From Botryllus schlosseri (Eukaryota): 64,000 nucleotides of DNA. The translations under genes and the position numbers were made by a program. This document shows positions 1 to 64,000 of this stretch, one piece after another. Within the stretch, counting starts at the first letter, position 1, and the number at the start of each line of letters is the position of its first letter. The notes under the pieces are model-generated. The model did no database searches, was not told where the DNA came from, and was given only the letters and a program-made list of their open reading frames with translations. The stretch spans positions 33,296,001-33,360,000 of the forward strand of contig CM119372.1 of NCBI GenBank assembly GCA_051294905.1, given 5' to 3'.

Positions 1-300
1 TCTTATGGGCCCGCTGGTGAGGTGCCGCGAAACTCGTGTTGGTGATGGCACCCTTTTGACCCCCCCTTCCGCTGGTGAGGTGCCATGTGTTCTTATGGGA
101 TCTCTGATGATGGTACCCTTTCGGGTATAGGCTTCGTCGGTGATGTGCCGCGAAAACTCGTGTTGGTGATGGTACCCTTTCAGACCACCTATCGCTCATG
201 ATGTGCCATAGTTTCTTACGGGATCTCTGGTGATGTGCTATTGGTTCTTATGGGATCTCTGGTGATGTGTCATTGTTTCTTATGGGATCTCTGGTGAAGT
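1..300 (+). repeat. Subterminal short repeats of the element end (CTTATGGGATCTCTGGTGATGTG-like), mirrored at 13455-13754
   Basis: Several copies of cttatgggatctctg(g/a)tgatg and two of gtgccgcgaaactcgtgttggtgatgg. Confidence 0.85.
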
Positions 301-3300
301 GGTGTTGAATATCAAGTATAGTAAACAGTGACGCCATTACCTAACGTGTATATTCAAAATTATTAAATATGACCGATTCGAGTTAATCCCAACGTTTACG
401 GTGAGTGCGACTTCAATATATCGTTATTCTTATGGGTGCGGCGGTGATTCGCCTGTCGTGCATATAGGATCTCTGATGACGCCACCCTTTCAGGTATACG
501 TTGTGTTGACATGTCGTACTTTCAACAAAAAAGACGTGAAAATAGTTTGCTAAATCTAGGAATTACTCACATGGTAATGTTTGAGTAATTAGATTACCCC
601 AGAGCCGGCGTAGACGGTGATTCGAATACCAACAATAGCCGCGTTCACATATTAACACTCCAAATAGGTGTGAAATAGTTTGCAAACCCTGCGATCGCTG
701 ACAAGATAATGTCTCGGACATAGCCATCTTTCGCGGCTTTGTGTTACAGGCATACCGATCGCTCACGTGGTGAAAATTTAGTAAGCAGTTTGTCACAGAA
801 CTCGATTTCACTCGTAAGATTTAATAAGTAACGAATGACAGAACCACCAGTGTCGGTAACTTGAATTGCGACAAATTGTCATTTATTTCTACTCTAACCC
901 TAATCCTTTGTGAAGTGTACGCTTATTCAAAAAGGTGTGAAATAATTTTAAAATCCTAGGACCGCTCACAGGGTAATGCTTCAGACATAGCGATCGCTCA
1001 TGATTTGGTGTTACAGACATACCGATCGCTCACAAGGTAATATTTCCGCAATAAGTTTGTCACAGAGACGGTGATTCGTAAACCAACAATTTGACACTTT
1101 CTGGTGGTCGCTATATGTTTTGACACTTTGGAACGTGGTTGACTTTAGTTGTATGATAAGAATAATGCGAATATTCAAGCAATGTGTCAATTTGTCAACT
1201 TGAAATGAAATTTACTACACAGCTCAAGTTGATTCGTATCTGAATGTGTTAATTCGGTACAATTCTAATTATTTCGAGAAATCCATTTACCGCGATCTGT
1301 TGATTCGAACGTAACCTGAATATTACTGACTCCAACTTCAATCGCGTCGAATTATTCACACATTCCACGCCGCTGTTTCACACCTATAGAATCAATACCA
1401 ACTAACTAAACAAGAATCAAGAAATCTCAAGTATACACATATAATAATTGTATTTATTTCTGAGAAATCAAACGCCTAACAAAAACACGCAACTTATCAT
1501 TTGGCCAACTCTAGCATTACCAAAAAATCTAGGTATTGTTGATTGAAAACCCTTGAGTCCTTATTATCAAAAATGTTATAGTGTGGCGTCGGAATCCATT
1601 CGCGAGATGTTCTATAGGTAAATTGAGGTAATCCAAAATGAAATATCTCGACTTTGACATAGTCTAAATTGAAATAAATTGACAAACATGACTACCAACT
1701 TTCCCGCAGCTCCATTTCAATATTATACGCACATTGATTTGAAACAAGTAATGATACCTTACAACTCTATTCGCGATCCGGCTTTTCGTTTGTCAAAGCG
1801 ACATTTTAACATCTTACCATACTCAAAAGAATTATTCACAACATCACCAAGTGTTAAAAATCTAGTTTTCACTTACTTGATTATATCACTGCAACTCACA
1901 AATTTGAATTAATTCATTCTGGTTGTATTCGTATGATCGGTCTTTTTTTTTATTCAATTGTAAAGGTCGTTACTGTTCTGAAGACAAAGTAAGCTATTTA
2001 CTAATCGACACATATACGACTTGACATAAACATATTGTATTTTGAGTATACGAGATTTGAATGTCTGAATAATAACCGAGAAATAATTTATCACAATAAA
2101 ATCCGTACATTACAGCGTAAAAGATGTTGGAATGTCAGCAACTCTGTACGGTCAACCCGATCAACTCGTCATGATCATTCCTGAAATCGACACAAACACG
2201 ACCACTGACTTGAGTTAACCACAAAACAGCATCAAGTTTTAAATCCACTTGTAGCTTACGGCTTATTCGAATGCTGGTTATGTTTTGTTGTAATTGAGTG
2301 TACGGAAATAGTATTACATCTCGACATCTTACCATCTTACCATATTCAAAGAGTCAACCACGAAAACATTGCCAAGTAAATCCGTTTGTAACTTACCCAA
2401 CCAACTCAACAGTATCCTTATGAAAAGTAGACAAGACTACGCGAGTAATCACCACAATCCGAAATCCATAGCAAGTTCAGTTGTATTCATAGTCCGCCAA
2501 CTCGTATTTTTTTATTCAGCTGTAAAAGTCGTTACTATTCTGTAACCTAAAGTAATTACTACTCGGCGCGCACAACTTGAGATTAACATAATATGTTTGA
2601 GTATACGAGGTTTGAAAGTTTGACCAACGTAGTTGAGAATTCATTTCTTACAAACGAACGCAGGCGTTATATTGAAAATTATAATGATGTAAACATAAGG
2701 TTCGACACATTGATTTGACATATGAGATTTTGTAATGCTCGACCATGACTTGATTATTAAATTATTTTGAATCGCCTGAAATAATTGTCGTCATCTAACC
2801 AGACTACTGAAAGTCGTTGCCATCACAAAAACAATTTGCATGACGTTTATTAAATGTGTCCTATAGTTAGAATTATTTGTAAAATACACACACAATCAGA
2901 GAAATTGAAAATCTTCCTAATTTCATTCGTCAAAGTAAATGTCATCACAATACTCAGTCACTAAAAGACCTTACTTGTACGGGATTGAAGCACCGATAAT
3001 TAACTAGCTAAACCGAACTCCAAAGAAATTTTACTCACTCGACGGATATGAAACAGCGTCGCTTAATCGGTCTATATCGTTTTTCTAAATGCAAATCATA
3101 TCCACCCAGCAGAAAACAATTTTCACTCGCTTGGTAATGAAACCGAAGTCTCCATTTGATATTTTATTTTTGGTCAAATACTTTGCAATGAACACATTTG
3201 AGTGGCTGAGCTTTACATCATCAAGCTGTCATCTGTAAATCAAGATTACATCCAACTTGTAACTGTATCGTTTAACTACCAGGTTGCATCAGTTTGCTAT

Positions 3301-5059
3301 TTTTGTCATTCAGTGACTGCTGAACATACCAAACGATACACATTCACTTACGAAATACTGTGTTGATCGTAATTTGCATCATCGTGATAATCGCAGTACA
3401 TTTGTTTCGAGTTCATAACAACCGACTACTTCTCTATGACATGACGAATTTTTGAAAAGTTAAGCTTAGAAGATTGGTGCATCTCGCGAAAAATAATATA
3501 CCACTCATATTGATACTGTTACTCCATTGACCGGTATTTTCAAACGAGTCGATTTTCAACCGTGCAAAATTTATTACTTGAGTTGTCCCGCTTACTATAT
3601 TTAAATGTAAACTCACCCGTCTTTCAACAACAAACAATGATAAAAAAGTACACAAGCAAACACAACAAGTTTTACTTTTGTTGGACACTAATTATTATTC
3701 CACGCATCTCATTTCACACTAAGTGTATATGAAAGATATTCATGGTACACGAATATATTCGCTCATGCTACGAACATACGCAATGATTGGTGACGCTTTC
3801 ACACTATTTCAATTTAGTGTAACAAAAACAACAACAACAATTTTCACTCTCTTGACTTATGAAAACAACAGACGAACCTTCATTCAATATTTTGTTTTTG
3901 TCAACTAGTTACTTCTTCATGAGACCCCCACTACTCTTACAAAAGTACGAAAGATATTTACATCACACAAAGTAATCAACTTTACTCGATATTCCCACAT
4001 TACGAAACTAAAGAATGGTTGGTTTGGCTCTACAAACTGTTTCGTTACCTCAAGACCTTTATTGTCTGAATGGTTGTTCATGTGTCTTAAGAACCGAATA
4101 GTTCAACACAGCACTAGTATTAACAGAAACACCAGAGTTGTTTACACAAAAGTTGTATGTGTGCAGTATACAAATATCATGTGTAAGTCCAGCACAATTG
4201 TGGTATCCATACGAGTTAAGTTAACACAATTTACGACACCGAGGTCGCCTCATCTTTCGTAAGACAACAAACCAAGGCTTCAGGATATGTCCATGTCATA
4301 ACAATAAATCAGCTACGCCAACAACAGAGTACATATGTTTTCTAGTTACGGTGCTTACATCTTACACTCAAATCGACCTACTTTGCTAACGAAAAGTGCT
4401 GAGTCATCACATGATTGTCCTCACAACAATACAACTAAAACATATTATCATACAAAATGATCGTTATAGTTTGCACACCAATGGTACATCGTACAAGTAA
4501 CAAGTCTCGAGGATTGAGTTATTGAAAAAACGTTAAAGTGTTTCTACGTCAAGTCGTTATGTTGACGAAAGCGTATATTGTAATATCATGATCGATTTGC
4601 ATTCGTTGGTCACAAACTGTTACTACTCTAAATAATTCTTTTTCACTCAAAGCCTACTTGTCACCATTCGTTTTCATCAAGTACGAGCTCAAGAAACTTA
4701 CTACGACATGAATTTTTATTTTTATGTTGTGTAAATAGGTAATAATTTTAGTAACACTATATCAACATCATCGAGTTGCGCGAATAGATTTACATGTGGT
4801 CTTGTGGTTTTAATCGAAGCATACAGCACGGTCTAATGTAGAGTCATCTCTATTGTACAGCAAGCCGGTAATCGAAATGCATGAATTAGCATTTGAACAA
4901 CGATCTTGTTTCGTCCTACCAAAAATAGTTTTACTGTCGCGATACTCTGCACAAGACGTGTAAATCCTTTTCACATTCGTAATAGTATACCAACGGATAC
5001 CGGCGACAACGTTTAACAATACCAACGACACTAAACATACGATACCTACCAAAGTAAAA

Positions 5060-5660
5060 TTACCATTTTCACCTAGAGGTCGGTCGTTACCCGAGTAGAA
5101 ATACCATTGTCCTTTGGAGATTTATCGTTTACCCAGTGTAACAAACCCCTTTTCCTTTGGAAATATATTTTTTCTCTGGGTAACAAACCTTTTTCACTTG
5201 GAAATATATTTTTTCTCTGGGTAACAAACCTTTTTCACTTGGAAATATATTTTTTCTCTGGTTAACAAACCTTTTTCACTTGGAAATATATTTTTTCTCT
5301 GGTTAACAAACCTTTTTCACTTGGAAATATATTTTTTCTCTGGGTAACAAACCTTTTTCACTTGGAAATATATTTTTTCCCCGGGTAACAAACCTTTTTC
5401 CCTGAGCAACAAACCATTTTCACTTGGTGGTCCGTCGTTTACCCGAGTAAAAATATCATTTTCTTTTGGAGATCCGGCGTTTACCCAGTGTAACAATACA
5501 TTTTCACTTGGAAAAATACTTTTACCTAGAGTAACTAATCATTTTCTCCTGGGTAGCAAACCCTTTTCGTCTGGAAACTATCATTTACCTGAGTACCAAT
5601 ACCGTTTTCACTTGGAAATCTATCTTTTCCCTGGGTAACAATACCATTTTCGTTTGGAAA
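5060..5660. repeat. 41/42-bp minisatellite inside the arm (mirror 8095-8695)
   Basis: Near-perfect 41-bp units start at 5161, 5202, 5243, 5284, 5325 and 5366 (aaatatattttttctctgggtaacaaacctttttcacttgg), flanked by diverged ~42-bp units. Confidence 0.95.
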
Positions 5661-6390
5661 ACTGACAACCACACCGGTCAATTTGATATTTTTTGTATAT
5701 TGTTACAACAGACAGCGACAAAATATACACCAACAACGACTCCGATACATTTGTCTAATCAAATATTCACTTGCTCTGATGCATCCCATCAAAATCATTG
5801 GTTACTCACATACAATAACAATGTGCTGTTGTACATCGACATGTATGTTTCGGAATTGGTGAATAAAGGGGTTTCCGATATGTCCGTGATGTCCGGGTTC
5901 GTGATTTGGATTTTCCAGAGTCAAAATGTCTGAATAAAACACCTCCTCGACTTTGGTAACTGGTTGATACACGGATAATGGTGTTTGGAAAACGGATGAA
6001 TTTATGTTCCCCATCGCGCTGACAACATCGGGTTACTTGTGAGTTTCCTCGGGTCTGTTTACTATATTGTGTCTTTACTGGTCAATACATGTCGCTCCAG
6101 TCAGCTGAAACCGGATCACTCATATGAGAAAGTATGTGGACCGGATCCGGATATTCACTCATGACCCAACGACCGATATTCAAGTAAACATGTTACAGAC
6201 CGTGTTTTGTCTCCATGAAAAATACCTATGCATACACCATCACATCAAGTACGTCACGATTGTTCACAAGTATTTGCGTAAACGAGGTGTATGTACAATG
6301 TGTCGATGCACAAACATCATGGGACACAAATTCACGTTCTCAAGTCTCATCATGCGCCGACTCTGTACATTCAATGTGGGCATAGACGAC

Positions 6391-7364
6391 ACACGACATG
6401 ATACAATGGATAGTGCATTATGCATACTGATATATTCTCAGTCAAATATGCGAACCATACACAACCATATACCCTGATTTTCGCTGAATATCCACAACAC
6501 CAACAAATCTGTACATTTCCTTTCCCTCGACCTCGACGATAGAGTTGTCGTCCCAATGTACCAATCGAGTGTATGGTTCATCAGGTGTAAAATCCAAATC
6601 AAATGTCACCAAGGTATCGTTTTTCATTTTCAATATTTCCACCGCTGCGTCTTGTCTGTGTCGTAAGACCACGGTGTGGGGCCAGAGGAATCTATGGACA
6701 GTTACGCGTAGTCCCATATTTACCCGTGGATATGGTCAGGTTACGACAACGTTTTCTCAATGGTCTGCGTGGGTGCACCGTTTCAATAGGTAACTGGATC
6801 AACTAGACCAAAAGTTTCCGACCGCGGTTTATGTTAACCTGTAGAGTTACGAGATAGCACCTTCTTGCGGTGTGATTAACACGAAATCAGCCTTCAGCTC
6901 GCAGAGACACACCTGGATTACATTATCAAATCGTAATTAAACTCGAGATTCACACACACACACAGTCCCTGTTTACGATTTCAATCCGGAGTCACTGCTC
7001 GCGATGTTTGTCTGTAGTCGTTGTGTGGGAGTAGCAACATCGGGCATATTCATCACCTGCAAGATTGATAACGATGGTGATCGCCAAATACATTAAACCA
7101 GGTGAAACACTGCGGTCTCAGCAAAAAGTTCGCAGGTTAGGACGAACAATACGTGGAGGGATTGAGCGAGTTACGCAACCCGATTATGTCGAAGTCTGGA
7201 TCACGATACAAGTCTACCTGAGAATCCGAACAATCTTGCGAAATCAAGGTGTGAACCCGTGAAAGGGCTGTACTCGTGTGAGATTTATTTTTCACAAGTT
7301 GGGTGGAGGTCGGTTCATACTAAGACCATGTTACGTCAAAATATGACCGCTTGCCTGTCTCCAA
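6391..7364. other. 974-bp unique spacer (loop) of the foldback element
   Basis: Not mirrored. Contains minus-strand ORF 6442..6717, whose frame runs on with stops into the left arm. Confidence 0.9.
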
Positions 7365-10300
7365 GTCGTCTATGCCCACATTGAATGTACAGAGTCGGCG
7401 CATGATGAGACTTGAGAACGTGAGTTTGTGTCCCATGATGTTTGTGCATCGACACATTGTACATACACCTCGTTTACGCAAATACTTGTGAACAATCGTG
7501 ACGTACTTGATGTGATGGTGTATGCATAGGTATTTTTCATGGAGACAAAACACGGTCTGTAACATGTTTACTTGAATATCGGTCGTTGGGTCATGAGTGA
7601 ATATCCGGATCCGGTCCACATACTTTCTCATATTAGTGATCCGGTTTCAGCTGACTGGAGCGACATGTATTGACCAGTAAAGACACAATATAGTAAACAG
7701 ACCCGAGGAAACTCACAAGTAACCCGATGTTGTCAGCGCGATGGGGAACATAAATTCATCCGTTTTCCAAACACCATTATCCGTGTATCAACCAGTTACC
7801 AAAGTCGAGGAGGTGTTTTATTCAGACATTTTGACTCTGGAAAATCCAAAGCACGAACCCGGACATCACGGACATATCGGAAACCCCTTTATTCACCAAT
7901 TCCGAAACATACATGTCGATGTACAACAGCACATTGTTATTGTATGTGAGTAACCAATGATTTTGATGGGATGCATCAGAGCAAGTGAATATTTGATTAG
8001 ACAAATGTATCGGAGTCGTTGTTGGTGTATATTTTGTCGCTGTCTGTTGTAACAATATACAAAAAATATCAAATTGACCGGTGTGGTTGTCAGTTTTCCA
8101 AACGAAAATGGTATTGTTACCCAGGGAAAAGATAGATTTCCAAGTGAAAACGGTATTGGTACTCAGGTAAATGATAGTTTCCAGACGAAAAGGGTTTGCT
8201 ACCCAGGAGAAAATGATTAGTTACTCTAGGTAAAAGTATTTTTCCAAGTGAAAATGTATTGTTACACTGGGTAAACGCCGGATCTCCAAAAGAAAATGAT
8301 ATTTTTACTCGGGTAAACGACGGACCACCAAGTGAAAATGGTTTGTTGCTCAGGGAAAAAGGTTTGTTACCCGGGGAAAAAATATATTTCCAAGTGAAAA
8401 AGGTTTGTTACCCAGAGAAAAAATATATTTCCAAGTGAAAAAGGTTTGTTAACCAGAGAAAAAATATATTTCCAAGTGAAAAAGGTTTGTTAACCAGAGA
8501 AAAAATATATTTCCAAGTGAAAAAGGTTTGTTACCCAGAGAAAAAATATATTTCCAAGTGAAAAAGGTTTGTTACCCAGAGAAAAAATATATTTCCAAAG
8601 GAAAAGGGGTTTGTTACACTGGGTAAACGATAAATCTCCAAAGGACAATGGTATTTCTACTCGGGTAACGACCGACCTCTAGGTGAAAATGGTAATTTTA
8701 CTTTGGTAGGTATCGTATGTTTAGTGTCGTTGGTATTGTTAAACGTTGTCGCCGGTATCCGTTGGTATACTATTACGAATGTGAAAAGGATTTACACGTC
8801 TTGTGCAGAGTATCGCGACAGTAAAACTATTTTTGGTAGGACGAAACAAGATCGTTGTTCAAATGCTAATTCATGCATTTCGATTACCGGCTTGCTGTAC
8901 AATAGAGATGACTCTACATTAGACCGTGCTGTATGCTTCGATTAAAACCACAAGACCACATGTAAATCTATTCGCGCAACTCGATGATGTTGATATAGTG
9001 TTACTAAAATTATTACCTATTTACACAACATAAAAATAAAAATTCATGTCGTAGTAAGTTTCTTGAGCTCGTACTTGATGAAAACGAATGGTGACAAGTA
9101 GGCTTTGAGTGAAAAAGAATTATTTAGAGTAGTAACAGTTTGTGACCAACGAATGCAAATCGATCATGATATTACAATATACGCTTTCGTCAACATAACG
9201 ACTTGACGTAGAAACACTTTAACGTTTTTTCAATAACTCAATCCTCGAGACTTGTTACTTGTACGATGTACCATTGGTGTGCAAACTATAACGATCATTT
9301 TGTATGATAATATGTTTTAGTTGTATTGTTGTGAGGACAATCATGTGATGACTCAGCACTTTTCGTTAGCAAAGTAGGTCGATTTGAGTGTAAGATGTAA
9401 GCACCGTAACTAGAAAACATATGTACTCTGTTGTTGGCGTAGCTGATTTATTGTTATGACATGGACATATCCTGAAGCCTTGGTTTGTTGTCTTACGAAA
9501 GATGAGGCGACCTCGGTGTCGTAAATTGTGTTAACTTAACTCGTATGGATACCACAATTGTGCTGGACTTACACATGATATTTGTATACTGCACACATAC
9601 AACTTTTGTGTAAACAACTCTGGTGTTTCTGTTAATACTAGTGCTGTGTTGAACTATTCGGTTCTTAAGACACATGAACAACCATTCAGACAATAAAGGT
9701 CTTGAGGTAACGAAACAGTTTGTAGAGCCAAACCAACCATTCTTTAGTTTCGTAATGTGGGAATATCGAGTAAAGTTGATTACTTTGTGTGATGTAAATA
9801 TCTTTCGTACTTTTGTAAGAGTAGTGGGGGTCTCATGAAGAAGTAACTAGTTGACAAAAACAAAATATTGAATGAAGGTTCGTCTGTTGTTTTCATAAGT
9901 CAAGAGAGTGAAAATTGTTGTTGTTGTTTTTGTTACACTAAATTGAAATAGTGTGAAAGCGTCACCAATCATTGCGTATGTTCGTAGCATGAGCGAATAT
10001 ATTCGTGTACCATGAATATCTTTCATATACACTTAGTGTGAAATGAGATGCGTGGAATAATAATTAGTGTCCAACAAAAGTAAAACTTGTTGTGTTTGCT
10101 TGTGTACTTTTTTATCATTGTTTGTTGTTGAAAGACGGGTGAGTTTACATTTAAATATAGTAAGCGGGACAACTCAAGTAATAAATTTTGCACGGTTGAA
10201 AATCGACTCGTTTGAAAATACCGGTCAATGGAGTAACAGTATCAATATGAGTGGTATATTATTTTTCGCGAGATGCACCAATCTTCTAAGCTTAACTTTT

Positions 10301-13300
10301 CAAAAATTCGTCATGTCATAGAGAAGTAGTCGGTTGTTATGAACTCGAAACAAATGTACTGCGATTATCACGATGATGCAAATTACGATCAACACAGTAT
10401 TTCGTAAGTGAATGTGTATCGTTTGGTATGTTCAGCAGTCACTGAATGACAAAAATAGCAAACTGATGCAACCTGGTAGTTAAACGATACAGTTACAAGT
10501 TGGATGTAATCTTGATTTACAGATGACAGCTTGATGATGTAAAGCTCAGCCACTCAAATGTGTTCATTGCAAAGTATTTGACCAAAAATAAAATATCAAA
10601 TGGAGACTTCGGTTTCATTACCAAGCGAGTGAAAATTGTTTTCTGCTGGGTGGATATGATTTGCATTTAGAAAAACGATATAGACCGATTAAGCGACGCT
10701 GTTTCATATCCGTCGAGTGAGTAAAATTTCTTTGGAGTTCGGTTTAGCTAGTTAATTATCGGTGCTTCAATCCCGTACAAGTAAGGTCTTTTAGTGACTG
10801 AGTATTGTGATGACATTTACTTTGACGAATGAAATTAGGAAGATTTTCAATTTCTCTGATTGTGTGTGTATTTTACAAATAATTCTAACTATAGGACACA
10901 TTTAATAAACGTCATGCAAATTGTTTTTGTGATGGCAACGACTTTCAGTAGTCTGGTTAGATGACGACAATTATTTCAGGCGATTCAAAATAATTTAATA
11001 ATCAAGTCATGGTCGAGCATTACAAAATCTCATATGTCAAATCAATGTGTCGAACCTTATGTTTACATCATTATAATTTTCAATATAACGCCTGCGTTCG
11101 TTTGTAAGAAATGAATTCTCAACTACGTTGGTCAAACTTTCAAACCTCGTATACTCAAACATATTATGTTAATCTCAAGTTGTGCGCGCCGAGTAGTAAT
11201 TACTTTAGGTTACAGAATAGTAACGACTTTTACAGCTGAATAAAAAAATACGAGTTGGCGGACTATGAATACAACTGAACTTGCTATGGATTTCGGATTG
11301 TGGTGATTACTCGCGTAGTCTTGTCTACTTTTCATAAGGATACTGTTGAGTTGGTTGGGTAAGTTACAAACGGATTTACTTGGCAATGTTTTCGTGGTTG
11401 ACTCTTTGAATATGGTAAGATGGTAAGATGTCGAGATGTAATACTATTTCCGTACACTCAATTACAACAAAACATAACCAGCATTCGAATAAGCCGTAAG
11501 CTACAAGTGGATTTAAAACTTGATGCTGTTTTGTGGTTAACTCAAGTCAGTGGTCGTGTTTGTGTCGATTTCAGGAATGATCATGACGAGTTGATCGGGT
11601 TGACCGTACAGAGTTGCTGACATTCCAACATCTTTTACGCTGTAATGTACGGATTTTATTGTGATAAATTATTTCTCGGTTATTATTCAGACATTCAAAT
11701 CTCGTATACTCAAAATACAATATGTTTATGTCAAGTCGTATATGTGTCGATTAGTAAATAGCTTACTTTGTCTTCAGAACAGTAACGACCTTTACAATTG
11801 AATAAAAAAAAAGACCGATCATACGAATACAACCAGAATGAATTAATTCAAATTTGTGAGTTGCAGTGATATAATCAAGTAAGTGAAAACTAGATTTTTA
11901 ACACTTGGTGATGTTGTGAATAATTCTTTTGAGTATGGTAAGATGTTAAAATGTCGCTTTGACAAACGAAAAGCCGGATCGCGAATAGAGTTGTAAGGTA
12001 TCATTACTTGTTTCAAATCAATGTGCGTATAATATTGAAATGGAGCTGCGGGAAAGTTGGTAGTCATGTTTGTCAATTTATTTCAATTTAGACTATGTCA
12101 AAGTCGAGATATTTCATTTTGGATTACCTCAATTTACCTATAGAACATCTCGCGAATGGATTCCGACGCCACACTATAACATTTTTGATAATAAGGACTC
12201 AAGGGTTTTCAATCAACAATACCTAGATTTTTTGGTAATGCTAGAGTTGGCCAAATGATAAGTTGCGTGTTTTTGTTAGGCGTTTGATTTCTCAGAAATA
12301 AATACAATTATTATATGTGTATACTTGAGATTTCTTGATTCTTGTTTAGTTAGTTGGTATTGATTCTATAGGTGTGAAACAGCGGCGTGGAATGTGTGAA
12401 TAATTCGACGCGATTGAAGTTGGAGTCAGTAATATTCAGGTTACGTTCGAATCAACAGATCGCGGTAAATGGATTTCTCGAAATAATTAGAATTGTACCG
12501 AATTAACACATTCAGATACGAATCAACTTGAGCTGTGTAGTAAATTTCATTTCAAGTTGACAAATTGACACATTGCTTGAATATTCGCATTATTCTTATC
12601 ATACAACTAAAGTCAACCACGTTCCAAAGTGTCAAAACATATAGCGACCACCAGAAAGTGTCAAATTGTTGGTTTACGAATCACCGTCTCTGTGACAAAC
12701 TTATTGCGGAAATATTACCTTGTGAGCGATCGGTATGTCTGTAACACCAAATCATGAGCGATCGCTATGTCTGAAGCATTACCCTGTGAGCGGTCCTAGG
12801 ATTTTAAAATTATTTCACACCTTTTTGAATAAGCGTACACTTCACAAAGGATTAGGGTTAGAGTAGAAATAAATGACAATTTGTCGCAATTCAAGTTACC
12901 GACACTGGTGGTTCTGTCATTCGTTACTTATTAAATCTTACGAGTGAAATCGAGTTCTGTGACAAACTGCTTACTAAATTTTCACCACGTGAGCGATCGG
13001 TATGCCTGTAACACAAAGCCGCGAAAGATGGCTATGTCCGAGACATTATCTTGTCAGCGATCGCAGGGTTTGCAAACTATTTCACACCTATTTGGAGTGT
13101 TAATATGTGAACGCGGCTATTGTTGGTATTCGAATCACCGTCTACGCCGGCTCTGGGGTAATCTAATTACTCAAACATTACCATGTGAGTAATTCCTAGA
13201 TTTAGCAAACTATTTTCACGTCTTTTTTGTTGAAAGTACGACATGTCAACACAACGTATACCTGAAAGGGTGGCGTCATCAGAGATCCTATATGCACGAC

Positions 13301-13754
13301 AGGCGAATCACCGCCGCACCCATAAGAATAACGATATATTGAAGTCGCACTCACCGTAAACGTTGGGATTAACTCGAATCGGTCATATTTAATAATTTTG
13401 AATATACACGTTAGGTAATGGCGTCACTGTTTACTATACTTGATATTCAACACCACTTCACCAGAGATCCCATAAGAAACAATGACACATCACCAGAGAT
13501 CCCATAAGAACCAATAGCACATCACCAGAGATCCCGTAAGAAACTATGGCACATCATGAGCGATAGGTGGTCTGAAAGGGTACCATCACCAACACGAGTT
13601 TTCGCGGCACATCACCGACGAAGCCTATACCCGAAAGGGTACCATCATCAGAGATCCCATAAGAACACATGGCACCTCACCAGCGGAAGGAGGGGTCAAA
13701 AGGGTGCCATCACCAACACGAGTTTCGCGGCACCTCACCAGCGGGCCCATAAGA
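7365..13754. repeat. Right arm of ~6.4-kb inverted repeat
   Basis: Reverse complement of 1-6390 with no net indel. The only differences I found are at 5904/7851, 6121/7634 and 6331/7424. Confidence 0.98.
11100..12260 (+). pseudogene. Tandem paralogous decayed small genes in the arm (mirror ~1500-2655)
   Basis: Blocks at 11141 and 11696 align (ctcgtatactcaaa...agtaacgac.tttaca..tgaataaaaaa) and end RLQNSNDFYS* / CLQNSNDLYN*. A second shared block tttga.tatggtaagatg lies at 11405 and 11928. Confidence 0.5.
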
Positions 13755-13790
13755 CACCATTGCAGGTCACGAGCGATCTACTATACTACT

Positions 13791-14940
13791 CACGTGGACC
13801 CTTGATACTCGACTTTGATAACGTACTTACTACTGCAATTATTGGGTCACAGCTTTAGAACTTCGTACAGTGTTAGATGCCATCATGAAGATATGTAGTA
13901 CGAAATTTTGTTATCCCTCGCCGTATAGGACACAATCAAAATCTACACATACTAATACTGTTTTTCTTGAAAAATCAGTTATGCGGTTGGCTGAAGGTCA
14001 AATGATTGCATCTTACACTGAACCAATTTTTGAGGGTGTGACTCGGTGATCAGGATAGTAATTTCGTTATCATAGTCGAGTATATCAAGTACATCGCTGA
14101 CCTGCCATCTTGCCTACTGCATGACAGATTTTTCACAAAAGCCGAAATTGCTGTAATGCTATATGTAGGCTTTGAATGTGTTTTATTCCTGGGTGAATAA
14201 CAAAATATCGTATTATATATTCTGATGGAGACATCTAGCACTGTATCGAGTTTTAAGGCTGTGACTCAATTATTACGGTAGCAATTTCGTTTTCAAAGTC
14301 GCGTATATCAGGGTGGCGCTGATTTGGCATTCAGCCTGCCGAATAGCAGATTTTATTGCAAAAGCCAATATTGGTATGTGTACAATTTAAATGTATTTTA
14401 TACGGCTATGGATAATAAAATTTCGTATTGTATATCTTGATGAAGGAATCTAACACTGTTTCAAGGGTGTGACTCTATAATTACAGTAGTAAGTACGTTA
14501 TCAAATTCGAGTATCCAGGGTCTGCGTGTGCTGATTTGGCATTGCGCCTACCGCATAAATGAATTTCCGCAAAATTTGATATTGGTATATGTGAATTTTG
14601 AAATTGTTTCATACCGAGATGGATGACGAAATTTGGCATGGTATATCTTGGCTGTGTTATGCAGCTTCGCAGTAGGTTTTAGTATCGTCAGTCAATGATT
14701 AGCATAGTAATTCCGTTATCAAAATCGACAATATATCGGTGCGCGCTGATTTACTCGATACTCGACTTCGACACCGAAATTACGACGCTAGTCATAAAGC
14801 CGTAGTCTTGAAACTTGGTACAGCGCAAGATGACAGCATCAAAATATACCAGACGAAATTATGTCGCCCAACTCGATATGGAACATAGTTAAAATCAACG
14901 AAGAGCAATAGCGACTTTGCCTTTAATTACTGTTGCAGAC
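13791..14940. repeat. Diverged ~210-220-bp satellite-like repeat with units in both orientations
   Basis: Motif gtgactc...gtagtaa.t.cgttatcaaa.tcgagtat recurs near 14040, 14260, 14470 and 14690. Reverse-complement copies lie at ~13797 and ~14757. Confidence 0.75.
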
Positions 14941-16201
14941 TGATCGACATTAACTAAGTCGTCAAAGGTATATGGGCGTGACAGTCACGTGATTTTCCAA
15001 GTGTCCACACCACCTTTGAGTACACGCTGGTTTAATAATGACGTATACGAAAGTCAATTGCATGGTCAATTGGTCATGGTCACACTCGACCGAACGGACG
15101 CTTTTTGATGCAGTTTTCTCGGAGCTTCCCAAGTGCAACAGCGAGAGAATCCACAACCGACTTATTTCGAGAGTTCAGCCTGGAAGACTTCGCTATGCAT
15201 AACAACTACACTGTTATAGGCAACAAGGTTAGTACGATCGGTATTTGTGTTGACGCGTAATTTACGTTAGAATTCTAGAACCCATCTACAGCCAGTAGTA
15301 GCCAACGTTGGGGTCGTCACGTGTCGTCTAAATCTACTCACGGAGACGAATTGTAACATGAAGTGCAATTGCATAAATTCTGTGCTGCCGTGTAACTATA
15401 AGTCGATGTCAAACCACAGCGAAACCACAGCCAAATTAGTCAAGGATTTACAACGCATATACATTCACACTGTTGAGGGTAATAAAAGGATAAATGTTGC
15501 AAATTCTTTACATGCATGTATAATTGAAGCTCTCTTTTTCTAATTAGCGTGTAACCCGATTTTAATGATGTATCGCTCACGAATATTTATCATGTAGCCT
15601 ATTTATCTATTAGATGCGGAGATGGTATATAATGAAGTTGGTGTACTTTTTCGGGGTACTCAAATAGATTTTGATTCCACTCACGTGTTTATATTTTAAA
15701 ACTACTTTAACTCCTACTTCACAGTTGTTTAGGCAAAACTACATATTTTTGTCATTCAGATTTATAAAAAAGTAGAAAATAATTTTGGAATCAATTTTCA
15801 TCCTTTTTATGAATGGAATTTTCGCTAAAACAGCGTTAAATAGCCGTGGAGTCACAATAACTATATATATATACATATCCTATTTGTAGTGACATTGGTC
15901 ACTTAGCAATATTCGTGAAGATACATCTTCCAAAATTGAAACTAATCACCTGCGATTACCCACAAGAAGTAGTCGACATCTGAGCCAAATCTACTTGTTG
16001 AATATACTTACTTGAGTATTCTTCAGAAACTTCCATTTTCTACAGCCCCTTCAAGGGGTTTTGACATGTCTTAAAAATAGGTTCTTCTATACTTCCATTT
16101 AAGCACAAATTTACGGCGTGAATCTACTTCAATTCTACTTTTACGCTTACTATTTTGATCACATCTGATTAGTTGTGCTTCATACATTCCAGTGGTAGCA
16201 C

Positions 16202-16626
16202 AAGGGTTGCATTTAAAACAAACGATATTTGAAAACACTTTGTTTAAAACATGGGGCTTAAAAAAATTTGTGTTTTTTTTTAAGTTGTAAAATTATGCCA
16301 TAATTTGGTAAATACACTCGACAAAACATGTTGTATAAGCCTAAGGACAATTAACACCCGATGCAGCCGACGTATATCGATATGGGATGGTTAGAACCCT
16401 CAAAATAGTCGGTTCAACAGCAACAGTACAGATATTTCGTCGAAGGAGCTGTATTTACCCTATTATTTCAATTGTCAATGTCAATCCACTATGACGTCAC
16501 AATTGAATTTTCGTGACGTCATGGCTTAATAAAAATAAAAAAAAACAATAAAAAACATGTTTCAAATAAGGGCCTAGTTTTAAACATGTTTGTTTTAAAT
16601 TGATTTTTATTTTAAATGCAACCCTA
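16202..16626. mobile_element. hAT MITE, family TAGGGTTGCA
   Basis: TIR (T/A)AGGGTTGCATTTAAAA...TTTTAAATGCAACCCTA; perfect 8-bp TSD GGTAGCAC; second copy at 23830. Confidence 0.9.
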
Positions 16627-16779
16627 GGTAGCACCAAACGTAAATGAACAATGATCTTCGCCATGGTATACCTCTTGCTTTGAATGTAAATATCCGAAGA
16701 AGACAAAGTAGACACTTTTAATCTTATTCGTTGCGGAGTCATTCATCCTCACGTTGTCACAATAATGAATCTGCGACTT

Positions 16780-17040
16780 CGCGGTAGTGATGAACTGCTG
16801 ATGTAGGACTACAGCTACAACACCAATGGGTTCGAGTCTGACCGAGGTCGACTTCAGAATTCCTACCTGAGTGTTGAAGGTTTATCCAGGCCCCTCCTCG
16901 CCACCTCATCCGTGTAAGCGGTGTCTTATGAAAGCCTGGAAGTGCTACAAGTCGGTAAATACCGAATCTTCACAAAGAATATCGGCCATGTATAAAATGA
17001 CCTATGTAGTCGAAACACCATAAATATCATAAACAACAAA
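16780..17040 (+). mobile_element. tRNA-derived SINE (family 1)
   Basis: B-box GGTTCGAGTC at 16829; body shared with copies at 32831, ~38385, 46283 and 50740; (AAAC)-like tail. Confidence 0.8.
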
Positions 17041-17634
17041 TGTCATCTGGTTGCGTCCATGCTTGTGGCCTTTCCCACCGTCCAATAAATTGAGTCAGCT
17101 ATATGGTCAATGCGACAGCACCTATTTACAATCCAGATCATGGTCTTGATAGAAATACAATCCTTACTAATTGTATGACGCGAGCGTAGGTTCGAGTGAT
17201 GCAATTTCTACCATAGGTTGCGCCCGTCATTATACGGAACTGTGCCGAAGAATATCAAATGACGAACAACAGACGGAACGAAAGCGGTCAATTGCATTCT
17301 CATTACACGGCTCACGATCTGCTCATGGTAACATTGCTTTCAATCTCTCGCGGCCATAATTCGTGATTTCTAGAAACGATTGACATATTAGGTCTTGCTA
17401 TATAGTAAGGAGACTGCATAATGTATCGATTACCACTAAGCCGTTCTGATTGCATCGCCTATTACTGCAATATCTGAACCAATTACTGTCTCTGTTGGAA
17501 GCATGCGGTTCTTATTCAACCACAAAATGTAGCGGTTCAGTTGACTTGATTTCAAATTGTGCTGGAGTAGGCTGGATGGCGATTGGTGGATTATGGTCTT
17601 ACGTAACCATCTTTCACGACTATACCAACTAAAT

Positions 17635-18099
17635 CAAGGGCGGGTAACTTTTCCGGTCGTCGGGCCGGATATGGGAAATGAAATACTTGGCGAGCCGGGT
17701 TACAGAATCGATACATTATTCGCGTATTTATCCACCTTCGTATTTAATGTAAACGTCAAATTCAAAGCATATATCCAAAACAGTATTTAAATTAATAGCT
17801 GTTGAGGTAAATCAGACATCTGTGGTCAAAATTGTCAACAAGTTCTTTGAACTCTGGCTGCATGTCAGATGTAGAAACCCTTAGTCAACACTGCACGTGT
17901 ACATCAGTTATATGTTTGCTCGCAATCTATATGTAGACCCGAACAGAACACAGTTTCATGACCATCATTCTCAGTTTGGCAAACTTGGATTCATTCTGTG
18001 GCTCAAATTTTTTCAATACTTTCAGATTAGGATTCCACTTTCAGGGTAGCTCTGCGGCCGCTCAAAATCCAGTCGCGGGCCGTATGTTGCCCGACCCTG
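17635..18099. mobile_element. Old hAT-type MITE
   Basis: Imperfect TIR CAAGGGCGGGTAAC / GTTGCCCGACCCTG with GGGCCG subterminal motifs; no clear TSD. Confidence 0.5.
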
Positions 18100-18189
18100 A
18101 AGTACGGAATCGTATTCCGTATCCTGTTTTTATGTGGTCAAACAAGTTTCTGACGTTTGAGCATGTACGTACAGTAGTACACTGTACAA

Positions 18190-19195
18190 CAGGGATGGTG
18201 TGAACCTCTGAAAGGTTCAGGTTCGTGTGAACGCGAACCTTTTTGAAAGGTTCTGTGTGAACGCGAACGTGAACCTCATGACGTCACGTGACGTCATTTT
18301 GCTAATTCCAACCATACATTTCAGTGAAATGATAGCCTATATTAATGTGCACGATACCTAGCGACAACTCGGACCACATAATGCCACAATGCATAAGTAC
18401 GATTGACGTTTTAAACGTCGCCAATTGTATCAACTGGGGCAATCAAATGACATAACAATCTCATAAAATCACTATCTTCCGTAGATTTGCCAACAATTTC
18501 GATGAGTAGACCTACCTGCAATGCAAAGGAATATAAGCTTAGGCCTTAACGGTCTAGGCCAGACAGGACAATGTATTCGGCGTCCGAGTATTGCTACGTT
18601 GATATTCAGCAGAGTGTAAAATGGCTTTCTATACTTGCTACCGACATTAGCAAGTTATACAACAGTATAGCCAACACCCCAATCGCACGGATTTGGTTTT
18701 ATGATACAATAAACATACGAAGTCGAGATTGACCCCGTATGCGTGCTAGATTTTTTACATCAGACAACGATATCAATTTCATTGATTGGTTTAATAAGCA
18801 TCATTCGCTGACTACCTACATGCAGTGTATTTCGCTATTGATTTTGTGTGATTGCGGGTCAAGCTCACAGCATAGAGTCACTAAATATTCACAAACGGAA
18901 AGCCGGATATTTCGAGTAATATTTTGTAACAAAACAAGTAAAGTTTTTGAGATTACCAAGGTGCATGTTCATTTTAGTGTTGATATATTATGCTGCTAGA
19001 GCCATACATACAGTGGCCCGCAGTTAAAATGCAATAAATTTCAACCAAAGATATTATAATGAAGTGAAAACTGTAATATATGAAAAAGGTTCACAGTGCA
19101 GAACCTATCAAGGTTCGTTTGTGAACGTGAATCTCTAAATTTCTAAGGTTCACACACAGAACGCGAACGCGAACCTCACGTTCACACCATCCCTG
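18190..19195. mobile_element. hAT MITE with GTGAAC/GCGAAC subterminal repeats
   Basis: TIR CAGGGATGGTGTGAAC...GTTCACACCATCCCTG; TSD CTGTACAA/CTGTACAG. Confidence 0.9.
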
Positions 19196-20653
19196 CTGTA
19201 CAGCATACTCGGAGCTACAGGAAGTTTGTTTTATACAAGTTAAAAATACGATTCGTTTAAAATCAGGACAAATTCTTCCTGCTGAAAGACAGTTTCGTCG
19301 GTATCGACAGACACAACACCATCGAGGAACACGGAGTTCCCAACCTCCACGCAGTCAACGTGAAGCCGACCATTTACGCGATAGGCCAACCTACTATGAA
19401 CGGACTGGAGAAATTTTCCGTCGAGCTACTCGAGAAACACGAGGTTTGTCCTATAGGACAGGGGCATGCAATGTCTCCGTTCAGCGGGCTTGATATGGGA
19501 AAATGAAGTGTTTGGCGGGCCGGATTCCTGAATTGATACATTAATCGCGTATACGCATTATTTATCCACCTATACAAAGAATATGTCGTATACTCGTATT
19601 TAATGTAAACTTTAAGTTGAAAGCGTAGAAACCTGCCCGTGGGACGTATGATGGCCGCCCATGACCTAGGGTCATAGGTTTAGAGAACATTCACGCTTCT
19701 TATCGACCCTATCGCAATTGTTCGACAAGTATTTTTCAAACTTCAATATCGAATTATACTAATAGAAACTTAACAATGAATAAATTTAGTCCAACATATT
19801 CTCGTAGCGTCTAAAATCTCACAAAACTACAATATTGCGACAAAATATCCTGTTCCGTTTAGGTCTCTGATAAAATTTTAGGTTTGACTAGCTGTTTGCA
19901 AATTTCCACTGGAGGAGACCTGCTGTGACCCGGTGCGGTGCTAAGATTCTAATTTCATTGCAAGGATCGCTAAAATTATCCATAACCTTGGACAATTGGA
20001 CATAGGATAACGATTCTTGCCCTTGTCAATATTGCCGCTATGCTCAGGATTCATCTGGGTGGACCTAAATGCGACCTAGTCGAATAATACTGTTGCGTCA
20101 ATATCTGGTATGCAAATCATAATTTAATTATCTCAATGTATGTGCCAATAACAGTCATCACCGTTGTGGATGACTTGTTGAACGTCATTCCACCCGTAAA
20201 ACTTTGAATTCTTCAATCGGACTACGGTGGGCTGGGCAGTTCACAGGCGTTTCCTCGTAGTTGATTCGCGTCAATGAGCATGAAACATAACATCATTACG
20301 TCATGCCTCGTTTCAGTTCGTTTACTACGTCAACGTTCGTGCGCTACCGACTCTGTTTTTACGTCGCAGCGGAGATTTCATTCCATACTCCGCGTACATT
20401 CCCAAGCGCCGGGGTGAGGCACCGTGTTTCTTCACTAGCGAAACGGCTCTTCTCGACGCTGAGAGGGAGATGCAGTTACAGGTATCTGCGATATGTTTAA
20501 CGTATTGGAGCGGCAAGGCATCAAATAGTGTTAATAGTCTGATAAAACCAATCATGGCCGATTTCAATCGGACTGCAATATCGACGCCGGAATCTAGTCG
20601 CTATGTGGTAACATCTTTTTGGAGGGTGTAAATCAAAATCGTTTAGCCTATTG

Positions 20654-20980
20654 CAGTGGTTCCCAGCCTTTTTCGCTCCCATATTTACGCATCCGAAAAG
20701 AGGACATACAAACGGAAAATTTATTCACCTAAATCTGATCGCTGGTGAATTGAGTAAGAAAATAAGTCTTTATCCTAGTAGGTGCTCGGAAAACCGGTTT
20801 CCATGTCTACTTTCGGTTGAGCTGACATTTTAACGCCGTTTTCACGTGTATTTTTCAGCCTTTTCATTAAATATGTCTCACTGGACTTTGTGACATTTTT
20901 TCCATCCTACCGCCCCCAAATCACCCCTTTGCTATTTCACCCTCTTGTTTATCAAAATCACCCTACTTTGAGTACCACTG
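20654..20980. mobile_element. Short hAT MITE
   Basis: CAGTGGT...ACCACTG ends; degenerate TSD GCCTATTG/GCGTAATG. Confidence 0.6.
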
Positions 20981-23829
20981 GCGTAATGGGCAAATACTAA
21001 GTACTTGGAATGTGACTAATTCTGTTGATTCGCTTCGGACCAACTAATCATCGGACTTGATATTTGAGAGACTGTATTCGATCCTATAAATGCCTGACTC
21101 GGAATGATTTCGAATTTGCGATCCATAATATCCCTCCCAAATTAGTAATCACAATGTGATAACGCTGCAACTTGATCATTTATGTTCAAATAAAATACGA
21201 AGCCTCCGTTGAAACTATTCTGTTGGATGTGGCGAAAAAAATCCCTGTATTCGCAGTAATCGCCTAGCAAGCACACTCAACAACAACCACCAAACTAAGA
21301 TGAAGATAAGCGTACTAATTAGTTCCAGGTCAAGCCCAATCGAGGTTGACTCCAAAATTGATGTCATCGTGATGAAGTTTTCTATAGGAGTCTCATCAAC
21401 ATAAAGCCATGTATCGTATGAAGCTAATATTTTTGCATCCGACAGCGTCATCTCAATCTACAACACCCATCAGTTCTTCAAGCAGACCTTTTGATGTAGT
21501 GTAAAATCATTTGAAATCTATAATGAATAATTCAGAGTTATTTCTGATTTTCTCGGCGCGAATATCACCACGGTATTGTAGTATTAGATGGACACTATAG
21601 CTCTCCCTAGCTGCATCATTCGTTATTTGCGAATCATATACGACACAGAGCAAACTCATGTCTCAACGTCTAAATCCAAACAGACCTCACATCCTTGCGA
21701 AGTTCAGAACCGATGCGTCCTATGCCCATACTCTCAGTTTAGTGCTACGGATAAATCTACTGAGCACTTAGATGTGGTCAGTAACGAATAACTCATGCAT
21801 ATTCGAATTACTCGAGTAAGTTTTCCGGAGTTATACTCCTTAATCTAGTGCTTATATATTTAGAGTAAAGGTGTCATAACAACTCGGCTACATATCCCCT
21901 GCATCGCGATAACTGAATATATATTTCGAAAATTTCGTTTGCTTATAGCAGCTGATCTAAAAATCTTTAGACCGCGACCGAAATTTAAGTTTTATTGGCA
22001 TCTCGTGATTCACGCATCGAAATAATTTATTTTTTAATGATAGTATGCTACGACTTCAAATTACGGGGTGCATTGTTTTCATTGCGGGCCGCATTTGTAC
22101 GGCGGGCCTCAGATTACAAGAACAGATTAGGTGCCAACCATTTCCACGACCGGACATATCAATATCGAAGGTTTATCGGAAGTTACGGCCCCGCTCTTTC
22201 CCTCTCCCTACCCTAGCCGAGTATTAACCGCGCATGTTAAAGCTTTACAGAAAAGCCAATGTGGAACAAATCTTCTCATAACCTCAAAACAATTTATAAA
22301 GATTCGCACATTTTCATGATCAAGCCATATTGTCGTAACCACAGATCTGCTTGTCTCATTTATTGACTATAATACTCAATAGTGTGACTTTGGGTATGGG
22401 CAGACTATCTACAGAAGATCGCGCGAAACGCGAACACATTTTTACGTTGCAAGAAATTCGGCAAATATTACATACATCTTTGAAGATCGCTCTGATGCGG
22501 TCGCGACCGAAATTTATGTCCGTCGCGACCCATGCTTCGGTCGTTAATAAATCCATTTTCCTTTGACAATACTTACTTGAGTGCTCTTCAGACCCTCTTT
22601 TCTATTTCGACATGTAATTGAGTACGACTTGACGACAATACTTATACTTCTGTCGTCTCAACGTCTCAGCGTTCACTATCTTGACCGCCCCTGGAAACAC
22701 ATCGCGGATACCTCAATGTTTGTTCTGCGGCACAGGCTTTGAATATCGCTCGCATGAACGGGGGTTTATTTTATTTCTACAACGTCCTCGACGCGTCGCC
22801 CGACGAACCTCACATGTATCAGATCAGCACGATGGAAGATCTTGTCACGTCACGGCAGCTGTTTTCGAAGGTGCAATCCGACCATACCAATTTCAGGTAA
22901 ATCCGTACGACGCCGCATCTGTAATATACGCTTCAACTACATGCACTATGTGCTCTAATGGTGCTTTGTAGACTTCTAATTCGACAATTTCTGAACCTGA
23001 TGTCCTTTCACATTTTTGTCAAGTAGAGAGTAATTTTGGAATACCACCATACCTTTTCATCATGACCGGTCAATTTGTCAATTCCCTAGTCCGTAGAACC
23101 ATTAGCCATTGTTAACAGCGATGTGTCTGTTTATTACCAGATTAAGTCAAGGATGATTGCATGAATTTATGATGAATCGCGCCTGCGTCCACCAAATCCT
23201 TTGCGCGACCCAATTTTTGGTTGGCAACCAATGTTTATAATGTTTCTATTATGTACTGCATCCTGATATATAGGATGCAACAAAGAAAATTAAAGTTCAT
23301 TGGCTATACATCGCGTACGAACACGAAGCCCCGGAAAACAACTGAAATATTAATGATGTTTCGCTTACGCTGCACATGGTTAATCTTAGTATCACCCCTT
23401 CGGTGCTGTTGCTGTGGTAATGACTTCAGTTATATTCTTGTCAACAATGTAATGGAGTCCCAAAGGAATCGACGATGCGAACAAATAAGAATAAGATCAA
23501 TACAGTGGTTTATAATGGATATTGGGAGTGTACTTGAACTGAACTTGAAGCATTCCTCATATATTACCAGTGGCGTGTGTATAATTCAAAAGAACGCTCT
23601 GCTTACTAAGATTTCTTGATCCCACTGCACTGGGAATTGCATTATATAAACATTCACATATTTGTTATCGGTATGGGTGTGGAAAAAGAGTTTTATCGGT
23701 GACAAGGGAATATCGAAATCATGACAGATTTTCACCGGAATCTATAAGTGTCGCATCGAATCCGACAGAAAGCACATATGATACTACTGTGAAAATAAAA
23801 ACAGTTCTCACAATCTCCACAATTATAGT

Positions 23830-24238
23830 TAGGGCTGCATTTAAAACAAATGGTTGTTCAAAACACTTTGTATAAAACATGTCTTAAACAGTGTTTTGAA
23901 GAAAGGACTTGAAAAAAACATTTTTTTTTAAGTTGTAAAATTATGTCCTAATTGTGTAAATACTTTCCAAAAACATGTTGCATGAGCCTACAGACAATTA
24001 CCACCAGATATAGCCGACGTATACGATATGGAATGGATGGAACCCTCAAAATAGTCAGTTCAGTAGCTATAGTACGTTGATATTTCGTCAAAGGAGCTAA
24101 ATCTAGCATATAATTTCAATTGTCAATGTCAATTCACTATGACATCACAATTGAATATTCCTGACGTCATGGCTTAAAAGAACATGTTTTAAACAAGGGC
24201 CCATTTTTCAATTGATATTTGTTTCAAATGCAACCCTA
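23830..24238. mobile_element. hAT MITE, family TAGGGTTGCA (copy 2)
   Basis: Colinear with 16202-16626; TSD ATTATAGT/ATTATACT. Confidence 0.9.
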
Positions 24239-25192
24239 ATTATACTGTAATTGAAGCGCAGTTTCACAGGAGTTATAAGAAACGCATGAAGTTTGTACCA
24301 GCATTTTCGAGGTATTTTGCCGAAATACAAGAAATTATATACCCACTGTTCATGTCCATGTGGCATATATTTCATCGTCATGTGCCATACCCCTTCCCCT
24401 TTGTATACTTAATAGGTCATGGTCAAGCTCGAGAATAGAGGCGTGATCAACGGAATACTGCCAACGTCGTTGAACTGTAGCAAACTTCAACATGATAGAT
24501 GATGTCGCCGCCATGCTAGGTCCCGTAATAGGGTAGGAGGGGTACGATATTTCGGAATGCAAAAATCCCGGATAATAATCATATATTGATGCTTTAGTTG
24601 AATTTTCGATCCGCGAGATATGCCAATTAGAATGAAATCTTTGTTGAGTATTAAATGAATAAGTAATTTGAAAAGAGTAAGCGTCGGAAACTATAAAAAT
24701 GAAGGTAAACATGGTTCGTGCCACGTGTACGTATCAAGAACCAATACCGCAGTGTGTTCCAATAAAGAATAAGTCATTGAGACTTGTCATTGCTGATTAG
24801 GCCAATGAGGGGCTGATTGTCGTATGTGTTTCTCAGATGAGTATGAATTTGAATTTATTTTCTGTCAAGTACAGTTATCGGCCTTCTCAATAGTCAAAAA
24901 ACCGCCACGAAAGAGTATCTGTCCGGAATTAGGAAATTATATCGGATGGTGTGTAACTGGCATAATTTATCCCGTGGCAGCAACAAAGATACACGTTTCA
25001 AGTCATGAGTAATGTTGCGACGTCATAATATGCCGTACTCGACAAGACTCTAGGCTATCTTATACCTGCTTTTTCAGATACAAAAGAATGGTTTTGCCAG
25101 ATTGTGAAGACCCGACAATCGAATGGATGGACTCTCTCGTTGACTTGATGAAGGCAAGACAACAGACTTTGCCTTGTCTTGTTGTCCTAGTT

Positions 25193-26374
25193 CAGTTATT
25201 CCCAACCAGTGGTCCACGGAACCCTTAGGGGTTCGTGAGAAAGCATTCGGGGCTCCGTGATGACCTTGATGAATTTTGGGAAAGAAACGAAAAGTGATCT
25301 TTTGCTTTCATTTATATCATTAAACTAGGGTCACCATACGTCATCCTTTAGGAGGATTTGTCCTCATTTTTCAGGTTTTTGAAAGTGTCGTTCGAGGACA
25401 CCTAAATGTCCTCCATTTTGGCAATTCGTCCTCCTTTACAGCTTTAAAAGCTAAGATAGTGGATAGATTCGAGTGAAAAAGGGCATAAATGACGCTAAAT
25501 AGGAAATTCGTCGTTCGATCGATCCCAGCAAATTTTTCAGCAAAAATAGCGAAATCGACTGATTTAAGTTTTGATCAACGAGCTTTTCCGATTTGGTAAA
25601 AGTGTCCTCCTTTCCCGATTCCAAAATATGGTAACCCTACTTTAAATGCACATGTGTCAAGCTCACGCACGCGAGAATAAACTGTACAGGTAGTTGATGC
25701 TGCTGCCTACAGGGTGTACATGTACATTGACCTTACACTACAATACTACATCTACCACAACGCATGGCGATTACAGTCAAATCCGGACTGTCTATTACAT
25801 AATCGAGAAAAAAATGCGTTTTAGTTCAGGAAAGGCATCAATAGCTATTTGTTTAAATTTGCTTACGTTGAAAAAGTTTCGGTTCACCTTTTAAAAAAAA
25901 ATATATCTCAGAGGTAATCCGCTTGGCGAAGGGCGAAAAGTTGGGTCACCTTCAATTAAAATTGATATCCCGGAGGTAAACCGCTTGGCGGAGGGCGACC
26001 AAGTCCTTATAGTGCGATGTGTAACTCCCGCTAAAACATCTAGCACTCTTCTCGTGTTGTGCAGACGTATTGCGTTGGTCGTCAGCCAACCTTGTATTCA
26101 TTTATATATTTCTCGACTTTTTCTAGTTTCTTGTTTTGGTATTATGTCAATTGTTATTCAACTTTATGAAAACGGTGTATTCAACTTTTAATCTTTGATT
26201 CGTTCTGTTGTTGTTCTTTCTTTCTTTAACAACAATAATTTGACACATTACAGTAGTTGAGTAGCATAATTATTTTTATAATTAACAGTTTGTTTATGGG
26301 GTACAGGCAGACATCCGTAGAGTTAATAATTTGTCTGAAGGGGTCCGTGACAACGAAAAGGCTGGGAACCACTG
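25193..26374. mobile_element. Non-autonomous hAT element inserted in the coding sequence of pseudogene A
   Basis: CAGTTATTCCCAACC...GGCTGGGAACCACTG; TSD TCCTAGTT/TCCTAATT. Confidence 0.85.
25326..25639. mobile_element. Nested hAT MITE, family TAGGGT(C/T)ACCATA with GTCCT repeats
   Basis: TIR TAGGGTCACCATA / TATGGTAACCCTA; TSD CATTAAAC/CTTTAAAT; related copy at 57447. Confidence 0.8.
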
Positions 26375-27282
26375 TCCTAATTATAGTTGTCTTGCACTGT
26401 ATGTATGGCAGTCAAATCAGCAATTAACATTGATGAAGGGATGAATGGATTTGTTGCTGTAAAATCCTGCAACATTTTTATGCAATGGCAATACATTATA
26501 TTAAATGAAAATGTATGTTTCCATGAGGGTTTAAAAACCTTCTGCGAGTAATAGTGCAGCCAAGCCCATACTTAGTCACCAATGACACACGAAGAAGCTG
26601 CGTTTCATAACTATTGACTGAAGCTCTCATTGGCCTGGCGTGAACAAAGATATCTCTTGCAGGAAATCAAAAACCATGAAGCGAAGAACGTTGCTCTCGT
26701 ATTTCAATGCCTGACCGGAGAAGGAGCGGCACGACTGGCCGCCATGGTCGCCTTGCTCTCACTGGACAATCCGCAACTGTCGCTTGACCAATCAGAAGAG
26801 TAAGTATGCTGGTAGTTAGGCCTAGGTATTAAGGGGGTAATGGGGCTTAGCTACTCGGCTTTTTGCCCAGGACGATATCTGGCGATAAGAGTATGCTGGC
26901 GATTATTCAATCGGCGATTAATGTATTCTTGCAAAGTTGGCGATTATATCCAGGGACATGGCAGAAGTTTGTCATCCCGTAACGGTGGTCTTGTGCTCCC
27001 ATATGGTGATCATTACAACCTATGGGAGTGGATCATGATTCGTTGAACGATTTCTCGTAGCTGTTGCTGCAAAAGAGGGAAACAAATCAATGTGCTTGCC
27101 CACATGCACCATTTTAAATATTTATGCAGTTCTTATCCAAACTAAATAAATAATCGGGGCACAACTGAGAATCTGCGGCGGCACACACTTCAGATATAAC
27201 TGGTCGATCGGAAATATCAATGATATTAAATATTAGTGTGCATTTGTTTCGGGATCACAGGCTGCAGAGCCTTCGACTAAAG

Positions 27283-28835
27283 CAGTGGTTCTTAACCTTG
27301 CACCCAGCGCCCCCAAGGGGGCGCTGGCGATTTTAAAGGGGGGCGGAAACGCTCAGGGGGCGATATGAGGGCGCTGGGCTCAGGGGGGCGGTATGGGGGG
27401 GGGGGGGGGGGGCGCTGGAGAAAAATGGCTTCGCAGTAGATGATGTGGTGATACGACATATCCTTAATGAGTATTCAGAGCAAATTAACACCGAAAACTT
27501 CGTTACATATAGCCTTACATATCGATTTAATTGTCCATGGGCGCCTAAATGACTGACACCGAATGTTCCTGTCTTGGCAATCTGAACCCCAGAAGACGAA
27601 TTCTATCTGGCAGGGAAAAATTATATGTCAGTGAAGAAATACCAATCTGAAATCGTGTGCGTCTTTTAGTTTAGTACGATTGGGCGACAGGGATATTCCT
27701 GTTGGGCGATATCCCCATTGAGCGATTCTATAGTTTTTGATATTGCAGACAGGGAGTCACGAAATAACATCATGCAACGAAGTCATACCAACGGGTTCGC
27801 CCGGCCGAATATGTTTAATTATTAGTAACGGGCCCTACAGTTTCCAAGAAACCTCACAATGTTCGCTTTAAGTTTTGATGAGTATGCGCACACTCAACAA
27901 CTCACTGCGCTGACCCTTGGACAACAGTGCGTAACGACTAAAAAAAGGTAATAACTTCGGATTTGTTGTGCGCAACGTAGATTTTCTGTGCGCAGAGACC
28001 GTGTCAGCACTGCGCACGTGCGCAGCTTAGAGGGAACATTGCACCTCACTCAGCTCTACCGGTAAATGTGTTTACGTGAGCAGAGAGAGGATAAAAATTA
28101 ATCTCCATTTACATGCAATTCCCGATGATATTGACCAATTCAATCATTAATTAGTGAAATTTTTCGCGCTTCGCGCGACTAGGCGAGAATAGCTGCCTCA
28201 GTAAATGGACACCCAATGTAGATACCTAATAGGCTATCAGCAAATAGCGGACAGCCTAATTGGGGTCTGGGAGTGAAGTCCCCCGGAAATTTGGTTTATC
28301 ACCCGATGGGGGCCCAGGACCAACGTTTTTTGTTTTAGGGGGGGGGGCTGACGAAGTACTGTTACGGCCATGATAACGAATAATTGTACCTGCGGGCACA
28401 CCCGAATATGTTTAATTATTAATTACGTGCCCTTTATTTTCATATACCACAGCTCACTCAGTGCTACTGGTAAATCTGATTACGTGGGCTGAGAGGATAA
28501 AAAGTTTATAGCGACTTATATATGTAATTACCACCTATTCATTCATGCATTATAGAAAATTTTGGTACCTCGGGCAACCAGGTCACACAAACTTTGCTGA
28601 CCATCGAAATCACGATATGGGGTTCGTGAGGGCGAAGCCCTCAGAAGTTCGGTTTATCACGCTATGGGGGCGCAAGGCAATCGTTTTTTGGGGGGTTGAC
28701 GAAGTGCTGTTACGGCCCTCTCTTTTAATCGTTGTCTTTATTACATTCCTTACAATATGAAGTTGGGGGGGGGGGGGCTGGAGCACGATAATTTTTGAAA
28801 GGGGGCGCTGGAGGAAAAAAGGTTAAGAACCGCTG
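27283..28835. mobile_element. Non-autonomous hAT element with GGGGGCG subterminal repeats and an internal duplication
   Basis: TIR CAGTGGTTCTTAACCTT / AAGGTTAAGAACCGCTG; perfect TSD GACTAAAG. Internal block ccgaatatgtttaattatt...gacgaagt.ctgttacggcc is duplicated (~27805-28370 and ~28402-28718). Confidence 0.92.
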
Positions 28836-29066
28836 GACTAAAGCATCCAATACAACCTCCGATGATGCTAGGAATATATCGTTCTCTTGTAATTGCGTAT
28901 ACTGTTAGACTCAGTTCTGTAAATTATGCGTATTTTGTTTATTGTTATTTTTTGTTCATTTTATTTTTCGGAATGATACCCAATCAAAATATTTAGTGAC
29001 TCTAGACCGCAGAAAGCACACAGAAAAATTTCAAGTTGACTAAATTTGCTCCCAAATACTATACTT

Positions 29067-30947
29067 CAGTGCTTTTCAACCTTTTTGAGCTCCATTCGCA
29101 CTTAAAAAAAAAAAATTCATTCGCACAAACTAATCGAAAATTGTTATACAAAATGGAAATGAAGCTACTTAACAACATTTTGTTCAGATGTGCAACAAAT
29201 TGACTACACGATTTGCTTTCAACTATTTCACTAAAACCCTTCCCGGCCAAACAATGTTGTTATGGGAATTTGTACAAGAACGGCTACTAGTGCTTGGATG
29301 GCCAGGTCTTAAAATCTGTACTGCACTCCTATCCAAAATACAGCGTATTTTTTTGCGAGTGAAAAATGCTTGCTGGCAAAAATCGTTTTTGCGAGCTGAC
29401 ACAAAGGTCCCGGAGGCTTCAATTTGTCGAAAGGATGAAAAACCCACATGTTTGTGTTGAGGCGTTTGCCTGATGTCTTTGGAACACAAGGTGCAAAACG
29501 ATCAAGGAGAGTAGGCACATTAAAGCTCGCTACCTGATGATACGTTGCTCCAACTTCTGTCTCGCGAGTATATGAAAACAGCAAATTGACTCACGATACT
29601 GTGTGCTCTGCTCTTTAGCTCAATCTAACTTGAGAATTCATAACAGTTTAATAACGGTAAAGCAGCTTTTAGACTACCACCAAAATCTAAGTTTTTGTGG
29701 CATCTCGCAACCCAAGCCTCACCCATGAAAAGGAATTCATTTTTAATATTCCAGTTATATGCTACGATTTTATGGGCATGTATGATATACAGAACGCGTA
29801 CACCACAATTCTACCCAACACATCTCTACAAAACATGTCTGACGCACGTGATTTCAAATTAGGGCGAATTAAATTCCTCTGCGTATCGCAGTCGAACTAC
29901 TGTCTACTCAGATTGCAAGAACGGGACTATTCCGTGCCGACAACGGAGCATATCCATCTCGAAAGGTTTGGCCATCGAGCATAGGTCATTTTTAGACCGA
30001 GGTTTTGTCGCCGCTTATGTTTTTAGCACTGCATTTTATCAGCGGTTTGTTCGCCGAAATTTTACGTCTTCATGTGCCCCGACGCAGAAGGGGTTGGCCT
30101 CGAAATGAATGAGCCTCATTGGCCCGAACTCGCTCGTTGCACACCCCTACACTACTTCATCCCAACGCTATTGACCATGTTTTCCAGAAAAAACAGTCGG
30201 ACAAATTTTATGATGAATTCTCATGATAAAGCCATATTTTCTGGGTGTCTCGCTCATTGGCGACAGTACCCAATACAGTGACCTTGGATATGTAAAAACT
30301 ATCGTAGGATTTTTTGCAATAAATTCATTAAATAATACATACATATTAACAGATAGCTCTGGCACCGTGTCGACCCAAAATTATACCCTTTGCGGTCCAT
30401 ACTTTAATAACCTTTGAAGGGGTAAAAATTTGCGTTACTGTAACTTGCAAATGTGAGTCTGTAATGATGGTATTTATTGCTATCCTTGTGCCTCGTGCTA
30501 TAATCGAACAGTTATTACGAAAATATGATGATTGTTTAGCGAAAGAAAGGAGAAAGTCAATTTTACGTAATTTTTCAGCCTGTCGCAGGCTCAGACGGGC
30601 TGATAGGTTGTATGTCTGCCACTACGCCAGCTTCCAAACTAGGCTTTTGGTTACGTGATAATTATAATGAGAGAATATTAATTCAATACAGCTTGTGAGA
30701 GCTACGATTAGTCGTGCGACGTATTGAGTTTTTACAATTGCGTCGCAACTACAACAGTTATACTGATCTTAAATTTCTTATTAGGTTTATTTGAATTATT
30801 CCACGTCAGAAAAATTAACAATTCTTCACGATTTTCATTCGCACTTGATCCGGATTTTCATTCGCACCATTCGCACCACTCGTCATTCGCACTGCAATTT
30901 TTTTCATTCGCACATGTGCGAACCGTCACACAGGTTGAAAAGCACTG
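29067..30947. mobile_element. Non-autonomous hAT element X (TGCGAA subterminal repeats), copy 1
   Basis: TIR CAGTGCTTTTCAACCT; TSD CTATACTT/CTCTACTT. Confidence 0.92.
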
Positions 30948-31443
30948 CTCTACTTTATGCTAATATAAGAACATATTGTTTTCCCCCCATTTGATCTCCC
31001 TCAAATTCGGACCTTCGGCGCGCGGCAGGTCCATTTCAATCCTTACCTATCTTTACGACCGCTTCGCGCTCCCGGACATTCAGAATATATGCTGTCTCTA
31101 TTATAGCTCTAATGTTCGAAGTCATATAAAACTAAATGAGATACAAATTTGTTATTACTTAATAAAATATGACGATTTCGTCCTTAATCGTAGGATTATT
31201 CACCCCTGGTTCGGTGCAGATGCAGTGTTGGGATGACTCGAGTCACCTTTTTCGTATGACTTGACTTGACTCGAGTCACTTTGCTAAAATGACTTGACTC
31301 GACTTGACTCGGCGTATCAGAAATGTAGATTGACTCGTCACTCGGAGCAAAATTCACGAGTCAATTTCAAGTCATCAAGTAATCGGTGTCGATGAAAATC
31401 ACTGTATCTTGCATATGTTCGGATTGTTCGCGATACGCTAGTG

Positions 31444-33682
31444 CAGTGCTTTTCAACCTGTGTGACGGTTCGCACTTGTGCGAATGAAAAAAATTGCAGT
31501 GCGAATGACGAAGGTAGTGCGAACAGTGCGAATGAAAATCCGGATCAAGTGCGAATGAAAATCGTGATTAATTGTTAACTTTTCTGACTCGGAATAATTC
31601 AAATAAACCTAAACGGAAATTTAGGATCAGTGTAACTTTTGTAGTTGAGACGCAATTGTAAAAACTTTATACGACGTAGCTCTTACAAGCCGTAGTGAAT
31701 TAATATTCTCACACTATAATTATTACGTAACCAAAAGCCTGGTTTGGAAGCTGGTGTAGTGGAAACAGAGATCTCTACAATCTCTATAGTGGCAGACATA
31801 CAGTATATCAGCCCTTCAGAGCCTGCGACAGGATGGCAAAATGATGTCAGATTGACTGTCTGCTTTCTTTCGCTAAACAATCATCATATTTTCGTAATAA
31901 CTGTTCGATTAGCGCGAGGTACGAGGATGGTAGTAAATACCATCATTACAGACTCACCTTTGCAAGTTTACTGTGACGCAAATTTTCACCCCTTGATGGG
32001 GTAAAGTATAATTCTCGGTCGACACGGTGCCAGAGCTATCTGTTAACAATATGTATCTAATATTTAATGAATTTATTGTAAAAAATCCTGCGATCGTTTT
32101 CATATATCCAAGGTCACTGTGTTGGGTACTGAAGCCAATAAACGAGACGCACATTAAATGTGGCTTTATCATGAGAATTCATGGTCAGATTTGTCCGACT
32201 TTTTTTTTCTTCTGGAAAACATGGTCGAAGACCGTTGGGATGGACTTGTGTAGGGGTGTGCAACGAGCGAGTTCAGGCCTATCAGACTCATTCATTTCGA
32301 GGCCAACCCCTCTGCGTCGGGGTACATAAAGCCGTAAAGTTTTGGCGAACAAACCGCTGATAAAATGCGGTTCCAAAAACATATGCGGCGACAAAACCTC
32401 GGTCTAAAAATGATCGATACTGGATGGCCTAACCTTTCGAGATGGGTTGGATATGCTCCGTTTTCGGCACGGAATAGTCGCGTTCTTGCAATCTGAGTAG
32501 ACAGTAGTACAACTGCAAAACGCATAGGAATTTAATTCGTCCTAATTTGAAATCGCGTGCGTCAGACATGTGTTGTAAGCTGTGTTGGTTAGAATTGTGA
32601 TGCGCGCGTTCTGTATGTCACTATGTCATACATGCCCGTAACATCGTAGCATACAACTGTGATATTAAAAATAAATTCCTTTTCATGGGTGAGGCTCGGG
32701 TCGCGAGATGCCACAAAAACTCGGATTTTGGTGGTATAGTCTTAAAGCTGATTTACCCTTATTAAACTGTTATGAATCCTCAAGTTAGATTGGGTTAAAG
32801 AGTAGCCTAGAACACACAGTATCATCAAGTTTGTTTGTTTTTGGGGTATTTATGGTGTTTGTCGACTAGGCCTACTATGGTCATTTACACCAGACCCATA
32901 TTCTGCTTATTTTCCGTAACTGCCGGCTTATAGCACGGCCCTCCTCTAGGCCTTTGTAAGACACCGCTGACGCGGATGAGGCGGCGAGGAGGAGCCTAGG
33001 TAAACCTCTAACACTTAGGTATCGGAATTCGGAAGTCGACCTCGGTCGGACTCGAACCCGCAGCCATTGGTGTGGCAGACACAGTATTATGAGTTATTTG
33101 CTCTTCTCAAAAACTTGCGAGACAGTATAGTTGGACCAACGTATCATCAGGTAGCGAGCTCTAATATGCCTAGGCCTACTCTCCTTGATCATTTTGCACC
33201 TTATGCTCCAATGACATAAGGCAAAAGCCTCAACACAAACATGTAGGTTTTTCATCCTTTCGACAAACTGGAGCCTCGCGGGACCTTTAATTGTGTCAGC
33301 TCTAACTCTCACTCTCACTCTCTGTCTCACTTCACTCATGAAAAATACGCTGTATTTTGGATAGGAGTGCAGAACAGATCTTAAGACCTGGCCATCCAAG
33401 CACTAGTAAACGTTCTTGTACAATACCCAACAACTTGTTTTGCCAAGAACGGTTTCAGTGAAATAATTTGAAGCAAAACGAGCGAGAAAAGTTGCCTTTT
33501 TAATGATACATTGATAGCTTAAGCTACATAGCTATCCAATTTGTTGCACATCTGAACAAAATGTTGTTAAGTGAGCCTATCTTCATCTTCTTTTTGCATA
33601 AAAATTTTCAATTAGTTTGTGCGAATGAAATTTATTTTACAAAAAAAGTGCGAATGGAGATCAAAAAGGTTGAAAAGCACTG
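31444..33682. mobile_element. hAT element X copy 2, inverted relative to copy 1 and nested
   Basis: Same TIR; perfect TSD CGCTAGTG; diverged reverse complement of 29067-30947. Confidence 0.93.
32831..33078 (-). mobile_element. tRNA-SINE family 1 inserted in element X copy 2
   Basis: Absent from copy 1; flanked by direct repeat ACACAGTAT(C/T)AT; B-box GGTTCGAGTCC on the minus strand. Confidence 0.85.
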
Positions 33683-36600
33683 CGCTAGTGTAACCCGCGA
33701 GAGCGACCAATCACTAAATGATCGTGCGTTTTAGTGAGCCTCGATTGTCTCACAAATAAATTGACCGCAAACGAAGTGATCGAAGCTTACAGCCTACGTT
33801 GTCGTAAACTAGTATAGTAAAGTAATTCAATAGCAAAATGTATATTTCTGTACTCTGTTCTTACCTTAACCAAACCTATTGTTTTATTGAAATCGAATAT
33901 TGTTTATTACAGTTCTCAACCATTGGCGCATAAGGCTAGAATTGTATCATATCAATTTGTAAATGGATAATGTATTGCATCTTATCAATTTGATTCTCTA
34001 TTCTCTTGTTTGGCTGATAACTATAAACTGAGGCTATGCTCACGCAGGTTAGCAATTATACGTATATGTGAGCGATACAGCGCCTTCTTGCGTGTATATT
34101 CAACTCTATATTCGTTCATCGGCTCAAAATCAATGACCACTCAATCTGTATTTCCGACACCTATCAAAATGCAATGACGTAATTATGCCTCATACTTCCA
34201 AAAGGCAACTTGACTTGAATTGTGACTTGACTCGTGACTTGACTTGACTTGACTTGACTCGACTTGACTCGAGTCATCTCCAAAATTCGAATGACTTGAC
34301 TTGACTCGAGTCGCCTCCGAAAATCGATTGACTTGACTTGACTCGAGTCAAAATGTGCAATGACTCGAAATGACTCGTGACTTGAAGTTAGTGACTTGAT
34401 CCCATCACTGTTCAGATGTCATATCATTATAGCATACTACGCTGTTGTCACGACAAGTCAGGCGATCTCTTAGGGATGCTAGGCAAGCTTTTATTTTTGA
34501 CTTATACTCTATCATCTCATGACATATGATATTCAGAAAGATCTGCTGTGAAAAGAGCCCATATGTTATGCTCGTACCCTTGCATCCTGGGATTTTAATC
34601 ATGATCGAGGAGATATATGAAGCGGTGAGAACAGGCGATATCTGATCGAACATAACAGTGTTATTGGCATACTAATTGCCGATTATCGCTAATTAGCAGA
34701 TGTAAATAATCATGTCCCTGTGAGTACAGCTAAAGCTAATAAGGATTGCAGTAATGTTAATATTTACGGCACAGCAAATCAATAATGCAGCAGTATGCAT
34801 ATAAATATTCGGATCGCGTTATATATGGTATTCGTATAACAATTATTGCGAATATTAACCCCAAAAGATTATGCCAAATGGGTCAATGTAACGCGTAATC
34901 TGTCTATATATCCTTCTCGACTAGCAGTATAATCCCGTAAAATGACACATAGAATTAAGCAGCCGAGATGACAACGTATTGATCAAGAAATCATGCAATT
35001 TAGATGCTAATCTTGGTTAAAGCCGGTAAAAGGATTAGGAAAATAAATTCACCTTCTGTCCTAAGCCGATTACAATGGATCTGTATTTGCACAAAATTAG
35101 GGTTGACGTATTAACCATCCCCGACAATGCCGCCGCGCTTTTATAGAGCACTGCTGGTTCCTAAACCTGTTTGACTCATCACCCCAAAAAGCTCGAAGAG
35201 ATCAGCAACATAGCAGTTATACTTTCCCGTAGTAGGCTACTCATTCAGATTGCGTTTGCTTATTTCACGAACTCATACAGTTTCATTTGCGTACTATTTC
35301 TATTTCAGCAGCGTTAGATGATGAAGTTTTAATTTTGCGTCTCTAGTATAGTCAAGTGAAGAGCAGTTTTTGAATGTAGTTCAGCAAACGCGTTGCTACG
35401 AAGTTGAGAGAATTAATAAACAAGTTGAATTGGTGTTAGAGCGTGACGAATTTACATGATTCGTTACTTTTCACCTCTCGCGGGCTGGGATGAATCAAGC
35501 ATCGCGCTGCTTTGCTATCAACATTCATCGATTGTAAATTGAATTTAACAAGAAATGAAACAAGTAATTGAATATAATTGACTGAACGTTTTGAAATTTT
35601 TGCACATTTAGCAATATCCCACAATTTCGGAACCACTGATCTAGGGGGAGATGTGGTGCCGATGGATCAAAAATAGCAAAATGCTCTCTGGCCCAAATAT
35701 CTTTAGCCGAAAACAGCAGACCTGTTGCTCGCTCAATACTTTGATCCCAGCTCCAACTACAGCGGATACATACATGAATATCCACATTTAAAAAATATCT
35801 ATGAACGATCAAAATTTGTTGGTGAAACGTATCGTAAAATCGGACAGTTAATCTGTAGGTATGTTTCTCTTATTGCTTGATTAGTTAGTCCAACTATTTT
35901 GCTTGATTTGGCTGTGGTATCATCGGCCTCTACTCTGAAAATTTTGTAATTGAAGTGAAAAAGTCCACTCCTGGATGGTGTTGGATAAAAATATGTGCTT
36001 TTATATAACTTGAAACAAGGCCTACACTTCCCATCAAACTGATTGCTTGTTTGTTCGTGTTGAAGGTTACTAAGAATAATGTATACCTCGTTCGAAATTC
36101 CCTTTACCCCCCCCCCCCCCCCAAATGAAATAAATCTGTCACAGACCCCATATCTCGCGCAGGTATTAGTTATTTGCATGTGAAGAAGGATTCTGACAGC
36201 ATGCAATAGTAACCAAATTCACGGAGTGTAATCATGGGATTAATTATAATGATTACCAATATTAATATTCGATAATAGTTATCATTGAGAATTTTCCTAG
36301 TAATTTCGGCCCCAGTGTGTCATCGGTACAACAACTCCCATGCATGGCATTTGGCATGACTCCTCGCTTAGGAAAATACATGTATTCCCTGGGAGTTGAC
36401 TACGCTCTCCAGTATATCTTTATTTGTCGAAACCTTCCAGTCATATATAGTAACTAATAATGTCGGGAAAATTATTCGAGTAGTCCAATCCAAATCGAGT
36501 ATTAATGGTCGATAGTTAATGGTCCACTGACCCCAAATTAGAAACACCTGCTGTGACTGATAATGTTATCCCACACCTCGATCAAATATAATTTTTGTAC

Positions 36601-37821
36601 CTACTACATTCACTTAAAGTATATTTGCCATGTCTTGGAAATCCCTTTTTCTCGCAATCTAATAAAAATGTATGGAATTAATTTAATTTTTACTGCAGTA
36701 GCAAGTCTAGCAACTCTGTCTACTTCGACGACCTCTGCATATTGCAGAAAAGATCGCAATACTAGAAACATTATGAATTGGAAAACCCCACAAACTTCCG
36801 TCAATGACCACGGATGCCAGAGAATTTTCTGAATCATGTTAGCTATTCTTCGCGCAGAAAAATGACGAACCGTATCAGAGATATCCAATCCAAGATTCCA
36901 TGGCGAAATTGCGTGATGGACAGCATCGTCGCGTCGACACGTATGCAGAACGCGCGGAACGAGGTTAGTTCGCTGGGCGCTTTGTTTGACTCCGTTGGCG
37001 ATACCTTATCAAGTAAACCCCAATTCCTGGCACGTAATACGACATTTAAACGCAAACCAGTTGGTGGTAATGAGTCAAACACACCCAAAAGACATAGGCA
37101 CGTGAGCACGTGATGTGGGCTATGTTGACGTTTAGCACGCTTTTGAGCCTTGGCGTGGTATACGCAACAACACCACCACCGGGCTCGTGAATATGGCATT
37201 GTAATGGGTGAATCTGACTCATTTACATCAAATGACAAGAACGGAAAGTAGGAATTGCGTATACCAGAATTGCTCGCCGACTTGATCTACACCCCGCGTC
37301 ATAGCGAAAACCAGGAGTATCCACAAATTAAAAACCTACTTCGTTTGCAGTGTGTAGCTCAGTGGAAGTCAGTAAGGAAGTGCGTCTACTTTTTCGGAGT
37401 ACTCAAGTATAGGTGTTTCCTACGTGTGCGCTATTTACTCGAGGTGGCTATGTTTTATATTCAACTTATACCTTACAGTTTAGTAGGCAGAACTACTTGC
37501 TTTTGACTGTTTTGATTTTCTAAATTAGTTTTTAGTTTTGGGTATAGTTTTTGTGTCACTTTTGTGGGTCCCTGTATATCAAAGTAACTGTGTACGTTTT
37601 CGAAAATTGCAACGATTTCAAGTAACATTAGTCATTCTCCGCCAGTCAGAGGCTTTCGATATCACTGAAAAGTCTCACAGAAGTTACTCTAACCCGACTT
37701 GAACTCGATACCAAACGGTAAACACTATGACTCGGACTCGATCCGTTGCTCTCTGATATGTAACTCGGAACCTTGTGACTCATGGTTATAACCCGACTAT
37801 TTACATGATTACTGTTCATAC

Positions 37822-40174
37822 CAGGGCTGAGGAGTCGGAGTCGGAGTTTGGCTAATTTTCGCTTGATGGAGTCGGAGTCGTGGAAAAAATACTTACTGGA
37901 GTCGGAGTCGGAGTTTGTGAAAATGACCCTGACTTCGACTCCGACTCCGACTCCAACTTCTTTATCATGAAAAGAATTGCTTTCAAAGATATCTTTAAAT
38001 TACTAAAATTACTAATAATAACTATAAGAGGATTTTTATGTACCACTTTTATTAGTAACGATACAGATCAGGGGCGGCCAGACCGTGTCCCGCAGCCAAA
38101 ATGTGGCCCGCGAGAAGGTTTTGTGTGACCTGCGAGGTATTGTATTGTATTGTATTGATAAGGTACGGCAGTGGTGCTTATAGCCTTATGAGGCTTTGTG
38201 CTCCACGACAATGGCACGATGGCAATTTCAACAGTTCAATGCATACTTTCATGACGACTTTTCTTGCACTCTCTCTTCCACGAATCTGTCACTCTCTGTA
38301 CCATGCACCTTCCTTCATTGGATCATTGCTGCCGACTTTCAAGCTCGGCTCACTGAACTTTCTGGGCTTTTTAAGTCACTGCAATCGCAGTGAGGTCGGC
38401 GATGAGGAGCCCAGATAAACCTCCGACACATGGAAACTTGGTAAAGCCGAAACCCGAACCAACAACCATTGGTGTCGTGACGGTAACTATCGAGATTAGA
38501 TATAACATCAGGAAAAATTGCAAGACCACCAACATTTGATTAGCCTGACCGCGAAATTTGATTATGATTGAAACATCAGTTTCGAATCGTAATCATGGGC
38601 CAGCCACATTCATCGCAGATCTTCGTATATGACCAAAAAGTAGAATATTCCGTAGCAAATTTATTTGACTTGAAATTCTTCTTAGTAGTTAGCATGATCT
38701 ATTGTCACATTTCTTGCAGTTAGTATTGGAAACCCATCTGGAAATTATAAATACGCTTAAGTTACAGAATTGAGTCCAACTATACTCGCAATTAGAAGAT
38801 AACGTGTCATCTAGCATGCGACTTCGCTTGCGCGCTCGAAGCGAGATCGTCGGCGATGAAACATTTGCACAACAGACAGAGTCATGTTCACCGAAACCGT
38901 CGATAGTGCTATGTCTTAAACGCCAAATAATCCTGTCCTTGCCAAATGAGCCCATTGCTATACAGAGGCGACCCCCAATGTATGCAAGTAATATATTTAT
39001 TGATCGAATTCATTCATTACCTACGAAAAAATTTCGTGCTTCGCGCGACCAGGGCATGACTGCACAGCACACTGTACAGTTGCACACGTAGTTTCATGAC
39101 ATCGGCTAATTGTTATCAATTTTAAAGCGTTGTCATCTAAGTCTTGTTTTCAATGTTACCGAAATCGGTTCGTTCCTGTCGGGTTATCAACATTCAAGTT
39201 GCCCGCGCAATGGTTCGTAAATCTCATGTGCCCTTTTGGCCGAAAAGGTTGGACAACCCTGACATAGATAGAATTGGACATTATTTGCAAATTACAATTC
39301 AGTTGCATAGAGGAAGAAAGAAGCAGTATGCATCTTCGCGATGCAGTCTCAAATTGATGCAATTTTTGGAATTATACCATGATATTGTCACATTGTGACG
39401 GAGCAAATATATCGTCTGGTTGTAAAATTGATGTAAATATGACCAACCGCTACTTCCCACTTAACAAAATTAAAAATATCTGTAGTGTAGCTTAGCTGCT
39501 TGGGTCAAACAAATGATCGAAAAAGACTGCAAGTCTTAGTCTTTGAATACTTGACTAAGTGCATGCAGACTAGACATATGCTATTTGACTACCTCCTAAA
39601 TATCGTTTATTACCAATGTCTATTAATAGTGAGAGTGTGTGCGCTTGTAATCAGTACAGTGTGTAATGAGAAAATAAGCAAGATGCATCTCTGTATTAGC
39701 TGCTGACTCATACACAAGAGCAACACTTCTATTGTTTTATCTACATTTTAATTATACAGGATTGGATGTATGCCGTGTTTGAATGATTCATACATATTAG
39801 GTTATTAGAGAGTCCATGTTATAAAAACTGATAAAATATGAAAAAGGGAAGGAAATTTAGAAAGGCAATCTTTCATGCATAATGGATAATTCGAGCTGTG
39901 CCACAATCAACCAATTTCGCATGACATCGTTAATCATATGTTTTCACATGTTTGATGGTTATATGATACTCATTTAACCGTCACTGTGGCATATAATTTC
40001 CGAAGTAAATTGGTAATACTGTTGGAGTCAGGGTTGGAGTCGGAGTCGGAGTCGGAGTCGGTAGTTTTAAAGACTCAGGAGTCGGAGTCTGAGTAGGCAC
40101 GTTTAAAGACTCAGGAGTCGGAGTCGGAGTCGGAGTTGCAGTCGGTGGTAAAATTTAGCGACTCCACAGTCCTG
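37822..40174. mobile_element. Non-autonomous hAT element with (GGAGTC)n subterminal arrays, inserted in an exon of pseudogene B
   Basis: TIR CAGGGCTGAGGAGTCG / CGACTCCACAGTCCTG; perfect TSD GTTCATAC; holds further repeat fragments (hAT end ~38069, SINE piece ~38385-38480). Confidence 0.93.
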
Positions 40175-42025
40175 GTTCATACCTTGATCTTCTAATTTCA
40201 ATTTCGGTAGTTGTGACATATCTCGTAAATCGATACTACCACTTGAAACTAAGTCGAAATTGACGGCGCTTCTTCTAACCGAGTACCAACGCTGACAACT
40301 TTGACAACCTCTGGTGTAGCCTACAACTTTACTCTCTAGGTCGACTGCGCCTTGGCAAGACTTAGTACTGTGGAAGGAATGTACTCCTTCACCTCAAATA
40401 TGAACCCACAGAAAGGATATATGTGCATGGCAGGAAGGGGTGATGTCAATACGCCATCAACAACGACGATGTCTGCAGGTGGCAACCCCTTTTTCAGATC
40501 CGGTAAACATGGCCCGGTTTGAATCATGACGGTCTCACTAATCGTTAATATCGTTTTTGTTCCAGAGAGCGTGTCTAATATGTCGTTGCGAGAATTATCG
40601 GAAATGAGTATTTCAAGTCTAGGTACTGACAACAGCGATGGCAAGTATGTCGTCATTCAATTTTTACCGTTGTAAATAGTATTCAGGAGGAACGCATCTA
40701 TTGATTTTTAAGAGGTGGTATTCATGTACAGGGAAAGTAGCAATTTACGATAATTTCCAACATTATTCCAAGTAGTAATAAATAGCGTATTGGGTCCTTC
40801 CACATCATCAACGCAAACGGGTTGTGAATTTGAGTCCGACCGTTTTCCGCTCCAGAATCCCTTCATAACGATTGGGCATGTCGAAACTTTGGTATCGGAT
40901 ATAATATATTTAATCATATTGCAAAGGAAACGAAATCCGGTAGATAAAGGATATATATTAATGATGTGATCATTTCTAGTGCGGTTGCGATTGTCCCAGA
41001 CACGTCAAGTCATTTTCGAATATTGGTTCGAATTGAGCCACCATTACATTGTCTCCTTAACGGAATTCCTCACCGCGTTCAATTCAAATATACTCTGTTG
41101 AAATATAAATTTATAAAATATACTAAGCACAGCAACTAGACTCATCCTTCTGTTCCAATATGCAATTAGGAAATATATTAACTATCTACTTGTGCCAGAC
41201 ACGCGGATCTGAATCGATGACCCGAAGCATTTATTTGACAGGGCTGCCTACCCGACTCGATTCGAATTTGTTGACGAAGAAAAGTTGATGACATCTCTAC
41301 TTTATCATGTGGATATCTACTGTCTTTTTTTAGTTTTTCGTTGTTATGCCATCGACCAGGTATTCGATAATATATGCATTGCATAATCGGGCATATTATC
41401 GGAACTATTTGACGCTCGTAATCTATAGCTCATTGGTAATTGCCCAATGCCAATGTATCATCTTTAGTCCTTCTTAATTTATCGGTTTAAACTTTGTAAC
41501 ACGGGGAAAACCCTAACGACCTCTCCGGCATACAAACACTCCGCCAATTACCACAGATGGGAAATCGATATTGCATGCAAAAGTTCAAATGTTGCTGTTA
41601 CCGTGTCGGATACCTCGATTGTGTTGCTTGTTTTAAGAGGCCGCATTCCTTTCGACTGTCCTTTGCCAGCTGGCTTGCGTACAAACCACACTACCTCTTT
41701 GACCTGTCGCAAGCGAACACGGCGCGGCAGAATATGGCGGAGCTGGATGTCGCGATACCGTACTGGCAACTTGTAAGTAATCTTTGTTTTTATTGTAAAC
41801 AGAAGTGGTCAAAGAGATCAGTAGTGCTACTTAAGTATAATTAGATGTATTGTCGTAAATTTTTACTCAATTACAAGTAGCAGTAGCTATATTCAAGACA
41901 TCCCAAAACTACTTCAAGCTTAAGCAGAAAAGTGAGGTTTGAAAACTACTCACTAAGTAAGTAGGCTACTCATTTAAAGTTTTCGAAAGTAGATTTGTTC
42001 AAGGCGTCGCATACATTTTGTACAG

Positions 42026-43093
42026 CAGGGGTCACCAACCCGGTGCCCGCGGGCACCAGGTCGCCCGCGAGGACTAGATGAGTAGCCCGCGAGCTCATTT
42101 TAAAAATAGGTGGAATAGCAGCATTTACCAATATTCGTCAGATTATTACCAGTGAGCTTCTAAATATATAAATTGATTGATTCAGCTAGCCTATTCTTGT
42201 TTAAAACACACTAACATGTAACTTACATATATAAACACTTGAAAATATCTTCTATTACAATTAGTAATATATAGATGTACTTGATAGAATCACCAGAAAT
42301 TCAAGATAAGGCGCATTGCGTATAAAGGCGACATGACGGAATGCCGTCCAAGGTCTTCTTGAAATGGTGGGGGGTTCCGTTACGATAGCTCGACGACCAG
42401 GACAATGCCAAAGTAGTAAACAATATTACTATTCGGAGTCAGATAGCCGTGAAGTACTAGCAGATTTTCAATATATGTATACCCATTACGTATTGCATCT
42501 TTTTGCACAGCTTGTTTCTGTAACACTCAACGCAGTTTAATATACCATGTTTCTAACTTTCTGTAATCGTTGCTGCTGTCCGGTATAATGCAATCTTGTC
42601 ATTTCTGGATGCTGAACAGTTGGAGATTGAAATTGTAACACTGCAAAATGACCCCCACCTCAGTCTGCAGCAAACGTTTGGTTCATTGTTGATACGGAAA
42701 AGTACAGTGGTCGAGTGGTGTATGCGCTGCAGCTATGAAGATTGCAATCGTCTATGGTTCAACTTATCGTTGTGAATCAGCCTTTTCGGACATGAACTTC
42801 ATCAAAAGCAAACACAAAACACGCTCAATCAATGCACATCTGAAACAATCACTCAGAATTGCAGTGTCAAGTTACATACCAGAGTACAGCGCACTAGTTG
42901 ATATCATACAATGCTAGGCATCCCACTGACTGCTATGGAAACAGATAACATGATGTCCAGTCCTGCCAGGTGCTATGAATATCAAAGCGGAAATTCAGTG
43001 TGGTGCGGGTAAACGGCGGGAGTAAATAGTAGCCCGCCGCTTCAATCATTACGCAAAAGTAGCCCTCGGTTGCAAAAAGGTTGGTGACCCCTG
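42026..43093 (+). mobile_element. Buster-type hAT deletion derivative
   Basis: TIR CAGGGGTCACCAACC / GGTTGGTGACCCCTG; perfect TSD TTGTACAG. Confidence 0.95.
42601..42917 (+). pseudogene. hAT (Buster/GTF2IRD2-like) transposase C-terminal remnant
   Basis: YGSTYRCESAFSDMNFIKSKHKTRSINAHL matches the hAT C-terminal dimerisation motif; upstream LEIEIVTLQND is frameshifted. Confidence 0.9.
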
Positions 43094-43529
43094 TTGTACA
43101 GTATATCAGAAATGGGCGACTTTCGAAATTGCAAAATGCATCTTTGCGACAACGAAAATGTGACCGATGACTCTAGTAATACGGCAATATTCCAATCATA
43201 TTCTGCCACCATGAGGAAAGGAGTATTTTGCCCAGTTAATGTGATAATTTTACTCGGAAATTGATACAGACCAATTCCAAAACCACTTTCAAATTTACAG
43301 AAGTCACAACGGTATTAATAAATGCTTTTACGTCAACAACTGTTGAGTAAAAGTGAAATTATAGTGTAAAACCTATTCATAACATAACCACTTGAGTTCG
43401 TACTGCAATTAGGCAAAGCCTAAGGCATAAGCTGATTAAGTAATTCGTTACTGACCACCTCTGATATAATAAAGCGTGGTACAACGATATCCAGTATAGC
43501 TACATGACATTGAAGTTCTCTAAACTTGC

Positions 43530-43576
<47 letters not shown>

Positions 43577-44140
43577 CTCTATGTCTCATGAAAAACCATG
43601 ATCATTCTAGTTCAAATCCGGAGTTGATCATCAGAATCATTTTCAAATCGAAATCGATTTTGCATTGCTATTTTCAGCGCTTCCACGAAGGAGTAAAGGG
43701 GGAGATATCCATGGACCCGACCTTTCATCGCGTGGCAGGGTGCCCGATTTTCGGCATTGCTCAAACGACGGGGAAGGTAGTTATTACGCTCAAACACGGA
43801 AGTTCAACATGGCAGGGCAGGGGTGGAGGACGTTATCTATTTTTGTCCTTCTTGTTTTGCGGCATATACACAGACTCATGATACACATACAAATGATCTG
43901 TGCATATGCATACCATGAGTTCATGAAGTGCATATGTCGCTGGACATGGGAAGGTGCAGAAATAACCTTGTAAGGCTTTCGAAATCCTGCTCCACCTCTC
44001 CGTGCTGTCCCGGTAATATTGAGCGTCAAGCAGGGAAATCATGGATACTAGAGTTACTAAACAGGTATTTCGTCTGACCCGGCAGGGGATTGAACCCTCG
44101 ACCTACCGATCAAGAAACCGGGCGCTCCACCATTACGTTA
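43530..44140 (-). mobile_element. tRNA-derived SINE (family 2) ending in (GA)n
   Basis: Minus-strand head taatggtggagcgcc...GGTTCAATCC at ~44079-44137; (CT)n at 43534-43571 on the plus strand is the likely tail. Confidence 0.6.
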
Positions 44141-44344
44141 TCTTGTCGATACTTCAAGTTTTGCCGAGTACTTTCGTAGGTTTGCCTGATTTCACTACTT
44201 TCTCAGATGACTATGTTTGCAGACTACTTCCAGTTTTACTTCACTCTTTTTGTCGGAAAGCTACTTAGTTTTGGTAATTTAGAGTTGGTTTCATAAAAAG
44301 TAGGGTCCTGGAATAGGTAACTAGATAGATAAATTCATTTAAAC

Positions 44345-44942
44345 CAGTGATTCCCAAACTGTGCGGCACATTCGTGCGCCGCCACAGATTCTCAGGTGTG
44401 CCACGAATATTTTTGGAAAAGATCAGTTGAAATATATTCATACGGGCCTGAAGCACATGCGATCCAAAGGTGCGCTAACTTCTTCAACAGCTGACAAATA
44501 GGCAGACGTGACAATGAAATCAAATACTGCATCGTAATAAATCAAACAATCTTTCAGCAGAAGAACAGCTAATTGATTCACGAAAACGCCTATTAAAAAA
44601 AAGCTGTTTCTACAAATTAAATGAAGAAGTTTTGGTTGTCTGCTTCTAAATCCTATACCATGATCGGTGCAAAGACAATCAAAATTATGTTAACATGTGC
44701 ATCCTATTGGCTATGTGATCATGGGCCGTTATTTATTGACTGAGATCAAAAGCTGTAACGGAGAGACACTGCTTGGAAGTGACGCATACAAATGCGAGTA
44801 TGTTTGTCAACAATGAAACCGCGTTTCTGTTCTGTGCATTATGTTCATATATTCAATCACATCCATATTTTGCCGCTTTTATCGCGAAAGTTTTATAATT
44901 TCTGAAGTGCGCCACAAGCTGTAAAAGTTTGGGAATCAACTG
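44345..44942 (+). mobile_element. Buster-type hAT derivative with a decayed transposase C-terminus
   Basis: TIR CAGTGATTCCCAAACT / AGTTTGGGAATCAACTG; frameshifted EEQLID...FWLSASKSY...ASYWLCDHG...LTEIKS...MRVCLSTMKPRF at ~44550-44830. Confidence 0.85.
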
Positions 44943-45752
44943 CTTTAACCAGTGAAATTATCTTAACAACAGGGCGAAATTACCACTTGATCTCTCGACC
45001 CTGAATATATCTTCGAAAATATCATCTTATTAAAGTGTTGTCGTTTTACGTTAGTCGCCAAGATGCACCTGAAAAGTTCGAAAGTAGTCTATCTCTGATT
45101 TATGGAAAGACGTATGTGACGCCTCGATAAAACACACGCTCTAAAACTATTTACCCCTGACGAGTGTCAGCTGAAACTGTTTTTTTTTTAATGAGAATAT
45201 ATTATTCCATCGTATACTGAAGTTCTGCACCTCCAAGACTCATTTTGAACTACTTACTACCTGAGTATACATTCATAATTTGCATCTTCAATTCAGTGCT
45301 TCTCAACCGGTGAGTTGCGAACCACTAGTGGGTCGCGAAGCTAGTTCAGGTGGGTCGCGAAGACGTTTTAAATGTCACACTTTCGTATTCAATTTTCCAA
45401 ATATTCCAAACACTTTATATTCTCAAGCTTAGAGCAGAGTAAATGCACATTCTACTCCTACAAATTATATTCATATGCGCCCATAACCGCCACAAGCCTC
45501 GTTGCCGTGCTCACTATAATTCATGAGCCAGATTTTCGTCACAGTCCTATTGATTGGACCGTGCAATCCGACAGTGCGTTATTGTGCAAGGGCGAGATTG
45601 AAATTCATTCTTTCCTCCAAAGTCTTTGCGAACGTTGATCGGGAAATGCAGCAATCCAGCCCGATTTTTCGTTATAATCAGAAGACAATTGTGACATCGC
45701 AAGCTCCCCATAACCCCTTGGTGTTTGACGTAATAGATGAATTGGTGATTAG

Positions 45753-46259
45753 TAGGGCAAGTTTTTGCAAAAACTTTTGCAACTTTTTTTTACAGCTTCC
45801 GGCAGCTTCCTAAATACTCGTAAGATATGTAGAATGCTGTTTTAAGCTGTTTGAAGGAATCTCATACTGCAACTTATTGCAACTTTTGTCCATTTTTTTT
45901 CATGCAACTTTTTGCAACATTTTGCAACTTTTTCGATTTTTTATGAAAGTATTTTTGATTTTGGTAAAATACACGGTCAAATTCGACTGAAATACTGCAA
46001 ATCAGCACTGAAGCAACGCTCATACGGGTATTTCGGGAGCTGGGCCGGAAAGTTGACTTTTTTTTTTTACTCAAACCGGGAAGTTGACCTTTTTTTTTCA
46101 GTCAAACTGGGAAGTTGACCTTTTTTTTAGTCAACCGAGAGCAAAATGTGGTCTTTTAGTGCAAATTTTGTGAGAAAATAAATGCAACTTTTTACTGCAA
46201 CTTTTGTCAAAAATAAATGCAACTTTACATGGATTTAACTGCAACAAAAACTTGCGCTA
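45753..46259. mobile_element. Nested hAT MITE with TGCAAC repeats
   Basis: TIR TAGGGCAAGTTTTTG / CAAAAACTTGCGCTA; perfect TSD GTGATTAG. Confidence 0.92.
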
Positions 46260-46282
46260 GTGATTAGATACGCGCTTTATCG

Positions 46283-46410
46283 TCTGTTGTTTGTGGTATT
46301 CATGTTGTTTTCTACTACAATGGTCATTTGCACCAGGCCGATATTCTCTATGATGATTGCACATTTGCCGACTTGGAGCACGGTCCACTTCCAGACTTTT
46401 TCAAAACACC
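46283..46410 (-). mobile_element. 3' fragment of SINE family 1
   Basis: ggtcatttgcaccaggccgatattc is shared with the 50740 and 32831 copies. Confidence 0.7.
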
Positions 46411-47072
46411 GGATCGAAACCTTCGTCCGAATATTCCATTGACTGATAGGCGCCTGAATGGTTGTCTCCAAATATCGCTGTCGCTAAAAATTCATAGTAG
46501 TACATGCAATTGCCAATTTCTATGACCGAATGTTATCATGAATTCGGGCAAAATATTCACGCTAGGCGCGACCAGATGACTGTAACGCACTGCAAACATA
46601 AAAGCCGGCGCCCACGAGCAGTGGTTTTAACGTTAGTCGCGAAAGGGCGTCTGGTGGGTGGCGCAATGAAATTTGGATGAAAAGTGGGTCGCGAACTGAA
46701 AAAGGGTGGAGAAGCACTGCTAATTCATCTTGAAGTAGTTGAGAAATTTTTTGTAAGTCGTTTCTTCTACTCGTAACTAATTATAAGGTAGCGGCATCAC
46801 TTCCAATTCTACGTGAGTAGTTGTGCTAGCTACACTTTTCCCTCCTCTGATGGGGGAATTTGCGGTTTCATTCAAAACAATAGCGATTCAAATTGGAAGA
46901 GCTCAATAGCAATGGCTGATTCGACTCGTAATACATGATTCGATGCGGGTCGATTAATAACTTGTTAAATCCCAATTGGCAAGACCCGATTCGATTTCGA
47001 ATCAGTAACATCTCTACTATAATATATACTCGGAGTGCATGTGTCCCTAAACCGATTTTACTAACCTGAAGG

Positions 47073-47978
47073 CAGTGTTGGGATGACTCGAGTCATGACT
47101 TGACTCGAGTCGGACTCGAGTCACCTTTTTCGCATGACTTGACTTGACTCGAGGCACTTTGTTAAAATGACTTGACTTGACTTGACTCGGCGTATCAGAA
47201 ATGTGGATTGACTCGTGACTCGGAGCAAAATTCACGAGTCAATTTCAAGTCATCAAGAAATCGGTTTCGATAAAAACACTGTATCTTGCATATGTTGGGA
47301 TTGTTCGCGAAACGCTGGTGTAACCCGTGAGGGCGACCAATCATTCAATTACCGTGCGTTTCACTGAGCCTCGATAGTTCTCTCACAAATAAATTGACCT
47401 AGTAGTAAAGTAATAGAATAGCAAAATGTCTATTTCTGTTCTCTGTTCTTACCTTAACCAAATCTCTTGTTTTATTGAAATTAAAGTCGAATGTAGTTTA
47501 TATTGTCCTCGACCATTGGCGCAGGCTCGAATGGTATCATATCTATTTGTATATGGGTAATATATTGCATCTTATCAGTTCGTTTCTCTATTCTCTATTT
47601 TGGCTGGTAACTATAAACTGAGGCTATGCAACTACGTCGTTTAACAGTTCTACGTATAGCCTATATGTGAGCGATACAGCGCCTTCTTGCGTGTATATTT
47701 AACTCTATATTCGATCATCGGTTCGGAATCAATGACCACTCAAACTGTATTTCAGACAGCTAGCAAATTGCAATGACGTAATTATGCCTCATATACGTAG
47801 CCTACTTCGAGAAGGCAACTTGACTTGAAATATGACTTGACTCGTGACTTGACTTGACTTGACTCGACTTGACTCGAGTCACCTCCAAAAATCGAGTGAC
47901 TTGATTTGACTCGAGTCAAAATGTGCAATGACTCGAAAGGACTCGTGACTCGAAGGTAGTGACTTGATCCCAACACTG
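47073..47978. mobile_element. hAT MITE, GACTT/GACTC family (intact)
   Basis: TIR CAGTGTTGGGAT; perfect TSD CCTGAAGG. Confidence 0.95.
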
Positions 47979-48098
47979 CCTGAAGGTGCGACCAATTATA
48001 AAACTGTAAAATTTAAATAATTTACAGAGTTGGTCAGATTAATCATTGGTGACACATATGACACTAAAGCACTAATTATGCCGTATATGTGTCCTCAG

Positions 48099-49035
48099 CA
48101 GTGTTGGGATCAAGTCACTACCTTCGAGTCACGAGTCATTTCGAGTCATTGCACATTTTGACTCGAGTCAAGTCAAGTCAATCGATTTTCGAAGGTGACT
48201 CGAGTCACGTCAAGTCACTCGATTTTTGGAGGTGACTCGAGTCAAGTCGAGTCGATTCAAGTCAAGTCAAGTCAAGTCAAGTCAAGTCACGAGTCGAGTC
48301 ACAATTCCAGTCAAGTTGCCTTTTCGAAGTATGAGACATATCTACGTCATTGCATTTTGCTGGCTGTCTGAAATACAGATTGAGTGGTCATTGATTCTGA
48401 ACCAATGAACGAATATAGACTTAAATATACATGCAAGAAGGCGCTGTTTCGCTCACATATAGCCCCAGCCTAGCCATAGCCTCCGTTTATAGTTACCAGC
48501 CAAAATAGAGAATAGAGACTCAAATTGCTTAGATGCAATACATTACCCATTTACAAATTGATATGATACAATTCGAGCCTGCGCCAAATATTTGGGAATA
48601 TATAAACTAACTATATTCGAATTAAATTTCAATAAAACAAGAGGTTTGGTTAAGGTATAAGAACAGAGAACATAAATAGAACTATATTATACTAGTGTAC
48701 GATAACGTAAGCTGAAAGCTTCGATCACTTCGTTTGCGGTCAATTTATTTGTGAGAGAAGAATGGAAGCTCAGTAAAACGCGCGATCATTGCATGATTGG
48801 TCGCTCTCTCGGGTTACACCAGCGTTTCGCGAACCATCCGACCATATGCAAGATAGTGATTTTTATCGACACCGATTACTTGATGACTTGAAATTGACTC
48901 GTGAATTTTGCTCCGAGTCACGAGTCAATCCACATTTCTGATACGCCGAGTCAAGTCAAGTCAAGTCATTTTAGCAATGTGACTCGAGTCAAGTCAAGTC
49001 ATACGAAAAAGGTGACTTGAGTCATCCCAACACTG
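48099..49035. mobile_element. hAT MITE, GACTT/GACTC family (inverted copy)
   Basis: TIR CAGTGTTGGGAT; perfect TSD GTCCTCAG. Confidence 0.95.
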
Positions 49036-49263
49036 GTCCTCAGACATCAAAATAATCGATCTAAAAGGGGAAAATTTTATATCTGGAGATACTCAAAAAA
49101 TTAGATTGGAATAATGTCCCGCAGACGTTGTTCCTCAATCTCTAGGGATAGCTGCAAAATTACAAAATTTATCTTCGTCACTAACTTACAATGACTGAAC
49201 GCGCCACAGATATGTCCAATTCACGGAATTTTATCATGATACAGTGATACAGAACTTACAAGG

Positions 49264-49854
49264 CAGGGTTGTAATGACTCGAGTCACGAATTTATGGTGA
49301 CTCGACTTGACTCGAGTCATTTTTTCAAATGCGTGAATTGTCTCGACTCGAGTCATTTTTTCAAATGCGTAAAATGTCTCGACTCGACTCGAGTCAATTT
49401 GTGTATTGACCCGACTTGTACTCGAGTCATTATCCATGACTCGAGACTATAGGACGGCCAAGACAGACATTTATTTGATTGTATCTTTGAAAAATAGTAA
49501 AGTCACCACATTATTGGTATTTCGTCTATCAGTCTTGATACTTGAAAAATGGGCCCAGAAACCGTTAGGACTGAGGAAATTACGATATTATGAATGCGAG
49601 CACTTCCATATCGCTAGATCATAGTTGGAAAAAGTAGGTTGAACCAGATTGAACTCAAACTGAACATTGAATATAATGACTTGGATTCTGACTTGAGTCA
49701 CAACAGCATGACTCGAACTTCACCCCTCACTCACTGACTTGGACTCGGCCTTGACTCGGTAGTGGATTGAAAATGACTCGACTTGACTCGAGTCAAAACT
49801 ATAAAAGTGAGATCGACTTGCGACTCGGAACCTTTTGACTTGGTTGCAACCATG
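49264..49854. mobile_element. Related hAT MITE with GACTC repeats and different TIRs
   Basis: CAGGGTTGTAA / TTGCAACCATG; perfect TSD TTACAAGG. Confidence 0.88.
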
Positions 49855-50739
49855 TTACAAGGTACTGTTGTTATATAATGAAACCCGAGACGAATCAATC
49901 CAATCACAACGTACTGCTTATCAAGATCTAACATTCAGAAGTATGCAACACGATTTACGTGCTGGTGTAGTAGTAGAAGAGGAAGTATCTTAAAAACCTA
50001 TTTATCAAGTATGTTGTACGAGTGTTTAAAACCTACTTTAGTACGCTGAGAAAGTAGAAATATCTCGTTACTGACCGGCTCTGGCTGTAGATTTTCCGAA
50101 ATGAATGTTCCCGTTTAAATTGGCACGGACTTGTGTGCCTATGAAATGTGCATTTGGGTAACCTACAGTATCCACAATATCTTCCAGCGATTTCGAAAAA
50201 TTGTTAAGAAACTGTGCGGCGCCCAAACGCGCAAGAAATACAAGCATCTGTACTTCATCAACGTCCGTGACGACTCCGTGTTTTACCACTATCCTCGCCC
50301 TGCAGATCAAGACATACCGGATCGGTCTGCCGCAAATGGGTAGACTTGTAAGTTTCGCCTGTCTGCGGTTTTTGTAATTTTGTCGCCTGTCTACAGCCGG
50401 GACACTGCCTCTCTGGAAAAGGAAACACTTTGGGAATTCGCACTCATCTCGTTACCATGTATGTTCGGAGCTCGCACCGGCCTAGTAAACGTTCGTATAC
50501 CATATATTGTATACCATGCATGTGTCTATGTCATTATTAGACCAATAAGAGCGTAATGCTGGTAATCTAATTCTAATCATATTAGTGAAATGTTTCTCTC
50601 GTCTTAATTCTCTCTAATTTCTGGTTTTCTCGAAAATGCTACAGGACCGCTGTTTAGTGCGTAACGAGCCAATATTGGTGTACATGCATTTTCCATCGCA
50701 TGCTTATGAGAATAAGCTCAGGATTAATACGATCTGGAC

Positions 50740-51007
50740 TTGTTTGTTTGTAGTATTCATGGAGTTTGTCGACTACCGTGGTCATGTACACCAGGCCGAT
50801 ATTCAGCATCTTTATTCCGTAGCACTTGTAGCACGGCCCACTTCTACGTATTTTTAGACACCACTCACGCAGATGAGATGACGAGGAGGATCCTAGATAA
50901 ACCTCCAACACTTGGGTAGGAATTCTGAAGTCGACCGCGTTCGGAGTTGAACCCACAACCCATTGGTGCTGTAGCTGTCGATTATACCACTTCGCTATCT
51001 CGCCACC
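50740..51007 (-). mobile_element. Full-length tRNA-SINE family 1
   Basis: A-box TAGCGAAGTGG and B-box GGTTCAACTCC on the minus strand; (AAAC)n tail. Confidence 0.85.
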
Positions 51008-53158
51008 ACTGGGCGATTGCTAATCGTCTCAATAAAACTGTTGACCGTAGCTCATAAAGTTGGACAAGTTTCGCACGAGCATTTTTCCGAGTCGTCCGGC
51101 GCCACGATTGGACGGTTCTAATCATACGATTAGCATTCTCCCGGTCTCTCATAAAAAAACGGCCATCGAAATATAAAATTCAAATGATGATGATAGTACC
51201 GATGCAAAATTCTTAAATCCCACCTTCATTCGAATCGCGCAACTACGCCATCGGCAGTTCAAGTCATTATACTCTTTCATCTGGAATTGCTATTGCGGAA
51301 GTCGCCGGCTTATTCATAATTAATGAAGCCGTCATACTACGGACGTTGTAGTTACAGCAAAGTCGACGGTATGAATTCGACTATTTTCAGGATTATATTT
51401 ATACAAGTGAACAGTGTATGACCGGTTATGTTTGGAATCAGTATACGCGAGGTTAAATAGCGGTTCCAGCCAGATTTACAATGAATTGTTATCTCGAAAG
51501 TGATGGTGCCGAGATCTTGATCAAGTGCGAATTTATCCTTCCTTGAAATCCGAGAGCTGTATTTCGACATTATTTTTGTTTATTAACATTTGTTATTTTG
51601 TATACGCAGAAAATTGAAGAAAGACTGGCGACGGTGTTTACTCATCACCCAGACTCGTTATCGCTTGTGGATCGCGTACAGACTGTCCCGGTATGTCGCG
51701 GTAAGAATTCAGATGAGTCTATATCAGACGAGTTAAGACGAGTGTGAAATTGAATTTGGACGGGACGTGTTAGACTTCACATTTTCGCAAAACCGAATTT
51801 GATCGTCGACAGAAAATAGGAAATTTCTGATACGTTCAATAGGAGCTTAGTCGAATTTCAGATACATCCGGATTTGCACTTGGAACTGATGAAAAGCCAA
51901 TTTAGTATTTGGATTCAAAAATGCAAACCTGCGATCTAGCTGCATACAGTACGAGACTTCCGTGTCTTCATATTATCCTACAATTGGTGGTAGACCTGAC
52001 TCACGTCATAGCTGTTACTCCTGTTAGCATTAACCGAATGCAAAACAGCAATTGGTGAGGATTAGTAGGAATACAGTAGCTTTGTGTCATCTCTATTCGA
52101 AAATATCATCAAGACATAAAAAGTTCAGTAAAGCAATTTTTTACAGAGAAAGCATGGATTTCGATTTGCATAAAATGGATTTGAAGATTTTTCCGCATTT
52201 GGATCGGACATGGACTCACTATTAATTATCAATAATTTAAAATAATTAATTTTAGGCCTCATTTGAACTTAGACTTGAACGTGAATTTTGTAATTACTTC
52301 AAATTTTCATGCGACTTTTGAAACAAAATTCAGTATTTACTGGAGGTGATATGAAATCTAATAAAATAAAATCAATTATGTAACAGGTTTCTCAAGTAGA
52401 AATATTAAACCTGTTTATCTCTTATGCATAATACCTAAATAGAAATTACGATAGGACTGGAATCTTTAAGCACACTTTGACAAGTGCCTTTTCGTGTGAA
52501 TTATTCAAGCTCCAATTTAGTAGTATAGGAGGGTTTCGTAAACGAGTTCGTTAGCCCCTTACTGCAGGGGCGTGCGACATGCGGCTAGCGAAGAAGTAAC
52601 AATTTAGAATGGTGAGCGGATCGCGGAATTGGTTAATTCTATCACTAGAAATTTCGAGTGGGCTGACCAAAATAACTCTCAAACGACTAAAATATGAAGA
52701 TGCTAATTTTGAACTTGAATGTTTTGACGAAAATTATTCAATAACCTGAAATCTTTGCGCGTTACTACTAAAAGCATGTGTGCGACCCGCGGTTTCAGGA
52801 CCCACTTCTCAGAGCGGCTGCACATTAACACAACCCTGCCTAACAGTATCCATTTGTCTAATTACTAGTAAGTACCTGTTACGTGGATATCGCTAAATAG
52901 TCAATGAACATAGTTGACGTCAACAAATTTCTACTTTCTGCCTCTAGAAATTGTGACAAATCTCGGGAATCAGACGAATCATGGTTCTCAAAAATGAAAA
53001 AATATCAACCTGTATGGTATATTTAAGCTTACCGACTTGCGTTTGGATGAATGACCAGTACAAAAATATTTGCAATAAAAAAGGCGATGAGACTTGTTAA
53101 ATCGCCCCACAGTCAACACAGCACCTGGACACTCGGCTAGTGATTTTTACGTCTAGAG

Positions 53159-54089
53159 CAGTGGTCGGGAACCTATGGCTCGCGAGCCATATATGGCTCT
53201 TTTAGGTATAAGATATGGCTCTTTGACAAATATTTATTTTTGCACTGAATTGATCAATACTGCAGCGACTTGTTGGTAAATTTTCATCACGGCCTGAATA
53301 ATTATTCTCGTGGCAGTATAAACATGTCTTTGAGAGATAAATACAATGTCGTCTTCAGGTTTGGGAGCTCAGACCCTCTCTTTTTAAAATCATCATATTT
53401 AAGTTACTGTCACGCCGGCGGCCAACATCACTCACGAATTCTATGTAGGCCTACCCGACTCGAAATCTTGAATTATCCGATACTTTGATTAATCAAAGAG
53501 CATAACAGACATGGCGACGCCCATTTCTAAACGCAGTTTTCGAATACGCATTATTTTCCTGATCTAAGGACGAAATTCACTGTTGTGAATTTGTCAATTA
53601 CAAACTCGAATCGCTAACAACGTCATAGCTATCCACGATTTAGATTGGTAAGTATAGCTCTGTGTAGTACCGGCGATAAAATGTTGGCGTGTAGCGCAAC
53701 GTTATGTTACCGCTGAATACTTTGAGGATTGAGAAGTCGATTAGTATTTAGATTTTTGGAATCAGTGTGGCAGTCACATCAGATTAATATCAGTTAGATT
53801 AAATTCTAAGCTACTTACGGCAAATTTCGTTATCAATGGTGAGGCTTGGCCCGTTTGTGCCTTACTTCTCGTTTCGAGCTTGATTTTCGAACAATAACTA
53901 CCAGTTTTTACAGAAAAAATATGACGCACAAGAGGAATCCCATGTAGTGAGTTCGAATTAGTGCTACCATGACGTCACGGGTTTTCAATTGTGACGTAAC
54001 AGTTGATTAGCATGTTTGGCTCTTTGGGAGTTGAGATGGAAAAATGGGGCCTATATGACTCTTCGGACAAAAAAGGTTCCCGACCACTG
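53159..54089. mobile_element. Buster/Charlie-like hAT MITE (TGGCTC repeats)
   Basis: TIR CAGTGGTCGGGAACCT / AGGTTCCCGACCACTG; perfect TSD GTCTAGAG. Confidence 0.95.
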
Positions 54090-54420
54090 GTCTAGAGCAT
54101 TGCGTAAATTTTCAGGAACGTGGAAAAGCACGAATCAATTGATGTTGGATATTAAAAGCGACGAAACTGTCAACGCAATTTGCAGTGACATAAAGTATAG
54201 AAGAATACCGATTCCGAAATATCGCATTCCGAGATTTGAGGTGAGCGGACAGAAGTAGGTTTCAACTGAGCTGATGATTTTGCGGGGTCCGAGTACAGAG
54301 ACAAACAAATCATTAGTATAGTCCCTTATGGAATGATAATATCTGTTTTAAACTATTTAAATCGATTATTTGAAACTGCTTGCTCAGTTACTTTTAAAAT
54401 CATTTATATTCTACTTGAAT

Positions 54421-55108
54421 CAGTGGCTCTCAACCTGGGGGAGGGTCGTGACAAGCATATGAGGGGCGGCGCGAAGCCGGCTGAGGGAAATTATGTGCCT
54501 TGAACTCGAAATGATATTAATTAGTGCTAAAACCTCCAAGTTTCAACAATGGCAATAATCCTAATTATACTTCGATTTTAAATGTCATAAATGTCAATTG
54601 TGTGGTACCATCCACACATTGATGCTAGATTGTAACTGATACCGAATCTTCCACTAATCAGGAGATGCACCTGATGAAGTGTAACTGGTAAATACGTGCA
54701 GCTTCCATTGCTTGTTAATTTAGGTTATGGTCATTGCTCAGGTACGTTTGAGCTACCGTAAGCGCAAGGGGAGTAATAGAAGATGTTATGCAACAAAATC
54801 GTTACAATATCTATGTGTTACCTGCTATCATTGCACAGGATTAGGTTTAACAAAATATTGAACTGTCAATTTTTTCGCGCTCTGCGCAATTTAGATACAT
54901 CTCATCATTGTTGCTCTGTGTTTAGTCCGAATTCCATATTGGAGAAGTGTCTCAACAGACAGACAACCTTACATGCCACCAAACAATGCATTAGGTTTGC
55001 AAACATTCTGGTTGTGCTTTTAAATATTTTTTGATATGACGATAAGGGAGTAGCGAAATTCTTCATTATCATTAAGCGGGCGTATCGAAAAAACTTTGAG
55101 ACCGACTG
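54421..55108. mobile_element. Old hAT MITE
   Basis: CAGTGGCTCTCAA / TTGAGACCGACTG; TSD ACTTGAAT/ACTTAAAT. Confidence 0.75.
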
Positions 55109-55323
55109 ACTTAAATAGAAAGACTTAAGAGTAAGACACTACCTTCATACTAACATAATCAATTCAGAATACAGCGTAACTTCGTCTACCTTTTTGCTAG
55201 CGTAACATCTGCGAAGTCGTTCAAATTTTATAAGAGATCCATTCAATTGTTATGAAGCTACAAATTTCGTTACTGCGATATACTATGGATATAAGGCAAG
55301 TTGTCTTGCTGCTCAATATGAAT

Positions 55324-56408
55324 TAGCGTTGGGACCCCGGGAAATCCCGATCCCGGGATCCTGGGATTTGAAGCAATCCCGATCCCGGGATTAATCCCAA
55401 TGAAATCCCGGGATTTGTAAACAGCATTTTCCAAGGCTTACGTAGCGCCATATCTCTTATTTTGGTAATGAAGCAATGTCACAAACTCTGCTGATTGTCT
55501 AAAACAATTCACAATTATTTGATATTAAAGCCAACTATGTCATAACAATGATTAACACAATCACTTCCGTCGTAGTCTACGAATCGTAGCAGTGTAACTG
55601 AGTATCGAAAAGTCACAAGGACGGTGCTGTGAGGTGAAATACAGGTCGAATAATAGAGAATCTTTAAGATGAAGAGAAAATCACATGTTTGGCGAAACTA
55701 TTTGTTTTATAAATCTACATAAAAAGCCAAATGCAACGTGTGTCAAAACGTTTTGAAAGCTTCAGTGTCTAGCACAAAGTGACTGATAACGCATTTAAGG
55801 TCCGTACAAATGATAGAAATTAAACCATGCATGATTCAATCGGACACGTCAAAGAAAGATCAGCCAAAAATGAAAATGAGGAAGATCGATTCCTATAAAA
55901 TAAATCGCATGAGCCTCGCCTCGATGAACTTCTTAACCAGTTAACTGCTGTGGACGGGTTAACATTTATTCAATTACCCAAAGTGAGTGAATTCGACGGG
56001 CCTTTAAGGCTAATGGCTATGAATTGTCAAGATGTCGCAAACGGGTTCGTGACATGATGATCGAGCACAGCAAATAAATCCGTAAGTGTGTGGAAGAAGA
56101 GCTTATGGCAATGAAACGACACATTGGACGTTTTTCGATCACGTTTGACGAATCAACTTCTACACGAAACAGCAGGCGGTTCATGAATTTGAACGCTCAT
56201 TATCCGGGAGCCTTCGGTCGCTGGGTTTCATTCGTATTCACGGGAGCACGTTTCTGCGTGAATACTACAAGGAATAAATGTTGTGTGTGTAGCTTGTATG
56301 TGTATTTAACTACTTTGCTAATTCCGGGAAATCCCGGGATTGAGAAGCGCAAATCCCGGGAAATCCCGATCCCAGGATTTCAAATTTGATCCCGAAGTCC
56401 CAACCCTA
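55324..56408 (+). mobile_element. hAT deletion derivative with ATCCCG/CCCGGG subterminal repeats
   Basis: TIR TAGCGTTGGGAC / GTCCCAACCCTA; perfect TSD ATATGAAT. Confidence 0.93.
55669..56240 (+). pseudogene. hAT transposase N-terminal remnant (BED zinc finger to first catalytic Asp)
   Basis: MKRKSHVW...AKCNVC...SSTK*LITHL (BED), LTAVDGLTF, RFSITFDESTSTRN..RFMNLNAH; contains stops and frameshifts. Confidence 0.88.
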
Positions 56409-57119
56409 ATATGAATATGTCTCCATTCAGTGCTTCGACGATCTGGTGTCGACTGTCCGAGACGCAATCGAAATCGATAGCGACACTGCTTTTGTGTTCT
56501 TCTGTCACAATGGTAAAAAGAGAACGACTAATATGATGGTGGCAGCTTCCCTTGTACTTCTTCATATGAAGGTAAGGCATATTCGAAGATGGATCTTGAC
56601 AAAAAGTACATACATTTGAATTCAAAACTCAAGTATAGCGAGAGGTGTTCAAAGTAGCCAGTCTCGGTAGTCAAGCAGATTAAGAAATTATGCCACAAAT
56701 ATCTATTCAAGTACAAGTAGAAGAAGCTATTTAAAAGGCAGGTCAAAACTACTTCACGTTGAAGAAGAAAATGAAGATCTGAAAAGTAGTCAGTAGCTTC
56801 ATAAAGTGGATTTGGTCGAGGAATCACATAATTTAGAAGTTAATCGGAGAGAGAGAGAGAGAGAGAGTCTTTACTCTCATCTAACCAAAATACATAACAA
56901 ACAGACGGCAATGATGGTGGTACAGAAAATATGCATGTACAGTATTTGGTAGGAATGATCGAAACGATCGCGAAGATCAACTAGTTTGATCACTCCAGCA
57001 TCAAACAGGTACACTTGACTCTATACAGTCTGGCTGTAAAAAAGAAAAAGTAAACGATGGTAGCAAATGATCAAATGATCAATGAAGCAATGTCTGGGCA
57101 ACAGTGTTAATATAACGAC

Positions 57120-57420
57120 AAGAGGTGATTAAGTAGGTCTTTTTTTAATCAATTATATGGCAATTCACGGATATATTGTGGTAATGCATTCCATATGATT
57201 GGTCCTGAGTAGTCAATAGATCTCTTAGGTAGGTTGCTATTGGGTGGGGGTAAGTAGATATTTCCCTCTGACGAGGATCTCGGGTAATGGGAGTGGACAT
57301 TTTTAGCAGGTATGAAAAAGTCATCAAACACATGAGGCAAACTATTGGAGAAATATTTATGTATATCCTTTGATACTTCGAAGCGATATAGATCGTCAAC
57401 TCGCAAAATTCGATACATGC
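57120..57420 (-). mobile_element. CR1/L2-group LINE ORF2 3' fragment
   Basis: ILRVDDLY...LPHVFDDFF...VHSHYPRSS...IYLP...SIDYSGPIIWNALP is the typical CR1-group ORF2 C-terminus. The 3' UTR probably extends to the microsatellite at ~56850. Confidence 0.88.
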
Positions 57421-57446
57421 GGTGGCCAGGTGGGTGCTCTCTGGTC

Positions 57447-57801
57447 TGGGGTTACCATATTTTGAGATACGGTAAAGAGGACACTTTTTACAAATCACAA
57501 AACTTATATAATCGGACGAGAAAACGAGTACTTTCAAAATTTTCACTAGAAAAGCTGTCGCGTTGACTAAAAAAAGGGCGTTTTCCAACTCGACTCCCTT
57601 GCCGTCACTGCCGTCGGAATCCATATTTCGCGTCATCTACGGCGTTTTTAGTTGTGCCTGTTGTGCAATCGCCTGGCTGTCGAAGCTGTAACGGAGGACG
57701 GATTGCCAAAGAGGAGAACGTTTGGGCGTCCTCGGGGGACATTTTCGATTTCTTGAAAGAGGAGGATAAATCCTCCTAAAAGAGGACGCATGGTAACCTT
57801 A
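57447..57801. mobile_element. hAT MITE related to 25326-25639 (opposite orientation)
   Basis: GGGTTACCATA / ATGGTAACCTTA ends with AGGAC repeats. Confidence 0.7.
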
Positions 57802-59212
57802 GTACTCTCGATATTTAAAGATTCACCTTCGCAACTAATGCAAATCCCTTATGACACTAAAGCATATGCACACTTAGCTTGCCATAATACTAGGGCTATT
57901 CCGCACGTTGGTGCGAGAATTTCACTCACAGAAGTGATCCGAACATATCCTAAAAGTACTTGCTACTCCGCACAAAATCTAAGCTGTAAAAAGTGGGCAG
58001 ATCTGTCGATAATATTGTTAGGTAGAAGTAGAAGTAGTCTAAATGCTTAACCACTGGAGTGAATATTAAAAGTACACCATAGTACGTCGTTACTGACCAC
58101 CTTCGACTATACATTAGCCATAGGTGATGTGATTACCCAAGTGCATTTTTACCTACTAGCACTGCTACTGGAACAGTTTTTATTACTAAAGTACTTATGG
58201 CCCGTAAACTCTTTCTGTATTTGATAAGAACAAATTGATAAATAGGCAAGTTTGTAGTGATTCAGCTATTAACACAGTTGTATAATGCTGTCATCGAATT
58301 TCAGATATTTGATATTGCCATGTATGCTGAAAATACAGAGACCAGCGATTTCTGCGTACCGGAATTCAATAAAGGAGAATACAAGGTAAATAGGTAAATG
58401 TGAAGAGCTGATCATAGCTATATTTGAGAGATCACAGGAGAGAATACAGGGCTACCACATGGTATTAATCACCTCTATAACCGAATAATTGATCCAACAC
58501 GGCTCTTGACGATGCATAAGTATCATTCGACCTACCTGCAGTCGTTTATCAATTTAATCACCTCAGCACATTACACATGCTCTGATTCAGATGAGTATAA
58601 TATTTATACTGCCACAGTGTACTCGAGTTGAATTGTCCGTGTCTGCTATTTGCAACAGGTCTTCAAGTACCGAAATAATACGCCCCTTAATATGTTATGA
58701 ACGAGAATTTACGTAGCAAAAACTTCTTCAAGCTGCGAGAACCTTAAAACTTCGATACGAGGTAGCATATCATTTAAAACACGCAGCACAAGTCTTGACA
58801 GTGTACGTACACACTTCAATTCAATTATTCACTTGATTGCTAACAGTTTCATCATTTCAATGCATCACAAGACTGCGATACAATGAATGATAGGGAGGTG
58901 TCGAAACGACTCGGAGTAGTCTTGGAAATCAGACACCCGCCTGGCCTAGGCGATGTAAAAAAGGAGGCATGCACACTGAATGAATAGGAATGACATACTC
59001 GTGTAGTAGTGATCGACCTGCAGTATTGATTCAGACCTTTACGACATATAGTGTCAATGAATTTGAACTAATTTATCATTAAAGTGACTATGGCATTAGT
59101 TACTTCGCGTCGCATAAAAGGTACACATTTGAACACTTCAAGTCCGGTCTACTCTAGTGACTTTGTAATGAATGGTACTCGAGTACTCCGCTGAAGGCTT
59201 TATACGCGAATA

Positions 59213-61780
59213 CCTGATTTTGCTCCAGCACTAATTTGCAATTTCCCACTGTCGATTCAAGTAACTGTCTTCTCCTTCAAATGTTTTACTTCATATCACT
59301 GGCATTGTTTTTGTGTTCGCAGTTCCGTTCCTTTTCTTTTGTTATCAAGTCCAGGAGAAATCGATGGCGATATCGAAACATCAATACGCGAATCCGGCTC
59401 CGACTGATGTCATATCGGGTCTCCATGTTAATCCGTTGAATATCGATATAGAGGAATATTCGAAATTACGTACTGTTACCAATATACAGGGGCTGTTTTT
59501 CCCCTGTTGTTAAGATGATATCACTCATACAAGTGATGCAAAACAATCCAAAATCTACTTTCAACTTCACAAAAGTCAAAGAGTACAAACTAAGTACAGT
59601 TTCGATAGAAGGTACAAGTATAAGTAGTCTTTAAATATGACCACTTGAATTAATTAATTGGAATGGATAAAACCTACTTAAGTACTCCCGGAAAGAAGGC
59701 CTCTGGAGTCTAACCAAGTCTTTATATGTGTCTGCTTGAACAGAATGTGGTCAAGGACTTTGAGGTAACTAAAGGGTCCCCCTCTTTTCGCGAAGGTAAT
59801 TCTGGAGCTGATCCAAGTTCTTCCCGGTTGTCACGTACGCAAAAAAGAAGTGGACAAGGCTTTGGATATATGCCACGAAGACATGAGCACCATGCATTAT
59901 CATCTGCGTGAGCACCTGAACCCTTGCTTCGAGAAGGTGGGTTACACCCCATAAATTCAATACGGGATTCTTTTCTGATGCTTCATCGTGACTTTGACAA
60001 CTATGTGTTATTTATTTATGATATATTCCTTATTTGTCTTCCACTGTGATCAACTAATGAACTATTCGGCCGATATTCCGAACATCTGTTGGTCACCGTT
60101 GCAATTTTGGATCCACCAACCCTAGCACTGTTTGACGTCGAAACTGAGTCTAAACAGAAATTCAAGACACATATCTGGATGCTGCGGAATACGAAGTGGA
60201 ATATGTCTCAAAGCATGCCCATTTCAGTGAGTGATGCAAGTGGGAAAACCTACTTTACTACTCTAAACAGTAGAAGTACTGACCACGTCTGGCAGCCACA
60301 GTACAAATCCACTCTCTTCCCTGTGAGTTCTAGTGAGTTCAACGAGACAACGCGAACACGAGTTTCAAGAAGCTTCAAGAGATGGCCCCAAATGTACCGT
60401 GGTCTGAAGTGAGAAACTTCGGGTTCAAAGTTCGTTCCATGGTTTTATAAGCGCGAGATTTGCAGGAACAGTTGTCAATAACTTGCAGATCTCACATTTA
60501 ATCACACTAGCGAAATTGTTTGAACTCGCCTTCAAGCAATTTGGTGGATTGTTGGATATTGCTATATCAAATTGTATAGAAATGTTCTTTTCTATTCTCT
60601 ACTAGTTACTGACGATAATATTCGAATTTAATTCAATATCAATATACTAATCAATTGAATATTGAAGTTCTGTACCTCAAAGAGTCTCTTCATTTATGTA
60701 GAAGTAAATACGATCTCATAACAGGCTCGCCGAGCGACAGATTTCGACAATTACATCACTCTAAAGCACCGTGCTTATCTGGGACTGGAACTGTACGCGT
60801 TTTTGATCATCTTCAATTGTTATTTGTACCAGGAGAAGGAACACCTGTGGCGTAGACTGTCTTTCGCCCAATGGATGTCAACGGTATGATTGATTTGAAT
60901 GTTATGTTGAATATCTGATCGGGAGCCGTCGTTGACATGTTGAATAAACCTGCTCACTTAAAACTCGCTATTAACAAATCAGAATCCTGTTCCTGGCCAA
61001 TACCCCTGTAATCTTATTACAAATGAGATCCACCCGATTTTCTGCCCTTTTGTGATCGAACGCATGAATGGAAGAGCATTTCTACACACCGGGGTGCGCT
61101 ATAGTCACCAATCGCTCACAATAAATCAGCTGTCACTGTGACCGCCAAAATTGGAAAATATTCTAAGCATGCAACATTGATTACTCCGTTTATTTTCATG
61201 GCATATATACCATGAAAGGAATTACCAAAACAGAAATCGAATTGTTGTGGTATTGCATACTATGTAAAATTTAGATTATTAAGACCATTCGGGAGTGTTA
61301 TCCTGTTGTTGCACGGATAATCCATGAAATATTGATGTATCAGTATCAATAGGATATACAGCAGGTGATCAACAGTGCAGTGTGCGCATGTGTGCTCACC
61401 GCATAATACAAAATGGATGTATAATAAAGATGAAGTTGTGTCTAAAAGTTTGGGAAGCATCAGTTACAGCGTTAGTTCGGAAGGATGATTCGATGATAGA
61501 GACATGATAGATCCGAGAGAAATAATGTCATCACTCTGAAATGCCAACGGATTCGCCACACCTACTCCAAATGCTTTGTCGTGATAAGCGGATTTATCTA
61601 TTGCTGTACGTCCAAATTCAAATCCAAACGTGAGCATCGACTTCAAATCAAAATCTTGAACAGGATAGATACCCCTACACAGCTGGAGTGGGAAAGATCA
61701 TGTAATTGAAGATTATCGCATATTGTATTTGGAACTTAATCTAGTTTTGCCAATATCATAAATTGCAATGTGTCAAATTA
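59213..61780 (-). pseudogene. CatSper auxiliary-subunit-like pseudogene segment(s) C
   Basis: 61646-61260 FGVGVANPLAF...KLLDTTSSLLYIHF (cf. remembered CATSPERB LTVFVGNPNLL...KVLHQGSTSLAFIM); 59952-59722 GCNPP...C...PKPCPLLF (cf. CATSPERG GCPP...C...PEMPCFLF); ~59505-59213 LYRYSTD*HGDPI* with AG/GT boundaries. Confidence 0.5.
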
Positions 61781-62767
61781 TTCAAATACATTTTCAAGCA
61801 CCGTGATGACTCGTTTTGCAACAAGAAGGGGATAGCATGAAAAGATAGAAATGAGCCAGAACCCACTTTTCATCCATGAACCACGTAACTTGGCATACAA
61901 AAGTAGAATATCACACTTTGTGAGACACAAAATTAATGGTGTAAAAGTGGACAGGAATTAAGAAAAGGAAGGGATCAAAATAGGAGGAATCGGGAAGTTG
62001 AACCCGGTCTCTGTACATATAATGCGGGTAAATAGGTTCAATTCTGATTTCACTGCGCAAACGATTTACGTAGCTTTGATCTCACTATACCGTGCCTATG
62101 TTTTTGATTACAGTACGCTGCGCCACTGGGAGTTTTAAACATTTTGAATAACTTCGGATACACCCAAATGGGGCAGGACTATCCGCTGAATATGATGAGA
62201 TCGAGATGGATGGACACTTCTGTTTTGCTGGAAAAGACCAGTCGGAACTGTCCAGAAGAAGCCGACAAAGGTATTCAACATATGAGCGTTAAATTAGTGG
62301 ATTTACTTACATGTAATAATTGCCCCGAGAATCCGTGATCCATCGGACTCGGTGAGTGCTCACATGGGATATTTGTAGTCTACTTTCAGTACTTACACAA
62401 GCGGTGCTTTTTTAAACTATACTTTCCCTACATGAAAAAACTTTATTTTAACCAAAACTGGACCGATAAAAAATTCCAGTAGTTACATCACGCATTATGT
62501 TAAAATAGCTGGTTCGTGGTACAGAACTTGAATATAGCTTTCTATACAATATCCATTGTATAATAATATTTATTGAACTCGAAGACTTTTCGGGTGCCTC
62601 TTTTCAAGAGTTAACGGCACACTAAAGGGATTTAAACAGATTTAAAAGCAAAACCAAAAAGGCAAAGTATGACGCAGCAATCAAAATCACAAACCATGAA
62701 ATTCGCATTGTTTCAATGGCAACAATAACAAACTATGAAGTATAAAGACATACGGTACTATAGTAGC

Positions 62768-63895
62768 GGTTGCCAGTAAACTCGCCCCAAAGTAAATTCG
62801 GCCCGTCGAATTCGGCCCTCGGTCACTTTGGCCGTCGGTGAATTCGGCCCTCGGTAAATTCGGCCCTCGGCAAATTCGGCCAGGGCCAGAGTAACAATAA
62901 CAGTTACAATACCATTACCTAACCTGAATCCTAACCCTAATCCTAACCTAACTCTAATCCTAACCTAACCCTAATCCTAACCTAACCCTAATCCTAACCC
63001 TAATCTTAACCTAACCCTAATCCTAACCTAACCCTAATCCTAACCTAACCTAACCCTAATCCTAACCCTAACCTAACCCTAATCCTAACCCTAAACCTAA
63101 CCCCTAACCTCCAAATCACTTGATAATATTATAATTATGTAATATAATACACATTATTAGTTATTAGTTATTAGTAGGTTTAGGGTTAGGATTAGCGTTA
63201 GGGTTAGGATTAGGTTAGGGTTACGTTAGGTTAGGTTAGGATTAGGGTTAGGTTAGGATTCGGTTTAGGATTAGGGTTAGGTTAGGGTTAGGTTAGGATT
63301 AGGGTTAGGTTAGGTTAGGATTAGGGTTAGGTTAGAATTAGGGTTAGGATTAGTGTTAGGGTTCAGGTTAGATAATATTATAATTATGTAATATAATACA
63401 CATTATTAGTTCGTAATACAATTTCACACAATGTTCTCCGAGGGCCGAATATACCGATTGAAGTCGGCTGTCGGTAAATTCGGCCCCATAAACATTGGCA
63501 TAAATATATACATATATGTATTTATACGCATACCCTGTTCTCCAAATCACTTGATAATAATATAATTATGAAATTAATTCACATTAATAGTTGGTAATAC
63601 ATTTTCATAAAAAATTCTCCGAGGGCAGAATTGACCGAGTAACCAGTGAATTGACCGGTGAATTCGGCCGTCGGTAAATTCGGTCCCCGTGAATATCCGC
63701 GCTATCTCCCGTGATTACGCGATCTACGCATACCCTGACATCCAAATCACTTAATAATAGTATAATTATGTAATTAATTCATGTTAACGGTTGGTATTAC
63801 ATTTTAATACAATATTCTCGGTGGGCCGAATTTACTGATGTAATGGCCGAATTTGCCTGGGCCGAATTTACTTTGGGGCGAGTTTACTGGCAACC
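62768..63895. mobile_element. Non-autonomous TIR transposon carrying telomere-like arrays (possibly Mutator/foldback-like)
   Basis: Perfect 37-bp TIR GGTTGCCAGTAAACTCGCCCCAAAGTAAATTCGGCCC; perfect 8-bp TSD ATAGTAGC; AATTCGGCC subterminal repeats. Confidence 0.9.
62917..63370. repeat. Inverted mixed telomere-like arrays (CCTAA/CCCTAA/TCCTAA, then TTAGG/TTAGGG/TTAGGA)
   Basis: C-rich array ~62917-63109 and G-rich array ~63176-63370, separated by an AT-rich spacer. Confidence 0.95.
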
Positions 63896-64000
63896 ATAGT
63901 AGCAACGCAATTAGTGAATAAACAATTACACGCACGAAACACATGCACTAATGAGAAATTTGTAGGTTATAGAGGAAATCTTTTGGTCTACATAAAATAG

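Follow-up and report, generated by a model that had tools for sequence, protein, structure and literature searches.

In foldback transposons such as FB of Drosophila and TU of sea urchin, a loop is bordered by long inverted arms that contain tandem subrepeats; these elements produce 8–9-bp TSDs and have a cut-and-paste transposase partner. Non-autonomous Polinton derivatives, reportedly recognised by Kapitonov and Jurka in 2006, are said to be internal deletion products with ordinary TIRs. To our knowledge, Polinton replication has been modelled and hardly observed. For autonomous Maverick/Polinton elements of the adintovirus type, sections of Barreat and Katzourakis (2021; PMC8097293) give (AGT)2//(ACT)2 ends, a 6-bp TSD, a constrained size of 12.7–24.6 kb and inverted repeats of 46–1,447 bp. 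Snapback genomes of AAV, according to part of PMC8235507, are helper-dependent, self-complementary molecules of rearranged parental sequence that arise anew per infection; their two tips are identical, and asymmetric forms contain a single-stranded loop. The Drosophila FB foldback element is also mentioned in a passage of PMC6431247.

The window analyzed here is the whole stretch of 64,000 nucleotides of Botryllus schlosseri (GCA_051294905.1, contig CM119372.1, positions 33,296,001 to 33,360,000). It opens within an element of 13,826 bp, 93% of which is palindrome and whose start was located 36 bp left of window base 1 in the fetched left flank. Self-BLAST aligned window 1–6390 with 13754–7365 gap-free at 99.94% identity, and the complete arms differ at 64/13691, 5904/7851, 6121/7634 and 6331/7424. 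The features are as follows, the autonomous Polinton partner being called the helper.

Positions 1 to 6390, plus strand: left arm, extending 36 bp beyond the window (6,426 bp in total), no codon periodicity in the arm windows
Positions 7365 to 13790, minus strand: right arm, the left arm's reverse complement apart from 4 mismatches
Positions 6391 to 7364, no strand: single-copy loop of 974 bp, arm-loop junction kept throughout the subfamily
Positions 6442 to 6717, minus strand: 91-aa gene in the loop (ORF 6445–6717, stop codon 6442–6444), conserved and, by its substitutions, under purifying selection
Positions 13778 to 13790, minus strand: right terminus 5'-AGTAGTATAGTAG, composed of the Maverick end motif (AGT)2 and, after it, hypervariable bases
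Positions 13791 to 13796, plus strand: 6-bp TSD CACGTG, its twin copy lying left of the window, immediately beside the left terminus
Positions 13314 to 13790, minus strand: terminal 0.48 kb matching the TIR of the helper family (91–94% identity), mirrored at window 1–441
Positions 1297 to 1581, plus strand: old helper-like patch, 68–71% identical to helper sequence directly inside the helper's left TIR, mirrored in the right arm
Positions 199 to 301, plus strand: subterminal 32-bp tandem repeats, mirrored at 13454–13556
Positions 5138 to 5660, plus strand: 41–42-bp tandem arrays, mirrored at 8095–8617

The same AGTAGTATAGTAG stands at both element ends, each flanked by CACGTG, and opens with AGTAGT, in keeping with the (AGT)2 or (AG)3 end motif of Mavericks. 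Left flank, TSD and right flank together follow, without a shift, an inverted repeat copy located at window 14322–15029, so the insertion duplicated exactly 6 bp. The element holds no ORF above 132 aa and no pPolB, integrase, ATPase, protease or capsid gene, and the ORFs of the helper had no tblastn match on this copy. Among the windows tested, codon periodicity was confined to the loop ORF and hidden genes in the arms were thus discarded; folding of the loop as DNA added nothing. An earlier note had described near-identical inverted arms of ~6.4 kb around a 974-bp loop, subterminal repeats, Polinton-type ends and no recognisable replication, integration or capsid genes, and had predicted the left terminus with its TSD at the very position where it was found; all of this held.

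Compared with the autonomous elements as characterized in those sections of PMC8097293, ends, TSD and length agree, whereas the inverted repeat of 6,426 bp far exceeds the reported range, the core genes are absent and a single unrelated small gene is present. Like the non-autonomous derivatives the element combines helper ends and TSD with absence of the enzymes, but it is a full-size palindrome and not a deletion product. With the AAV genomes, as far as the cited part of PMC8235507 describes them, it would share self-complementarity, identical tips, the loop and, putatively, helper dependence; unlike them it is inherited as an integrated lineage of ~700 copies, its arms are mostly of non-helper sequence, and it has a selected gene of its own.

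The copy number derives from a loop motif with 700 exact matches in the genome (control motif 0), and the termini were matched 1,926 times against 2 for their control. Forty-nine loop-centred regions of ~16 kb were fetched, 46 of them orientable on a single loop gene, and a 6-bp TSD was recovered in 32 of these 46. Arms of at least 5.5 kb were present in 34 of the 45 copies having an inverted repeat. The 32 TSD copies span 12.8–18.0 kb, with the reservation that loop-centred fetches of this size disfavour long copies; 25 of them fall within 13.0–14.6 kb, while the other seven, having one-arm indels or broken symmetry, were dropped. The closest other copy is at most 90% identical to the present one, subfamilies are 56–66% identical in their own loop gene, and arms are near-identical within a copy and mosaic between copies. 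Judged by its sequences, the family is an old lineage, and may amount to ~2% of the genome (700 × 13.7 kb, if full length).

The search for other copies and for an autonomous partner, which the earlier note had called for, was successful on both counts. Among 114 scored integrase matches, ~80 are near full length at 93–100%, and these belong to ~80 integrase-bearing Polintons of 15–17 kb whose ends, end variants included, are common with the palindromes. All eight fetched helper copies carry an ORF of 1,131–1,300 aa (intact pPolB; DNA_pol_B_2 domain in the one scanned), and both ends with a TSD were found in seven of them. The palindromes have the ends of a coexisting gene-bearing family and many independent insertions with the TSD length of that helper, as expected of a non-autonomous Polinton satellite. 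They outnumber the helper ~8 to 1, which only suggests interference with its replication. The best explanation is that the present element is a young member of a high-copy palindromic family that lacks enzymes and has Polinton ends and a single conserved small gene, and that this family is likely an old hairpin satellite lineage whose replication, integration and perhaps packaging are carried out by the autonomous Polintons that share its genome (probability of about 0.72).

In such a lineage, mobilisation and packaging would both be provided in trans by the helper. The helper's protein-primed polymerase would initiate on the freed linear molecule at one AGTAGT end or the other, and each displaced strand would fold back on itself as a 6.4-kb stem closed by a 1-kb loop, rebuilding a duplex origin. 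One arm could then be resynthesised or repaired using the other as template, the product would be inserted by the helper integrase, and the arms would afterwards diverge by drift. That the element folds into a giant hairpin during copying is likely. The narrow size range (13.0–14.6 kb against 15–17 kb in the helper) is likely due to the filling of a capsid, the arms serving as stuffer. Against this account, neither an extrachromosomal form nor a particle or a new insertion was seen.

The strongest competitor, itself unlikely, is that the integrase acts by cut-and-paste alone and that chromosomal gene conversion keeps the arms alike, as in sex-chromosome palindromes, with no hairpin replication. 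The arms of a copy differ by a median of 1 event/kb, against an identity of at most 90% between the present copy and its nearest other, which favours equalising at mobilisation. The inner 500 bp hold 37 of 205 arm mismatches against 15.9 expected (p 1e-6), an excess that persists over the inner 1 kb without CpG sites (p 4e-4); it supports the hairpin account and also fits conversion fading near the spacer; unequal ends within a matching TSD (copies J and L113) likewise suggest post-insertion exchange. Inherited left-right asymmetries were rejected as a source of the mismatches, both alleles being present in other copies for only 14 of 205. However, one-arm transposon insertions persist and their carriers tend to more substitutions, which speaks against ongoing conversion; TSD-like overlaps occur at nine of 13 one-arm indels. 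Pieces of helper ends (0.1–1.4 kb) lie on both arms in all eight copies with both arms in view, so that mosaic exchange with helper ends is symmetric there; in two further copies the piece is seen on one side, the other arm being outside the fetched stretch. The bases beside the end motif also fit slippage at protein-primed initiation (the jumping-back treated in a section of PMC8097293): among the 100 termini listed, end bases 7–12 take 23 forms, and by a by-eye count these match in 35 of 39 pairs and differ in four. New end variants and captured helper pieces would occur on both arms because one arm was resynthesised or repaired on the other, and the arms seem to have been equalised during mobilisation. 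Mismatch density increases towards the outer ends too, which together with the four unlike pairs indicates that equalising is imperfect or that copies recombined later. In favour of equalising, the arm-loop junction shifts at in-register microhomologies in both directions (copies J and L093; N and P). Overall, matched hypervariable ends, symmetric captured pieces and the mismatch gradient point towards a single-stranded intermediate that folds, so that one arm is corrected against the other.

The copy-back origin favored by the earlier note, a defective genome recently formed from one end of the resident helper, is largely refuted as a recent event and appears improbable. The terminal 0.48 kb resembles the helper TIR, and such an origin in the distant past is plausible. 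But only the outermost ~0.5 kb and two short patches (68–79% identity, both like the helper's left end) resemble the helper; over 85% of the arm is without a helper match, most of it has no detectable source, and no helper ORF matches this copy. The apparently non-coding arms, whose similarity to the helper is confined to the tip region, argue against a fresh copy-back, as do the age and size of the family and the selection on its own gene. This gene was found in none of 12 pPolB-bearing Polinton stretches and recurs in another family of palindromes, whose Polinton ends differ from those of the present one. A foldback transposon of another superfamily, Polinton-like only at its tips, is very improbable: FB and TU typically have such long, subrepeat-bearing arms, but the element has hundreds of TIR bases, end variants and a 6-bp TSD in common with integrase- and pPolB-bearing Polintons, its arms are longer and far more uniform, and its helper is virus-like. 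An assembly fold-back or segmental inverted duplication, which the arm identity seen in the assembly might suggest, can practically be dismissed, as the inversion halts at the TSD instead of running into host flank (the outcome by which the earlier note would have recognised a duplication), the flanks form a clean empty site, many loci show differing TSDs, one-arm insertions and a conserved loop, and the loop is present at high depth in contigs of an independent run.

The conserved 91-aa loop ORF had been overlooked in the earlier note. It is the sole open frame of six, and dN/dS of 0.21–0.34 across 14 full-length copies indicates that the gene is under purifying selection. The protein is predicted to be all-beta and of no known family: searches of Pfam, PDB sequences, the Atlas and a 1.8-billion-protein profile collection gave no outside family. 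A metagenome scan found no relative, and a motif of homologue P0004 had no match in this assembly. The best structural model reached pLDDT 71 (the other four 34–39), and the top rows of the fold comparison were sHSP domains, which have a beta-sandwich fold (alpha-crystallin/CS, HSP20-like; Z 5.8, rmsd 4.2, 67 aligned), below the noise mark of Z 8. Foldseek gave E 0.006 with TM 0.34, and Pfam no support for an HSP20-like domain. A dead packaging ATPase paralogue, hinted at by tblastn only (27% over 79 aa, E 0.008), was rejected by profile comparison (probability 0.6% with a single ATPase and, with a profile of 17 sequences, 0.4% over 10 columns). An OB fold or kinship to the helper's OB-like ORF is unsupported but conceivable, the comparison scoring 0.3% and the fold lists showing no OB rows. 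RNA reads are few (30–199 per run among 13–22 million records) and could be read-through; the run index listed no RNA run as holder. The gene was also considered as an accessory gene of autonomous Polintons, a view dropped because none of the 12 stretches above carries it and pPolB is absent in five of five capsid-bearing elements, chosen for having the gene. It likely serves polymerase-less dependents, through helper exploitation or host-cell survival.

Polintons would accordingly have their own parasites, more numerous than themselves, which place hundreds of long palindromes in chromosomes, and hundreds of young copies with 6-kb arms offer a record of the Polinton replication process. We tentatively propose, at somewhat less than even odds, a separate class of Polinton satellite viruses with hairpin genomes that are capsid-sized and self-complementary, a lineage of their own, a satellite-specific protein limited to polymerase-less elements, and helper switching in which the end of a new helper is captured and then copied to both arms. 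Literature searches returned no description of such elements, Repbase and the supplements of PMC8097293 being outside their scope, so that an earlier entry in a repeat library may exist. Such elements would be collapsed or mislabelled by repeat pipelines and in short-read assemblies, and may therefore be overlooked elsewhere. The second palindrome family spans 12.3–16.6 kb, and seven of eight inspected copies combine the other Polinton ends, 6-bp TSDs and the gene in both arms. Finally, copy E, at 3.3 kb with a 368-bp TIR, is of the internal-deletion sort of non-autonomous derivative.

The 13.8-kb palindrome at the left border of the window (G000:C2:33296001-33360000, in a eukaryotic assembly of 495 Mb) is, with a probability of roughly 0.7, a young copy of an enzyme-less, gene-bearing palindromic satellite, likely replicated and integrated by a helper Polinton and perhaps packaged. 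In self-comparison, positions 1-6390 pair inverted with 13754-7365 (99.94%, gapless), and with the left flank added the element totals 13,826 bp, comprising 6,426-bp arms with 4 mismatches and a 974-bp loop. Both ends carry the terminus AGTAGTATAGTAG with CACGTG repeats outside, which confirms the arms, loop and ends described in the earlier note and bears out the left terminus and CACGTG TSD that it had predicted. The left and right flanks are mutually continuous and keep their register when aligned to an inverted repeat copy further right, which puts the duplication at exactly 6 bp; the inversion stops at the palindromic TSD and does not enter host DNA. The longest ORF of the arms is at most 132 aa, and codon periodicity was absent from them.

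Searching with the terminal 300 bp, a check proposed in the same note, yielded many copies, with partner ends 13-15 kb apart on many contigs. Exact motif matches in the genome numbered 700 for a degenerate loop motif, 201 for the focal subfamily's motif and 1,926 for the terminal motif (control motifs, 0-2). Forty-nine regions were fetched, 19 chosen by ends and 30 by the loop gene, and three with zero or two gene copies were excluded. The 46 oriented copies include 45 with the inverted repeat (arms of at least 5.5 kb in 34) and 32 with a matching 6-bp TSD; CG is found in many target sites and ACGT often, a possible insertion preference. Arms of a single copy differ by a median of one event per kb, while copies compared with each other are mosaics, the nearest to the focal copy reaching at most 90%. 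Unusual forms were also encountered. Three nested end pairs at G000:C1:16768420-16810257, with the end variant matching within each pair, represent elements inserted into elements. At L044:6834-7867 the arms reach across the loop gene, which is therefore present twice in inverted orientation, and the loop measures just 206 bp. A 21.5-kb copy (L041-L043) shows a duplication of the loop and the inner arm; it includes a 100-N gap, so assembly may account for part of this. Finally, L020:506-3807 is an ordinary short derivative of 3.3 kb that shares the ends, has TIRs of 368 bp and contains satellite-arm pieces.

The terminal match also led to copy H, a conventional Polinton with 742-bp TIRs, whose integrase has about 80 near-full matches (93-100%) among 114 scored. 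Seven helper copies with both ends have TIRs of 0.55-0.85 kb, TSDs and lengths of 14.8-16.9 kb, and an ORF of 1,131-1,300 aa is present in all eight fetched. Pfam matched DNA_pol_B_2, rve with chromo and, weakly, Pox_A32, and returned no capsid or protease in this family; the helper capsid and protease labels derive from Polinton gene order and from a resemblance of 33% identity to an ORF that itself matches a jelly roll weakly (E 0.015). The same end variants occur in helper and palindromes. The focal element is neither an autonomous Polinton nor a rearranged helper genome: it resembles the helper in its outermost 0.48 kb and in two patches only, and no helper ORF matched it. The earlier interpretation, a copy-back defective Polinton mobilised in trans, is borne out in part: it stands as to Polinton ends, TSD and an integrase- and pPolB-encoding partner family, but plain copy-back does not agree with so limited a match. 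The satellite's mode of working would be similar to that of the snap-back defective genome described in PMC8235507, here turned into a heritable satellite. In L012-L013 and L053-L054, each arm carries an OB-fold-like ORF of 214 aa, intact and derived from the helper right end.

The loop gene (6717-6445, 91 aa, conserved ATG start) is the sole open frame across 14 full-length copies, with dN/dS of 0.34 between and 0.21-0.34 within subfamilies; apart from these, two copies carry damaged versions, shortened in C and lacking the start in Q, and five matches are clipped at stretch borders. Among the 150 best genomic matches, a set skewed toward good ones, 149 are stop-free. Relatives outside this genome are few, mostly on 0.7-1.2-kb contigs. 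The better model of the protein (pLDDT 71, one of five) is predicted all-beta, its top structural matches being alpha-crystallin domains (Z 5.8, weak). RNA reads from the satellite are sparse; those of single-cell runs favour the gene's sense strand, assuming that the second mate is sense, and cluster in the arm beside A-rich tracts. Internal priming or read-through may account for this signal.

A search with the most distant loop-gene homologue turned up inverted pairs that belong to a second palindrome family, and the same gene was found in Polintons devoid of pPolB.

Fetched genomic stretches of the second palindrome family and of the polymerase-less Polintons
L131-L142, L147-L150: second palindrome family
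L143-L146, L151-L153, L156-L159: polymerase-less Polintons, with capsid, integrase, ATPase and protease

All eight second-family elements inspected are palindromic (arm identity 99.5-100%), and seven have AGTAGT ends of a type different from the focal family's, 6-bp TSDs and lengths of 12.3-16.6 kb. The small gene lies in both arms, with an adjoining Bcl-2 gene in some; apart from the small gene, only short, weak matches to the focal copy were obtained. Their end motif has 257 genomic matches and also occurs on a Polinton whose 1,293-aa pPolB is intact and which lacks the small gene. pPolB is absent from all five capsid- and integrase-bearing elements chosen for carrying the small gene; Bcl-2 and the small gene occupy its position, followed by a BIR gene. 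These capsid-bearing Polintons are a second kind of dependent element. Adintovirus accessory genes include Bcl-2 and IAP, according to PMC8502044. None of 12 pPolB-bearing stretches (some without an end) had the small gene. It is thus a marker of dependents that lack the polymerase, in both helper groups; in the loop-gene tree the two end groups separate with strong support. No description of such elements appeared among the articles listed by the literature searches, and Repbase or a paper supplement may already include one. The analysis adds that a single gene connects both palindrome families and the polymerase-less Polintons, together with tests of when arms are equalised.

Concerning that timing, helper left- or right-end pieces (0.1-1.4 kb, 82-95%) lie on both arms in all eight copies with both arms visible; in two further copies a piece lies on one side and the opposite arm is beyond the fetched stretch. 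Indels above 100 bp on one arm number 13 in 10 copies; nine of them show TSD-like overlaps of 5-12 bp, and their ends mostly resemble those of transposons. The first 100 termini listed contain 23 variants of end bases 7-12, yet a count by eye found the two ends identical in 35 of 39 pairs. The arm-loop junction is constant in most copies; the remainder show shifts of 8-27 bases in both directions, located at shared microhomologies. Isolated arm mismatches, scored in 34 copies after 11 whose arms were short or broken had been dropped, are concentrated in the inner 500 bp beside the loop (37 of 205, against 15.9 expected), persist in excess there without CpG sites, and climb again toward the tips. 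Taken together, these patterns fit arm-on-arm correction. Panhandle repair is known for adenovirus ends and a racket model for Polintons. Prior to insertion, a single strand of the satellite could snap back so that one arm serves to correct the other; candidate mechanisms are mismatch repair, fold-back priming close to the loop, and resection of the ends followed by fill-in. Once inserted, the arms would drift apart. PMC8097293 relates the repeated Polinton end motif to initiation by jumping back and links the constraint on size with capsid stability.

Elsewhere in the window, older foldback-like inverted repeats (29067-34410 and 47096-49400, 82-84%) have tandem ends rich in GACTCGAGTCA, a motif that also terminates an insertion in copy L109. 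Two inverted TTAGGG/TTAGG telomere-like arrays, about 60 bp apart, are located at 62918-63371, far from a contig end.
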